A stretch of 64,000 nucleotides of DNA from the NCBI GenBank assembly GCA_047495785.1, contig JBLDXI010000050.1, positions 310,001-374,000 of the forward strand. The letters run 5' to 3'. The DNA is from Lepidodermella squamata. Taxonomy: Eukaryota; Animalia; Gastrotricha. Below, piece by piece: positions 1 through 64,000 of this stretch. Made by a program: the position numbers and the translations under genes. The first letter of the stretch is position 1. Every line of letters begins with the position of its first letter. A model generated the notes under the pieces. That model was not told the origin of the DNA, made no database searches, and worked only from the letters and a program-made list of their open reading frames with translations.

Positions 1-457
1 ATATTATAAATTGTTTCCAATTTTGCATTCCTCATGCAAATATTTTGTATCTGAAAATCAGGGTTCAAATGAACTCCAGAAATCCAAGAGAGACTATTTC
101 ATATTTATATGGTATGAGTAAAGAGTTCATATCTAAACGGAGCCGGAGGCGAGTTGAGATGAGTAACTCGAGTGCAGCAACTATCAAATGTTGACTATCG
201 AATTGGCCCAGCAACTCTCTAGCTATATTGTTGAGGACAATTCTATATTTTATATTTTCAAATTGACGAATTTCAAATCACCTATGTTAAGTTCTTGGAA
301 GTTTTTATACACCATGACGAATTATCTAACAAATGTATTATGAGTAATAGAAACTTGGCTATCCCGCTTTTAAAAGCAACGTGATTTAGTCAGAAGGTTT
401 CGCATAGTTAATGCGACTCCATGCTAGATTGCGTGGCCAGTTAACTTCTTAACTAAG

Positions 458-502
458 GTCTCGGATGAGTCTCTTGGCCGAGACGAAACGTATACGTCAG
501 AC
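458..502 (+). ncRNA. Minimal type I hammerhead ribozyme-like motif (Penelope-type), with a U4>G core variant
   Basis: GTCT-CGGATGA-GTCTC(ttggcc)GAGAC-GAAA-CGTATACG-TC-AGAC: stem I GTCT/AGAC, 5-bp stem II, GAAA, palindromic stem III, GUC triplet. It lies in a ~120-bp insert absent from the paralogous segment near 8700-8740. Confidence 0.6.
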
Positions 503-1393
503 ATTCAACGCAACAACGCAAATTATGTATAAACACGTGATAATTACAACCTGCTTTTGTGCAGGATTGTCGGTAGCTAAATTAAGCAGTAGATAAAATT
601 ATATTCAGAGGGGTTTTTTATTCGCTACACTTCGAACAGTATGTACTGTAATTAGTATATTGTTGCTCGAAAATAGCACTTTCTATAAAAAATGCAATAA
701 GTTTCTATTCGTTCGTAAATTCTATATTTGTATGGTATGACATGAGTAAAACGTTTATAAAACGTACGGAGCCGCCCGAGATTTACGAGTCGGAACGAGT
801 CGAAGACGAGTGGAGATGAGTAAATCGAGTGCGGCGAGTTCAGATATGAACGATTTACGAATGTTATACCGTAAAATATCGAATTGTCAAAGCTACTCGA
901 CCTATATTTTTGACGACAATTCTATATTTTTGTACTGTATATCTAGCACAAATCACACTTGTATTTTTCTTGCACACTTGATTTTTGAATCTGTGCAAAT
1001 GGCAGAACTTTTAAGCCATTCGCAATTGTGACTTAGTTTATTTGTTGAATTGAATGGAAGGGTTCGGCTCCTCGTGAGGTCAAGCCGTTTTTTCTTCTCG
1101 TTTTTGCACGCATTTTTTGTAGGGAAAATCGGGCTGTACATTTTTTATTTTTTATTCGAATTCATACTAAATACACTAATGTAAACTCTAAAACCCTTCA
1201 AAATTGAAGAAGGAGTGGGATAAATTCTCATTTTGCTGTCTGCCCCGTAACCATGGACATTCAGAAAAAGCACAGCATACGTCTAAACATTCAGCCACAT
1301 CTACCATGAACTCCTCGCTTGCAGAATCGGGGCTTAGTAAGTCGCATGGCATATCTTTTCACCATTTCCCGTTACCCAGCGGCCAACCTTGCT

Positions 1394-1863
1394 TCAAAAG
1401 ACCAGACATGGCCTGAGCGCATGGCCCTTCGGAGGCACGCGATGTAGTAGCTGAGAAAAGATTTCTTCGTCATACTTGCCAGACATGATGTCTTTTGCAA
1501 TAAAATGCGCCCATATGTGAAATGGCACCCTGTTCTCGCAGACTGCAAGCGATCCCAAGGTATCGATGCATTTTCTTAAGCGAAGTTCGCACACGACGTC
1601 TCGATCATAACTTTCTTTCAGCAAATCCCGTACGCTTAGTTTCAGCGTTCGCGTCTTCTTGGCTATTCAGAAAAGACTGAAGTAGAAAATCTTGAAATGA
1701 GAATGCTAAACGTCTTACCAGATAAGTTCCATCTTCTGCGTGATTGATTCGATTCTGCATCGATTACATCATTCGGAGCTGCCGGCTGTGTAATAGATGT
1801 TGGCTGAGTTATAGCTACAGCAGCCAGTGTACTGATAAAAATATACCATGGGAGGAAAGTCAT
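1394..1863 (-). CDS. Small secreted protein/peptide precursor, copy 1 (2 exons; intron 1663-1718)
   Basis: Signal peptide MTFLPWYIFISTLAAVA. A 56-nt GTAAGA...TAG intron joins ORF 1663-1863 to ORF 1394-1624 in frame. C-terminal C-x9-C-x-NRV...WA...AKDIMSGK is shared with copy 2. Confidence 0.75.
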
Positions 1864-2244
1864 TTGAAAATGTGAAGGCTAGAAAGCTGCGTATGACAGT
1901 GGCGCCTTTTATACGCAGCTTTCCAGCCTTCAAATTTCAATTATTCGCCCGAATCGAAAGATAATTCATGTTATGATATGTTAAACTATGGGCTTAAACT
2001 ATAATATAACAACGCGTTACACCCTTTTTTATTCAGGTATGTCGGTAGTTACATTTATATGCACGTACAATACCGTTTTGTTATATTCTCAAAATAATGA
2101 CATGCGCAGTCCTTATCCATCATGCTCACAGTAAAATATAACTACTTCTGCGACGAGTATACGAAACACAGGGTAGCATTCCGTTTAGGTGGAAACGTGG
2201 AAACCTATGCGCATAGGAAAAAAGCATTTTATGGGCCTTAGACC

Positions 2245-2308
2245 TCAAGCTAGTAAAAGCTGCAACAGCTAATATGCAAATTAAAACACAGCGTGAAAGG
2301 AACGCCAT
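2245..2308 (-). pseudogene. Truncated third copy (signal peptide only) of the same family
   Basis: MAFLSRCVLICILAVAAFTS, preceded by the same CAATCTCATATT-ATG context as copy 2. No exon 2 found. Confidence 0.45.
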
Positions 2309-3102
2309 AATATGAGATTGTGCTAAGAGAATGCGAGAATTGCCGGGGCCCGGGGCTCGAGCTAAATATTTCCGCGAGTCCGAGAGGCAATATTCCTAAG
2401 TTTATACATCGTGCGGGGAACAAATTTCGCATAATTAGTATTGCTTTTGAAGGAATTCACAATAATGAATCATTTATTGTATATATTATGAAAACTGGGC
2501 TGTTCCTTTCGTGTTTATATGTATACACACGTGATTTGTACAACAAATAATGCGGGTACGTTGAATTTATATTCATATAGTGCAGGTGTATTTCATATTT
2601 CGAAATGAAATCCTGATTCATTTTAAGCATGCAGTGATAGAGGATTAATCCTGCAATCTTTAATCAGGGTACAGGGGGAAGGGTAGTAAATCCTTGGGAC
2701 TAATAGAGATGGACTCGAAACTGAGCGAAAAAGGTTCTGAGGACTGAAAATAATCCGTTTCGTGTGCGCCATGTTTTCGAGGCAAAAAGTCGTCGCAAAC
2801 ATTAAGTTTGATGCGTTAAAGCAGCATCTGCCCATTATAGCGCTAAAAATGCCCAGCGGTACTCGTTAAGGCAACTATAGCCAAGCCCGTAATAATCATA
2901 AATCAAAACTGTTTAGAAATTTGGAAAGAGCAACTCAAGACGCGTGCATTGATATGAAAATTATACCGAAATGAAGAAATATCAGTGTTTTATTTCACAA
3001 GAAATAATAATTGCATACAATCATTAAACTTTTATCACGCAAAATGGAGTTTGTAAATAATTCAGCCATTTTCACTTGGATTTAGGTTTTGATTTTGATT
3101 TT

Positions 3103-6100
3103 TTAGATAGATACGGGTTTTTTGAGAGATGATCGTTGTGGCCAGCCAGGCACGACCGCAAACTCATGATCTTTCGCATATCTCACTATGCGCGATGCGA
3201 AAACACAGCGGACTAACTTCAAGATAGCCAGCTTTCTTTGGGCGGAAATGTTGGGCATCGAATTATTCAAGAGATACTGCTCGAATTCTTTCGTCAACAA
3301 GCGAGAGCAGTTATCGGCACTACAACAAAGGCCGAGTACTTGAAGGACGTCGCCATGCGGTCGCACCAAGCCACCGCGTGAAACCTCGTCGATATAGTTA
3401 TTCAGTTCAATGTTTCGATTGTCATTGTCTTCGCACCTAAGGCCTAGTCGGCGGCTGATGAAGCCAGCAACGTAGCTGAACGATTTGTAGTTGTTCTTTA
3501 GATTGCGAGGGAGAGCAACTTTCACCAGTTGTACAGACTTAATTCGCTCCAGAGCCGCTTTCTTGCAAACCCTTGCTGCGACGATTTGAATAGCGTCGTG
3601 GTCAACTCCATCGATGTTGGCTGCCCTTGGAATGCCGAAGTGGGAGCTGCACATTCGCAGGTGAGCCGCGTATACCAAGACGTCAAAAACAGACGGGTGG
3701 CTTTTAGAGCCGCCACACTGGCGAAACTGAGCGAAGAGCTGTTCCGCTCCGTCTTGGTTGAACCTATTCGTCATGACGACCTTGACACCTTGCGATAGTA
3801 GGCAGGGGCGTAACTAAGGGAGGGCCAGGGGGGGCACCGGCCCCACCAGCTGGAAAAATACCCTCGGGGTACCACAGGGGGGACCCTTTGGTCTGAAAAA
3901 TTCGGGGCCGGAAAGATGTGCTGGCCCCAAGGCTGGCCCCACCAGTTTGGTAGACCTAGTTACGCCGCTGATAGTAGGAATTTGCTGAGTTTGACGATAT
4001 TCTTAGTAGCCTCGACCATTCCACGAAATACATTCTTGGGCCAGGATGTGGAACGTTTTCGTTTTGCGCCATTTTTATCAACAATTTCGCGATAGTTTGA
4101 TCGATTGAGATTTTGACAAACTCGAATTTTCCGTAGAAAATCGTTTTCCAGCCATTGAAATCGCGGATCTTCGGGATCAGTAAAAGGTCGTAACGTCGGA
4201 TTTTTACTTTGCGCACACCGTTTGAAGGATGATGAATTCAGAATATCGAACCATTTGTCGAAGACTACTAACAAATCGGCCATCGCAGTTGCATTCTTCT
4301 TATCGAATGTTGACGAGTAGTGCAAAACAGCTCGGGCCATCGAACGGGAGAAAACTTGGACCGCCAGGGCCGTCCGCATTTTTTGCGGGGCTCGCTTGTT
4401 TTTCTCGATTGTAAATAGGTGATGATGGGTGATTTTTCGGATCATTCGGAAGAACTGCTCAATATCTTCGTGGAACGCATTTTGCAATAGCTTCCATTTG
4501 AAAATTCCGCCACCAGGTAATATGAAATCGCCGTTTATGAGGCCGTTTCGAGCACACTGCGCGCGAAGTAAAAACCTTTTTCGTTATAAATAAATTGGAA
4601 ACAAGCTACCTACCTTAATCAGATGTGGCACATCCGGAATGATAAATACTTTTTGGCCGGGCATTGTTGGGTGATCGAACTCGAGCTGTTTACTGAAGCC
4701 ACTATCAATCATCGACCATCGACGAATCATCGACGAAACTGCTTGACTGCCGATCGCGGCCATGCGTCGAATTGTCTCAAGTAAAGCATCCTTCATGAAA
4801 CTAGCCGAAGCATTATTTGTAACGGGATAATTGGCCGTATTTATGAGCAACCGGCATGCGGCAAATCGAATTACGAAACTCAGAACCTTCGTAGCTGGTT
4901 TCGTCGGGTTGTCCATCGCCATGCCAACAACGAGCCCTTGCCGGTTGGGCACTGGGCGGAGGGTGCCCGATACATGGACTTCATCCATCATCACATGACA
5001 GAACCTGAAGTCCACGTCAGGCATCAACTTCATCTGGGCATCAAGTAAGGAGTAGGCAGATTCTGATTGCCCGCCTTCGTATTCTACAGGAATTAGTCGT
5101 TGCAACGTTCGTTCGCAAGGCAAAATCATCATCCGCGATCTTACGATTTCGTTGTAAAGTGAAGGGCCACGAAGGTGCATTCCGAGGGCATATCGCAGAG
5201 TTAGAGGTGAATACCGCCGGCCTCGGGCGTCGAGAACATCGCGCAAACGTTGTTGTTCTGCCAGGAACTTGTCAAGCTCTTCATTTGAAACGAGATTTTT
5301 TGGAAGGAACACGCTACCCACGGGTAAATTGTTGACATTCGCCTCAGCCTCGACCTCGTCCATTGCAGTTTCCATGGCTATTTCAGCGATTTGCTTTTTT
5401 AAAGACATTCCAACAGCTATCGACAGCGGCGACTGAGTCTTCAGCTTTCGACCACATCGTCCACGGTAATAGCTAGCTTTGCTTATAGCATTCTTCAATT
5501 TTCGTTTAAGTTCGACGGCTTCTTTCTCAGCTTCAATCTTCGCAGCGGAAGCCGCGGCGATTTCACCCTCTGCTTTACCCAAAGCCACGACAAGATTTTT
5601 CTTTTCTTCTTCCAACCTAGCGATATCATCTTGGCTAGGAATGGCTCGTTTCGGTTTAGGTTCAGCAGTCGATAGATCGAATATTGGCGAGAAATCGATA
5701 GGTAATACCCGTTTACGAGCCGTTGAAGGAACTGATAAATCCATGGCAATATCTGCCGAAGTCGAAATCGCTACGGCAACTCGTGATTCCGAAACTTGAG
5801 CCGATCCAAGCTTGGGTAATTTTATTAACCAATACCCAGAATTACTGCCAGGGCCATTATCGGTGGCAATCTCAAACACCACATCACCCGGATGGGATAG
5901 AGGCGATGGTGACGTGAGGGGCATTTGCGAAATAGGCGCGGCATGGGTCGAATCATTCGAAGGCTGGTCAACAGAGTTGTTTTCATCAACAGAATCAGGA
6001 CAGCCGTTGATAATAGGCCGTTCGCCCTTCGGTACATAATTCTGATTTTTGTTTTTTCCTTTAGGTTTTCGCCCAATGCACTTGCTTTTCGATTTACGCG

Positions 6101-6104
6101 GCAT
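3103..6104 (-). pseudogene. P-element/THAP9-family transposase, disrupted by a MITE (intron 4557-4613)
   Basis: Motifs LPCERTL, MMDEVH, PDVPHLIK|CARNGL (restored by a 57-nt intron), KMRTALAVQVFS and TNRFNQDGAEQLFAQFRQ. Removing the MITE and one TSD gives a continuous ...SKFLLSQGVKVVMTNRFNQD. Confidence 0.88.
3803..3970. mobile_element. 168-bp hAT-type MITE inside the P transposase
   Basis: Termini CAGGGGCGTAACTA...TAGTTACGCCGCTG. 8-bp TSD ATAGTAGG at 3795-3802 and 3971-3978. Confidence 0.9.
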
Positions 6105-8034
6105 TCATCAATAATATTCTAAAACAATTTGTAACGATTCAAAAATTAAAGCCGTAATTAGAAAATATTCAAAAATATTAGATAACGCATAACATAATTT
6201 ATGAAACAGCTCGCTTCGCCAAAGGCAAAAGGCAATGGCCTTTCATGACAAGGCCCGATGATGAAGAGGCATATTAAAGTTGTTGATTTAGCAGAAAAGT
6301 TGCCTTTAAAGCACCCATAGTGACTTGTATCAATGCATTCGTCAGGAAACAAGCTTTCCGAATATTCAAGTTACAATTAAAAAATTTTTAAATGAATTCA
6401 CCAAGCTTTCCTTAACTTAAAAAACGACCAGAAAATCGCGTCATAATGGGCGGATGCAGATTTTTAGGCCTTTATTATTGTTAATCCGCTGCTTTTCGCA
6501 CTCGTGCGACAGCTTGTGAGTTTTTCAACGCTTTTTCATCCAACTCGTTGGTCAGAACATTTTTGTATGTGTTTATCAGCAAGTTTCGAGTCCATATCTA
6601 TTAGTCCCAAGAGTAAATCCTCTAGTTCGCCATAGACAATAGAGTCGACGCCCAGGGCGATGGCGAAGCGCCAGATCTAGCCCAATTCAAATGCAACCGA
6701 AGAATTCATTGATCATGGATGCTATTGATATTCATTTTTGTAGATAGGATTTTTACGAGGTTTTTACGATTTACGATGATCTCACCCTTAATGGTTCATC
6801 ATCTACACTACAGCTTAATCTGCAACACTGTTACAGACATATTTTGAAAGAAAATCGATAAAATTTCGCTTTATAAATAATTGAACTGATCGACATCTGA
6901 AAAAGGTACGAAAACACTGGTCAGAACCGAAATATTCAAACATGCGAGTGATGCAGCATTTTGCTGGATTAAATGGTAGTTCATCGACGCTACAACCGCT
7001 ACAATAGCATTTGATAAGAGAATTTGATAAGAGAACAGCCGCAGCGGCAGGAATCGGGTCGACCGCCGCTAACGCCATCACGAACTTCAAGTCCCTGGCA
7101 TCACTAGCCTCGCCTATTTCGATATAGAATTGCCGAAAGATGTCACTTTCAGCGAATTCACGAATTCACCCTGGAAGAGATTGATATAAATGTGATTCCA
7201 TAGGATTTCCAATGAGCCATGCGGCTAATAATGATTAGGATGGCGTTGCGGATTCCATAAGCGTTGAGTGATGTTTAAGCTTTTCACAAACTTGAAGCTC
7301 GTTTTCTTCGTTCCTCGAGCTCATCCTAGACTGATCAAGTAGTTCGTCATACAATAAGAAGCTAACTGTTAACGAAGTAACGCTTAACACCTCATGAAAT
7401 TGCTCTTTTCACCGTGTTTTGTCGACTAGTACCGAGCATTTCCCGTGCTCTCTTATTGACCAAATCTGCAGTGATTTTAATTTGACGCGATTTTACGAGT
7501 TCGCTCAGAACAAAATTACTTGGTGATTGGAAGCAGCAGGTACTTTCCGTCTGGTATGACTATGGGCCGAAAGTTTTATGCGTGAAACACGTCTCAAACA
7601 ACGTCGCCGCTGTTGGTGATGTAAATGATGCAAATTTAGGGCTGACTTCAACGCGTCAATTGCGTCGAGGAAAACGTCGACGTAGTCTAATTTTTCGGAC
7701 CCGGGACCCAGCCAGATTCGGACCCTTCTCCCTTCGGCGACGGCGCCATAGTTGTCTCAGAACGTCGACTCGTCAAGCTGCTTGTCGACTAACAACTAAC
7801 TGATAATGAAGTAACAAGAAACATTTGAACTCTTCCACGTATCGACAAGTCGTTTTCTCAGTGTCACTTCTAATAACAATTTCATTAACGTGTAAACAAT
7901 AAACTGCTTAATGTTTAACTAGTAATTTATGGAAAGGTGTGCAATGGGTTCCCCCGACGCTACTGTAGCAGCTATGCTGCTGCTGTTGCCAATTAAGTAA
8001 ATACGGTTTTTGTCATTTATTTTATTCTATTTTA

Positions 8035-8516
8035 TTATAGCAAATGGTCATGCTTGCCAGACATTATTTCTTTGGCACGATACTGCGCCCACAGGTAGAA
8101 CGTCACCCTGTTCTTGCAGAGGGCACGCCATTTGAAGATATACATGCACATTTTAAAACGAAGTTTGTGCACGATTCGACCAATCAGTTCCGAAATCTCC
8201 GCATTGCCTTCTTTCAGCAATTTCAGAACGATTGGTCTCAGTCTTCGCGCCTTTTTATCTATCTCGGGATGACTGAGTTGAAAGATCTGGAAATTAGAAT
8301 GCTAAAAATCTTACCAGTTGTGTTGAATAGATTCGATTTTGCGTCGATATCGGTGATTTCAGTCGATACAGTATCATTCGTAGCTTCAAAGCCTACTGCC
8401 GGTGATTCTTGATCATCTGTTGCAGCAATGGCCGTTTCAGTTTCAGGCACGATAGGCTGGGTAGAAGCAGCAACAGGCAATGTCCAAATTAAAAAACAGA
8501 TTAGGAGGAAAGACAT
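8035..8516 (-). CDS. Small secreted protein/peptide precursor, copy 2 (intron 8259-8314)
   Basis: Signal peptide MSFLLICFLIWTLPVAA, acidic Thr-rich pro-region, homologous 56-nt intron, basic C-terminus KMCMYIFKWRALCKNRVTFYLWAQYRAKEIMSGK. Confidence 0.75.
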
Positions 8517-9479
8517 AATATGAGATTGCCGGATCACTATTAGAGCATTAGCTGAACATTTCCACGACTCCAAGAGACAATATTACATATCTTCAGGTTG
8601 ACGAATTTCAAACCATTATATCAAGTTTTTTGGACGTTTTTATACACAATGATGAATTATCTTACGAATATAATATGAGTAATGAGTAATAGAAACTTGG
8701 CTGCCTCTCTTGAAAGGAACGCGACGGTATTCAGCACAACAACACATATAATGTATACGTACACGTGATTATTACAGCCTATTTTTATGCAGGATTGTCG
8801 GTAGTTAAATTTATATGTAAATAATATTCAGTAACCTATGTTGTTTTTCGAAATTAGGAATTAGGACATGACCAATCTTGATTAATCATAAATCATAAGG
8901 ACCGCTTGCAGTGAAACCGGATTACTTTTACAATCTGAAATCAGTGTACAAAATACAGGGGAATGGCGGTGAATCCTCAATTTAGCGCTGATACAATTAG
9001 GGCTGAATATTTATTTCTCTGGCTGTCAGCCACCGGGGGTGAACCAAATATATTCATGCCGATGATAGAATGATGATAAGCTTAAAATGACAGAGATATT
9101 TTACCTGTGGCCAGTGAACAAGGCTGTGCCCAATCAAAACCCTGGAGGTCCAGGGTAGGTCCGATAACGTCAACCTGTGCCAGGGCTATGCCTAAGAATA
9201 ATTATAGCTTAGACATGGAACACCAATTCAATCAATAAGGCACTATGAGGACCGAAAGGTATTTCTCATTTTCGATCAGGGTCGATATTCACTCATATCA
9301 AAATCGTGTTATTTTTTACCATAAAAATGTTCCCCATCAATACAATGATTCAATTTCGGCTTCAATAAAATCATTTCAAGTATCAGCATCACCAACCTAA
9401 TTTTTTTACAAGTTCTTCATCGGATAGCACAAGTTGGGTGCAGCCCAATTTTTCGAACGAAAGAAATACGTGTTAATTG

Positions 9480-9513
9480 CAAGGTTTCGAGTCCATCTAC
9501 TATTAGTCCCAAG
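9480..9513. mobile_element. Solo 34-bp P-like TIR flanked by an 8-bp TSD (footprint)
   Basis: CAAGGTTTCGAGTCCATCTACTATTAGTCCCAAG resembles the right TIR at 6582-6611 and has GTTAATTG on both sides (9472-9479, 9514-9521). Confidence 0.75.
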
Positions 9514-10545
9514 GTTAATTGGATTGACATTGACTCGACATTTTCAACATTGGTGGGCGTGATCGAAACGTATCTGACATATTCAACTTTCATAAATAAG
9601 AGATAGGTATACCTTGAACTAACTTCGCGATTCGATCAAACCCACACGTAGCGAAGTGCTTCAACTTTGAGAGTGTATTTATTTTATAGGATTCAACCCA
9701 CATGGGGGCGCAAAATCACAACGTCTGTTGCTGAATTGGCCGCTAATAGTATCGACGAAACGGTTCAGTATTATGCGGATAGTTATATATTAGTGCAGTT
9801 CCATGTCTCATGTCAGTGATTGTGGGCGCATGTCGAGATTAAATATGTGTCAATCCATGTTCGTTTCGTCGTCATTCAAGTATTTTCTGTGAGTGACACT
9901 ATGTGTAAGTCTTGTTAAAGCCTCAACGCTATAGATCATTTTCCAACTTTGAAACTTGTTCCGATAGAAACGGTACCCATTTCTCGAACCCCTTCTTGAA
10001 TTACCAGATAATAAATAGCTAATACAATTAGAGTTGTGCTAGCCTAGCTTACATTGGATCATTCAGAACCTCACCCCCTTAGCCTAACAGTAAACCTTTA
10101 ACTTAAGTCCAATGTACAAGGTACGAGAAGCTGTGTGTTATAAAGGCTGCAAACTTGGGGAACTTCATAAAAGCTCAGTGTGATGATGTATGAGGCTGTG
10201 ATGATGAAGTTTTCGCGGGAACCATTTGAACACTAATTCTCAATTCGACAGTAAGTATCAAGTACTCAACTGCCGTTTTCAAGGGACCAAGTCCACTCAA
10301 TTAGGCTTAATTACGCAATTAGGCTAGATTGAAACAGCCCACGTTCGCGAGATCGGTAGAAAAAGTTTCAAGAACTTGAAGCCACGCACAGTTGGGGGTT
10401 GAATATTACATAAATTGCGCGGCCAGGTGGAACTCAGCATGTAGGTTGATAATAGGCTGTATTAGGGAAGATTATGCAATTAAGCCAGATTGAGCGTGAC
10501 TCCTCGTCCATTTTTCTAAATTTCCAGTACTAGAGACTTTTGAAA

Positions 10546-12819
10546 ATGAAACTCAACATTTTGATTCTGATCCTGACAATTCCTTCGGCATCAACGTTTA
10601 AAAGCAAAACAAAGCTGAAAGTGTTGATTTTCCAGCCGTATAATGGAATGGATCCGATAATTGCCGCATCCATGACATTCACCGCTCAGTTGATTGTCGA
10701 CATAGCCAACAACCGCAGCGATTTTTTGCCCGACTACTACGTCGAACTCGTTTCAAACGACGAAGTTCGAGGGACAATCACGCCGAAGCAGGTTATCGAC
10801 TTCACTCGCTATGAACCTCAGCCTAACGAAGTCAAGGCTCCTATCATGGTTGGACCTGCATTTTCAACCGGTTGCAAGGCCGTCTCGCCATTTCTGCGGC
10901 AAATCAACATGGTAGCCTGGAGTAATTTATGCGGCGCGTTGTCTTTCGATGATCGAAAGGCTAACCCTTATCTTCACATCTCTATTACGACATCGCGAGT
11001 CGCGGTGCTTTCCATAGCGGTTTTCATCAAAAAAGTTGGCAATTGGCGAGACTTCGGAATCCTTACCAACTCAGCGAATGTCAACGACTACGCCCTTGCT
11101 TTCTTACTCTACGAAAAATCTGTTCAACTCGGCTTGACAATACCGTACTTCAACATCTTGAATAACGAAGTTACGCCCGAGGATATTCAAACTTTGAAGA
11201 AAAGCGGGCTTCGAGTTCTAGTGATATCGATATCAACGGCTCCTTTGGTGAATCAATTCATATGCGAAGCCCATAAAGCTGGTCTAACTGGTCCGAGGTA
11301 CGTCTACATCTTCCAGGTGGGCGGGTTCGTGCCAACCCTACCCAGCTCATGTCCGCAACAGGTTTACCTAGACCAGGCGAGTCACTCATTCGTTTTCGGC
11401 CCGGTTGATATCAGTACGAACAACACTAAGTCTAGCGAATTCGGGATCAACATGTCGATTCTTCACAAGCAGATTATTCAAAATCTAACCACGCTACCTC
11501 AGAATCTACTCTTTGCCCATACTCACCATGATGCGGTAACAGGGACTCTGTTAGCTCTGAATCGAACTGACAATAGGCTAAGAAGTAACTTTGGCCTTAG
11601 CTTGGCCGACTATGATAGATACCCAGAGTTGATCCTTAGGCAAACTAGTCGAGCTGTGATAGACTCTGATTTCTACGGACTAACTGGTCGAAAAACGTTC
11701 AGTCATGAGGGCCATTTTCAGGGTGATCCAATGGGGCTGAATGCCTATAACCCCAAAACTGGTATCTACCCTGTCATTCGAGGGTTCCAGTTGAAGCCAG
11801 GCAGCTTTGAAGCAACCGATTTCGACGTCGAGGTATTACGAACGATTGATTGGCCATTTGGCTCGCCACCTAAAGATCGGGCTGCCCTCCGCGTCGTAAT
11901 TGAAAGAACCTCCTTAGGGGTTCAAATCACGATCTACCTTCTTGCAGCTGGATTTTCAATAGCTCAAATTCTAGTTTTCTTCTTTATCAAAGGTCGATTT
12001 CGAATTTCGAACATTGCCGGAACTTTCGGTTGCGTAATCATGAACGTCTCAGCGTGTTTGGGGGCAAACGAGGATGTTCCAATGATGTCTTCGATATTTC
12101 TCGCCATTGTAGGAGGATCGCTGATCTTCGCGACTACAACATCTCGGCTTCACCTGCTAATGCGCCACATTCGAGGGCAAATCGACGCCTATTACGCGGA
12201 GCTAATTCGAAAAATGACACCTATTCATTACACTGGTGGTCGATCTCCAGCGAGTATGTATGGCGGCAATTTGAATCATGCTACGATAGGAATTTCACCA
12301 AGCGCTTGGAAACGCCTTGACCGAAAAACAGCTCTGGCTACGGGAGCTTGCTTCGTAGTGATAACTGGCCTATCCATCATATGGATTTTTATTCAAAGCT
12401 TCTCTTGTTCATTCGAACTCAACAGGGAGCCATTTTACGATGAAATCAAGGACGAAGTTGTGGAAACCAAGTCGATTTTCTGCCGCGAATCTGGCTCGGC
12501 ATCCTGGGGCTTGCTTGGAATCATTGGCGCAGCGATTTTCCTCATGCTATTCAGCTCTTTGCTGCCAACATATCAACTGAGCCACGTGAAGGGGTTGGAC
12601 GAGCTGAAGCCGTTGTATATCGGGGCTTGTGCCTCCATGACGCTGTATCCAGCTCTGATTTTGATTGCTGCCATAACAATGGGACAACCAAAGACGGAGA
12701 GAACTGCGGTTTCTTTTGGCTTGCTGATTATTTCTGGTGTAAGTGCTGTCGCATGGCATTGGCGATGGAAGGTTGAAAAAGTCGAGACTACGTTGGGGAA
12801 TACAAGCGCCAGAAAGTGA
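10546..12819 (+). CDS. Class C (GABA-B-like) GPCR: Venus-flytrap/ANF ectodomain plus 7TM, intronless
   Basis: Signal peptide; ANNRSDFLPDYYVEL, VGPAFSTGCKAVS, FICEAHKAGLTGPRYVYIF, DFYGLTG, WPFGSPPKD; multiple C-terminal hydrophobic helices. Confidence 0.85.
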   Translation: MKLNILILILTIPSASTFKSKTKLKVLIFQPYNGMDPIIAASMTFTAQLIVDIANNRSDFLPDYYVELVSNDEVRGTITPKQVIDFTRYEPQPNEVKAPIMVGPAFSTGCKAVSPFLRQINMVAWSNLCGALSFDDRKANPYLHISITTSRVAVLSIAVFIKKVGNWRDFGILTNSANVNDYALAFLLYEKSVQLGLTIPYFNILNNEVTPEDIQTLKKSGLRVLVISISTAPLVNQFICEAHKAGLTGPRYVYIFQVGGFVPTLPSSCPQQVYLDQASHSFVFGPVDISTNNTKSSEFGINMSILHKQIIQNLTTLPQNLLFAHTHHDAVTGTLLALNRTDNRLRSNFGLSLADYDRYPELILRQTSRAVIDSDFYGLTGRKTFSHEGHFQGDPMGLNAYNPKTGIYPVIRGFQLKPGSFEATDFDVEVLRTIDWPFGSPPKDRAALRVVIERTSLGVQITIYLLAAGFSIAQILVFFFIKGRFRISNIAGTFGCVIMNVSACLGANEDVPMMSSIFLAIVGGSLIFATTTSRLHLLMRHIRGQIDAYYAELIRKMTPIHYTGGRSPASMYGGNLNHATIGISPSAWKRLDRKTALATGACFVVITGLSIIWIFIQSFSCSFELNREPFYDEIKDEVVETKSIFCRESGSASWGLLGIIGAAIFLMLFSSLLPTYQLSHVKGLDELKPLYIGACASMTLYPALILIAAITMGQPKTERTAVSFGLLIISGVSAVAWHWRWKVEKVETTLGNTSARK

Positions 12820-14173
12820 TGAACTTTTATTCCCAGAAACAAGATAGACCTTTCATTGTAGGATTTATGCTCCCGAAATAATTAGTCTTTTGTTATCTTT
12901 AGTTTAACAGTAAAGCAAAGCCGTGAGTTTCGGTTCTAATTTTCCAAGGAAAAAACGCCAGAGATTTTGCTGGAGCTTAAGACAATTGTGGTAACTGGAG
13001 CCTGAAGCAATCGATATATTTCACGAAAACTCGGAAAGACGACAGTGCATGGTGCTGAATTTTGCTTTCACTTAATTAGGCTTAATTGAACCGGACATCG
13101 CAAGACGCCCACATAAAGCATACAGTCGAGAATTCACAAATTCTAGCGATAACCGCAAAATCTTGATTCAATGTCTCACTTTCAGCTGCTTCAGCAAAAA
13201 TGTCATTTCTTGTGAATTTAATCAACATTTTACAGAGAGGAATCGGTGTTAAAACCAAACACCTGAAGACTTCATGCGTTTTAATATTTTATTCGGTTAA
13301 CCATTCTCAACAGGCACGAATTATGTCACGTGGTCCTGCAGGAGAAGAATGAAAACTAGCTGAACTTCAGTGTTTTAAAAATGAAAATTAGTTGTCACTA
13401 AAAATAATTATTTCAATATTTATTTAATTTCGGATGAGATGTCGCGGACGACCTTTTAAAATTATGAAATCATATTGAACTCATAAAAATGTTTTACTAT
13501 TTACGGGCGCTAATTAACTCAAATTTTAGACTATAATGCCGCCTCGAAGAGTGATCGATTTTTCGGATCCCAAGGCATCTGCCCTGCTAATTTAGTCCTA
13601 TTACATTCTGTGCATAATCCTCGGCATTCATCCGGATAATTCATAAAATGCATATCAGAGTGGAAACCAGCTAAAGTGAACTCGTTAAAATTGGGATTAC
13701 TGAATTGCCTAAAATGGCATACAGAATATGATGCAATGAGAATGCGACGTCAAAAGCAAATATCCTCTGCAGGTTATAATGCGCAAATGAAACTTGATTA
13801 TCCTAGTTGTCTGTCCGAACTATATGATGTTTTTTTACATTCGACATTACTTCTCTTAAAATTGCGCAAGTCATCATGGACAGCTTTCGTATTCATTTGA
13901 ATAGTTTCACGCGTAAATAATCTAAATAATCCTCTTCCTTAGATCGAAAGATATCTGTCGATAAACATTCACGTTACTGGGACAGTGTTAGAGCAGCCAA
14001 GATTCCTGGTTCATGTAATATAGCACTAGAAACATTCAGAGAATCTACAATCATATTCGGTTGTTCGATTGAGTATGTCTGACAGAAATCCGATGCGGCT
14101 ATAAAATATCTGGCAGAAAAATGCCAGGAGCACCAATCTTCTCACAATCTTGTTGTTAAATATTAATCTTTCA

Positions 14174-15089
14174 ATGGCTTACCTTACGTTAGCAATTCTT
14201 GCTGCAAGCTGTGCCGTTGTCACAGCTTGCCCAGCGTCGACCACAACAACCACGACTCCGTGCCCAACAACCGCTTCAGCCAGTCAGCCCGCATGCCCCA
14301 CTGGTTCTGCCTGCCAAACGACAGCTAATACATGTGACACCTCAACCAACAATTGTATCCTCAAAACTGCCAATCAGTGCGCAACAGCTAGCCAGTCCTG
14401 CCAGACTACGGTAACATGAAATCCAATATTGAAAAAAATCAACGCCTTATTTTACTTACTTGGTATGCAGTCAAATGAGAGTTAATTTTACATTTGATTT
14501 GATTTCGTTTCCGCGCAGCTCTCATTCATTCAATGCATCATCGCAGCTACTCAAGGCGACGCATCCGTGACCAAGTCTAATATCAAGTTTTGTCTATCAA
14601 ACGGCGGGGCGTGCAATTCAATTTTGACTTCCGCTGCTGCTGCAAGCCCACCCGCTAGCTTTGCTACTTTCGATTCATGCTGCCAGTCGACCAGCCCATC
14701 TGGCAACATCCGATACGAATTGCTGGTGCAAGCCGGCACAGCCGCACCAGTGCAGGTATGCGTCGGCGTAGCAAATTTCACTCCATATCCTGTTACAGGA
14801 ACTACTGCTGGTTCCGCCACTGGAAATTGCATTCGCTTTCCACATACCGCTGCTCTTGCTGCAGATGTACTGATCACTAGTACTCTGGTGAGTTCCCCAA
14901 CGTCAAAAAATGCATGTGAATTATGCTTTGTTGTTACAGAAAACGTACCAGTTTCCTTCGGGTATCTACTCATACGGAACTTTCCAAGCGTGCTGCCTTG
15001 GCCTAGGCGTCACCGGCGGTGCCCAAGCGCTTGGCACTGCTACTGCATATGGCTTCGCTTCCTTTGACAAGTGCACAGCTTCCAACTAA
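14174..15089 (+). CDS. Secreted Cys/Thr/Ala-rich protein, copy 1 (3 exons; introns ~14411-14518 and ~14887-14939)
   Basis: Signal MAYLTLAILAASCAVVTA, in-frame splicing, repeated (A/G)TF..CC motifs. Paralog at 41453-42416. Confidence 0.75.
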
Positions 15090-15944
15090 GCAATGCTTCC
15101 AACAAACAAAGGAATCGACCGATTGTTGTCATCATCGATTCCAGTTTGCATTAAACTGCCTATATTCAGCTTGCTAATCAATCGATTACATTCTACTAAA
15201 AGAATTGTGTCGTTCAAAAAATGTTACTTGATTTATGTTCTTGGACATTCTACTATTCTACATTATGGGGCATAAATATTAAGCCGACTTTATTATTTAC
15301 GCAGCGCAGTCACATATTGCTGACCGAGGTGATTAGTTCCGACGAGAAGGATCGGCGACTTATGGTGTTGCTGCCACTCAGCCGGAGCAGTAGAGGTAGA
15401 GTGCTCTGCTCAGCTCAGCGTGCCGTGTCTTGGAAGCAAACCCCTGACCTTCTGAGAAAACACAGCGGGCCATTAAGCCACGTGCTCCCACGCCCCCAAA
15501 CCCTAAGAAATTGACACATGAGTGTCCCGACATGCTCCAGCCATCTCTGGCAATGGATTCGGACAATAATATAAGCCCATCGCGACAAATTAAGAGAAGG
15601 TATACCAAACAGGCACATACCCCCCAATATTAGCGAAATATGCGAGACCCAATTCATTGATGGATCATTTTTCACTCTGAAGGTTAGACTTCGGCCAAAA
15701 AAATGCATGCTGGAACTGCGGCATGAAATGAAGCCTACGAACACACGTAGTAAGCTCGCTTAGGCGAATCTATGAAAGACTCTAAAAAAGACGAATAATC
15801 ATGATATACCTCGTTTTAAATGAAATGTGAGAAAAATGACACGGCCGAAGCGCAATGCGTTGCGCTTACCTCGCCCTATGCCGCTCATGAATATTAAAAT
15901 TATGCGCGCGGAAAGTAAGGCGCGGCTACCATAATTCATCAATA

Positions 15945-16092
15945 ATTGTGAATGAATATGTGTAAATTAGAAACATATTTGTGAATAGTATGGTTGTTAT
16001 CCGACGTCAAAAATCATCAAATCCACCTGACGCTTGATATCTTGATGTTCGCGTGCCACGATGTTTCAAATTTACACATATTCATTCACAAT
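15945..16092. repeat. ~147-bp inverted-repeat element (MITE-like)
   Basis: ATTGTGAATGAATATGTGTAAATTAGAAACAT ... ATGTTTCAAATTTACACATATTCATTCACAAT. Confidence 0.55.
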
Positions 16093-16120
16093 TCCAGTGC
16101 TCCCTCGATAAAAGCACTGG

Positions 16121-16655
16121 CAGAGACTTTGATTTGATTTGATTTGATTTGATTTTATTGTGATTTTATTTTATTTGGGTATTTTTGGTGATTTTATTTA
16201 CTGATGATTTTATTTAAAAAATTGTAGAATGATTTGATTTGATTTCGATTTAGCCCCCTTGATTTACTGCTGATTTAGAGACAGTAATCTTAACTCTTGA
16301 AATTCCTCGTGTTACGGAACACGAGAACTAAGATTTTTATCGAAAACATCTTGTTCCATCATACTCCCGGGCCATTAAATCGCGTTTAGACCTGTCCTGC
16401 CAAAACCAACCTTAAAATGTGCAGAGTCCAAAGAAAGTTACCCCAAAACCAAAACTCAAGTTTTTCTAAGCGAAAGATTTGATTCGATTTGATTTACAGG
16501 GCCTGATGATTTGATTGGATTGATTACCATGGAGGATTTGGTGATTTGATTGGATTGATTATCATGGAGGATTTGGTGATTTGATTTAAAATGATTCATT
16601 TAAAAGGACCTGTGATTTAGTTTAGCAATCAAATCAAATCAAATCAAAGTCACTG
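16121..16655. mobile_element. 535-bp hAT-type MITE with (GATTT)n subterminal microsatellite
   Basis: Termini CAGAGACTTTGATTTG...CAAATCAAAGTCACTG. TSD AGCACTGG at 16113-16120 and 16656-16663. Confidence 0.85.
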
Positions 16656-16789
16656 AGCACTGGATCGGGAGCCAGACCCGTTCTTTATAACGTTGAAACG
16701 TTAACGCGATGAATCATAAGTGCGTCGCCAAGTATTTGTTCTTAGTTCCAGGGCGAATTTGATTTGACTGGTTAGCCATTGTTTTTTTT

Positions 16790-17460
16790 GGTGTATTCGG
16801 CTCTGATTTTGATTGCCGCCATAAAAATGGGACAACCAGTGACGGAACGAACTGCGGTTTCTTCCAGCTTGCTTATCATATCTGGCGTAAGTGCTGTCGT
16901 GTGGCATTGGCGATGGAAGATTGACAAGGTCAAGACAACGTTAAGGCATACAAGCGCCAGTGATGAACTTCTACCATTACGGGAAACAAAATAGGAATTG
17001 CATTGTAGGATGCAGGATTTGTTACCTTCAAATCAGGATTCTGAAATATTATGTTATCTTTAGTTGCAATTACTACCCAGTAAACCCAAGTCGTGAGGTC
17101 CGGTTCTGAATTTTCTCATGAAGAATACTGTCTGAGATGTTGCTAGTGCATTAGGACAATTCTGTTAACCAAGTGTGGAAAAATCAATATTTTGCGATAA
17201 CTTGCCAAGTGATGCCTACACCTGATTAGGCCTGATTGAACCGAAATCGCAAAACGCCCACAATAAACCGAGAAATCACAATTTCAAACCGCTAAGGTTC
17301 AGTATCCCACTTTATTTTAGCTGATGCAGCAAGGATCCCATTTCTTGCGGTCTCGGGTTTTATATGGTTGACTTGTCACACCAGGCACGAATTCTGTCAC
17401 GTGGCCCTCGCAGAAGAAGAACAAAAACTGGCCGAACTTTAGTGTAATAAAAATGAGAAA
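16790..17460 (+). pseudogene. Duplicated 3' fragment of the GPCR gene with its downstream flank
   Basis: YSALILIAAIKMGQPVTERTAVSSSLLIISGVSAVVWHWRWK matches the GPCR C-terminus. The non-coding flank matches ~12820-13390. Confidence 0.8.
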
Positions 17461-17679
17461 ATAATCGTTATTTGTGTTTTTTCATACGTGACCTTGTGTG
17501 TAATAAATTGACGCAGATCATCGATTCAGCATTCAGCTATAACACGCAATGCAATTTATTGCGGTAATAAGGCCACTCGAGCCAACACGGGAGTTGTAAT
17601 GAACATAAATTACATCAGGCTGGCCGTAAAAAATATTCAGCATTTTGCTCATATGAAATGGCGCAGTAAATTTAATGCT

Positions 17680-18920
17680 ATGTCGAGTTCAATTTTTGAA
17701 GCTATTTTAATCCTAACTGTCTTCATCAGTAAGATCGAAGGCTATGGATTCGCTTGTCAAAAAAGTGAGTAAACTTTCATTAAACAATCTTGAGATTGAA
17801 AATTTATTTTTATTTTCGGCTAAAGATTAAATTTCGAAATTTTTCTCGAAACTAATTTTAAAATGTACAATTATTCAAAAAAATTGAAAGAAATCGAGCG
17901 AATTATCCAAATAAAATGTTAAATATGTTAAATAAGGTGGGTTTTCAAAATATTCTTTTTCAGCAGATTACAGAATTTTTATCGCCCTCTCTGATGCTGA
18001 TAATGTATGGCTTGGCCGTAATATTGACGCGCAGGCCATTTGCCACCAATCCGGCCACATAATCGCAAACGATCTCGCCTGCATTCGATCGCTGTTAACG
18101 AATACAACGCAATACCCGGACTTGTACGGCAAACGGCTGCCTCGAAAATTCTGGATAGCTAGCCTGGTCACAGTTGGCACGGGCAAAGACTCGCAATCTT
18201 GCTTGGCGTGGTCACGTGACCTGAATGTGAGCGTATTCGTGCCTTGCATCGAACTTGCTGGCGTGCTGTGCCAGGGCGTGACTGTTCCAACGGAAAATGT
18301 TGCTCAGAAAACAACAGGAGAGCTCAAGGTGACCTAAAACTCATTGAATTTTCATTTTTCCTAATAATCAATTTTGCTATAATTTCTGAAAAATTTTTAA
18401 ATTCATCAAAAAATTTGTTAAAATTTTTTTTAAATTTTAAAATTTAAAATGACTTTTAATATTCAACAAATTTGAAATTCAAGTGAAGTGGTGGCTATTT
18501 TTTTAAACTTTTTGAAATTTTTTGAACTTTTGGAAATCATTAAAATGCTTAAAATAATTTTGAAATATGTTCAGGGTGAGCGGACGACAACGACAGATCT
18601 CCGCGATCCGTTCTACCTGACGTGCTTAGTCCTAGGCATTTTGCTAATTGCAATCATCATAACAGCAGCCTCATGCAGGTGAGCCTATAATATAGCACTG
18701 ATGGCCTCGCGCTCTCAGTGCGGCGTCTCAATTTCACCTAATAATAATATCAAATGTCAATAATGATGATCGTTTTTTTCCTACTACCTCACCTCACAGA
18801 GTCGATATATCAGGCGGCAATCGCAGTTCACAGCGGCGCAGTGAATCGCAACCGCTCATTAAATCATCTACTAGCTTCAAACGCGATGCAACTTCGACGA
18901 GTTTTCACGTTCCGGCGTAG
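17680..18920 (+). CDS. Single-pass membrane protein with a divergent C-type-lectin-like domain, paralog A (4 exons)
   Basis: Signal exon; DAQAICHQSGHIIA, KFWIA, CLAW..VPCIELAGVLCQ; TM exon DPFYLTCLVLGILLIAIII. Confidence 0.65.
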
Positions 18921-19742
18921 ATAAAAAAAATCACCCATGAATCGAAAAATTGTCATCTCTTCAAGCCTATTATTTTTCGTATTTATTTTAATAATCACTG
19001 CTTCTGTCAGTAAAAAAATCTGTATTAAATAAAATAAATTTGTGAATAATTTATGAAAAATTAATTAATTTTGATATTCCGGATATTTGCCTACTCTCAT
19101 TGATTTTAAGTGCCGTGATTTGCTAAACAAATATTGCCTATCAGCTATCCACCTTAATAATTAACTACCTATGGTAAAAAAAAATCTATGCCGATTTTGA
19201 TTAGATAGGACTATATAGGCTCAAGCGGTTTTACAGGTGCACAGAAATTGTCAGAAAAATTCTTAAGAATTCGCTCGAGCCTCCATTATTTCATCACATT
19301 TTGACTATTTTCCATGCAATTCTATTTCTCAGAATTTTTTATTTATTTTGTAGTCATTAAATTCTCCTTAATTTAGCGAAAATTCGAAAAGTCTTCTATT
19401 GAAGTTTTGGAGTTTGAATTTCTTTTGATAATATTTCTTTCGCTCAGCGCCGGAAGTAGTCGCCGATATTTTGCTCTCGTTCTACTGCGAATAAAACAGG
19501 GAGGGCCATTAAAGCGGAAGCGGCCATTGAAAAACAGCTGGCGCAGTTTGATCTCGCGCGTCCATATAGCCGCCTTCCTGCCGCCTAGCTTAAATGTTAT
19601 ACTTTTATATACCTTGAATGCTAATAAATCGTTTTGTACTCAAAAAAATTCTAGCTTCAGAATAAAAATCACATCGCTTGATAAACAAAATTAGGAAAAT
19701 ATTTTCAATAATTATAAGAATAAATTCGAATTAAATGATAAA

Positions 19743-20948
19743 ATGGTGAATTTTATTGCATCGATATCCTTACTAATTATCGGCTCAATCACCGACCTCG
19801 CATCTGGTCAAGGATTTTACTGCAATAATAGTAAGTTCATGTACTCTGAATTAAACTTCATAAAGTTCGAAGAAATGTTTTAACAATATTTTCAATTTTT
19901 TATTAATTTTTAGAAAATATTTTCAGGAATCGGATAAAAAATTTTTCCTTTGGATGTTTGAAAAATTGAAAATCAGACTTTTCTCAAAAATTTCGAATTA
20001 AATATGCTCTAACAGCTCGATTTTTTGAGGATTTTAATGTATTTTTCCTGAATTTTTTCAGCAAATTATCGGCTGTTTGTTGCCCATTCCGATACTGGCA
20101 AATTTTGGCTGGGCAATTTCAACGACGCTCGCGCCTTTTGCCGCCACTCAGGTCACGTGATCGCCGATGACCAGGCGTGTTACCGCTCGTTTTTCAAAAG
20201 CCGCGCCGGTTTCGAGTCCATGGTAGGCACATCGAATCCACCGCCTAAATTTTGGGTTGGCTCGCGCGGCGAACCAGCAGCGTGCCGCGCATGGCCACAT
20301 GGCGGCAATGAAACTGTACAACCGTCTTGCTTGGAAATAGCCGGCGTGCTGTGCCAGGGTCTTTCAACCGATGACCATTCAATGCATGAAACTTACTCAC
20401 AACGAGGCTTGCCATTCGTAAGAAAAAAATTCAAAAAAATATAAAATATTGAATTTTCGTGAAAATTTTTGAAAATTTGAAAAATATCGAATTATTGATA
20501 TTTTATTGAATTTTTCAAATAAATTTCCAGAATTCACCTGGGAAGTTTTTTTCAAGTTTTTTTCAAATTTTAATATCATTTTTAAATTTTACTAAAATTT
20601 AGAAATTAAAATTAAGATCGCTAATTTATTTTTTTTAATTTTAGACAACAATGCCGCCTCGAAGGGTAATTGAATTTCATGATCCCAAGGCATCTGGCCT
20701 GCTAATTGAACCCTACTACATCCTGTGCATAATTCTCGGCATTGTGCTGTTCATTATCATCGTTTCTGCTGCTGTTTTCAGGTTTGGTATCCCTTCAATT
20801 TTCAATTTCAAATAGAAGAAATTTCGCCTGCATTTTTAGGATTGATTTGAAGGACGATTTGCCAAACCGGAATCGCGGGCCTATTGATCAAATCGAACAG
20901 CCACTTATAGCTTCAAAGAGCCAGACGATTGAATTTGCCGGAAAGTAG
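19743..20948 (+). CDS. C-type-lectin-like membrane protein, paralog B (4 exons)
   Basis: Same exon layout as paralog A; DARAFCRHSGHVIA, KFWVG, CRAW..PSCLEIAGVLCQ; TM EPYYILCIILGIVLFIII. An orphan copy of exon 3 lies at ~13525-13628. Confidence 0.65.
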
Positions 20949-21222
20949 CGGTTCATCTATAGGCGACTCGAGATTTCCCACTGCCATGATTCATATAACA
21001 AACACATGGACCAAACAAAAATTGAGCAATAATTTTGATTATATTAGTTATATTCTACATTTCTCTTTCTGTGAAGAAAAATATATTTAGGATTTTTTGA
21101 ATTTTATGTTGAAGCAAGTAATAAAATTAATTGAAAAAACCTCTTCTTATTGAGCCGTAGTGGACAATTTAGTGTGATTTCTAGTAAAAGCCTTATCAGC
21201 AATACATTGCAGCAATGCAGCT

Positions 21223-21248
21223 ATCCTTAGGTCGGTGGTTCAAGTCCG
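21223..21248 (+). pseudogene. tRNA(Tyr)-like 3' half fragment
   Basis: ATCCTTAGGTCGGTGGTTCAAGTCCG resembles the 3' half and B-box of eukaryotic tRNA-Tyr. No intact 5' half or acceptor stem. Confidence 0.35.
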
Positions 21249-21605
21249 CGAGAAATGACAGAAAAAATGAGAAATTCTCAGCAATAACCTAAAGTGAAAA
21301 TTTTGAAAACCGCACATTTTCCTAATAACCCATTTTATTTGACACGTGTGCGGGAATGCAATGCGTTTTTTCAATGAGTGCGTCAAATGAAAATGGGCCA
21401 TTAACAAATTCACTTCCATTTTCCGTATATTTTCAAGAAGTTATGCAAATATCATTGAATTTTTCATATTTCGGAACATTTGTAATCTATTCATTTGCTC
21501 AATATTTATCCGTTTTTATGTTACGACTGCACTCATCAATGGCTATGCCACGAATATTCAAGCAATGAGTATAAGCTTCATGTATTCTTACTACGAAAGG
21601 AAAAC

Positions 21606-23174
21606 ATGAGTTTTCTACTACTATCTATTTTACTATATGCTGAAATTTTCAACCTGGTAACTTTTTGTATTCTCTAAAAAACTCGGTTGAAAATCTTGTA
21701 ACTCAAGTCAGCAGGTCAATTTTACATCCAACTGCCCGAGGACAACACATGCGGCCGTATAACAGTAAACGAAACTTACGACGGGCAACTCGATGGGGCT
21801 AAACTAGCTGTCCCGAATGAATTCCCATGGATGGTAAACATTTGAGAAAAAATCTGAAAAATTAGAAAATAATTCCGAATATTTTCTAGGTTTTTCTTGA
21901 AATTTATTTCCCAAAATTGAGCTTGAAACGGCAATGTGGAGCGGCGTTGATCAACAGGTGGTGGCTGGTAACCGCAGCTCATTGCTTGTACAGAAATGGA
22001 AATCCGCCATATTTGTAAAAATTTGTAAAAATCCTTGAAAATTACGAAAAATTCTTTAATTTATTCAGCATAAAAGCGCTGTTAGGCAAACATAATTTGA
22101 ACTTGAACAACGAAACTGGGACAAGGGAGATAGTGGTTGATCCTCGCGTTATCCCGCACCCGGATTTTTCGATCAGCGACCCGACCGTCAGCAATGATAT
22201 AGCCTTGTTGCGGTTGTACTCGCCGATTCAGCAATTTACGACCAAACTCAGCCCGCTTTGCTTGCCGGATGATGAAATGTGTGGCGCGGAAGAGACTGGC
22301 GATGAGTTGGGCATAGATAACTGCACGCATGGAGTCGCCTCAGGATGGAGCCTTAACGGATGTACGTCAAACATTCATTTCCTATCAATAATATAAAAAA
22401 ATGCGGGCAAAAATTTCAACCGAAAGCACAATTTCCTTTGGAATTATGCTCATTAAATGCGAAATTTTACAAAAAATTGTTCAGAAACTTCAAAATTTCA
22501 CAAAATTTCAATAAAATTTCAAAAATTCCAATTTCAAATTTTTTCAAATTATTCACAGTATTTACGACTTGCCTTTTTACACAGATCTCCCAACCGATTT
22601 ACTGAAAAAAGTTACCCTGCGAACAATTTCCAAGCCCGATTGCAAAGCAATAATCGAATCGGGCGGTTACACCAACGAAGTCCTTAGCGACTCTAAAATG
22701 TGCATGTTCGGCAATGCGAGTGACACGTGCCGAGGCGACTCTGGTGGGCCTTTGGTCTGTCGCCGCTCAGACCAAGCTTACCTATTTGGTATCACCTCAA
22801 TGGGCGACCCGACTTGTTCAGGCAAACTGCCGTCAATCTACACAAGGGTGTGCAATTCGATATCTTGGATTCGAGAAACAATCAATAACAGCACTGTATC
22901 GCTTTGGCCGTTCGATGTGCCTATTAGGACTAGTACTACAACAATTTCAGTTAATTTCACGGATTCGTCGAGTGAAAATTCAACTTCGGTGGAGGAAATC
23001 GCAACTACAACGAGTGAATTGGTGTTTCTGCACCAAACTTTAGCTGATAATGCTACGACGCTACATGAAACTACCACTGTCGGCCTGCGAACTTTGACAG
23101 TGACAGAGAACTCCTTGGATTTTAATGGCACTCGCATATATTTCTCGACGGTTAGTGTGAACGGAACGATCTGA
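21606..23174 (+). CDS. Trypsin-family (S1) serine protease with Thr/Ser-rich tail (multi-exon)
   Basis: Signal exon; EFPWM; catalytic triad LVTAAHC (~21968), NDIALLRL, DTCRGDSGGPLVC; PSIYTRV. Confidence 0.88.
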
Positions 23175-23454
23175 ACGGAACGAAGATTCCCCACGACAAC
23201 GGGGAGTTCCTCGTCATTGGTTAATAAAGCGGTTGATAAAGAATACCTGAGAGTTGACTCATGCATTCATAAAGGAAGGACCAAATGGACACCCTAAATT
23301 TAGGGTTCCAGTAGAATATTTTCCCAAAATAGGAATTTTTCGAGTTTCAAATTTCCTAGAATCGAAATTGTTTATTACTATGCTTGACCGATCGATCTCA
23401 TCTTACTTTTCACTATCACAGGGCAAATTGCGAATTGAGTTATACTCCAGCGCA

Positions 23455-23612
23455 GCAGGCCGATATATATTCCAAGCAGAGAGCGAAGTAGGACAGGTTA
23501 ACTCGTTAGGATAAGGGAAATTGACGTAAGGGTCTTTGATTGAAATCACTTTGCAGATCCGTTGAACTGGTAGGGATGATCCCTACCATCCCTAGCGGTT
23601 CTGCGCTCTCCG
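23455..23612. repeat. Dispersed repeat, copy 1 (copy 2 at ~27990-28137)
   Basis: Shared AGAGCGAAGTA..GGATAAGG..GAACTGGT(A/G)GGGATGATCCCTACCATCCCTA(G/A)CGGT..CGCTCTC, including a short palindrome. Confidence 0.6.
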
Positions 23613-23928
23613 ATTCCATATATCGATCTTCCAAATCAGTGATTATTCCGATTATTCCGACAAGGGGAACCCTAAAGTTAAGGGTTACGGTGTTGATTTG
23701 TTACCACCCATTGCTTAAAGGGAGGGTTCCCCTTTTAATGGAATCCTCCTTCGAGAAACCCCGTGGTTTCCCAAGGGAATAAATGCGCAGTAGCTCAAAG
23801 AACAATAGGTTCCTCGACCTGACCTGATGATTCGATAATATCTGATCAGGACACATAGCTGAGTTAGAATGACAGCTTTATTGACGTACATCGCATGTAC
23901 CAGGCTAGCAAATCAGCTTAAACAACGG

Positions 23929-26681
23929 TTACACCGGGCTCATATATAAACGATTGAAGCAGCAATGACACTTTTTGATAACTTTGAATTCAAACTTTTG
24001 AATGTCTTTGATACAAGAGATACACTGGACATAGATAATTGAGTCAGTCTCTTTAAGTGATAAATCGTACCAGCGGGTTCAGAGCACCAGACATAATTTC
24101 TCTGTTGAAAATTGAAAAAGAATTAACGAAAAATGCTGTGCTAAGGAACTCACTGAAAATAGGCTTCAGTAGATGATTGCCTCAACGCGAGCCGAATGGA
24201 TCAGCCAATTCCCATTCTTCCTCTTGATCCGCCGTAGCAATGCGCTGGGCTTGCAGGACCAGAATGTCAGATTTTCCATCCTGATTTTGCTTGATAGCAA
24301 ACTTGACATCTCGACCCAGTCCAAAGGCCTTTTCAATGAACAATCCACTCTTGTAGAGGCGGTGGATTTCGTCTTTGGTCAGGCAGGATTCTTTCCCATT
24401 TGGTTGTTCGAGCTTCTCCTCACGAACAACACCGGTTTTCTCGTCCAGTTTGAAGGCACTCGACTTCTCCCCAATGACGTCGTAAGTGATATCGATCTCC
24501 TCGTCCCGAGGGTTCTTCTTATGGATAGTTATCTTATCCGGATAGGCATGCATCACGTCAATACCGGAACCCGCATTGACAACCATCCGACTTGTTGAGC
24601 CGTTATCAGGGAATCGGGTGAACAGCACCCCAGCGACGTCCGCCTTGACCAATCGTTGGACTACAACAGCCAGCGGAATGCCGGTTTGCTGCCGGGATTG
24701 AACAGCCCGGAGGGCGAAATGCGACGCCCAGCATTTCTTCACTGCCTCGGAGATTTTTTCGAGACCTTTCGGGCCGAGAATCGGTGAATCATGACCAGTA
24801 CCTGATGCCACGACTTCTCCAACAGCTGATAACCGAACCGCTGTATTAGTTGTTGCCCAATCCTTATCGCCAAATGTTTCCTTGAGACTAGTTTCAATGC
24901 TTCGCTCCAGTTTTTGGCTCAACTGGGTTGCGATGAATAGCTCATGAAGTTCGTTGCAGGCAATTTCAAGCTTGTCATCTGCGACAGATCGAGTCATCAG
25001 ATGAAGGACTTCTTTAACCTTAGATGACAGCTGAGGATTCGATGATAGGTGGTCGAGGTAAGCTGAGGCGGTAATAACGAAACCATCGGGAATTTTAAAG
25101 TCAGCATGGTTCGTCGGAGCCACAGCTGCAATACCAGCTATATTTGCGGCTTTCCTACCAGTGAGGCCACTGAAGCCAAAATTAGAAAAAATTAAGAAAA
25201 ATTTCAAAATATTCTCGCAAAAATTAGAATAATATAAAAATAAAAGAATATATTATAATTTTTTTTTTTAATTTTAAACCTTAACTTATTTTTTAAATTG
25301 GAAATTGCGAAAAATGCATTTGATTAACTTACGAATTTCTGCAAAGTGGGTCTGTGAGTTGGACGCAGAAAGGAGCTCCTTCAGCGGCTTGCTTAGGAAC
25401 AGGTAGATCTTGCAATAGCAATGGTCGGGTCGTTTTCGAAGCTTCACAATCATTTGTTTCGCCTCTGTTGTTGAAATCAACGTAGCCATAGCCGATTTGC
25501 GAACCGTCCAAAGTAACTTTGACGACACTTTCGTTATCGACGTAGAACATAGTGTCGATTCCACTGAAAAGTAGATGCTTCGATGTCGCAATTATTTGAG
25601 TTCTGAATGTGAAAGTCTGGCCATCTAAAACAATTAAAAATGAGCCAAGAATTTAATATGCAGAAGGAAACATACTTGTTGTAAGCTTGAAGGTCATATC
25701 TTCAGGCATATTGCCCTCTCCCTCGATGTTAGCCAAATGGAAATCAGTCCAAGTGATCGGGTGGATTTCACCATTCGGCCAGAACGAGTAACCCGCAGTC
25801 ATATGGCTGATTGCGCCAGGTATCGTAATCGCATGAAGCGAGAGGACCATTCCCTTCTCAAAGCTAACATTCATATGGTAGAATCCGTTAGTCGTCAATG
25901 CAGTTGCAGTTTTGAAGAAAATACTCGCAATTCCTTTCAGTTTGAGTTCGAGGCGCTTCTTCTCAACATCGACAACACAACGGACTTCGCCAGCGATTTC
26001 GAAATTCGATGACCCGAGCATACCAATCATTAGATTTAGCGAGTCGTCTTCACTAGCGAAAGCGTTAGCCATAAGGCTTGGGCCGTAGTCGATCACCATT
26101 GAAGCAGGGTCTGTGTAAGCTCTGAACCACAGCCTCAGATTCACTTCGACGAATTTCCCGCTGCTCAAGTCCTTCATCAAGCCAGCGTAGAGAATTCTGT
26201 AGGTTTTGGGCGTTTTAATAGCCCTGATACGAACTCCACCAGCTGAGATGTAACCAGGGTCTGTTTCATCTCCAAACGGCGTTTCATCAACAACCATACC
26301 GCCAGGGTGGATAAGAGTTCGGCCATCTGCAGTATGAATTGTCACACTCACCTCGACCCTAGAACCGCCATGGCGCCGCATGAACACGGAGACGAGATTG
26401 CCAGCCTTATCGAAGACTTTCATTGAAAACGTGCTCATTTGGTACTGCTCCATTTTCACAGGCAATTTCAACTTCTCCGCCTCCGCTGATCTGTCCTGCT
26501 GCCTCGAGTGTTGCCGTTTGATTTTGATCACCCATAGAATTGCTGTTAGAGTGATTCGTTTAATGTGGTACCATAATCCACTAGGCTGAGTGTAGAGGCC
26601 TTTCAATTTCACGGGGTTACTCGGCCTGGTAAAATAGGCGAAGGCTACGATGATGAATAGGGGGAAAATAATAAACCACAT
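23929..26681 (-). pseudogene. Animal PEP-synthase/PPDK-N-like gene, truncated and probably decayed
   Basis: N-terminal TM region, then an ATP-grasp PPDK_N domain (IPDGFVIT, AVKKCWAS, VVVQRLV, AGVLFT, LQAQRI). AVRSSA..ED is degenerate (AVRLSAVGEV). A stop follows WELADPFGSR, a remnant EIMSGALNPL exon lies downstream, and no phospho-His swivel domain is seen. Confidence 0.7.
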
Positions 26682-27989
26682 TCTAGAAAGGAAAAAAACA
26701 CTGATTAAATTTCGGACTGTTCCGGACTAACTGATATCATCCAATTAAGCACTGCGCACTGCGTAGTTGGCTGATAACGGGCTGATAAGGACTTTTCGGC
26801 CTTCCAGAGTCTGTCTGGCTAGATAAGGTCTCACAGAACACCTAACGTTTAAAGCGGAAACATGGGTCACCATCAATGAAAAAGCACATCTATCGAAAAA
26901 TATAATTTTCGTATTCAAAAGGCGATTTTGATAAAATTCAATTTATTTCGAAAAATGGGAAAAAACGAATAAATCAGTTATTTATCAAAAAATGTTTCTA
27001 GAAAAATGGAAAAATGAAAAATGGTAAAAAAGGAGATGAATATTTAAAAAAATCGCGAGCTTTCCATCGGCCTTGTTGCTGTGCCAAAATTGTTGATTGA
27101 ATGGTTCTGCGAGCTGCTAAAATCGCGAACCTATCAAGAAGAGGTTGTAGCATCGATTGTTGCTTGTGTTTAATCGATGCTTTCAGGAATAATTCATCAA
27201 TCTTCCACCAAGGTTTTATGAAAATATAGGAAAATATTGCTCTGCTAGAGGTAGCCAGTCATCCGAATCACAATTTGTGAGAAAGAACTTGCCCAACTTT
27301 ATTAACCTTACCGGTGTCCAAAAACCTCAAATACTACTATTGATGCATGGGCGAGAATTGGAGCATGCCACACCACGTGCCTCGGGTATATTTACGCACA
27401 TCACTCTAGGGTGGATGCATGATTTTTTTCGCCTGCAACCACTGAAAACACGCGCTTTTAAACAGGCATCTAACTTAGCTAATTTGTGAAAAATCAGCGA
27501 AGCTTACTAAACTTTTCAAATTTTCTTAGCTTATTATTTTGTAAAACCTACACGATTTGCAATTTTTCGCAGATTTTTCCGATCAGCCAAACACCGGCTA
27601 TTGGCTTCGGCTTCAAGGTTGAGTAGAAAGAAAAGAAGGAGAGCTTATGAATGGAAAATACGCATCCATTTTCGATTGATCGTTGCTCATTTTTTTGCAA
27701 TACTTCACATAGAGGCTAATCAACTGATTTGTTTTTCTTGCCCCACCGGAAAAGCAAGGTGAATCGTGCTATACTTACCTATCTCAGCGCGCATGAATAT
27801 ATACTATCGTGGCAGATATGTTTTATTTGTTTATCTATGGTAATAGGATGACTATGGACAACATGCCGGCTTACAACATGCCGTACTGGAGTATGAAATA
27901 AACCGGAGTAAAACCCACTATAGAATGCTTTATTATGGATCCATTATTAGATCCAATAAGAGCACGGGAAAAACTAGGGTACCTCACAC

Positions 27990-28137
27990 ATAGAGCGAAG
28001 TAAGACCGTGGAACTGAAAGGGATAAGGAAAATCGACATAAGGGTCCCCCCTTTGGTCTTTGTCTGAGCTCACCTTGCGGACCGATGGAACTGGTGGGGA
28101 TGATCCCTACCATCCCTAACGGTACTTCGCTCTCTGA
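27990..28137. repeat. Dispersed repeat, copy 2
   Basis: Matches 23455-23612. Confidence 0.6.
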
Positions 28138-30662
28138 CCTCACAGCATTTTGACGTATAGCGAGGAAAGGTCAGCAAAGTTACAATACAAAATGTCGCGC
28201 GAATCAATAATTTTCGTTGTTTTTCTGTTTGAGAATGGAGAATTTGCTCATGGAAAATTGAATAGATAATTTCAAAACATTTGGAGTCACCTTAAAAATA
28301 TGTTAAGCTTAAAGCAAGACTAAATTGAAAAATTGTCAACAAATTGATTATATTGGCATTTGAAAACGTTTCAATGGTGATTCAAAAAAAAGAAACCATG
28401 GGATCACTGTGTCAGAAATCCATAGGAATCAATAGTTTGGTCGCGTGTTTCAAGAATTGAGTAAAGCGTGATATCTCAGGGGTCCGAAATCAAAGAAAAA
28501 CACCAAACAACAATTTCTTGGATGGATTCCATAAGAATCGGTGTAATTCTCCGGTAACGCCGCAGATGACAAAATGCCCTTTGACTTTTTGGTTGAAGCA
28601 GAACAGAATTTCAGAATTAGACACCAAACGCCAATTATCAAACACGTTTTCGGGATCTCATCATTCCATCCATAGACACTGGGTCCCTAAAGTTGGACTT
28701 TACTATAGTAAATGGTATATTCACCATCTTTTGGCATGGCAGCTTTTCGGCGGATCGCTATGAGCCAAGAGATGCGCATTTTGGAAAGAGCCTTGGTTGA
28801 CCACTTCGACCACGATCTGTGATCTCGTCTGAGAGCCCTTGACGCCCGGTTTCGCCACGTCAACGTATGGCAACGCGCAAACCGCACCCAAGCGTCTCCC
28901 GCGGTTCTTTGAGCCGTGGTCCGTTTTTCGTCCTCCCCGTCCGCGTCGAGCAGCTCCGCCTCTCTGCAAACCCGGTACGCTGTTCTCCGCTGGCACTGGC
29001 TTCCTGAAGGTCCTTTGCCACCTTCGGTGTTTAAGATCTTATTTCTTGCCTTTCCGATTTTCTGCATTTGATCTATCGCATATCTTGTTCGGTCATCCTG
29101 TTTCCTCCTTCTAGCTGGCTCATATTTTCAGGGTGCGCTCAAGGATCCTGGAACGATCAGTGTTGGAAAAAAACTACCGGTTTTCATTTCATTTGTTGGC
29201 TCATAATCAGCCTAAAAATGCTTCAAAATGTAACGAAAAAGCATAGTTGACATAAAAATTACCGTATTTTCCGAATTATTAGGCAGGATCTATAATCTAA
29301 ATATAGTGCAGAACTAGAATAAAGGGGTGAGGGTAATGTTCATTTGAAGTAATAGGCAGGGCCTTGTATGACGTGGCTTGCATGGGCGTCTGCTGGGTGC
29401 TCGGCTGCGTCTGCTGAAAAATCGCAACCTATTCAGCTTCAAACACTTTTTTTCACCGGTAAGTTTAATTGCACTGATCGTCCTTTATCCACCTCAATTC
29501 GTATAATGGATGTCCGATCCTGGTCTGGATACGAAATGTGAAAACAGTGATGACACTACGCGTCGTTTCTGTTGCGAACTTTCTTGTGAATAGCGTTACG
29601 ACAATGAGCGCAGTGTCGGATCATGGTTTTGCGATCTCACAGAACTGCTTGTCCGACTCTGGCATGGATGCGAAATGTGAATACAGCGACGACAGGACGC
29701 GTCACATCTGCGTTGCGGAATGCGTTGCGAATGGCTATTGGGCAGTCCTCGTCGCATTTTAGCTTTGCACAAAGAAAGAAATTTCAAAAAGGATCTAATA
29801 TGACAATGAACAACTTTTCGAAGCAAATTTGTTCGCCAGGTACAAATATTTTGACAATCGGTACACAATTTTGAAATCCATTCACACTTACAACTGTCAT
29901 CAGCAGATTTTCACTGAGTGCTGACAAGAAGACACAATTTTGCTTAATTATCGGTATTAATTAAAGACTACTTTTAAAATGCTACCTGGGGAAATTTAGT
30001 AAATCGGCTGTTTCTCAGTCTAGCTGATCCAAAGCCCGACTGTGAAGCCAGCAATTGAAACGCTGGTGCGAGCTATTTCTGTCATTGATCGCTTCGAAAA
30101 TAGTACACTCCATGACGATGAATTGATTACCTGCCACATGGCCCATTACATGGCCACAGCGTCGTATGGTTTCATCGCGAGTTAGCACTCCATCCTCTCT
30201 ATGGAACAACATCTGATAATCATTGAGTTCAATCAAAATGAACTTCGAATAACGGATTATTTCATGCGTTGAAACAATTTCTAGACAACAAATGCTGAGA
30301 AATGCTGAGGAATATTTCACTTGAAGCTGCACTTGAAGCATTATTTCCTTACACTGTTATTTTGCTGATTTTCGGTTTAAATGTAACCCCAACAACATGC
30401 TCAAAACAAACCATGCACACATTTCTTGGCTATCTCACGTCACAATTCAGGCATCGATTAAAGAATTCGCAAAAAACATCTCGCCTTTGTTCATCGATTG
30501 AGCGAACGTTTTTTCGCACTCGATCCCAAGCAACGCCAAACAAACGCCGCAGCTGCAAGACCCGCCAATCGATGCGCCTTTTGTTTCACGGCGCCTTAAT
30601 ACACAAAAAACATTCCTTTGTGCAGTATTTTATTCGACTATGTTTAAAGATGAAATAACAAG

Positions 30663-33437
30663 ATGACGGCGGGCGAGCCTGAGATACAGCCAGTAGATGA
30701 CAGCAAGAAGGAGCTGGCCAAGTCGGCGCTCGACTCGGCCATGCCAGCCGTCGCAGCTGAGCAAATTCTGCCGGCTGTTGAAATCGACGATGCGAGCGAT
30801 GACGATGAGACGAAGCGACGCAAGTGCAAGGAGGAGGCGTTGAGTGTTCTCAAACTCGTCGGCACGAATGCAGCCCTCATTATAGCCGTAGCGTTGTATT
30901 GCGCCCTGGGTGGGTTCATTTTCAACCAAATCGAGGCGCCTAACGAAATCGCTGAGTGCAAATCGGTAAGTCCTATTATCGGCTTTCAAATTAAGCTTTA
31001 AAATAACGGAAAAGATCAAAGTTTGATCGCACTATTTTCGAACACATGCAATTTATAAGGAAATGTCAGCAGTCTGACATCAAATTCTGATCCGAATGAT
31101 CTTTGTTTGATCTCAGTTTGATCTCCCTGTTTTTAATAGGAAGCTCTGATCGGGGTGCTTTAAGGTTATTTCGCCATTGATCAGGTTTTGATCAAATCCT
31201 GGGTATCAGAACAAAAATAATATTCCCATATATTTCCGCTTTAAAATCACATGTATTGCCTTTATGCAGAGACGAGACGTTTACCGGACCGCATTGGAGG
31301 CTGCTGTGAAGAAAGTTGATTTCCTATCATCGAATCTTCAACTGTCCGATGACGAGCGCAGTCAGGAATATTCCAAGACAATGGACGAATTGCGGGTGAA
31401 GTTTCAAGACTCGAACTGGGACACGCGTGACTGCGACACAATGATCCCGCTGTGGAACTGGATGGGCGCTTTCTTCTTCTGCCTCACTGTTGTGTCCACA
31501 ATAGGATACGGCCAAATCGCACCTAGGACAGTGGAAGGTCGCATTGTTGTAAGTTGGCAGAAATTGTGAATTACATTTCATGAGAGATTGAGAGCCCAGC
31601 AAAAATTGTTCAAAAATGTCCGGAAATAATCGCATAAATGTGAAAAATGCAGTGCAAAAATTCGCCTGCTTGAGAGGTCCAGGCTAGAAAACTCACAATA
31701 ATTTCGGAATTCAGCGAAAATTGTAAAAAGAGGATAGAATTTCTGAAAACAGCCTCAAAACCAGTTTTCAAGGAAAAAGTGAAATTATAACATGATTTTT
31801 CGGATTTTCTAATACTTCCAATCCAGGTAATGTTTTATGCGATTGTTGGCCTTCCCATCATGGTTATGGCCCTAGCTTCAGTCGGTAACGTTCTCGCCAG
31901 TATGTTCAAGTGGCTTTATAACATCGTGTGCTGCTGCGGTTGCTGCGTTCGTCATCGCAAGGCGCGTGTCCGCATCAAGCCGCCAGCTATCATGTGGCGA
32001 GTCAATGCCGAGGGCAAGCCAGTCGGCGATGGGCCTAGTGTGTTGGCCGAAGATTCCGACTCTGAGCTTGAAGACGAGGCTCAAGTCAATATTCCTTTGA
32101 CAGTCTCACTGGTCGTCATTGCCCTCAGTTTGTTGATGGGGGCTGTCATTTTCTCGAATTACGAGAACTGGACCTTCCTTGAGGCTGCATACTATTCTTT
32201 CGTATCGTTAGCTACGATTGGTTTCGGCGACTTGGTGCCTGATTTCACCGATGCGACTAGCGTCAAAAGCCAGGGGAAAATGTGTGTCACGTGTAAGTTT
32301 AGTCAGCAAGCATTGATATTTTGAACGACTTGGTTAGAGAAAAACCGAAAAATTCATAACAAATCGATTGGTGTACCCCACTTGCGAAATTTCTCATTTG
32401 CCCATTAAATTTTGATAAATTTTGTATCACTTGCGCATTTATTTTCGAATTATCAGGTTAGCTCTTGGCTACGTTATTTAGGCATTTCATCATGAGGAAA
32501 TGCAATAGCTTGCGGTAATAGGCGGGACCTTCGGGTTTCATAAGCCTTGCAATAAACGGAATTTGCAGAAAAATTGGATAATTTTAGTTATTTTTCTTGC
32601 CATCTGATGCGTAGTTGAAAATTGAGCAATCTCGGTTTGTCAAGGTGAGAGTAAACTTGTTTAATATTTTTTTGTAGCCCTGAAAAAGTTGAAGAGGGCT
32701 AAAGTCGCGAATCGAGTCGAATTGATTAATTTTCTTTGCTAGAAACTGTATGGAACTGGAGAGTGAGCGAAAACTTACGCGACCCCTGTGATCGATCGAT
32801 ACCGAATTTTTCCATAAAAATATGCTAATTTAGTGTTTAGTGTCATAATAGCGGATCATTATAGCGTTAATAATAGCTGATAATTCGAAAATAAATGCGC
32901 AGATGATAAAAAATTTACCAAAATGCTATGCGCAAATGGGAAATGCACAAGTGGGGGCAATTCGGCTTTGTCCAAAGGAATTCTTCGAGAATCTTCCTGT
33001 CCCTTTAAAAGTTGAAGCAAATTTTCGTTTGTAACACAACAGGGATATTTCTCGTATTTGGAATGGCCCTTGTCTCTATGTGCCTTCAAATGATGCAAGA
33101 CGAGGTTGCCGAGAAGATAAAATGGCTGTCAGAGAAGTTCAAGCAAGACAAGGAGAAAACGCAGCAAATGAAGGAGGCGCATGAAGAAGAAAAAGAAGCC
33201 GAGCAAGCAGCGCGTGAGGCTGAGATTAAGAACGTTGATGAGACTAAAGATTTGGAAGAGGCTGCTGATGACGAGGGCGAAGGAGAGGAGCGTGGCAAGT
33301 CGGCTCGGGCGAAGAGCTCTGCGCGAACGAAAAGCGCCCGAGCATCGGCTGCTTCGTCGGCTTTTCGAACCCGGACGAGCACGGGTCGGAAATCCTCGAG
33401 GCCTGTTACGTCTCGAGTAGTCGCACCTATGGCTTGA
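30663..33437 (+). CDS. Two-pore-domain (K2P/TWiK) potassium channel (4 exons)
   Basis: M1 YCALGGFIFNQIE; P1 AFFFCLTVVSTIGYGQIAP; M2 FYAIVGLP; P2 YYSFVSLATIGFGDLVP; M4 IFLVFGMALVSMC. Confidence 0.93.
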
Positions 33438-36400
33438 TGAACCGGTTCATTTTATCATAAATCCAGTTTTTCTTTAAGGATTGTTCACTGCTTTTTTAAG
33501 GCTTTGGCTATGTTTTCATTTGAATTTTCATTTACAAAATCCATGGCTAAATACACTCTAAATAAACATCCACAATGACTCTTTAAGTTTTAAGTGATAT
33601 TCTAAATGTGACTTTTCCATTTAAAGGGCTGTACTTGTAGCCAGCCGCGTGCATGATATCGCATATCGTTCGTGTTGCGGCGTAAGGGACCGCCATAGTG
33701 CTAGCGTATATTTCTATATATCATTATACTGCTATATTGTGTTTGCAACTGCGGAGCGGTTGCATTCCAAATTACTGCTTTCGGTTCAAGGGCTATAAAA
33801 TTGCCATTAGCTGCGATTGCTATCTTGCGCTCTTGGACTCTTGAAGAGAATAGAGAAATTCTGCTTCTTCGCTTATCCTTTCTATGACTTTTCAAAGTGT
33901 TCTCCTGCTATTCTGGAATAATTCTTCGATTTATGATTTTACTGGTAGCAAAAACGAGCTGTCGTGAACCGTTGCTGTGCATCTTTATTTTCAACGCAGC
34001 GAAATACTCGAAAATGAACAAAGGAAATGAAACCATGAGAATAATTCATCAAACTTTGTTTCAAGAAAAATTGCGATAACAGGCTGAATATATCGAAATA
34101 GCCAGCACTCAGCAATAGTAGAGTAACGACCTTTTACCGGAATTTCGCCAATTTTCCAGTTTCGATTCCCGATCAATTTCCAATAACCAATCAGCTATAT
34201 CTGAAGGAGAGACTTCGAGTACAAGTTGAAGTAAAATAATCATATCAACAATGCAGAATTTAAAATTTAATACAACAGCTAATAGGATTTATGATACCCT
34301 ATTTCTACTTCAATAGCTTCGGAGATATTGCAATAAGATGTTAATGAATCATTACCAACTATTTTAGGAATGACCCATTCGAAATAGAAAGTTAACCTGA
34401 TTTTTACGAAAAATTATAAATGATATTTATGACTATTTCTTTACTCTTTATTGGTTTTTTTTACGTTTTTTGGTGACGGGAAGATCAATCAAACTATTTA
34501 CTATGCAACTTGTGTTCTTATTTTGTAGATATTTTATGGATACTATTGACCTTGTTATTGCAGGCTCGCGGTATGCGGATGTGAGGAAGAAGAAGAAGCG
34601 GACCATGACTAAGGAAAATAAACCGGGAAGTGACATTGAGATACGGCTAACTATACCCAAGACTCAGCGTCTCAAGGTCATCAATTTTAGTAAGGCTGTA
34701 AAAGACAATAGAGTTGTCGAAAAACTTCGTAAAACTTAACCGAGTGACGATATAACAAATCTCGTGGATCAGGCAAAAAGCTTAAAATATCTTCCGCCGA
34801 TTCAAGAGCGTAAAAAACGGGAAGATGCTGATAATTCGGTCAACTCGGAAGTCGATTCGACCGATGAAGTGTCCCTATCACACTTGTCTGGGAGCTCCGA
34901 TCAGGACGATCCAATTAGCGAGACTAGCAGGCAATCACACAAGCAGTCAACAAGTGATTTAAAAGAAATACAGTGAGTATTAGCAATCTTCGCCCTCTGT
35001 GAGAAATGCTATGTAATAGTTTTTCTTATAGATTCAAGGCTTTATGTACGATATTTCAAGCAACGAAAACTTGAGAGCTGTGTTACTCAAGTTGTACAGT
35101 AAATTAGAAGAAAATGATGTCTCGATTATAGCAGCTCTTCCTGATGATGTAAATAATAGAAAAGATATCATTGAATTTATTAACCAGGCTAGAAACGATT
35201 TAAAAATTGCTAAATCTAAATTTCGTTTAACATTGGTGAAGCTATTTCTAAACTTAAAAAAACTGGTAAATGTCCAAAACAAGCTCAATGTGACATCTAT
35301 AAAACTTTCGGTGATTGTAAATCATGGTGTTATGAATTAACTAATCTGTACTCTAACTTCAAAGACTGCTGGCCAAAACTGATGTATTGTGCTATTTCTG
35401 TTAAACGTGAAAACCAGATATTACGTGAAAAAATATATGCTTTAATTAACGAAGATGAAGGTTTCCACGATTCTCTATAACGAGTAACTCTGTAACTCTG
35501 TAATGTATGGACCACATCGACTTTCTACCTATTCTAACAGAATAATAAAATGGGTGGAATGGGTTAACAGAAACTTTCGCTCCTTTATTACCTGTGTTGT
35601 TCTCATGGTAACATTGACAGAGTTGAGAAGAAAATGCTTTAGCTTCAAATAACAACAGGCAGTTAATTTATCGGAAATGCATTTTTGGCGCAGTTTTCCT
35701 TGCGTTTCTGAGATTTCCGCGCTCAACACCTGTCATTCATCTACGGGAAGCTTTCAGGCGCACTGGCCCTATCGTGCGCAGAATTTTCAAGGCTTTCTAG
35801 CGGGATGAAAAATTTGAATTTCTATCCAGCCAATTAAAGCTTGCTGACGTTTATGGACTCGAAATTCATGATTTTTACTATTTTAGAGATTTATGGGATC
35901 GTTACAAATGACACAAGCCACAAGAACAATGTTTTCACCCATGAGATTCATTATAGCATTATAGCATTATATTCATTAAAAAAAATGTTTCCATCCCTGG
36001 GCGCTCGGGGATCGAAGATCGCACCCTGCTCATGCGTCACTAGACGAGACCAGAGTTTTATTGGAATCCTTATCCTCCCTGCGGTCGGAGAAGGAGCGCC
36101 GGGTGAAACCCAGAATTTGAAACTTACATATTACCTACATGCAAGAGTATTCTTTTATTTAGCTATGTAGTAGTTGAAAATGACCGCATGTGCTCTAAGC
36201 TCTTTGCATTAGTTGTCGCTTGTCGCTATAGCAGATTGGTAACGACTGTGTTCCAAATCTTGTAATTTCTAACACTTCTACTGCTAAATCAAAAATCAAG
36301 CAGTCAGAGCTCCAGGATTGGACTCCAGGATGTAAATTCAACCATCGGAATGACTTGTTTTGATTTTTTTCATCGGAACACGCGACTAATTTATCGTAGC

Positions 36401-36495
36401 ACTACCTTAAACCGTCGGAATTCGCGCTAAATTGAAGCAGCAATGAACGATTTATTAAACATTAATTTATGCTCCCAATTTTCACCATTTGAAAC

Positions 36496-38030
36496 ATGAA
36501 TTTTTTGAAATTGTACGAATCTGACGGAAGCGTACAGGAATTTGAGGTCTCCAACGATGGGCAGTCGGTCGAGAATCAAGATCTGGACTGGGACGAAGAT
36601 GACCCTGCTCTGGTTGACGATGAAAATGGCTTTATTGCCGACCCGAAGCCGACAAATGAATTTGAGTTTGACTCGTTCGAAACTTTGCGATTCGGCATTA
36701 CATTCCAAGAAGCCAAGGACTACGTCAAGCGGAACTACGGCATTCTTTGGATTGACACTACCAAGAGCGGTTTCAACAAGCAAACATGCTATTACGTTTG
36801 TAAGCATCGGAAGTCAGGCTCAAAGGATTGCCCCCACCGGGGTGTACTCAAATGGTCTCCTGACCAAGCCGTGTTTTCGTGTGGCGGCGCTCATGTGCAT
36901 CCAAGCAATTCCACAAGCGTTTTAACAGCCGAGGTGAGGCGATATGTGCTGGATCATATCAATGATCCACCCAAGTACATCAGGGAGCGGCTCATCAAAG
37001 ACAATCCAAAGCTGACAACTAGGCAAGTCGCCAATTTGAAGCAACAGTTGAAGAGAAAACATCGAATGGCAACTGTTGGTCCTGACGCGCTTTCAAGCTC
37101 TTTCGGAACAGCTGAGCTTCGTGCCTGGTGCGAATCGCGAACTCAGAAGCCTGTCGATGACAAACAACCTTATGTCGTCCACTAGGAAGTCGAGGAATCG
37201 CTGGCAAACAAGGATAGGAAGCCGTTCTATAGATAGGATAGAAAGTTTATGCCGCTTTATCTTCCGATGGCGGTAATGGCAGATGGCGCGGGCTATATTA
37301 CTACTGCGATCGAAACAATCTTTGGCAAGGGAGCAGTGCTACGATTGTTGTGCTATTTTCATGTGAAGTTCAACGCGCGGAAATGGTTTGGGCGTAAGTA
37401 ATTTGCCTCTTTCCGACGGTCGTAAGACAATTTTACCTTTGTTAGAGTTCTTAGAGTCGGATCAAATTGTGGTACAAGCTGCACGACCTACTAACGCTCG
37501 TTCAGCTCGCATTGTCACGCCTTGAGGTAATTCCGACGGTGTTAAGATATTCCGAAATTACCTAACAATTTTTCATTTTTAGTTTTTGCTGTTGTGGCAG
37601 CTTGCCAAGGATGAGATGGCGGCCAGCCGATGTTCATGCTGAGTTTGTCGCTTATTTCGAGCCAATATGCCAATATTGGTCACAAGCTGGATTCAGTCGA
37701 TTCCGCGCTGGTGCTGCGCGGTAACCCTCGGGGTAGGCCACCTCGTCAAGGTCGTGCGCTGTAATTGGCTCAGCAGGTTGGCATGGCTCCTGAAACTGCT
37801 TTCGAGGAAGAGGGCGCGGGCGGCCACCAGGTCGTGGATTAGGACGAGGACGGGGATCAGTTTATTTGCTGGCAGTTGAAGATGCTCCGATTGCCGCTAC
37901 AGCAGTGATGACACGAAACCGAGGTCGCGCTCGTGGACGCGGGGTTGAGCCTCCAGAAGAGCTGGTTGCTCCGGCGGTTGCTCGCGGCCGTGGCGCGGGT
38001 CGCCGACCGGGGCGGGGACGTTCTTAATCA
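36496..38030 (+). mobile_element. Decayed Mutator-like (MULE) transposase
   Basis: N-terminal YYVC..C..H.H zinc-ribbon. Downstream fragment VMADGAGYITTAIETIFG..RLLCYFHV carries the MULE D and CxxH motifs. Internal stop/deletion; no TIRs identified. Confidence 0.7.
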
Positions 38031-38798
38031 AGTCTTACTTTGCGACTCATTGAAAGTTACTTATTTCATCGAACATTTCGGTCTTAACACATCGGAAAAT
38101 AAGAATAAATATTATAACGATGACCTTTCCGATGCTTATTATTTAAAATATAAAAACTTAATATTCCGCAGGTTCCGACGCTTTAAGTTAAAATGGTTCG
38201 AGAAAAGAAAATAGAAGTTCGCGGGTTTCATTTTACTTTTTATCAATTTTTATCAAAAAGGCGGTAAGACCTTAGTTTAGCGTTTAGCGGCATCCAAGAT
38301 TTCAAGTTTTTCGATTGCATCTCTGATGGTAAATCAAAATAAATCAAATTAAATGGCCGCCCTGCGTGAATCAATCATTATAAATCTAAATAAGGGAAAA
38401 TAAGGTCTAAATTAAATTAAATCAAATCCAAAGCATTGAACTGGGCCTGTTGAGCAACGTGCGAAAGAAGGCAGTTCTATACGAAGAGGTTGTTGTGGGT
38501 TACAGCCAAGCATGCGAAGCACGGGCGGCGTCAAATCGCGGCAGAGGTTATCCTATTCCGTTTGGTCGTGTGACCCGAAGCTAAGTTTCGAGCTAAGTTC
38601 CGACGATAAAAACTTCGGCTAGCAACTCGCTAACTTCTAGCGCTCTTATCTAGCGGAATGAAGAAACTAGTTGCTGGTTACTTTTCTCGCTTCGCTCGAC
38701 TGCGACAACAATTAATCGCTAAGTAAATCCGATAATTAGGATTTCCTAATATAATTCCTAATATAATTCCTTAATCGTGTCGCTAACATATCGCTGGT

Positions 38799-38950
38799 TG
38801 GGCAGAACGACTTGCCTTAAACAGAAACAATGGCTCAGAAAAGATGATGCGTAGAAAAAAACTGGCGCTCAGCTATCTTGCGACTTGCGACTGACTTAGC
38901 GGGTGGCGGATATGCCATTTTTTCCATTTTGGGCAAGTCGTTCTGTCGCC
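38799..38950. repeat. MITE-like inverted repeat
   Basis: GGGCAGAACGACTTGCC...AATGGC versus GCCATTTT...GGGCAAGTCGTTCTGTCGCCC. Confidence 0.45.
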
Positions 38951-39676
38951 CACCCCGCGATATACAGGGCGTTCGTGTAATAATACTCTTCTAAATATAG
39001 AATTTTTCTAGAAAATATAGGCCGAGTAGCTTGGCCAAATCGATATTTGACGGTATAACATTCGTAAATCGTTTATATCTGAATTCTTTACTCAAGTTAT
39101 ATACCATACAAAAATAGCTTTGCTACTCTTTGCATGCATTTTAGCTTTTTTGTAGCTATTTTTAGCTCACTCAGAGTATTATTACACGAACGCCCGCAGA
39201 GTCGTTACTGCTTACCAGCTGATTCTCAACTATTATGTAAAATTAAGATGATAAAATGCTATCATGATGATATTAATATTATTTATTATTTAAAAAATCT
39301 TGATCGTGTGCGTGAAATTTTTCCAAGTTCTGCCAAGGGAGCTCAATAAGTAAGTAGCACGCTGGAATTTTGTAACCAATCGGAATATTGTAAGTAGACT
39401 GCCCTTCTAATCCTGGAAATATCAATTTACGAATACAAATGATGATGATAACGGTGATAATGATGAACGATTAGCTAACAACAGTTAACTATCGCCGATT
39501 TTATGCCGATGTTTATTATGAGTAACGAAGAAATACTATGATCGCATTTCGTTGCCAGTTTTTTTGCCCACATTCTTTTCGAACAAACTTTTCTGGAATT
39601 TTGACCACAGATTAGACCTATCATTTGCTGAAAACCGCATAAAAAAAATTCATCGTAGTTGTGGAGCAATCGAAAA

Positions 39677-41014
39677 TGAACAAATGAACAAATGAAAATG
39701 TTTTATTTACGTCCACCTTCGGCTAAAAGTGATGGTAATATATATACAAGCCTTACCCGTGAGGGTTTAGGGGACGGCTGACGACGAGAAATCAGCTTCA
39801 GGAACAGTCGCGAACAATCTGCTTTTTCCCATGAATTCATAATTTTCTATATTGTTACATAGTAGCTGCCATTCTTCCCGGTCTCTAGCTGTTACTTCCG
39901 CCAATTCTAAATCCGCAATTTTGTGAATTTCGATGCGTCGCATCAATAAGGTTGATTTACGGGGTTGCCCTCGTTTTTTAGGTTCATTAGGATGCCCCTG
40001 ATACGTTTTTCATGTATATAAAAAATTTTGATTTTTAGAAGGCTTCTTCGGAGGCAGTCAGACCATCGGGTTGGCGGCCTGCCGCGACGCAAGTACCAAC
40101 TCGGGTCGACTGCTTTCCAATAATACATAATACTCGTGAGACTTTCAGGGTCATATTCGTCCTGTCGAATTATATGGCCAAAATATTTCAGACGAAATTT
40201 TTCAATCAATTTACTCAATTCCATTACGTCGCAGATCAGTCTAATATCAACATTAGGAATATAATCTGTCCTAAACAGACCCATAATTGTTCTAAGCCAT
40301 CGCATAAAGGTGACATTTAACCTTTGCTCTTGTTGGGTGGTCAGGTTCCAGGTTTCGCAGGCATAGGTGACGGTAGGAATAACAACGCATTTAAGGACTT
40401 TCAATTTCGTAGCTAAGCTCACGTGTTTTCTATTAAACATAAGTTTATTGAGGGCACCAAAGCAGCCGCCAGCTTTTGCTATGCGTGCCTTGATCTCCTC
40501 GTCCATTTTCCCGTCAGAAGTGATGATGCTTCCTAAATATTTGAAAGACGTCACTTTTTCCAAAAGTTTGCCGTCTAATTCAAGTTGGTAGTTTCTATCC
40601 TCACCGATCACCATGTATTGTGTTTTACTAATGCTGATTTTCAAGCCTAGCTCCGTACATGCCTTATTGAAAACATCCAATAATAGTTTAATTTCTTCAT
40701 GACTCATATCTATTAAAGTTCCATCATCCGCGAAAGCAATCAGGTTCAAAAATTGTTCAGTATTAATAGGGAAGCCACCTGGGGTGTCCATCAATTTTCG
40801 GCAGATTTTATCGAACGTTGCGATGAAGAGTAGCGGAGACAAGGGACAGCCTTGCCGTAAGCCCCTCTTCACCACGAGTTGATTATTTATTTTGACTGCT
40901 ACTTTGTTACATTTATAAAAGCTTTTAACAGCCGCAATAAGGTTTGCATCGACACCTAGTTCCTCGAGCGCGGCCCAGACCTTCTCGCGGTCGATCAGAT
41001 CGTAGGCCTTCTCC
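39677..41014 (-). mobile_element. 5'-truncated non-LTR retrotransposon (RTE-like) with reverse transcriptase C-terminal half
   Basis: ORF 39943-41019: EKAYD, GLRQGCPLSPLLF, AFADD, FKYLGS, YACETW, RLKYFGHI. 3' tail of CATTTGTT repeats. 12-bp TSD AGCAATCGAAAA at 39665-39676 and 41015-41026. Confidence 0.92.
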
Positions 41015-41026
41015 AGCAATCGAAAA

Positions 41027-41212
41027 ATTTCGGGGAAATAAATAATGTGCGTGCCATCGCTATTATTTTACTTGTGCGCGCAGGGCATTTTATTGAAGGT
41101 GTGCGGGTCAAGTGCGCGCGTGCGCGGCTTCAGACGGACGGACAGACGGACGGACGGACCGACGGACGGACAGGCAATTTTGACAGTATAGTACCGGGTT
41201 TCACCCGGCACA
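41027..41212. mobile_element. Helentron/DINE-like non-autonomous element end (target of the LINE insertion)
   Basis: (GGAC/AGAC)n microsatellite at 41131-41172 followed by the stem-loop CCGGGTTTCACCCGG. Confidence 0.5.
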
Positions 41213-41452
41213 TTGTCCAGACTCTGTCCAGACGTTTCAAACGTTTAATGAAATTAGCAATCTAAAAAAAATATATAACGCCCAAGTATTAGTGTATAGT
41301 TTCTGTATTCGTCAAGTTTATTTATCATTCATTAGCCGAGTTAAAAACAGATATAACTGAAAATCATCGGATCAATGATGATTTGCTTTATCGATAAGCC
41401 GATAAAGCAATATAAGCTTAGCGTCACACAATTTCGAGCTGATCAGTTTTTA

Positions 41453-42416
41453 CTAAGCGGTGGCGCCGCAGGTTTCAATACCCGCGATATTATATATGGT
41501 AGCAGTGCCAAAACCCGGTGTTTTTTTGGCATCTGGAGTGACACCGGCAAGTGCAGTGCAGCAACCTGCGAACGTAGCGTATTGATAAGCCGTAACGGAT
41601 GCCGCCTGGCATATTATAATTTAAAAGACAATTTATATAGATGAACAACAGAATGGATGCTCACCAATCCACTAGCTCCTTGTACATTAGTAGAACTGCT
41701 AGCAGTGTGGGGGAAACGTACACATGACCCAACAGCTGCAATAGTTGCAGCTGCACCTGTTATTTTGTATGGAGTCGCATCCAATGCTCCAATGCATGTC
41801 AGAATTGGCATTGCATTACTCGGCTGCGGTAGTGCTTCGTATCTGATATTGGCAGTTGTCGCAGTTGTGGCACCACAGCATAGTGCAAATGTGCTGAAGG
41901 TATTAACTGAGTCAGAAGCAATCTATCCACATCAAACTCCAAACTAATATGATTAGCTGCACGCAAAAAATAATTACCGTAGCAGCAGTAGGTGCTGTAA
42001 TGTACTTAGTACAAATTGTGGATCCAGTTCCGGCTTCGTTATGACAAAATTTGACAGTTTTAGCAACCCCAGTAGCATCAGCGGCAGCAGACCCCTGAGT
42101 CGTCATTGAGCAAAGCTGGTAGAGTAGCTGGTATTGGGAGTCATTGGATGAGAAAAATAACATCTCGATTATGATAATGAGGGATTTTGCGGATTACCGT
42201 AGCTTGGCACGTCTGACCATTTGTTGCACACTGATTGTCGGTTTTGGCGATACAATTCTTGGCGGTAGTATCACAGATACTAGGAGTCGCTGCGCATTGT
42301 TGATTTGCGGCGCAACCAGCGCTGCCCGTTGGGCACGGGGTTGTCGTCGTCGACGCAGGGCAAGCTGTGGCTGCGGCACAGGCGGCAGCGATTATCGCCA
42401 GAGTAAGGTAAGCCAT
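41453..42416 (-). CDS. Secreted Cys/Thr/Ala-rich protein, copy 2 (multi-exon)
   Basis: MAYLTLAIIAAACAAATACPASTTTTPCPT; CVRFPHTA; same terminal-exon structure as 14174-15089. Confidence 0.75.
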
Positions 42417-43902
42417 CTGAAGACTTGTTATCAAGCAAAGAAGAAGAGGCTGTTGCTCTTGGAACAATTCCACCAGGAATTAAATGCCGCTACGCATCTT
42501 GTCAGACATACTTTGTGTTAACCTCCATGTATATTTTCAAGTTATGACAAGTTTTTAATACTATTAAGGGAGAAACAGGCACCATGGCTGACCGGAACAA
42601 CGTCCTGGTTTATCGATTTTATATCGAAGTCCCTCGGTCCATGTCAATATTTTAGATTCAATGCGTTACCAAGGCGTTCAATTTTTCGAGTATATACGAT
42701 ATATATAAGATATTACGTGCGGGGCTTTGGACTTGGCTTTAAACGCAAAAGCATGTTGTGGCGCGTGAATGACATGACGGGAAGTAGTTCCGACTGACAC
42801 AAGCATCAGCTAGTGCAGTATGATATGCGCAAAATAAGCTCTACGGGATACTTGCTTTTAATGCGCTCATTTCAATGTGGCGCTGGGGGATTATTTAATG
42901 CATTTTTCATCTTATTCCATTTTTATTCCACCTCAAATCTCAAATTGGAAAATCTGTCACGCCGTTCCGGGGAATTCTCTCATTGTAAACTTGTTCTCAA
43001 AATACTTCCGGTCGTGGTCAGTGGATGGATTTTTTGGCCACATTAACTTCATAATCAACAAGCAATCAAGCAACTCGCTCGGTTGGGTCTTCTCGCTGCA
43101 TATTTAACGGCTCACATTAATCCCAAGCAATATAAAAATCACCATCCTTCGGCATCAGCCACCTCACCCTGAGCTCCGTGCTCCGTCATGGTTCTCGGTC
43201 AGCCATTATAGTTCGGTATACTCCTGTTACTAAACAAGAGAACTCATATTTTCCTTGAAAACACCTGTTTTCTAAAGCCTAGAGCTATTCATCCCTTCCC
43301 GAACTGAAATTTTTGGGTAAAATTGATGTCAAGCCGTGTAAAGCCAAATAATTGCGGGTTTTCGGAACTAAACGGATGTAAATGGTCGAAATTTTGTTGA
43401 TGAAAGTAAATGTAAGGCCTGTTTTGGCGATGTATTTTGTTGTAAGGCTCGAAAATAGTGGATGTCTTAACTCTTTCACTGCCAGAGTTTTCTCCCGGAG
43501 ATTTTTTTCTCACGTGAGTTTTTCTCCCCGGAGAAACCCAACTTTCACCTAGCGAGATGCTGGAATAGCGATTTCGCGTTTTGTGTTATGTTTGTTCAAG
43601 GTTTAAAATAAACAAAACATGCGCGTTTATCGCCGCTGTTAGCTGTTATGCAAACAAATCGGGCGCGCCTTGGGTGACTCTCAAGTGCGACCAGTAAACA
43701 AAGACGCGGTCTTCGCCCTCGCTGTTGAATGCGTAAATCAAACTTGAAGCCTGTTTTCGAAACGTTATTATTTGCGCAAACCGCCAAGTAGTGAAAATTC
43801 AGGTGAAAATAATTCAGGAGTTATCAAAAATCATTGGAACAAAAACATTTATTTCAAGCAACAAGAACAAAAAACTGATCACCACGCACAAAGCACAAAT
43901 TG

Positions 43903-44676
43903 CTAATTTTTCGCCGATTTTTTCTTCGACTCGTATGCTTTCTTTTTACGATTACACTCTGCGAAATTTTGGCAAATAGCACGTCGAATTAGGAAAAAAT
44001 GATCGTATTTTTGCATTACAAGTTTTGTTACATCGTCAATCAAATCCGCATCATTCCAAACTGACGCATTGCTAAATTGCCGGGACCGACTTTCACATTC
44101 TTTCAAAATTCTTTTCGCAAACAAACAAGGTTTATCTTTATGCATTTCATAAGCCGATTTTATGATTTCTTGCTCCAGCACATGCGAACCTAACAATATC
44201 ATGCTATTTGTTTCATTATCACCAGGCAGGTCGGCGAAACTTCTTGCGATCCATTGAGCGTGGGAGTGATTTTCATTTGTTTCCGATTGACGCGCGTCAC
44301 GCCGAAAAACGAGCCGATGAACCTGTCGAAGCGGCGTAATTTTAGACGCTGCGTCTTTGAGCGGTAGAATTGCGGATACAGCTGTTGGCGGCGCTAACGC
44401 CGACGTGGTGCTTTGTTGCAATGGCGTTGAAGAGCTTGAGGCGGAGATCGATTCCGACTCGCTGCCGAAGTCATACACGCCAATTCGAGAATCGCTCTAC
44501 GAATGTGGAAAAAATGCGAAAATGCTGACGGATCTAATTTTTCAAGCGACTTACATCGGCCGTTGAACCGCTCTCTTCAAATCGGCTGGTTCCATAGAAT
44601 TCTCGGTTTGTCTCCCGAAAAGCTAGGCGATGCCTCTCGACCACAGTAGAAACTAAATTCGTAAATATTTGCATTC
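43903..44676 (-). CDS. Cargo gene 1: Ser-rich protein with possible C-terminal BEN-like domain (intron 44497-44554; 5' end unresolved)
   Basis: 58-nt GTAAGT...TAG intron in frame. Helical C-terminus LFAKRILKE...DLIDDVTKLV...IRRAICQNFAECNRKKK. Confidence 0.4.
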
Positions 44677-45047
44677 CTAAAATAAAAAACAAAATAGTAC
44701 AGCATCAGACTTTGTTTTACTGGAGCTAAACGATACAATCAGCAATTATTGAAAAGAGGTACTCAAATTTAGCCTTCAATGAATAAATGAAATGAACGAA
44801 ATTCAGGCAAAGCCAATAATCAAAATGTAAAAAACATCGTCGCGAATGAGTGAGACGGACGAGTTGAAGAGAAAGGCTGCTGCCGAAAGGAAATTGTTTC
44901 TCGCTACCGTAAAATACTGAAGGGTCAATTATTTTCAAGTTATCCCAATTTTGCAAATTTTTCACAAATTTTATGTCGAAATTCCCAAAGTAGCGCAACA
45001 AATTAAAAAATTTCCTTCCGGCATAGAAAAAATCGAAAAGGTTCAGA

Positions 45048-45998
45048 TCAATCCTCGGATTTCTTTTTCGACCTTGTTTTGACAGATGCAACATCAGTTT
45101 TTCGCGGGGTTAAATCGCGCCCTAGTTTGCAGAGATAAGTTGAACTGTAGTCCCAGCAATGGCTAAGCCTTTTCCATAAATTATGAACAGGCGACCATAT
45201 TTCTCCAAAAATCAAGAAATGGATGATGGATAGCCAGCGAAGCAAAATGGTCAATAGATACTCTCCAAGAAAATATCGCCATTCAAACCCACTTTTTGAT
45301 TTGAGAAAAATTTGGAGAGCGAACTCGGCGAAGGCAACAAGATTCAAAGATATTAGGAATTTTTTTCGTCGAAATAATGTCAGAAAAATATTGTGAAATA
45401 TGTAGAATGAGACTCGATACCTCAAGAAAGACTGTTCAAGCGAAGCGTTGTAAAAGACTTGAGAAGTAACAGCGACGAAAAGCGTCGACTCTTTGAAATA
45501 TGAGAAAAAATCAATCACGGGGCCTTCAATTGGAAAGCAATCAACTACTGCCTGAAAAAAGTGTCTAGCGAGTATGTAGAGAGGAGAATTTTCTTCCTTG
45601 AAAAATAAAAAATAGCTACATATTTCGCGAATTTCGCCAACGAAAATCATGTAAGTGAGCCAGTCTAAAACTTCGAGAGAATTTTTCAAGCAATTAATTT
45701 GGCTGGCGAATTCTGTAGGCTGTGTCATAGGACAATTTATAGCTTTTGTAGAGTTTTTGGCCGACAGATAGCATTTGAGAGCTGACTCGGCGACATTTTG
45801 CCACGACATCACTGAGTTTGCGCACAACTTTTTCGCGTGTTCAAGCCATCTATCGACACAAGAATTGTTCTGAGCTTTCAGCTGGTCATAATAGTATCGA
45901 CCTGAAATGACCTGAGTTGGCGATATTTCAGTTATTTCCAAGCAGCACGCAGGCATAATAAGCGCCGCCGCAAAAAATACATGAAAAAAGCCTTTCAT
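45048..45998 (-). CDS. Cargo gene 2: KAR5/GEX1/Brambleberry-like membrane protein, intronless
   Basis: Signal peptide; six-Cys domain SC-x11-C...A....KCY...C...CLK...W..Y..F......IC; 2-3 hydrophobic segments; basic tail. Confidence 0.7.
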   Translation of the reverse strand: MKGFFHVFFAAALIMPACCLEITEISPTQVISGRYYYDQLKAQNNSCVDRWLEHAKKLCANSVMSWQNVAESALKCYLSAKNSTKAINCPMTQPTEFASQINCLKNSLEVLDWLTYMIFVGEIREICSYFLFFKEENSPLYILARHFFQAVVDCFPIEGPVIDFFSYFKESTLFVAVTSQVFYNASLEQSFLRYRVSFYIFHNIFLTLFRRKKFLISLNLVAFAEFALQIFLKSKSGFEWRYFLGEYLLTILLRWLSIIHFLIFGEIWSPVHNLWKRLSHCWDYSSTYLCKLGRDLTPRKTDVASVKTRSKKKSED

Positions 45999-46179
45999 TA
46001 CAAAATGACGGAAATTCTGTTTGAAAAATTTATCTGGTGACTGGTGACTTTTTGGAGCTGGCTATTTATTGCTTGAACGGCTCATCAGGTATCCGGAAAT
46101 GGCTTTGGCAAATATTTTCATTTCAATTTAATTCCTTTCTAGTCCCACGCCGTTGACATAAAATACGTGATCCTCACTC

Positions 46180-46390
46180 GAGCGTGTGATTACGCACCGG
46201 GCGCGCACCTGTGGAGAAAGCGCGCGCGCGCACCTGTGGCGAGGCGGGCGGTTGTAGTGCGCGGTCAGTAATTACAGACTTTGAAATGGCACCGGTGGGC
46301 GTCGCGGCCGGTTGACATGCCCTTGGAGCCGCTCGGCTGTTTTGGCAGACAGCGTGACCGCGGTCGGCTGTGACGACGCCGACGTAATGA
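46180..46390. promoter_or_regulatory. GC/CpG-rich putative bidirectional promoter
   Basis: Lies between divergent cargo genes and has two GCGCGCACCTGTGG motifs (46201-46239). Confidence 0.4.
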
Positions 46391-46473
46391 TACAGTAAAA
46401 CGGTTAAAAGGTGACTACAAAAGGAGGAAAGAAAATAAAAATAAGTAAATTCGAGCTAACAAATTTCTGAATA

Positions 46474-47097
46474 ATGTCGACTTTTGACTTCGATATTTAT
46501 TATCAGCCAGGATACGGCATCGTCACCCGTTCAGCGCGGCCGGGTTTGCTTGCTCTATCCACAACAACGACAACGACGACAACAACCGCTTGGTCTGCGC
46601 CTGGTACTTCGACGGCGACATTGCCGACAACTGCGACAAGTGCGACTACAACGACCCCGGCTACTCCCGACTTCGGCAATGTGCTCATGGCGTTGGCGGC
46701 CGGTTTTGGGGCGGCATTGTCGATGTTGGCGCTGACGTGTTCTCTTTTTATTTTCTTCATCTGGTGGTGCTGCTTTCGCCGCAAATACCCTGTGCCCTAC
46801 AAGCCAGGCAACGGCACTGCAGAACAAGGCCTAATCGCAGTTGGCGCTATTGTTGCTCAGCGGCAGGTACCTGCTCGACCTCCTCCGCCGGCTGTTCTGT
46901 CTCGAGCCGGGCCGATTCTGCCGAATCTTCCTCCGATTCTGCCACCGCCTCCAATCGAAGCCACCATTCAGCCTGCCGCCATTCCCGCAATCGTCGCACC
47001 GCCGCCTCCTGTTTTCGTGTTTCGAGCGCCCGTTCCGGCAGCGCCACCTGTTGCGCCAGCTCCGGTGGCGCCTCGTCGCGGCTTCCGCGTGCGGTGA
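46474..47097 (+). CDS. Cargo gene 3: Thr-rich ectodomain, single TM, Pro-rich tail
   Basis: TTTTTT stalk; TM ending IWWCCFRRK; poly-Pro tail. A paralog downstream supports this reading frame. Confidence 0.65.
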   Translation: MSTFDFDIYYQPGYGIVTRSARPGLLALSTTTTTTTTTAWSAPGTSTATLPTTATSATTTTPATPDFGNVLMALAAGFGAALSMLALTCSLFIFFIWWCCFRRKYPVPYKPGNGTAEQGLIAVGAIVAQRQVPARPPPPAVLSRAGPILPNLPPILPPPPIEATIQPAAIPAIVAPPPPVFVFRAPVPAAPPVAPAPVAPRRGFRVR

Positions 47098-47198
47098 AGC
47101 GGTGAATTCCTGACGGCCCGGGCTTTAGCACTGAAAGGCACACAATTTAGAATTTTCAAACTTCGAATTAAAGATTTCAGATTTTTGTCTCTAATTTC

Positions 47199-49751
47199 AT
47201 GGATGCCAGCGAGTGGATCAATTCTGATGAACCGCCTCTACCTTTCCGTTCACCGGAACCCAAAAACTTTAAATCCAGCCTGATTGCGGTCGATTGTCAC
47301 CAGTTAGCTTTTTCCGGCTAATTTTCACCATCGAGTTTCTCGAAATGGTATGCAAGGAAACGAATAGATATGCCAATCAAAAATTACGTCAAATTGGGCT
47401 TAAACCCAACGCCAGAATCAACGACTGGGTGCCATTGACAGTTCCGGAGCTTGAGCGATTTTTCGGTTTATGGCTGCTAATGGGAGTGATTCGAAAGCCA
47501 ACAATCGCAAGCTACTGGACGGAGGACAAACTGATGGCAACACCAATATTCAATTTGACGATGTCCCGAAATCGATTTGAAGCGATTTTGTCAAATCTTC
47601 ATTTCAACAACAACCAATTTCTGGCGCAAAACATCAAAACCGATCGCCTCTATAAAATCAGACCTGTTCTAAACTTCTATCAAAATCGGATGAATGACCT
47701 TTATTCACCTGGCAAAAATCTGGCAATCGATGAATCTCAAGTGCTTTTCAAGGGAAGGCTGGCATTCAAGTCGTACAACAAGGCGAAAAAGGCGAAGCTC
47801 GGTATAAAGGTAAGATAGGTCAAAGGTTCTATAAAATGAAATATATATATATATCAAAATCGGAATGCAATTTTAATTTTAAAGCGGCATTTTTGAGACA
47901 ATTTATGGCCATGTTTTACTTGAGACAGAACCCCACAAAAATCATAAAACCGTTTTGCTTTAATTTTTCATCAAAACGCTAGGCAATGAAAATAAAAAAA
48001 TGAAAAAATTCGAAAATATCAAAATATCTGGAGAACCTTTCCTTTACTTCCTTTACTCCCTTTGCTTTCAGCTTTGCTGTCATTTTACGACTTGGTCATT
48101 TGGCTATAAAAGACATAGAATAAGTAGCCGTTATTTCTGGAATTCTGGAGCAGAAAAACGGCTCAGAAAAATAACAAAAAAATCCGTATATGCGTGAAGT
48201 GATATTCTTGAAAATTATAATACCCAAATCTCGGATTCTATCGGAATAGAACTCTTGCCAATATTTTACTTTCGAAGCCATAATTTTAATTTCGAAGCTA
48301 GGATTTTACATTTTGAAGCCACAGTTTTAATTTCGAAGCTAGGATTTTACTTTTTGAAGCCACAATTTTAATTTCGAAGCTAAAATTTTAAATTTCGAAG
48401 ATCAGGTTCGATCTAGTGAGACTAGAGACTAGTGTGAAAATCTTGGTTTTCAATCTGCTATTTTACAGATCTATATGCTATGTGAGTCATCAACTGGAAT
48501 CCCTCTTCGCTTCCATGTCTACTCAGGCGCGGATAATGTTCAAGATGATATTATTTCTGGCAAAAGCCACACATTTTCAGTCGTGAAATCACTCATCAAA
48601 TACCTTCTTGGCAAGGGACACTCGCTTTTTGTCGACAATTTTTACACTTCCGTCGAACTCGCTAAATACCTATTGGCTAATCTAACTCACCTAACCGGAA
48701 CACTGAAAAAAACCGTGTCGGAAACCCGCCCGAAGTGGTTCAAGCTAGCTTGAAGACAGGTGAAATAATTTGCCGAAGACAAGACGATATCAATGTACTC
48801 AAGTGGAAGGACAATCGCGAAGTACTTATGCTATCGACTGAGTTTGCCCCAGAAATGATTCCGATTACCCTTCCGGCTCGAATTCAACGGGTTATCGAGC
48901 ACAATGAAACGCAAACAGGGCAAAGTTCGGTATATCAAGAGATTGAGGCAGATTCTACCGGAGTGGAAGTGGATTCAGAAGCCAAATTTGACGGCGATGA
49001 TAGCGGCGACAACGATTCTGCCATGTCCAAGTACTTCCTAGCTTCGGATTCAGAGGGCGATAGCGAAGATGGAGAGGAGGAGGATGTTGAGTCTGAAACC
49101 GGCCTGAAGCGCAAACTCGACGACGATGACGATGCGGCACCGCGTATGGGCGAGCCACCGGCTAAAAGGATCAAGACTGTCATGAAACCTCTCATTGTCG
49201 ATCAATACAATAAATCAATGAATGCGGTGGATTGTCACGATCAAAATGTGAGCAAACATATTTGAGCTATTCGTAAATATTTTATCTTTTCACATTTTTT
49301 CAGGCCGCGTACTATGATGCAAATAGGAAGTCGTATAAATGGTATCGAAAAATTTTCTTCAGGATTCTTGAGAGCGGCATGATTGCTTCCCATCAATTCT
49401 TCAAGTTGCAAAGCGGAAATACCTCTCGGATGTCGGATGTCGCTTCTTGAATTTCGCAAAGCAGTCATCAGAGCTCTGATCGGAATGATAGGAGAGGATG
49501 GCTTAGTGGCGAGTTCTGAGTCCTTCGATTCATCAAAAAGCAACGATTCTTCCAGCAGCAGCTCAAAAGCCGAGATTCATGATCTTACCAAAATGCCTGG
49601 TAAAAAAGAGCGCCCTTGTATGAACTGCGGCGGCAGGGTTTCACATTGGTGCCTGGCTTGCCCACCGAAAGAGGACGGTTCTCATCCTGCTTTTCACATG
49701 AACACCTGCTTCAACAAATGGCACCAGATGAATGTGTTCAACAAGCGATAA
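47199..49751 (+). pseudogene. piggyBac (PGBD-like) transposase, frameshifted (introns 47810-48468 and 49248-49303)
   Basis: ETNRYA, MSRNRFE, DRLYKIRP; catalytic IDES, VDNFYTS, AVDCHDQ; KWYRKIFF; C-terminal Cys-rich domain. Lesions: frameshift and stop near 47250-47272, short A-run at ~48706-48712, 7-bp duplication TCGGATG near 49426-49440. Confidence 0.9.
48262..48400. repeat. Minisatellite (~20/21-bp subunits, ~41-bp period) in transposase intron 1
   Basis: Repeated TTTTAATTTCGAAGCTAGGA / TTTTAC(A/T)TTTTGAAGCCACA. Confidence 0.8.
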
Positions 49752-49914
49752 ATCAACTATTGATTCCGAACGCCCGGTTACTGCCGGATTTGCAGTACTG
49801 CTCGAAATGTCATGATCATCGACGAATACAACGAAAATTACTACAACGACTTGTTCTGCGCGACTATATCGGCGCGATAAAATTGCCAACAGCATCGACG
49901 GTTGCTGCCGAAAA

Positions 49915-50211
49915 ATGAGCGGCGATTTCGTCGCAATCGTTGCTACATTGCCTGGTGGTTTTGTCACGACCTTGGCTGTGATCGCCCTCGCCTACGGCGT
50001 CATTTTTTGCGCCGCTCGAAAGCTCATTCCCAACAACTGCGCTGCTGAGCGCTGCCTATTCGCTGTTGGTGGCGTTGATGCCCATACCGCAGGCCGACGT
50101 CGTGTTTCTCGACCACGTCCTTCTATCCTGCCATTACTCCGGTTGAGCTATCAGCTTTTGAACCGGCCGTCATCGCCGCACCGCCGCCGCTTCCCTGTCG
50201 GAAAATCGTAG
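49915..50211 (+). pseudogene. Diverged paralog of cargo gene 3
   Basis: DFVAIVATLPGGF..IPNNCAAERCLFAVGG..VSRPRPSILP aligns with DFGNVLMALAAGF..KPGNGTAEQGLIAVGA..VLSRAGPILP. Its upstream Thr-rich part is broken. Confidence 0.6.
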
Positions 50212-50909
50212 GCTCAGTTGGGGTTTTTGGCCTCAGCCCTCTTTTTCAACGCCAACTTGGCCTCAGATAGGCTATTCCAAAGTTGACATTTTTTGCTTGG
50301 CCTCGCGGCAAAATGGCCAACCTCCAAGTTAGGCTTCGATAGGCATTCTGAGATTCGGCCGAAAATGACAAAAAATCGCAATCTCGAATTTGGCCTTATC
50401 TAGACTTTGCTCATTTTTTCAGAAATTTGACGAATTGAACCTTTTGCAGATCAATTTGAAATTGGCCTCAGATAGGCTTAAACATTGGAGGAGCCTAAAA
50501 TAGCAAACAACACGTGTTTTTCATGGTTTTCACGACTTGTGATTTTTCAGTCATTTTGTTTGCAACTGCATTTATCGATTTTTTTCATCGATTTCCTCCA
50601 GCAAATCTGCGGCTTCCTTTTAAGTTCTATGAAGTATTCCAGCATGAATAAAACATTGCGAGTCTCGGAATAATGTCATTCATTCTTCAATGGCCATTGA
50701 AATAAGTAGTAATACGCTACCAGTCCTAGAGCTTTTGGTAATGCAAGTACTATGCTTTCGCCTCCTAGTAACCCATGTACTATGACCGCATGCCCTCCCT
50801 ACCCTTCTTCATCACTCAAGAGCCCCTTCAAGGGGGGGCGTTGCTAGGCATCACGATCATGTCTATATAAACCTCTATAGGAAACTGTTCTTTCTTTTAT
50901 GTTGCTTCA

Positions 50910-51707
50910 ATGTTTTACCCACAGTTGCTTTGGTCTATACTTTCCGAGGATGCTAAGCCCCCACTTTCGACACCATTTACGCGAAAGATAGAGGCACCCT
51001 CAACCTGGTCGCATGAAATCAGCTGTTGTGACTGTTACTCATTACCATCATCGAACGGCGTCGTTAAGCCTGGGGCTATTTGTGTTGTTTCCACTGGGCT
51101 TTGTTTGACTCCTCAACTTCTCAACTACAGCAGCCTTTTCATCGAAGGTCACTTCGAGTCTCTTATTCCTGGTCTTCAATTAACCGGCAGCAATCGCCTT
51201 ACGCTGCGAAATTTTTCATCACGTGAACTTGTCTTTGAGCTGGCAAATATCACCAGTTTCGATGTTGAACTGTCCAACATGCGACCTTTTATTCGCATCG
51301 CCTTCTTGTGCTATTTCACCCCGGTTTCTTCTGTTATTTTGCCGCCACGTTCCTTTTCTGCGGAGTGTATTGATGTTGCTGAGGCTGCTTATCGTCAAGG
51401 GACTCTTCAGTCTTCTACTGGAGTTGATCTCCCCATGTCGTCTTCACTGCCGAATTACGGTCGTCTTCGAGATACATCCAAGGTGCAGTTACAAACGTCC
51501 ATGGTTTCCTTTCGAACAAAGTTACCGCTGAGGTTTCAATGCCCCCGATGTCTGCGATTTTACGCCAAAAAGGGGAATCTCAAGTATCACCGCTGTAAAC
51601 CTGTTGCCAATGCACCCACTGATGCCCCACGTGAGCATGCAGCAGAACTTCAGCTTCATTCATCAGGGCTCATATCATCAGACTTGTGTTTATTTGATGA
51701 AAATTAG
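50910..51707 (+). CDS. Degenerate dUTPase-like domain fused to a zinc-finger-like motif
   Basis: LSEDAKPP, CDCYS..VKPGAICVVSTGLCL, LTLRNFSSRELVF and IRIAFL parallel dUTPase scaffold positions, without RSG or DxDY. C-terminal FQCPRCLRFYAKKGNLKYHRC. Confidence 0.55.
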   Translation: MFYPQLLWSILSEDAKPPLSTPFTRKIEAPSTWSHEISCCDCYSLPSSNGVVKPGAICVVSTGLCLTPQLLNYSSLFIEGHFESLIPGLQLTGSNRLTLRNFSSRELVFELANITSFDVELSNMRPFIRIAFLCYFTPVSSVILPPRSFSAECIDVAEAAYRQGTLQSSTGVDLPMSSSLPNYGRLRDTSKVQLQTSMVSFRTKLPLRFQCPRCLRFYAKKGNLKYHRCKPVANAPTDAPREHAAELQLHSSGLISSDLCLFDEN

Positions 51708-51721
51708 GACTATGAGCCACG

Positions 51722-52987
51722 ATGAATTCCATTGCTAGTAATAAGGCTAAACTTCTAAATAATTTATATTTTAATAAAACATTCCCTGGTTCATTTGCCG
51801 GTTCGCAGTCCTTCTACAAACAATTACGACTAGCTGGCTATAAACATATTTCCAAAGCTGAGGTAGTCAAATGGTTGTCTGATCAACGGCCCTATAGCAT
51901 TTACAAGCAAATTTCAACACGCTCAACTCGGCAATTTAACCCTATTATAGTCACTCGAAAGAACGACACCTGGGCGGCTGATTTGATGCAAATCGCTAAC
52001 GTATCCCAGGAAAACGATAACCTCTGCTACGTTTTATGTGTGGTCGATGTTTTTTCGCGATACGCTATGGTTTATCCTCAGCTTGACAAAACTGGCGCGA
52101 CTACGGCTTCGTCGTTTTCAAAACTCTTGGAGGCTAATCATCCTAATAAATGCACCAAGCTCCTGGTTGATAGGGGTAGTGAGTTCTACGCTAAAGAATT
52201 TCAACAGTTGGTTACAAGTTTCTCCATTCACATGTATTCAATCCACTCATCTGTGAAGGCCTCTCCTGTAGAAAGATTCATTCGCACTCTTCGCCAAAAA
52301 ATAGCCAGACATTCCATGTTTTCTGGGTCTGTACGTTTTGTAAACACTTTGGACGACTTGGTTGATGGTTATAATCGAAGTTATCATTCTGCAATCAGGA
52401 CTTCCCCGGCTATTTTATGGGCGTTGCCCTGCTCTGATGATTCCAACCCATCGGATGTGTTTCACCAGTTTTCCCGAGGAAACATTGATGTTTTCGTTCG
52501 CCACGAGGATCCTTTGAACTATCATGCGGCTGTCGCTTCCCTTAAACGTAGCTCCGCCAACTTTAATCGCACTAACGACAGGCAAACTAAAATCCGACAA
52601 CCATGTTTCAAAGTTGGCGATTCAGTGCGTATTTCAATGTCTAGAGGTTTGTTTGACCGAAGTCATAATGCATCCTTTTCAGAAGCCTTTTACACTATTC
52701 GGAGCGTTACTAGAGCGTCTCCTCCTCTACGGCCTTTTCATACTTACCACCTGAATGAGTGGAATCCTGCTACAGGTCTTTTCAATCGTAAATTGTTAGG
52801 AAGTTTTTACGAGCGTGAATTGCAGCCTGTTAGTCTCCCCTCGTCGTTTCCGATTGAGTCAATAGTCGAGCTAGGCAAAGGCAAACGAAAGAAGCAAGTT
52901 AAGGTACGTTGGCGTGGCTATGGACCAGAGGCAGACTCTTGGATTGACAAGTCAGAGCTCGGGGACATCACCTCAACATCGAACTGA
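51722..52987 (+). CDS. Polinton retroviral-like (RVE) integrase with C-terminal chromodomain
   Basis: YFN..PGSF; WAADL, VDRGSEF, VERFIRTL (DDE); YNRSYHSAI; FKVGDSVRIS; GSFYERELQ; VRWRGYGPEADSWI. Confidence 0.95.
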   Translation: MNSIASNKAKLLNNLYFNKTFPGSFAGSQSFYKQLRLAGYKHISKAEVVKWLSDQRPYSIYKQISTRSTRQFNPIIVTRKNDTWAADLMQIANVSQENDNLCYVLCVVDVFSRYAMVYPQLDKTGATTASSFSKLLEANHPNKCTKLLVDRGSEFYAKEFQQLVTSFSIHMYSIHSSVKASPVERFIRTLRQKIARHSMFSGSVRFVNTLDDLVDGYNRSYHSAIRTSPAILWALPCSDDSNPSDVFHQFSRGNIDVFVRHEDPLNYHAAVASLKRSSANFNRTNDRQTKIRQPCFKVGDSVRISMSRGLFDRSHNASFSEAFYTIRSVTRASPPLRPFHTYHLNEWNPATGLFNRKLLGSFYERELQPVSLPSSFPIESIVELGKGKRKKQVKVRWRGYGPEADSWIDKSELGDITSTSN

Positions 52988-53148
52988 TAGCATATCTCTA
53001 CGTTTTCATACTAATCGACGCATTTTCTGTGTTCATTGCTTTAGCGCTATCTTTTTTGTGATTTTGTTTATGATCCAAATTTTCAGCTACTTTCACCAAG
53101 AGAGGGAAATTGCTCTCACTTCAAGCTCTGCATTGGCCTCTGTTGATA

Positions 53149-54421
53149 ATGGCGTTGACTCATCAAACAGATCACTACATTTATATTAGCAGCTCTGTCG
53201 ACCGGCATTTGTATAAAGACAATTGCGCCTCAAATTTTACTGTTAGTTTTCGAATAATTTTGAAGGAGCTGCTGAAAATTATTTTTGCTCTAACATTAGG
53301 TAAAACTTCCTCATGCTATTAATTTGGATGGGGCCTATGAAGCTGCTCTCGTCCAATATTACGGTCCGTCTAGCTGGATAAATTTTGATGGTGGTGTTTT
53401 TCATATCCTCAGCTGGGATGTCAAGCAGTTACTCCCCGCTAATAGAAGGGTAGTAACACTAAGAATTCCAAGCGGACATTTGGCTTCGATAAGACAGCTC
53501 TTGGATCGCATGAACAGCTCCTTGTCTTCAAATAATTTAGCAGATTTTGTCAATTTTTCTTTCGAGGAAGGGTTCTGTAAAGTGGTTTTAAAAAAGCCTA
53601 ATACTGGGTTAGTTCTTAGAAAATATTTGGCTAACATGCTTGGTTTTCCGGAACAAGCTCTCTTATATTCTTTCACATTACGCGATGATGAGTGTGTGAC
53701 GGAAGGCTTAAATTCTGACGCAAAAGGAAACGATGGGGACTCGACTGTTCCTCAATTCATGTATAATCATAAAGCTGAACGTTGCCTGCGTTTTGCGGAA
53801 GAGTCGGAATCACTTTTTTCTCAAGTATTTTCCCCCGAACTGAAAAAGTTATCAGTCAAATCTCAGCCTCCCACTGTAAGTCTTCTCGATGGGAAGGCAG
53901 GCATTTTGGGAGTGTGTTTCGAACCTAAGGATTCTAACATTAAGAGATTGGATAACGCTGTTGTTGAGGACATTTGGGTAGAGCTTAATTTCAACCCCTA
54001 CCCAGCTATCATCATTAAGCTCCTTCTTTTATCTGGAATGGACGAAAGTGCTTCTAAGACTGTTCTTACAGCCCCCTTTCCACCTCAGCTTGGTACTGCT
54101 TCATTTCCGATGATGTTTTTGTATCTAAATATTCTTCAACCTTTGTTTGTTTCTAATGCATTTGCTCGACTTTTACGTATAATTCCAACATCTGGCGTTC
54201 ATGTTGTTAATGCTATGAGCACCAATGGTGGTGATGATATGTTTCCTTCTTCAGTCATGTCTGTTTCGTTCGACCCACTTTTGTATATCCCAGTCGAAGC
54301 ACGCTTACTCGAGTATCTAACATGCGCACTGTACGATGACTCTGGAGCTTTGATTAGATTTAATCAATCTTCGAAAACAATTATTTGCATCCATATTAGG
54401 CCACGGTTTATAAATAAATAA
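53149..54421 (+). CDS. Minor capsid protein (penton), ~404 aa spliced (intron 53242-53299)
   Basis: Splicing restores YIYISSS...NCASNFT|VKLPHAINLDGAYEAALV. C-terminal MFLYLNIL..LLRII..PLLYIPV..DDSG..IHIR. Confidence 0.88.
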
Positions 54422-54439
54422 TAGAAAATATAATTATTA

Positions 54440-54907
54440 ATGTCATCACGTTTGACTGTTGACGACTATGTCAGCATCTTTCTGTCTCAGCGCGGCGGCG
54501 GTGGTGAAAGCGGCCCGTTCGATAACGTATACAAAGGCTCTCGATTTATATATCCTCTTGTTTATCAGGATGGCGGTGGGGCATTTGGCCTAATTTCGCA
54601 GTTTTTTAGGCAGCATGTGGCACCCTTAATTCCTTCCTTTCTAAAGAGAGCTGCTCAAGCCGGCACTGCCTTAGCAAGTGATCTACTTGCAGATCAGCAA
54701 AACCAAGATCCATCAGCTACCAGAGTCCCTGTTTCGTCGTTAGTGAGGAAACACTCTCTTGATGCCTTACGTGGTTCAGCAAAGGATGCCCTTACCTATG
54801 CTCGAGAGCAGTTGGGTTCTGGCTCCAAGCGCAAAAGTAGGGCAAGGCCGACATCTTCTCGCAAGCGCCATTCACCTAAAAAGAGTCGAGTTGTGACATT
54901 TTACTAA
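54440..54907 (+). CDS. Virion core protein precursor (basic C-terminus, QxGxG motifs)
   Basis: QRGGG, YKG..YQDGGG, QLGSG followed by an Arg/Lys-rich tail. Lies between penton and hexon. Confidence 0.8.
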   Translation: MSSRLTVDDYVSIFLSQRGGGGESGPFDNVYKGSRFIYPLVYQDGGGAFGLISQFFRQHVAPLIPSFLKRAAQAGTALASDLLADQQNQDPSATRVPVSSLVRKHSLDALRGSAKDALTYAREQLGSGSKRKSRARPTSSRKRHSPKKSRVVTFY

Positions 54908-54959
54908 TAGTCTGCATTTTTTCCTATTTTTCAAATAAAAAACACGTTTCCATTTGAAA

Positions 54960-56411
54960 ATGCAGAGCCAAAAATCCCCAGAACTAGCCTTTCACAATTC
55001 CCTCAATCTTTTCGGAGTTAAGCCTATACAAGAGCAGATAACAAACCAATACATCACCTCTTACAACGTTTTTTCCGGAGTTTCTGATTCTGGTTTCGAA
55101 TTTTCTATTCCTGGTGAGTACTTCGTAATTTATTGAAGCGTTATTGTTGACAATAAAGATGAATAGCCGACAATAACTACACTGCCTTGAATCGAAGCTT
55201 CCTTTCCTTTGAAATTTCGGTGAGCAAGACAAAGGATGCTGATGATGCGAATGCAAACAAAAACGTGGCATTGGTTAATAATGCTTTCCACACCGTTTTT
55301 CAGGTTAAAATGAATTATATGCACAACCATTATATAAAACGAAGATCTTTATCGATTTTTTCAGCGAGTTGATGTTTATGCCTCAGGCCAGCTTATTGGC
55401 GACATGGTTCCATACCAAGCATATAAAGCCTACATTTCACATCTTCTGGGCTGTACGGATGAGCAAAAATCGAAAAACCTAGTTTTGCAGGGATGGGCTG
55501 ACGATGCCCCTGACGATGAGGCTGAGGATGCTAACAAGTCAACAACTGTTAAGGATGTCGGGTGGGATGTTCGTCAAAAATGGACGTCTACAAACAAGAA
55601 ACGGTTGTTTTTGTGCGGCACCCCTTATTCCGAGTTGTTTTTTTGCCCAAAACTGCTATTGCCTCACACTCCTCTAGTTATTCGTTTTTCTACGAATTCT
55701 CCCGAGTTTGTCCTTTGGACTAAAAAAGACACTCCAGCGACGGACTCATGGAAATTTTTCATCCACAACCCTATGCTTCATATCAGACGTGTTGTCGTTG
55801 CTGATACCGTTTCACTTGCAGCAGAAAGGGCTCTAATGAGCGGTCCTGCACTATACCCTTTTCAACGTCAAACAGTCAAAATTTTGCAGTTGGCATCTGG
55901 GTCTTCAACGTATTCTTTTGGTGGATTGGTATTAGGGTCAATTCCAGCGCGTGTTATAATGGGGTTCGTTGCCGATAATGCCTTCAAAGGGACCTTGTCT
56001 ACATCACCATTCGCTTTTGAGCATTTCAACATTAATCAAATTCGGCTTTATCACGACAATAACAACATTCCACACAGTCCGCTGACGATAAACAACGAAA
56101 ATCGCGCTTTTCAATGCAGTGAGGCATATTTTGCCTTGGCACAGGCTCTTAACCCTTATTCCAACCGCCCGATCGGGTTGTCTCCAACTAGTTACGGGCT
56201 TCGTCATAAAACTTTGTTTGCTTTTGATATGTCTACGGATGGTTCAAATCAGGCTTATTCTAGCGCAAAGCATGGCTCTATTCGACTGGAATTGACGTTT
56301 AGTGCTGCTCTCGCAAAAAATGTCATTCTTGTGCTTTTATTTGAGAGTGATGGGATGGTTGAAATTAGTTCACAGCGTACCGTTGTAACTGATAATTTTA
56401 GCAGTTCATGA
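54960..56411 (+). CDS. Major capsid protein (double jelly-roll hexon), ~445 aa spliced (introns 55114-55166 and 55304-55364)
   Basis: LNLF..PIQ; FEFSIP|ADNNYTALNRSFL; NAFHTVFQ|RVDVY; YKAYISHLL; GSIPARVIMGFV; SPFAFEHF; LFAFDM; GSIRLELTF. Confidence 0.93.
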
Positions 56412-56423
56412 TTTTACGCCAAT

Positions 56424-57011
56424 ATGAATTCTGTCGAGTTGCTGCTTATCCTCAAGAAAATAAATCCTAACCATGCTCGTGTCCTACCGCGGGATTTTGC
56501 GTTACCGACTGTTGTAAGTGATGTGGAAACATTAATTCGAGAAGAAGCCATGCATTCGCTTTGCTACATTCTAAACGATGAAGTTTCTTCTATGGCAGGG
56601 AATCACTGGTTGGGACTTCGTATTAGCCGCAAAAGCATTGAAATCGTTGATTCCTATGGCAGAAATCTCCACGAGTATGGTTTGCGCGAGTTGATGAATT
56701 TTCTAGAGTTGACGGCAGAAGCTTTTCAGTGTCAAATTTTAATTAACTCTTTTAAGCTTCAAAGTGACCAAACTGAAGTATGCGGCTACTATGTGCTGTT
56801 TTTCCATCGAATGCTCTCTCTAGACATCAATTATTTTCAAATAATTCATTTTCTTAAATGGAATTTTGCGACTTATTGTGAGAGAGATTGTTATGTTTTT
56901 ACGTTCGTTTCATCATTGTTCGGATTTTATAAACAATATTTGAATCCGCATTTTGTTAGTCAGCCGACTGAATGCAAGTCTGCGAAACAAAAGTTCCCCT
57001 GTTGGATTTGA
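56424..57011 (+). CDS. Adenain-like cysteine maturation protease
   Basis: GNHWLG, VDSYG, LQS, EVCGYY (His-Asp-Gln-Cys). Confidence 0.9.
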   Translation: MNSVELLLILKKINPNHARVLPRDFALPTVVSDVETLIREEAMHSLCYILNDEVSSMAGNHWLGLRISRKSIEIVDSYGRNLHEYGLRELMNFLELTAEAFQCQILINSFKLQSDQTEVCGYYVLFFHRMLSLDINYFQIIHFLKWNFATYCERDCYVFTFVSSLFGFYKQYLNPHFVSQPTECKSAKQKFPCWI

Positions 57012-57754
57012 CGATTAAACATCCTATGAGACTGCTTTTGGTCGGTCCGTCTTATTGTGGTAAAAGTGCAACATGTTTAAGGCTACTGGAACATCCGATG
57101 AGCATTATTCCAGTTCCTAATAGAGTCGTTCTCATTCAAGGCATTCCAAATCCTAACTTTGCTAAAAAAGTTCAGGAAGTTTGCCGTCGTAGTAGGAATG
57201 TTGAAGCTGAAGTTCTCACTGGTGGACTATCTTCCTTCAGTATAAGTGATTTCAATCCAGCCGATACCAACCTTCTCATAGTCGATGATGCGCAGCATGA
57301 AATAACGGAAGGTCTAGATATGTCAACGTTGTACATTGGCGGCTCTCATCATCGCAGTATAACTGTTATTGCTACTATGCAAAACCTTTTCCCAAAAGGT
57401 ATTCAATTTTTCATTTTCCAGTAACCTAATTTTTCATATGGGGCAATTGTAGGTCGTAGTGCCAGAGATGTTTTTTTGAACACGCAATTATTTTGCTTGT
57501 GGGCAAACAGAGCAGATCAGCAGCAAATTTCCCTCCTAGCGAGAAGGATCTTTCCTGCAAATGCTGGGTTTTTTATGGAAGCTTTTCACCTAGCTACATC
57601 ATCTAAGCCACATGGGTATTTGGTTGTTGATTTAAGTGAGCACACCGCAGAATGGGCTCGTTTGCGCGATGGTCTCGCTAACGATCTCACCAGTTTTTTT
57701 GTTTCTCCTGAAGATCTCGAAGAGCTACCTAAAATTGCAGATCTAGCATGTTAA
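56972..57754 (+). CDS. FtsK/A32-like DNA packaging ATPase (intron 57399-57452)
   Basis: Walker A GPSYCGKS; Walker B LLIVDD; SHHRSI; QNLFPK|GRSARDVFLNTQ; PHGYLVVDL. Confidence 0.92.
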
Positions 57755-57824
57755 TCTGGAATAATTGCTATAAAAATGAAGCTGTAGACAAGTGGAACTG
57801 TTTACCTTACTCTTATTGCTTATT

Positions 57825-58226
57825 ATGACTTATGATTTAGAGGAAAAATCTGAAATTTACCAAGCTCGAATCTTGCTAGAGGAACTGAATAAACCCTCTC
57901 TCGATCCTAATTTTGTGAGATTCCTGGTTGCTGTAGCTAATAAGCGAGCCATTAGTATTATTTGTGAAGCAGCGCTTAACATTTTGCACAAGCGAATCAA
58001 ATTGGAAATTTCCCTCGCCAAGCGTCTAAGGAGGCACGATAAATTTCTTCGAATTATCAGCAAAAAGTCAAAGTTTGGTCTTGAAGGCAATCGACGCCAA
58101 ATATTGCAGCTGTTTGCAAAGGATCTCCTCTCTTCAACTCTAGCACTCAAACTACTTTTAGCAGCAGTCAGAAAAATCATCCCAATTTTGCTTCGCCGTA
58201 GCAAACAGCAAAGTATATCAACATGA
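57825..58226 (+). CDS. Conserved small basic Polinton protein (PW-like)
   Basis: ISIICEAALNILHKRIKL...KRLRRHDKFLRII pattern; TATAAAA at ~57769. Confidence 0.7.
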   Translation: MTYDLEEKSEIYQARILLEELNKPSLDPNFVRFLVAVANKRAISIICEAALNILHKRIKLEISLAKRLRRHDKFLRIISKKSKFGLEGNRRQILQLFAKDLLSSTLALKLLLAAVRKIIPILLRRSKQQSIST

Positions 58227-59236
58227 AATCCCACTCGATTGTAAAACCGGTTAAGCGTGTACGGCTTGTCCCTCAAAATTATGCTGTCGACAAGGTTTGT
58301 GCATTTCAAGGCCCGTTAGTTCCAAACACACCTACGGCTACAGGGGGGGTGTCGACGAATGCGAACGAAGAGGCAACAAATGTAGATCCTACTTTCTCAG
58401 CAGCGGCTTCTGCTGCCCTAACTGCAACTTCACCCCAAAAAGCTTCACCCGACAGCCCAGCCGCAACTGCGCGCTCACCAGTTCCTCCCCAGCAAACAGG
58501 TGGGGGAAATCATCCATCGAATGAGATCAAAGATTTACTTGAGAAAATCGTAATATTGCTGAAAAATAACAATTCAATAAGCGACCAAAGCGATTCTGAT
58601 CTTTCGCCGGAAACGAAGAAAATAAGAGAAATTTCTAAAGAAATGACTGATCTCTTGTCTAGTTCTCAAGGTGAGGGAGTTGAAGCTTCAGTGATGGGGC
58701 GATACCGTGAACTTTTCAGGAGTCTGCAACAGTGGCGACGTAGACGAGCATTAATGACTGGAAAGCCAGCTGCATCTCCCAAGTCTCCTGAAAATTCTAA
58801 TCCCCCTCTGTCCAATGCCCATTCTCAGGCGGTGGCTCCACCGAAATCAACAGCTTTGGTAACTTCTTCTCCTGCCACTCGTAGGAAAATCTTGCAGAAT
58901 TCCTTAACATCTCTGGTCGAGTCAGAACAGTTGCAAATGAGTGGTAAGACGCTTCGAAGAGAGGGGGATTTAGAAACCATAATTCCTGATATGAAAAAAT
59001 TTATTGTCGATATAACTGATAACCGACGTAGGAAGCCAAATGCTGAAACTCTCAACCAGCTACAACGCTTACACAAAGATTTTCCAACACTTTTCCAACC
59101 TAATTTATTATCGAATGTTTATGCTAGCGCAATTCAAACATCACCCGAACTACAAGTTGGAAGTGGGATTGTGAAAAAGGTTAAAAAAACAAACACTAAA
59201 CGTGTAAATGCTTACGGTTGGTTGAAAATGTATTGA
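58223..59236 (+). CDS. Polinton accessory/core protein (PZ-like), low complexity
   Basis: ATGA overlap with the upstream ORF; VKRVRLVP N-terminus; QTGGG, LQVGSG; C-terminal GWLKMY; AATAAA at ~59250. Confidence 0.6.
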   Translation: MKSHSIVKPVKRVRLVPQNYAVDKVCAFQGPLVPNTPTATGGVSTNANEEATNVDPTFSAAASAALTATSPQKASPDSPAATARSPVPPQQTGGGNHPSNEIKDLLEKIVILLKNNNSISDQSDSDLSPETKKIREISKEMTDLLSSSQGEGVEASVMGRYRELFRSLQQWRRRRALMTGKPAASPKSPENSNPPLSNAHSQAVAPPKSTALVTSSPATRRKILQNSLTSLVESEQLQMSGKTLRREGDLETIIPDMKKFIVDITDNRRRKPNAETLNQLQRLHKDFPTLFQPNLLSNVYASAIQTSPELQVGSGIVKKVKKTNTKRVNAYGWLKMY

Positions 59237-59293
59237 ACAGTGGAATTCGAATAAAGAAATTGATTTATCAATAGAGTTTTTAGTTTTTGAAGT

Positions 59294-59859
59294 TTACAGC
59301 CCAGTACTTCCGAAGCCTTTTGCGCCTCGAAACATGAAAGTAGTGGGCTCTGATTTTTCCTCCAGGTCTGGAAGTTCGTCTTGACCTTGATTTGTAGTTC
59401 CTGATGAGCTAGCTGTAATCGAAGAGTTGTCCTCGATAACTGATGGCAGAACGTGACGAAGGACTATCAACTGCGCTATTCTATCCCCGCAGTTTACTCG
59501 GAATGGTTTTTCCCGTAAATTGTGGAGAATTACGAAAAGTTCTCCTTCGTAATCACTGTCTGCAAAAACTTTCAGGATAAAGCATGGATGTAACACTTTA
59601 AAGACAGACCTATAACTCCACCGACAGTAATAATGTTTTCGAAAAGCGCGAGGCCTGAACGGCTCATAACCTGACCGTAGCACGACTTTGGTAGTTTTAT
59701 GCTAATTCCAGTAGCGATTCGGCGAGACGTGTTTGCTGGAATTGATTCATTAACTGATGAACAGACATCATAGCCTACAGATCCGCTAGTTGCTCGTCTA
59801 GGCAGAATTGCATTAGGAGTCAGACGTTTTACACGAAGCCGCGGAACACTAGGCGCCAT
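59294..59859 (-). CDS. dut: Trimeric dUTPase (intron 59560-59609)
   Basis: All five motifs after splicing: VGYDV, SRSGLA, GGVI|DSDYEGE, GDRIAQL, RGAKGFGSTG. Confidence 0.93.
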
Positions 59860-59972
59860 CACTATCACCTTAGTTAAAGGGATGTGTTAAGGTTGAATAG
59901 ATTTTCCGTGCTTGCAGTATAAGTGGCTTTTCAGTAGCATTTGGAGTGGGAGCATTTCCATGGAATCTCCTT

Positions 59973-60455
59973 GGGAGCAGATGAAAAAACTCCATCGATT
60001 TGATGAATTGGCTTCTTTTTTGACTCTCATCTCAAGTGCCCAGAAGATATCTCCCCCTAGATATCTCCTTGGAATTTCCTAGGAGGTGGGGAGCAGATGA
60101 AAAAACTCCATCGATTTGATGAATTGGCTTCTTTTTTGACTCTCATCTCAAGTGCCCAGAAGATATCTCCCCCTAGATATCTCCTTGGAATTTCCTAGGA
60201 GGTGGGGAGCAGATGAAAAAACTCCATCGATTTGATGAATTGGCTTCTTTTTTGACTCTCATCTCAAGTGCCCAGAAGATATCTCCCCCTAGATATCTCC
60301 TTGGAATTTCCTAGGAGGTGGGGAGCAGATGAAAAAACTCCATCGATTTGATGAATTGGCTTCTTTTTTGACTCTCATCTCAAGTGCCCAGAAGATATCT
60401 CCCCCTAGATATCTCCTTGGAATTTCCTAGGAGGTGGGGAGCAGATGAAAAAACT
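59973..60455. repeat. Tandem array of ~4.1 x 116-bp apparently identical units
   Basis: ATGAAAAAACTC recurs at 59981, 60097, 60213, 60329 and 60445. Confidence 0.95.
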
Positions 60456-60638
60456 CACAGGTTTGAATAGCCCTGCTTTTTTATTTCACAATAATGAGGC
60501 CTAGATGCCTTTTGAAACTTGTCTGTCCAATCATATTAGAGGTAAAACCCTATTAATGCAGCAACCGGATTTGCGCATGACTAGTCTAGGAGATTCGCAG
60601 TTTTAAATTTTTCTTTTACACACCCGACGCTCACAAAA

Positions 60639-61403
60639 ATGCCCAACTGTCTAAATATATTGATTGAAGGTAATAATCTTGTTACTCTTAAAAAATATTG
60701 GAATTCGAAGAATTCGAAAATATTTACAGGGAATATTGGATGCGGAAAAGGGAATGCTTCTCTATATACAATGGCCGCTATCAAAAAGCTCTTACTGCCT
60801 AAATTGTCGAGATTGTCACAAGATTGGAAGGTTGAACTTCACAGCGAGCCAGTTAATGAATGGAAGCATATGAAAAACACCTCTGGTAACTTAAACCTGC
60901 TCGACTTTTATTATAAAGACAAAGTGGCTAATGGATTAATTGTCCAGCAATCGATAATCATCGATTATCTTTTCAAATATGCCGGAGCTAACCAGGCGGG
61001 CAAAGTGGTCAATGTGTGGGATAGAAGTTTGCATAGTGCGATTCAGGTCTTTACACGTGCTTTAAGAAGTGACGCTTTGCTTAAACCCGAGCATCGAATT
61101 ATACTTGAAAATCTCACCAACTCTTATGTCTCGAGTTACGAGGGGAAGGTCTATCCAGTAGATTTGACACTGTATATTCGCGTCCCCCCTTCGATCTGTC
61201 TGGAGAGAATAGCTAAACGGGGTAGACCAGAGGAGCAAAAAATTGAACTGTCCTATTTGGAGAGGATACATCAGTTACACGATAAGTGGTTGTACGAGGG
61301 TGAGCACATGTACAACACAGTTACCTTTGAAAACATAGGTCCCCCAGGTAGCCTGCGATGTAAAATTTACGATTTTTTTGAAACATGGTCTCCGAAAATG
61401 TGA
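60639..61403 (+). CDS. Deoxynucleoside kinase (in-frame intron 60670-60729)
   Basis: Removing the 60-nt GT..AG segment restores the P-loop IEGNIGCGK. Also EPVNEW, LLDFYY, WDRSLHS, CLERIAKRGRPEE, HDKWL. Confidence 0.9.
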   Translation: MPNCLNILIEGNNLVTLKKYWNSKNSKIFTGNIGCGKGNASLYTMAAIKKLLLPKLSRLSQDWKVELHSEPVNEWKHMKNTSGNLNLLDFYYKDKVANGLIVQQSIIIDYLFKYAGANQAGKVVNVWDRSLHSAIQVFTRALRSDALLKPEHRIILENLTNSYVSSYEGKVYPVDLTLYIRVPPSICLERIAKRGRPEEQKIELSYLERIHQLHDKWLYEGEHMYNTVTFENIGPPGSLRCKIYDFFETWSPKM

Positions 61404-61643
61404 GCCTTTTTGAGCGTTTTGTTTAGTGGATTGCATGCTTTAAGTATACATTTCTGTTAAAACTTTCATTTATATCATATTCTTCTTATGTTTGCTGTTC
61501 GAAATCCCAATCGACAACTAGAGTAGAAGCTGAATATTCCAACCAAATTTTACAATTTTTAATTGATTTATATTTAATTTAATAAATCCTGTTTTTAAAG
61601 AAATCCATGACCCTTCCTTAGATTAATATTTCGGAAATATAAA

Positions 61644-63098
61644 ATGAAATTGAATCAAGAACAAGAAGTTGCAATGAGTAAAATTACAGCGGCGATTGCT
61701 GAAGGCAAGCCGAAACTCTTTTTCTTGAGCGCGATGGCGGGGTCTGGGAAATCATATTTACTCAAGGCCCTTCAACGTTACTGTTTGGAGAACAAAGTGG
61801 TATACGAATCATGCGCATCTACCGGTATGGCAGGCCAAAGCATCGGCTCGAAAACAATTTTCTCTCACTTTCGTATTGACTACACTAAATAATGGGACGA
61901 ATTCAAGCTTGACGATGCGCCTCAAAATTCAACCCCCGAACAGAAACCTGCTGAATTGTACGGCTCAACCTGCGTGTTGATGATAGACGAAGTAATGACG
62001 CTCAACATTTCCATCTTGCGACAGGTGGACCATTTATTCCGGGATGCGAAGGAAAAACCGAACGAAATATTTGGTGGCATCATTGTTGTATTTTCTGCTG
62101 ACGTCTGCCAGCCGTTTCCAAATAGTTCAGGAATAGTCGCTACTGAAGAATCCATTGTCGGTCGCTCGTTTTTCAAGAGTGAATATTTTGAAAGTAGTGA
62201 AAAGCTGCATTTGCGAAGCTCTATGCGCTTAGATAAGACTGCAAGTGACTATCAAAAGTATGCGAATTGGTTATTGGACTTGGGAATCGGCCGCCTGACA
62301 GGTCCCCAAGTTCTTCTATACGACAATTACCATTTTGTCGACTCCACTTTTGAATTATGTACAAGCGTCTATAACAACTTTCAGCAGAACAAATCTGATC
62401 CAGTCTACTTGACCAAAAGGCTTATCGTTTCCATAGGAAACTCTGCTGTTGAAGCAATGAATGAGTTGTTGGTAAATATAGCCTGTTCACCGTCGGATTA
62501 CCATAAAATAGAGACAACATTCGGAGTTGACTGCGATGTTAGTGCGATTAAAATGGATTATAACGATGTACCCCAGCTCCATAGAGATCGTTTTGAAAAG
62601 ACTTCTGCTCGATTTTTCGCCGATTCACCCGTCTCAGTCGCTGTAGGAAGCGTTGTCTGCATCACAGCAAATTGTGAGGCTCTAGTGAACGGGACCCGAT
62701 TTTACCTAACACGAATTGTTGACCAAGAATTGTATGGAGTCCAACTGCCAGATGAGGCTAAAAAGGGGGAAATTAAGATTCCTCGGCAAACAATTTACTC
62801 AGGCAAAATAAGCAACTCTGCAGGAAATGGATGTTATCGTTTATTCAAAACAAACTACGCATTACGTTTAGGTTACTGCACATCCGTGGCCCGTGCTCAA
62901 GGTGTATCCGTTGAAATCCTCGGAGCATATCTACGACAAGCCCCAGGTCGTGCACATGGAGTTGTCTATGCGGCACTTTCACGAGGGATGCGTTCAGATC
63001 AGACATATGTGTGTGCTGACAAGAAAAGCGACCGTTGGATTGTGAGGGCATGCTGCTTTCAATGTGTAAAGGATTTCCATAACCAGCATGCGGAATAG
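61644..63098 (+). pseudogene. PIF1-like (SF1B) helicase with one in-frame TAA at 61890-61892
   Basis: AMAGSGKS, ASTGMA, TIFSHF, IDEV, FGGIIVVFSADVCQ, SMR, LVNGTR, RAQGVS, HGVVYAALSR. The two track ORFs are in the same frame. Confidence 0.85.
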
Positions 63099-63297
63099 AT
63101 AAAAACAAAATTCTTCTCAAAATTGAAATAAATAAGACTATATTCTGATATTGTAAACTCCTTTCTCACATGCTTCATTCGCACTAGACTTCAATTATAC
63201 ACCTTGTTCGAAGTGCACATTTTACCTTTTACCCAATAAAAAATCACTTCCCTAATTGCAATTTATTTCAAATTTTAGTTGTTAAGAATGATAGAAA

Positions 63298-64000
63298 ATG
63301 GAAGAATTTGAAGCCAGAAACGCCTTTAATGACTTACTCGAGCAATCATGTGTGACGATCGAATATCGTAATTGTACTACAATCGATTCAAGATGGGGCC
63401 TTAGTCGCCATTCATGGGCAGTAACAGTAATGATCGACGAAGACCGAGAGGATAGACTACAAATCGGGGCAGGTAACAGTTCAACAAGTGAGACCCCATT
63501 AGAAATGGTAATTTTTAAAATTGAGAAAAGTTTGAGCGATATTTGCGAATATCTTAAGACTTATTTCGACCCTGAGAGCACAGTAAGGTTAACACTTTAC
63601 AACTCAGCTTTCGTGACACGTGGTGCACTTCGTTTGGGATATACAAAAGTACGCGAGCTTAGTCCCGATGCGATGATAGAATTGTTCGAGCATGTAATGC
63701 AAAGTCATTCAGTAGCTGAATTGAGTGAGGAGTTCAAACTGATCGTAGATTCAGTTGACTTGAAGAGACAGGAGGGGCGAGAGAGAAGATACCGCAACAA
63801 CCTCGAAGGAGGAAGTCCTCGAAAATTCGCCAAAGGATTTGAACAGTATGCACATTTTTTAAGTTCAAAGCCTGGGAAAATAGACATTTGCGGTAGCAAC
63901 AGCTTGTGCCTGCCTGAAGCTGTAATACTAGGTGTTGCCTTTCAGCAGCGGGCAGAGGACGCAGCTCCAACTCGTTACTCTCTTTTTACAAAGTCAAAAA
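63298..64000 (+). CDS. N-terminal (terminal-protein/OTU-like) region of protein-primed DNA polymerase B, running off the window
   Basis: Open frame MEEFEARNAF...LQIGAG...IELFEHVMQS...NSLCLPEAVILG to the window end, not in the ORF track. Position and motifs fit a Polinton pPolB N-terminus; catalytic motifs are not visible. Confidence 0.7.
   Translation, partial: MEEFEARNAFNDLLEQSCVTIEYRNCTTIDSRWGLSRHSWAVTVMIDEDREDRLQIGAGNSSTSETPLEMVIFKIEKSLSDICEYLKTYFDPESTVRLTLYNSAFVTRGALRLGYTKVRELSPDAMIELFEHVMQSHSVAELSEEFKLIVDSVDLKRQEGRERRYRNNLEGGSPRKFAKGFEQYAHFLSSKPGKIDICGSNSLCLPEAVILGVAFQQRAEDAAPTRYSLFTKSK

Follow-up and report, generated by a model that had tools for sequence, protein, structure and literature searches.

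Orphan reading frames between a piggyBac-type terminus and a disrupted piggyBac transposase gene in Lepidodermella squamata: a candidate decayed oversize element

Within the window, the 64,000-nt stretch of Lepidodermella squamata DNA that was analysed in full, a left terminus at 43467 faces inward to a piggyBac transposase gene 3.7 kb away, which occupies 47199–49751 on the plus strand (Table 1). An intron-containing transposase on this strand had been proposed in the preliminary description, and this was borne out, the gene comprising three exons separated by introns of 659 and 55 nt. Judged by its sequence, the encoded protein is a DDD-type member of the piggyBac superfamily: the Pfam profile DDE_Tnp_1_7 was matched by exon 1 (E 5.9e-46) and by the first part of exon 2 (exon 2a; E 1.1e-12), with exon 2 covering profile positions 160–240 and 293–322, and exon 1 aligned to residues 109–268 of the piggyBat structure 9c0f (E 3.7e-30) and also to the T. 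ni structure 6x67. The exon 2 pieces gave no match against the PDB, and the Cys/His-rich tail at the end of exon 3 was seen by eye, no profile or structure match being obtained for it. An exhaustive HMMER search of 1.84 billion representatives returned 13,237 relatives of the transposase, none of which exceeded about 47% identity, and the best match in a word-based homologue search with exon 1 was 46% identical. The genomic contexts of three of these relatives (P0001, P0025 and P0007) were ordinary-looking or uninformative.

Table 1. Coordinates, strands and characteristics of the features described (positions are those of the window)
Feature	Position	Strand	Characteristics
TTAA target site, left end	43467..43470	.	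Read from sequence; followed by CTCTTTCACTGCCAGAG
Left TIR CTCTTTCACTGCCAGAG	43471..43487	+	Conserved core 43471–43485
Left subterminal region	43488..43700	+	Short palindromes TCTCCCGGAGA, CTCACGTGAG, TCTCCCCGGAGA, read from sequence
ORF A	43903..44674	-	Exons 44555–44674 and 43903–44496; 58-nt GT..AG intron; 237 aa
ORF B	45048..45998	-	316 aa; hydrophobic N-terminus, 11 Cys, two C-terminal hydrophobic segments
Divergent spacer B/C	45999..46473	.	475 bp; 65% GC core at 46170–46370
ORF C	46474..47097	+	207 aa; Thr-rich head, one transmembrane-type segment (residues 67–102), Pro-rich tail
Transposase exon 1	47199..47809	+	N-terminus, first part of DDE_Tnp_1_7, LAIDES motif with first catalytic Asp
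Intron 1	47810..48468	+	659 nt, GTAAGA..ACAG; internal tandem repeat 48257–48400
Transposase exon 2	48469..49248	+	VDNFY motif, long acidic insert, NAVD motif
Intron 2	49249..49303	+	55 nt, GTGAGC..TCAG
Transposase exon 3	49304..49751	+	C-terminal Cys/His-rich tail (CMNCGG...CLAC...H...C...WH)
ORF D	49915..50211	+	98 aa; N-terminal hydrophobic segment, Arg/Pro-rich tail
Stretch with several GGCCTCAGATAGGC-like motifs	50212..50704	.	Precedes neighbouring integrase-bearing element

The transposase reading frame is broken at four places in the window haplotype. Two of the breaks lie in exon 1: the frame shifts near 47242, and an in-frame stop, TAA, is found at 47270–47272 inside the conserved region. 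In the relatives P0025 and P0035 homology continues across both. The only public run that contains this DNA, here called X1, was compared with the window over 43300–49299, and 142 of its depth of 215 carried an extra T after 47242, so that this site is variable in X1. A third break, a frame change located by tblastn at 48708–48711, falls at a run of seven A residues (48706–48712) which is one A longer in X1 at full depth, such that the frame is kept there. The fourth, in exon 3 and outside the region compared, is a 7-bp tandem duplication of CGGATGT (49427–49433 and 49434–49440). Depth in X1 was raised over the tandem repeat in intron 1.

The terminus at 43467, which consists of TTAA plus CTCTTTCACTGCCAG, is from its letters a genuine piggyBac-type end. 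When all 672 TTAA-adjacent sites in the window were scored with a matrix built from 19 independent piggyBac-type termini, it ranked best at 16.6 bits (the runner-up reached 5.6), so that the TTAA and adjoining TIR first noted at this position stand as unique among these sites; the TIR itself occurs once in the whole window. It matches the TIR of coral CMITE family VI, CCCTTTCACTGCCA (PMC2872659), at 13 of 14 bases. The 19-mer that includes the TTAA is present in 30 metagenome loci, 14 of which have a partner end plus TTAA 194–445 bp away, and in the 30 loci neither a transposase nor homologues of ORFs A to D were found. TTAA-flanked MITEs of unrelated metagenomic eukaryotes share this CTCTTTCACTGCCAG terminus. 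Over the subterminal region the depth of X1 was 323, against about 200 deeper inside, and one variant X1 contig omits 43533–43639, indicating that the X1 genome has one or more further, related copies of the left end. The left flank is itself repeated, and X1 contigs matching it do so only as far as 43467/43468, with other sequence beyond; since other copies of the flank stop at the same spot, this break in similarity could mark the flank repeat's own end.

The strands assigned to the five genes in the preliminary description were all correct, A and B being on the minus strand and C, the transposase gene and D on the plus strand, and ORF C, with its hydrophobic segment and Pro-rich tail, corresponds to the gene that had been described as TM/Pro-rich. 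The family labels given to A and B fared less well. The ORF A protein has a Ser-rich middle and a helical C-terminal half, and a minus-strand AATAAA seen by eye near 43851–43856, roughly 150 bp away from the part of the left end that is repeated, is its probable poly(A) signal. It had been called BEN-like, yet no match up to E 10 was found in Pfam (including BEN, PF10523) or in the PDB (including solved BEN domains), and a word-based search of protein collections found no homologue. Language-model comparison with the Atlas placed BEN clusters at 0.87 with 161–164 shared features, where 170 are typical for true members, and a single-sequence AF2 model was unusable (pLDDT 49). A BEN-like domain in ORF A is thus possible as a language-model lead, and the label cannot be kept beyond this. 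The Brambleberry-like label for ORF B was not upheld: Pfam was blank up to E 10 (including PF04163, Tht1), the word-based search found no homologue and left B an orphan, and no PDB sequence matched. In the Atlas, a KAR5/Tht1 cluster appeared only at rank 6 with a score of 0.81, within the range of shuffled sequences, and the single-sequence AF2 model had a pLDDT of 44. ORF C had no family match, and its Atlas matches all scored below 0.83. Exact look-ups of the B and C sequences found no record. Of the differences listed for X1 against the window, B and C each have three synonymous and two conservative changes, so that six of ten are synonymous in the two together. The stop codon of ORF C lies 100 bp from the transposase ATG. 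X1 has loose ends at 47081/47082, near the end of ORF C, which are unexplained. For ORF D, described as a second TM gene, the hydrophobic segment on the plus strand is present, but its status as a gene is doubtful, no family profile matching up to E 10. Similarly, the spacer between B and C does have the GC-rich core of a 'CpG-rich divergent spacer', while the CpG-rich part of that label is weak because the genome is not CpG-depleted (observed/expected 1.44 in the spacer against 1.11 in the whole window); X1 has an 11-bp insertion in it after 46192. None of the RNA runs contains the genes of the locus, and a tblastn search against phage records gave no match.

A pair of TIRs had been expected, and a right end was sought in several ways. 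Exact searches and searches allowing three mismatches, with the TIR and with its generic form, found no inverted partner in the window. An inverted-repeat finder, comparison of all TTAA pairs and per-site terminus scoring, each applied to the window, likewise gave no right end, nor did short-word BLAST of the left end against 47–64 kb or of 46.0–47.3 kb against 49.7–51 kb. Self-BLAST of 43–51.2 kb against the window returned the intron tandem repeat only, the X1 loose-end sequences had no match in the window that could serve as a right flank, and 50212–50704 contains no terminus-like site. Equally, no terminus closer to the transposase than that at 43467 was found. The unit is therefore one-ended in the window, with a TTAA at its left end only, and its right end may lie outside. 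As there is neither a right TIR nor a second TTAA, no target-site duplication or length can be given and the element cannot be delimited. A weak terminus-like site at 46404–46407, where TTAA is preceded by CAGTAAAACGG, was considered as a right end and then given little weight. Read inward it gives CCGTTTTACTG, which agrees with eight of the left end's first 11 bases, but in the independent matrix it ranked 8 of 672 at 1.4 bits, no better than chance, and it has no subterminal similarity to the left end.

X1 covers 43300–49299 at a depth of about 200x, falling to about 100x for heterozygous sites, which indicates one copy on both haplotypes. Apart from short patches, depth was raised only over the outermost ~230 bp of the left end, and X1 contained no further copy at 80% identity or above. 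This argues against the large piggyBac family that had been envisaged. Empty TTAA sites in other haplotypes, proposed as a check in the preliminary description, were not seen in X1 either: no joint skips the element and both haplotypes are filled. Contigs of X1 cover this stretch with even depth, differ from the window by 0.7–1.3% and join across the A/B interval, the spacer and the exon boundaries, although none of them reaches over the whole stretch.

Like canonical piggyBac-like elements (T. ni piggyBac, piggyBat and coral AmiPB1-6), the locus has a TTAA target, a terminus of the CCYT/CTCT...CTGCCA type and a transposase whose core is DDE_Tnp_1_7 and which ends in an apparent Cys-rich tail. 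However, where such elements usually have a few hundred bases of non-coding sequence ahead of the transposase ATG, here the ATG lies 3.7 kb from the end, with three ORFs in the interval, and the locus differs further in its two introns, long acidic insert, one end and single broken copy. The 14–15 terminal bases beside the TTAA are identical or nearly so to those of piggyBac-type MITEs (coral CMITE family VI and the metagenomic L003, L014, L016 and L006), yet those elements are 0.2–0.45 kb long, two-ended and non-coding, whereas here there are kilobases of coding sequence and no partner. A precedent for many extra genes between piggyBac ends is Teratorn, a medaka piggyBac fused to a herpesvirus (PMC5601938), but that element is about 180 kb, carries recognisable virus cargo, and is multi-copy and active, whereas the present locus has three or four orphan ORFs, no viral genes in the span and no sign of mobility.

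On balance, we consider that the locus is probably a decayed, immobile oversize piggyBac whose right end was split off by a neighbouring Polinton or lost. The left terminus is the sole such terminus in 64 kb and faces the only transposase at a distance of 3.7 kb, and its subterminal sequence is low-copy, so that chance adjacency is unlikely; we infer that the two are parts of one element. The tight packing of A beside the repeated part of the left end and of C beside the transposase gene also favours this reading, as does the lean towards synonymous differences in B and C. Since no other credible terminus was found between terminus and transposase, the simplest layout would make ORFs A, B and C internal to the element, perhaps with D directly past the transposase. 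Our current working hypothesis is that these passengers would have moved passively during cut-and-paste at TTAA sites, and that B and C may have been driven from their shared GC-rich spacer. The right end would most likely have been parted from the rest by a Polinton-like insertion starting near 50.7–50.9 kb, if it was not otherwise lost; an rve plus chromodomain integrase is found by Pfam at 51722–52987, and base skew shifts from about 50 kb. With an element whose limits cannot be drawn, a disrupted transposase and no empty site in X1, the cargo status of the extra genes is inferred from position only. As no relatives of A or B were found, neither has been seen beside another piggyBac transposase. 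Nothing indicates that the element is still mobile.

The most serious alternative, which we regard as somewhat unlikely, is a chance neighbourhood in which the left end of a solitary MITE, host genes A to C and a separate, end-less transposase relic came to lie together. The additional X1 depth and the variant contig are confined to about 43471–43700, with single-copy sequence before ORF A, a pattern that fits a short non-autonomous family sharing only the left end; in other organisms this TIR is one typical of short MITEs, and the region is transposon-rich, with an RT fragment at 39943–41019 and the integrase/Polinton from about 50.9 kb. However, this would require a truncated MITE that lacks its right end and that landed in the correct orientation within 4 kb of the window's only piggyBac transposase, when no more than one such terminus is present in 64 kb here and the left end is low-copy. 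Moreover, the lack of detectable relatives of A, B and C would be odd for conserved host genes. That the weak site at 46404–46407 instead closes a two-ended, non-autonomous element of 2.9 kb (43467–46407), carrying only A and B, ending 66 bp upstream of C and lying beside an end-less relic, seems improbable. The pattern TTAA-C-Y-N-TTT-NN-CTG occurs at just two sites in the window, which face inward, against 0.03 expected, and piggyBac-type elements with imperfect TIR pairs are documented (PMC2872659), but the pattern was chosen after the site had been seen, and the site, besides its chance-level score and the dissimilar subterminal regions, lacks the CTGCC kept in all natural partners and is crossed by an X1 contig at full depth.

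We consider it more improbable still that a piggyBac-derived gene has been domesticated here and stands among other host genes, with an unrelated terminus nearby. The locus is single-copy, and both haplotypes and two differing samples contain it, the catalytic-motif regions and Cys-rich tail of the transposase are kept, and one frameshift of the window is absent from X1; on the other hand, the several frame breaks of the window, which include the 7-bp duplication and the in-frame stop in a conserved region, the ratio of three synonymous to three non-synonymous changes among the listed transposase differences, and the failure to find an orthologue above 47% identity all speak against domestication. 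A chimeric join of unrelated pieces during assembly is very improbable: the X1 loose ends, the differences in homopolymer length between the window and X1 and the want of one contig across the whole stretch might suggest it, but they are outweighed by the even tiling and the bridged intervals described above.

In eukaryotic cut-and-paste transposons, the transposase is normally the sole encoded gene. If the favoured reading of a decayed, oversize piggyBac is correct, this locus, fixed on both haplotypes and common to two differing samples, is a dated fossil; single, broken and one-ended, it cannot by itself settle whether the passengers were of benefit. We suggest, tentatively, the further possibility that the animal harbours a piggyBac lineage that stably keeps an accessory module across diverging copies, comprising a BEN-like DNA binder and small membrane proteins, one possibly KAR5-like, with the present locus as a decayed, Polinton-interrupted member. 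If true, this would be a eukaryotic cut-and-paste transposon with multiple genes, in which functions other than that of the transposase are conserved, and a piggyBac lineage that keeps extra genes would raise the question of whether these help in nuclear entry, chromatin targeting or self-regulation.

The TTAA at 43467 is, judged by its sequence, followed by a genuine piggyBac-type terminus, for which there are three independent lines of support. A general terminal motif, CC[C/T]T with a TTAA duplication, has been stated for piggyBac-type elements, and the left terminal inverted repeat (TIR) of the coral CMITE family VI is CCCTTTCACTGCCA (PMC2872659), with which the present left end agrees at 13 of 14 bases. 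The 19-mer TTAACTCTTTCACTGCCAG was found at 30 metagenome loci, and in 14 of these a further terminus of this type lies inverted, with its TTAA, 194-445 bp away; these paired loci have the make-up of classic piggyBac-type MITEs, some with imperfect TIR pairs. None of the 30 loci contained a transposase or anything resembling A, B, C or D, the four ORFs that lie near or between the left end and the piggyBac transposase gene. When all 672 sites next to a TTAA, counted over the two strands of the window, were scored with a position matrix built on 19 termini that left out the one at 43467, the 43467 terminus came top with 16.6 bits and the runner-up, at 5.6 bits, was at chance level. Several unrelated MITE families from metagenomes, 194-445 bp in length (L003/L028, L014/L025, L016 and L006/L010/L019/L022/L024/L027/L029) have CTCTTTCACTGCCAG beside TTAA, one such family having a differing right end, CCCTTT(C/T)GCTGCC; the terminal motif is thus conserved far beyond any single element family.

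The window DNA is eukaryotic in character (GC 42%, CpG observed/expected 1.11, introns of about 55-60 nt), and the neighbourhood of the terminus is transposon-rich. Upstream of the element lie a reverse-transcriptase ORF fragment (39943-41019, minus strand; RVT_1, E 1e-20) and, next to it, a GGAC/GACG microsatellite (41130-41175); 1 kb to the left of the element is a secreted-looking, Cys-, Thr- and Ala-rich gene with short introns (41470-42420, minus strand).

A match to Pfam DDE_Tnp_1_7 is spread over three plus-strand ORF pieces, and exon 1 aligns both with piggyBat transposase, for which there is a solved structure (9c0f, E 3.7e-30), and with T. ni piggyBac (6x67). The gene model, derived from three-frame translation, tblastn with six relatives and splice-site inspection, bears out the preliminary description of an intron-containing transposase in that two introns are present, but the gene is broken in the window's haplotype, with four lesions in its frame. 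AIDES, VDNFY and NAVD, the motif regions that surround the three catalytic Asp residues, are kept, and a C-terminal Cys/His-rich tail is present. In X1, the only public sequencing run found to contain this DNA (no RNA run among those searched does so), the seven-A run has one extra A at full depth, which restores the frame there, and an additional T follows 47242 in about two-thirds of the depth; either strain variation or an error of assembly must therefore account for one or more of the lesions. The differences listed between the window and X1 within the transposase comprise three synonymous and three non-synonymous changes. Intron 1 contains a tandem repeat (48257-48400) with units of about 40-55 bp (TTTTAATTTCGAAGC...), raised in depth and variable in length in X1.

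Features of the candidate element in the window
Feature	Position	Strand	Description	Basis
Left terminus	43467-43470 (TTAA)		TTAA, then CTCTTTCACTGCCAGAG	Read from sequence
ORF A		-	Two exons, 58-nt intron, 237 aa	Best gene model
ORF B		-	316 aa; hydrophobic N-terminus, 11 Cys, two hydrophobic segments at C-terminus	ORF and hydropathy
ORF C		+	Single hydrophobic segment flanked by Thr-rich head and Pro-rich tail	ORF and hydropathy
Transposase exons	47199-47809, 48469-49248, 49304-49751	+		Translation, tblastn, splice sites
Transposase intron 1		+	659 nt, GTAAGA..ACAG	
Transposase intron 2		+	55 nt, GTGAGC..TCAG	
Transposase lesion 1	near 47242		Frame change	
Transposase lesion 2	47270-47272		In-frame TAA within region still alignable to relatives	
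Transposase lesion 3	48706-48712		Frame change at seven-A run	
Transposase lesion 4	49427-49440		7-bp tandem duplication, CGGATGT x2	
ORF D		+	98 aa, hydrophobic N-terminus	ORF and hydropathy

Exhaustive HMMER searching with exon 1 returned 13,237 relatives, none above about 47% identity, and the genomic contexts of three transposase relatives were either uninformative or those of ordinary-looking single-gene elements or host-embedded genes. The metagenome contig with the nearest short relative of exon 1 (L001, 2874-6211; 46% identity) has a 325-aa ORF without a Pfam match, which immediately precedes the DDE domain; about 0.8 kb past the transposase there is a right end, CCCTTTTAGTCCCG with TTAA, for which no left partner was found.

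The ORFs accompanying the transposase had been described as encoding a BEN-like protein (A), a Brambleberry-like protein (B) and membrane proteins. None of the four matched Pfam up to E 10, word-based searches of 5.8 billion proteins gave no relative of A or B, and PDB sequence searches with these two gave nothing meaningful. In a language-model atlas, A was placed with BEN clusters at 0.87, but its shared-feature counts were below those of typical true members; B reached a KAR5/Tht1 cluster at rank 6 with a score of 0.81, but shuffled sequences often reach that range. Single-sequence AlphaFold models of both were too poor for fold searching. A resemblance to BEN proteins may therefore be kept as a modest lead for A, and one to Brambleberry as a faint lead for B. 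The spacer between B and C, with a core of 65% GC, does have the CpG excess previously ascribed to it (1.44), but this is unremarkable against the genome at 1.11. At 46192 in this GC-rich spacer X1 has, at full depth, an 11-bp insertion, CGCACCGGGCG, which resembles a tandem duplication of the adjoining sequence. The listed differences between the window and X1 in B and C together (six synonymous, four conservative) give a weak hint of constraint. At 47081-47082, five codons upstream of the C stop, X1 contigs from both sides break and continue into unrelated sequence, suggesting an insertion in X1 or a paralogue boundary.

The preliminary description had also assigned the element to a large piggyBac family, for which this sequence provided no support. 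X1 contigs compared with 43300-49299 at a likeness of at least 80% tiled the region at about 200x, with heterozygous pieces at about 100x and fixed differences from the window of 0.7-1.3%. The region is therefore single-copy at this likeness and on both haplotypes of X1, and the X1 sequence is distinct from that of the window's source. None of the genes was repeated; extra depth was confined to the left flank, the element's first ~230 bp, the intron repeat and a few short patches. The left flank (43307-43467) is a distinct short repeat, about 160 bp long, that adjoins the element's TTAA; it reaches about 780x against about 200x for single-copy sequence, its internal motifs are rich in ATGT, and it has neither a TTAA nor a TIR itself. 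Its copies in X1 contigs start near 43307, stop matching at 43467/43468 and then continue differently, which fits a junction of unrelated sequences; these contigs were ruled out as an empty site, as they lack the TTAA. Depth over the element's first ~230 bp was 323x and a variant contig skips 43533-43639, so at least one further copy of the left end exists. Such other copies of the end are unlinked to these genes at detectable identity, an outcome that the preliminary description had named as refuting its proposal, but one also expected of internally deleted derivatives.

Although a unit running from 43467 to 50704 had been proposed, only its left end was found. The inverted partner would read CTCTGGCAGTGAAAGAG followed by TTAA, and it was absent from the 64-kb window in exact and mismatch searches, an inverted-repeat finder, an all-pairs TTAA comparison, short-word BLAST and per-site scoring. 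One site resembles a partner: the TTAA at 46404-46407 comes directly after CAGTAAAACGG (CCGTTTTACTG when read inward), so oriented that it faces the left end at a distance of 2.9 kb, and a pattern drawn after the site had been seen matches only this site and 43467 in the window. On the independent matrix it ranks eighth of 672 with 1.4 bits, which is chance level; it lacks the CTGCC kept by all natural partners and has no subterminal sequence in common with the left end. We regard it as a minor rival for the right terminus.

Termini closer to the transposase were likewise sought, and none was present either in the 100 bp between the C stop and the transposase ATG or from the transposase stop to about 51 kb. 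The 43467 terminus is the sole terminus in 64 kb, its subterminal sequence is low-copy, and it points at the window's only piggyBac transposase, 3.7 kb away, which has no terminus of its own. That a solo MITE end has come to adjoin the transposase by chance is possible but unlikely; given how densely such ends occur here, its probability is put at a few per cent. The pairing of a sole, low-copy terminus with a sole transposase favours one element, and we lean slightly towards an element with A, B and C in its body. Its right end would have been separated or lost, and the interruption would most obviously be put down to a neighbouring integrase-bearing element, which starts near 50.7-50.9 kb, shows a change of base skew and encodes an rve and chromodomain integrase (51722-52987). 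Within 50910-52987 the integrase comes after an ORF of 265 aa that has a C2H2-like motif; there is a TATA-like box at about 50866, and composition is strand-skewed from about 50 to 57 kb. For extra genes inside a piggyBac, Teratorn is the known, extreme precedent (PMC5601938).

What the first reader, a model, noticed from the sequence alone, without database searches (positions are those of the whole stretch)
45048..45998. Transposon-borne KAR5/GEX1/Brambleberry-like nuclear-envelope fusion protein
Seen: an intact, intronless 316-aa ORF with signal peptide, GRYYYDQLKAQNNSC-x11-C...NVAESALKCY...C...NCLK...DWLTYMIFVGEIREIC, 2-3 hydrophobic segments and a basic tail. It sits between a TTAA/piggyBac terminus and a piggyBac transposase. 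Known: this six-Cys spacing (C-x11-C ... Y..F......IC) is the Cys-rich domain of yeast Kar5/Tht1, plant GEX1 and fish Brambleberry, which mediate karyogamy or karyomere fusion; I matched it from memory. The long luminal coiled coil of cellular members appears to be missing. Inference: a DNA transposon captured a shortened nuclear-fusion factor and kept it intact while its own transposase decayed. It might act at pronuclear or karyomere fusion, for nuclear access, as a dominant negative, or to bias transmission. I know of no described transposon with this cargo.
Basis: partly seen in the sequence, partly recalled or inferred. Interest (0 to 1): 0.92.

Follow-up and report, generated by a model that had tools for sequence, protein, structure and literature searches.

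The report
Short Kar5/GEX1-like membrane gene beside transposons
An intact 316-codon gene in a transposon-rich stretch of an invertebrate-type genome encodes a membrane protein whose six-cysteine domain follows the published pattern of the Kar5/GEX1/Brambleberry nuclear-fusion family but lacks that family's coiled coil, and nothing in the window shows that a transposon carries it.

Summary
The ORF is real: 45048-45998, minus strand, 316 aa, within a 337-codon stop-free run that no simulated sequence reached. It has a signal-peptide-like N-terminus, six cysteines (C47 to C127), three N-glycosylation sequons, two or three hydrophobic helices and a basic tail.

The Cys spacing here is 11-16-12-13-23. 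Yeast Kar5p has 11-22-13-10-24 and plant GEX1 has 11-19-12-8-22. The shared residues S-C, C-[FY], C-L-K and Y-x2-F-x2-E-x3-I-C sit in the same register. The pattern occurred in 0 of 300,000 shuffles.

No profile, sequence or fold search supports homology. Pfam Tht1, phmmer against 1.84 billion proteins and two word-index searches were blank, and the AF2 model (pLDDT 44) is unusable. The coiled coil really is missing.

The "transposon-borne" reading is not supported. No TTAA-flanked inverted repeat pair exists. The only TTAA...CCCTAG lookalike lies inside the ORF. A separate 207-aa ORF and a GC-rich spacer lie between the ORF and the piggyBac-like gene. That gene has two introns and two frame breaks, a lesion density at which an intact 951-nt ORF is unremarkable (P about 0.37).

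Verdict: probably a divergent, coil-less Kar5/GEX1/Brambleberry-type protein sitting among transposons. Cargo status is untestable here. The contig is not human.

The parts
45048..45998 (-). Intact single-exon ORF, 316 aa (stop included): the Kar5/GEX1/Brambleberry-CRD-like membrane protein
45939..45998 (-). Residues 1-20: signal-peptide-like hydrophobic N-terminus (M-K, hydrophobic core, P-A-C-C)
   Evidence: Kyte-Doolittle scan; inference, as no SignalP was available
45618..45860 (-). Six-Cys domain, C47-x11-C59-x16-C76-x12-C89-x13-C103-x23-C127. It carries S46-C47, C76-Y77, C103-L-K and Y116-x2-F119-x2-E122-x3-I126-C127. N-glycosylation sequons are at N44 and N82.
   Evidence: compared
45423..45617 (-). 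Residues 128-192: short aromatic-rich linker containing Pro138, Pro156 and Pro160 and a sequon at N184. It occupies the place of the roughly 300-aa coiled-coil region of Kar5p.
   Evidence: Kar5p domain map
45192..45422 (-). Residues 193-269: two strong hydrophobic helices (213-233, 244-269) and one weaker helix (about 193-211), separated by RRKK and a 10-aa loop
45051..45191 (-). Residues 270-316: basic C-terminal tail (11 K/R, 2 Cys)
45110..45125 (+). TTAA followed 6 nt later by CCCTAG: a lookalike of a piggyBac end. It lies inside the ORF and has no inverted partner.
45999..46473 (.). Spacer between the ORF and the divergently oriented 207-aa ORF. Over 46000-46470 it has GC 0.49 and CpG o/e 1.43. 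It contains GCGCGCACCTGTGG twice.
46474..47097 (+). Separate 207-aa ORF (Thr-rich stretch, one TM helix, Pro-rich tail) lying between the Cys-rich ORF and the transposase gene. Only sub-threshold Pfam hits.
47199..49751 (+). piggyBac-like transposase gene (PF13843 plus a C-terminal Cys-rich end). It has two GT-AG introns (47810-48468 and 49248-49303) and two frame breaks: an A7 run at 48706-48712 and a 7-nt tandem duplication at 49427-49440. The first roughly 30 codons are in yet another frame.

Best explanation
The ORF is a genuine, currently intact single-exon gene for an ER/nuclear-envelope-type membrane protein.

Inferred layout:
- a cleavable signal peptide;
- a short aromatic linker where that family has its coiled-coil hairpin;
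- a cluster of two or three TM helices;
- a basic tail facing the cytosol or nucleoplasm, which is a GEX1-like topology.

It is most likely a highly divergent, shortened member or offshoot of that family. It lies in a transposon-dense part of an invertebrate-type animal genome without CpG depletion. It sits head-to-head with, but is not demonstrably part of, a young piggyBac-like pseudogene.

Inferred mechanism, not shown: the CRD is held close to the membrane in the perinuclear/ER lumen, where it makes the disulfide-dependent or protein-protein contacts attributed to Kar5p's cysteines (localisation, partner recruitment, coupling of the membranes). Without the coiled coil, which in Kar5p is needed for inner-membrane fusion, it probably acts as an accessory or modulator, or as a lineage-specific minimal form, rather than as a complete fusion factor.
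For: - The ORF is beyond chance.
- The Cys spacing 11-16-12-13-23 lies close to the two published sets: Kar5p C56/68/91/105/116/141 gives 11-22-13-10-24, and plant GEX1 gives 11-19-12-8-22.
- Non-Cys residues are shared in register with all or most of the nine plant CRDs: S before Cys1, F/Y after Cys3, L-K after Cys5, and Y-x2-F-x2-E-x3-I-C ending at Cys6.
- The spacing pattern alone matched 26 of 200,000 shuffles of the ORF. With the tail motif it matched 0 of 200,000, and the stricter version matched 0 of 300,000. It is the only one of 169 stop-free runs of at least 80 aa in the window that matches.
- The architecture agrees with the family description: signal peptide, CRD about 25 residues after it, sequons only before the TM cluster, and two or three C-terminal TM helices.
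- The family is known to be too divergent for BLAST even within fungi, and members have been assigned by CRD plus topology. Blank sequence searches are therefore expected.
- The Pfam Tht1 model compared in the Kar5p study held 96 sequences. From my own knowledge it is essentially fungal.
Against: - No statistical homology test is positive. There is no Pfam hit for the whole ORF at E<=1, nor for its halves at E<=10, where the only hit is Galaxin_repeat at 0.021.
- phmmer against 1.84e9 representatives gave only a tandem-repeat artefact.
- The word-index searches of the whole ORF and of residues 28-135 (the latter at E<=10) were blank. The PDB sequence search was blank.
- The AF2 single-sequence model has pLDDT 44, and all Foldseek matches have E>1.
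- The pattern was defined after seeing both sequences, so the shuffle P-values are optimistic.
- The coiled coil, which is part of the family's shared architecture and essential in Kar5p, is absent.
- There are no homologues, so there is no evidence of purifying selection or of expression.
Confidence: 0.55

Rival explanations
1. One reading: the gene is cargo of a piggyBac transposon. A captured, shortened nuclear-fusion factor moves with the element and is kept by selection on the element.
For: - It lies 1.2 kb from a piggyBac-like transposase gene, in divergent orientation.
- The region is transposon-dense.
- The gene is intronless, whereas the neighbouring piggyBac-like gene has introns. 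That would fit capture of a processed copy.
- A natural piggyBac with large cargo exists: Teratorn (PMC6431247).
Against: - No TTAA-flanked TIR pair was found, with left ends searched over 41.0-47.3 kb and right ends over 49.6-54.0 kb, and no inverted repeat of at least 13 nt encloses the ORF together with the whole transposase gene.
- The only TTAA...CCCTAG site is inside the ORF and is unpaired.
- An unrelated ORF and a GC-rich spacer separate the gene from the transposase.
- There is one copy in the 64 kb, and no relatives in viral or metagenome contigs.
- The ORF's intactness compared with the transposase's decay is not significant (P about 0.37).
Confidence: 0.1
2. It is an unrelated, lineage-specific (orphan) secreted/membrane Cys-rich protein. 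Its six-Cys spacing and few shared residues resemble the Kar5/GEX1 CRD by convergence or chance.
For: - All profile, sequence and fold searches are blank.
- By my hand alignment of the ORF to the printed AtGEX1 CRD, identity is only about 14 of 88 positions, six of them Cys.
- The coiled coil is absent.
- Other ORFs in this window are also orphans: the 759-aa ANF_receptor ORF found no relatives either.
Against: - Spacing, register of non-Cys residues, position after the signal peptide and the C-terminal TM cluster all coincide.
- The pattern occurred in 0 of 300,000 shuffles.
- No alternative Cys-rich family matched in Pfam.
Confidence: 0.25
3. It is a non-functional relic, either a young retrocopy or a fragment of a once longer family member. 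It has not yet acquired a stop codon and has no present function.
For: - It is intronless in a genome that has introns.
- It is embedded among dead transposons.
- It shows no marked third-position GC bias: GC1/2/3 are 0.41/0.36/0.41.
- At the neighbour's lesion density an intact 951-nt ORF is expected 37% of the time.
- It is truncated relative to the family.
Against: - The architecture is complete and coherent, from signal peptide through TM helices and tail to the stop, rather than an arbitrary fragment.
- All six CRD cysteines are kept.
- A GC-rich, CpG-rich upstream spacer is compatible with a promoter.
Confidence: 0.1

Closest known systems
Plant/protist GEX1 (GAMETE EXPRESSED 1)
   Same: - N-terminal signal sequence.
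- Six-Cys CRD with C-x11-C and C-x12-C spacings, and the Y-x2-F-x2-E-x3-I-C ending in the same register.
- Possibly three TM helices followed by a basic C-terminal tail (Arg-rich tails are highlighted in the supplement read).
   Different: - GEX1 proteins are about 590-640 aa, with two or three coiled-coil regions forming a hairpin between the CRD and the TMs. This protein is 316 aa with a 65-85-aa non-coiled linker.
- Identity outside the Cys framework is very low.
- No profile match was demonstrated.
Yeast Kar5p / S. pombe Tht1 (Pfam PF04163)
   Same: - Signal peptide.
- Six conserved luminal cysteines with the first pair spaced x11 and the last pair about x24.
- A TM, short loop, TM hairpin near the C-terminus.
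   Different: - No hit to PF04163.
- Kar5p is 504 aa, with two coiled coils that are essential for nuclear fusion.
- Kar5p ends at its second TM, whereas this protein has a 47-aa basic tail.
Zebrafish Brambleberry
   Same: It belongs to the same family by literature description: CRD, TM helices, and a role in pronuclear and karyomere fusion. It is the animal representative.
   Different: - It could not be compared residue by residue, because no Brambleberry sequence was available by reference.
- Brambleberry is about 64 kDa and has coiled coils and two TMs.
Teratorn (piggyBac plus herpesvirus fusion in teleosts)
   Same: It is the described example of a natural piggyBac-type element carrying large foreign cargo.
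   Different: Teratorn has defined TIRs, an active transposase and many copies. Here no element boundaries, no second copy and no link between ORF and transposase could be shown.

Membership tests
Kar5/GEX1/Brambleberry nuclear-fusion family | N-terminal Cys-rich domain with six conserved cysteines in the family's spacing | tested here: met
   The ORF's spacing is 11-16-12-13-23, against Kar5p 11-22-13-10-24 and plant GEX1 11-19-12-8-22. Residues are shared in register. The pattern matched 0 of 300,000 shuffles. This is pattern-level evidence only.
Kar5/GEX1/Brambleberry nuclear-fusion family | Significant sequence-profile match (Pfam Tht1 PF04163 or an equivalent GEX1/Brambleberry profile) | tested here: not met
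   PF04163 was not hit by the whole ORF at E<=1, nor by its two halves at E<=10. phmmer and the word-index searches were blank. GEX1/Brambleberry-specific profiles were not available in the tools, so that half of the test was not run.
Kar5/GEX1/Brambleberry nuclear-fusion family | N-terminal signal peptide | tested here: met
   Hydrophobic residues 1-26 with a small-residue cleavage region. No dedicated predictor was available.
Kar5/GEX1/Brambleberry nuclear-fusion family | One or more coiled-coil domains between the CRD and the TM helices | tested here: not met
   Only 65-85 residues separate Cys6 from the first hydrophobic helix. They contain three prolines and are aromatic-rich. In Kar5p the equivalent stretch is about 300 aa with coils at 186-215 and 401-436.
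Kar5/GEX1/Brambleberry nuclear-fusion family | [quoted passage not shown] | tested here: met
   Hydrophobic helices at 213-233 and 244-269, plus a weaker one at about 193-211.
Kar5/GEX1/Brambleberry nuclear-fusion family | Globular CRD fold as in AlphaFold models of GEX1 | tested here: inconclusive
   The single-sequence AF2 model has pLDDT 44. Foldseek against the PDB gave nothing below E=1. No AlphaFold DB library and no solved family structure were available.
Kar5/GEX1/Brambleberry nuclear-fusion family | Nuclear-envelope localisation, germline or mating-specific expression, and requirement for nuclear fusion | not testable with these tools
   Needs RNA-seq, tagging and knock-out in the source organism.
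piggyBac transposon cargo | The gene lies between the element's terminal inverted repeats, which are flanked by TTAA | tested here: not met
   No TTAA-flanked TIR pair was found. The only lookalike end lies inside the ORF and is unpaired. A decayed element could have lost its ends, so this is absence of evidence.
piggyBac transposon cargo | A piggyBac (DDE_Tnp_1_7) transposase in the same unit | tested here: inconclusive
   A transposase gene is present 1.2 kb away, but it is separated from the ORF by another ORF and a spacer. It has two introns and two frame breaks.
piggyBac transposon cargo | Multiple genomic copies that share the cargo | not testable with these tools
   There is one copy in the 64 kb. 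The rest of the genome is not available. None of ten ORFs from the window is in the protein collection.

The most novel reading that the evidence does not exclude
A coil-less 'mini' Kar5/GEX1/Brambleberry protein has been captured and is carried by a mobile element. The carrier would be the adjacent piggyBac-like unit or a larger composite with the neighbouring Maverick/Polinton-like element. The protein would act at pronuclear or karyomere fusion to the element's benefit, for example in nuclear access or transmission bias. That would be the first transposon known to carry a nuclear-envelope fusion factor.
Probability: 0.07. Interest if true: 0.9.

Novelty: new variant of a known kind. Interest (0 to 1): 0.4.

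Why it matters
If the homology holds, this is a naturally minimised member of the karyogamy family: a Cys-rich domain fused almost directly to the membrane anchor, with no coiled coil. It occurs in an animal genome that lacks CpG depletion. Such a protein would be a natural separation-of-function variant. It would bear on what the Cys-rich domain does on its own (localisation, membrane coupling, partner recruitment) as opposed to the coiled coil (inner-membrane fusion), a question left open in the Kar5p work (PMC4291462). If it were also transposon cargo, that would be a new kind of transposon-host interaction, but the present evidence does not favour that.

Tried and rejected
- Pfam on the whole ORF and on its two halves gave no Tht1 hit, only Galaxin_repeat at E 0.021. 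PHROGs gave nothing.
- The PDB sequence search returned only collagen noise at E about 1.6.
- The search for homologous proteins was run on the whole ORF and on residues 28-135, the latter at E<=10. Both were blank.
- phmmer against 1.84e9 representatives gave one hit, P0001. It is a tandem-repeat protein whose score is inflated by repetition, so I rejected it.
- Exact look-ups of the ORF and of nine other ORFs from the window found nothing on record.
- The related-loci scans of metagenome and viral contigs found nothing.
- The AF2 single-sequence model was too poor to use. Foldseek on it was run for completeness and gave only noise.
- A weak tblastn hit at 16827-16967 (E 0.07) contains a stop codon and was rejected.
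- I tried to identify the organism through the 759-aa ANF_receptor ORF (blank) and through Rfam and tRNA scans (none). The taxon remains unidentified.
- Ning et al. 2013 and Abrams et al. 2012 are not held in the library.
- Step left out: BLASTP or hhalign of the ORF against the nine plant GEX1 Cys-rich domains printed in the PMC7586128 supplement. Those sequences exist only as printed letters, with OCR errors, and have no reference. I did not type them in. I compared them by eye and by short patterns instead.

Full report
**1. The observation**

The stop-free run is 337 codons. In 100 first-order Markov simulations of the window the longest run was 240, so the ORF is not a chance ORF. All quoted peptide strings are present.

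- Cysteines lie at 18, 19, 47, 59, 76, 89, 103, 127, 154, 281 and 290.
- The N-terminal 26 residues are hydrophobic.
- Strong hydrophobic helices lie at 213-233 and 244-269, with a weaker one at about 193-211.
- The last 47 residues carry 11 K/R.
- The three N-x-S/T sequons (N44, N82, N184) all precede the strong TM helices (213-233, 244-269).

tblastn finds only this one copy in the 64 kb.

**2. The source is not human**

CpG observed/expected is 1.11, so there is no CpG depletion. The window holds:
- a PPDK_N-type ORF, a trypsin exon, a K2P-channel exon and an ANF_receptor ORF;
- many transposons: P-element-like TNP pieces, a 5'-truncated LINE RT, the piggyBac-like gene, a PIF1 fragment and an rve+chromo integrase.

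Introns are short and end in TTTTCAG-like acceptors, and TTTTCAG is about threefold enriched. I take the source for an invertebrate animal without CpG methylation. The taxon could not be identified.

**3. Is it Kar5/GEX1/Brambleberry-like?**

The statistical tests are all negative:
- no Pfam family for the whole ORF at E<=1, and nothing for its halves at E<=10 beyond Galaxin_repeat at 0.021;
- nothing in the PDB;
- nothing from two word-index searches, including the Cys-rich region alone at E<=10;
- one spurious tandem-repeat hit from phmmer against 1.84 billion representatives;
- an unusable single-sequence AF2 model with pLDDT 44;
- only noise from Foldseek.

The literature shows that such blanks are typical for this family. 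[quoted passage not shown] The Cryptococcus Kar5 had at first not been identified, and the eventual candidate was confirmed by its Cys-rich domain and its topology. The Pfam Tht1 model compared in the Kar5p study held 96 sequences, and from my own knowledge it is essentially fungal.

| Protein | Source | Cys spacing |
|---|---|---|
| Yeast Kar5p (C56, C68, C91, C105, C116, C141) | PMC4291462, | 11-22-13-10-24 |
| Plant GEX1, nine-species alignment | PMC7586128 supplement, | 11-19-12-8-22 |
| This ORF | | 11-16-12-13-23 |

Beyond the cysteines, the ORF shares these residues in the same register:
- Ser before Cys1 (plants SCW, here SCV);
- an aromatic residue after Cys3 (plants CF, here CY);
- exact x12 spacing between Cys3 and Cys4;
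- L-K after Cys5 (Arabidopsis and Brassica CLK, here CLK);
- the ending Y-x2-F-x2-E-x3-I-C (Brassica Y145, F148, E151, I155, C156; here Y116, F119, E122, I126, C127).

A spacing-only pattern that covers both published sets with a few residues of slack matched 26 of 200,000 shuffles of the ORF. With the tail motif it matched 0 of 200,000, and a stricter version matched 0 of 300,000. Among the 169 stop-free runs of at least 80 aa in the window, only this ORF matches. The pattern was written after seeing both sequences, so these numbers are optimistic, but the coincidence is far beyond composition.

[quoted passage not shown] The positive-inside rule (RRKK between the weak and the first strong helix, and a basic tail) favours a three-TM, GEX1-like topology with the tail in the cytosol or nucleoplasm. 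That topology is an inference.

**4. What does not fit**

Between Cys6 and the membrane there are only 65-85 residues, aromatic-rich and with three prolines. Kar5p has about 300 residues there, with two coils, each essential for nuclear fusion. Deleting coil 1 allows outer-membrane fusion but not inner-membrane fusion. One defining feature of the family is therefore tested and not met, and the profile test is not met either. I describe the protein as Kar5/GEX1/Brambleberry-CRD-like rather than file it as a member.

**5. Is it transposon-borne?**

The piggyBac-like gene is real (PF13843). I mapped it as follows:
- exon ending at 47809;
- GT-AG intron 47810-48468, which contains a 20/21-nt tandem array;
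- exon 48469-49247;
- GT-AG intron 49248-49303;
- exon 49304-49751, ending in the usual Cys-rich C-terminus.

The Pfam profile continues seamlessly across the first intron (positions 158 to 160). There are two frame breaks: one at an A7 run (48706-48712) and one at a 7-nt tandem duplication (49427-49440). The N-terminal roughly 30 codons are in another frame again.

Four observations argue against cargo status:
- No TTAA-flanked inverted repeats bracket the region.
- The only TTAA...CCCTAG lookalike (45110-45125) lies inside the ORF's 3' end and has no inverted partner in the window.
- A GC- and CpG-rich spacer and an independent 207-aa Thr/Pro-rich TM ORF (46474-47097) lie between the ORF and the transposase gene.
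- With two lesions in about 1.9 kb of transposase coding sequence, about one lesion is expected in 951 nt. An intact ORF has Poisson probability of about 0.37. 'Kept intact while the transposase decayed' is therefore not evidence of selection.

Copy number and synteny would decide the matter, but they need the whole genome. None of the window's ORFs is on record in the collections, and related-loci scans were empty.

**6. Verdict**

- Most likely (about 0.55): a genuine, highly divergent, coil-less relative of the karyogamy family's Cys-rich-domain proteins that simply lies in a transposon-rich region.
- About 0.25: an unrelated orphan Cys-rich membrane protein.
- About 0.1: a functionless relic.
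- About 0.1: transposon cargo.

The known natural piggyBac with large cargo is Teratorn. My one literature search on piggyBac cargo and captured genes listed no transposon carrying a nuclear-fusion factor.

**7. Step left out**

I did not run a direct BLASTP or hhalign comparison with the printed plant Cys-rich domains. They exist only as printed letters with OCR errors and have no reference. The comparison was made by eye and by short patterns.

Noticed in passing
window 50910-59683 (mostly + strand): A dense run of co-oriented intronless ORFs with negative AT skew looks like a Maverick/Polinton-type virus-like element. It holds an rve+chromodomain integrase (51722-52987, Pfam). By eye, 56424-57011 has an adenain/Ulp1-like H-W...D...Q...C-G protease motif, 56972-57424 has a P-loop (GPSYCGKS) ATPase motif, and 59294-59683 (-) has dUTPase-like motifs. 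No protein-primed polymerase or TIRs were seen in the window.
   Followed up: partly
window 59857-60552: A tandem array of a 116-nt unit, about six unit lengths in all, with the central copies identical. It lies just upstream of a deoxynucleoside-kinase ORF (60639-61403, Pfam dNK E 8e-28) and a PIF1-helicase fragment (61956-63098).
   Followed up: no
window 47199-49751 (+): The piggyBac-like gene carries two canonical GT-AG introns (659 nt and 56 nt) across which the Pfam profile or reading frame continues. That is unusual for an autonomous DNA transposon, and it might indicate a once-domesticated piggyBac-derived gene. It also has a roughly 90-aa acidic insertion (within 48735-49265).
   Followed up: partly
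window 46474-47097 (+), 42141-42473 (-), 14167-14254: Several small ORFs encode Thr/Cys/Ala-rich, mucin-like stretches with a hydrophobic segment. Their low-complexity parts give imperfect inverted repeats with each other (42336-42423 with 14167-14254; 41847-42355 with 46568-46786). They may form a small gene family or be mere low-complexity similarity.
   Followed up: no
window 43903-44478 (-): A 191-aa ORF lies just downstream of the Cys-rich ORF on the same strand, with a Ser-rich N-terminus and a basic C-terminus. It has no Pfam or PHROGs hit. By eye its C-terminal half is faintly BEN-domain-like.
   Followed up: partly
window 10540-12819 (+) and 16792-16960: A 759-aa intronless ORF has an ANF_receptor ligand-binding domain (E 4e-13) but found no relatives in the 5.8-billion-protein index at E<=1e-5. 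Its last 169 nt are duplicated at 85% identity 4.1 kb downstream.
   Followed up: partly
window 3103-4487 (-), 36496-37185 (+), 39943-41019 (-): Further transposon remains are present: P-element/THAP9-like TNP domains (Pfam), an ORF with a WRKY/FLYWCH-like C..C...H.H finger (by eye), and a 5'-truncated LINE reverse transcriptase (Pfam RVT_1).
   Followed up: no
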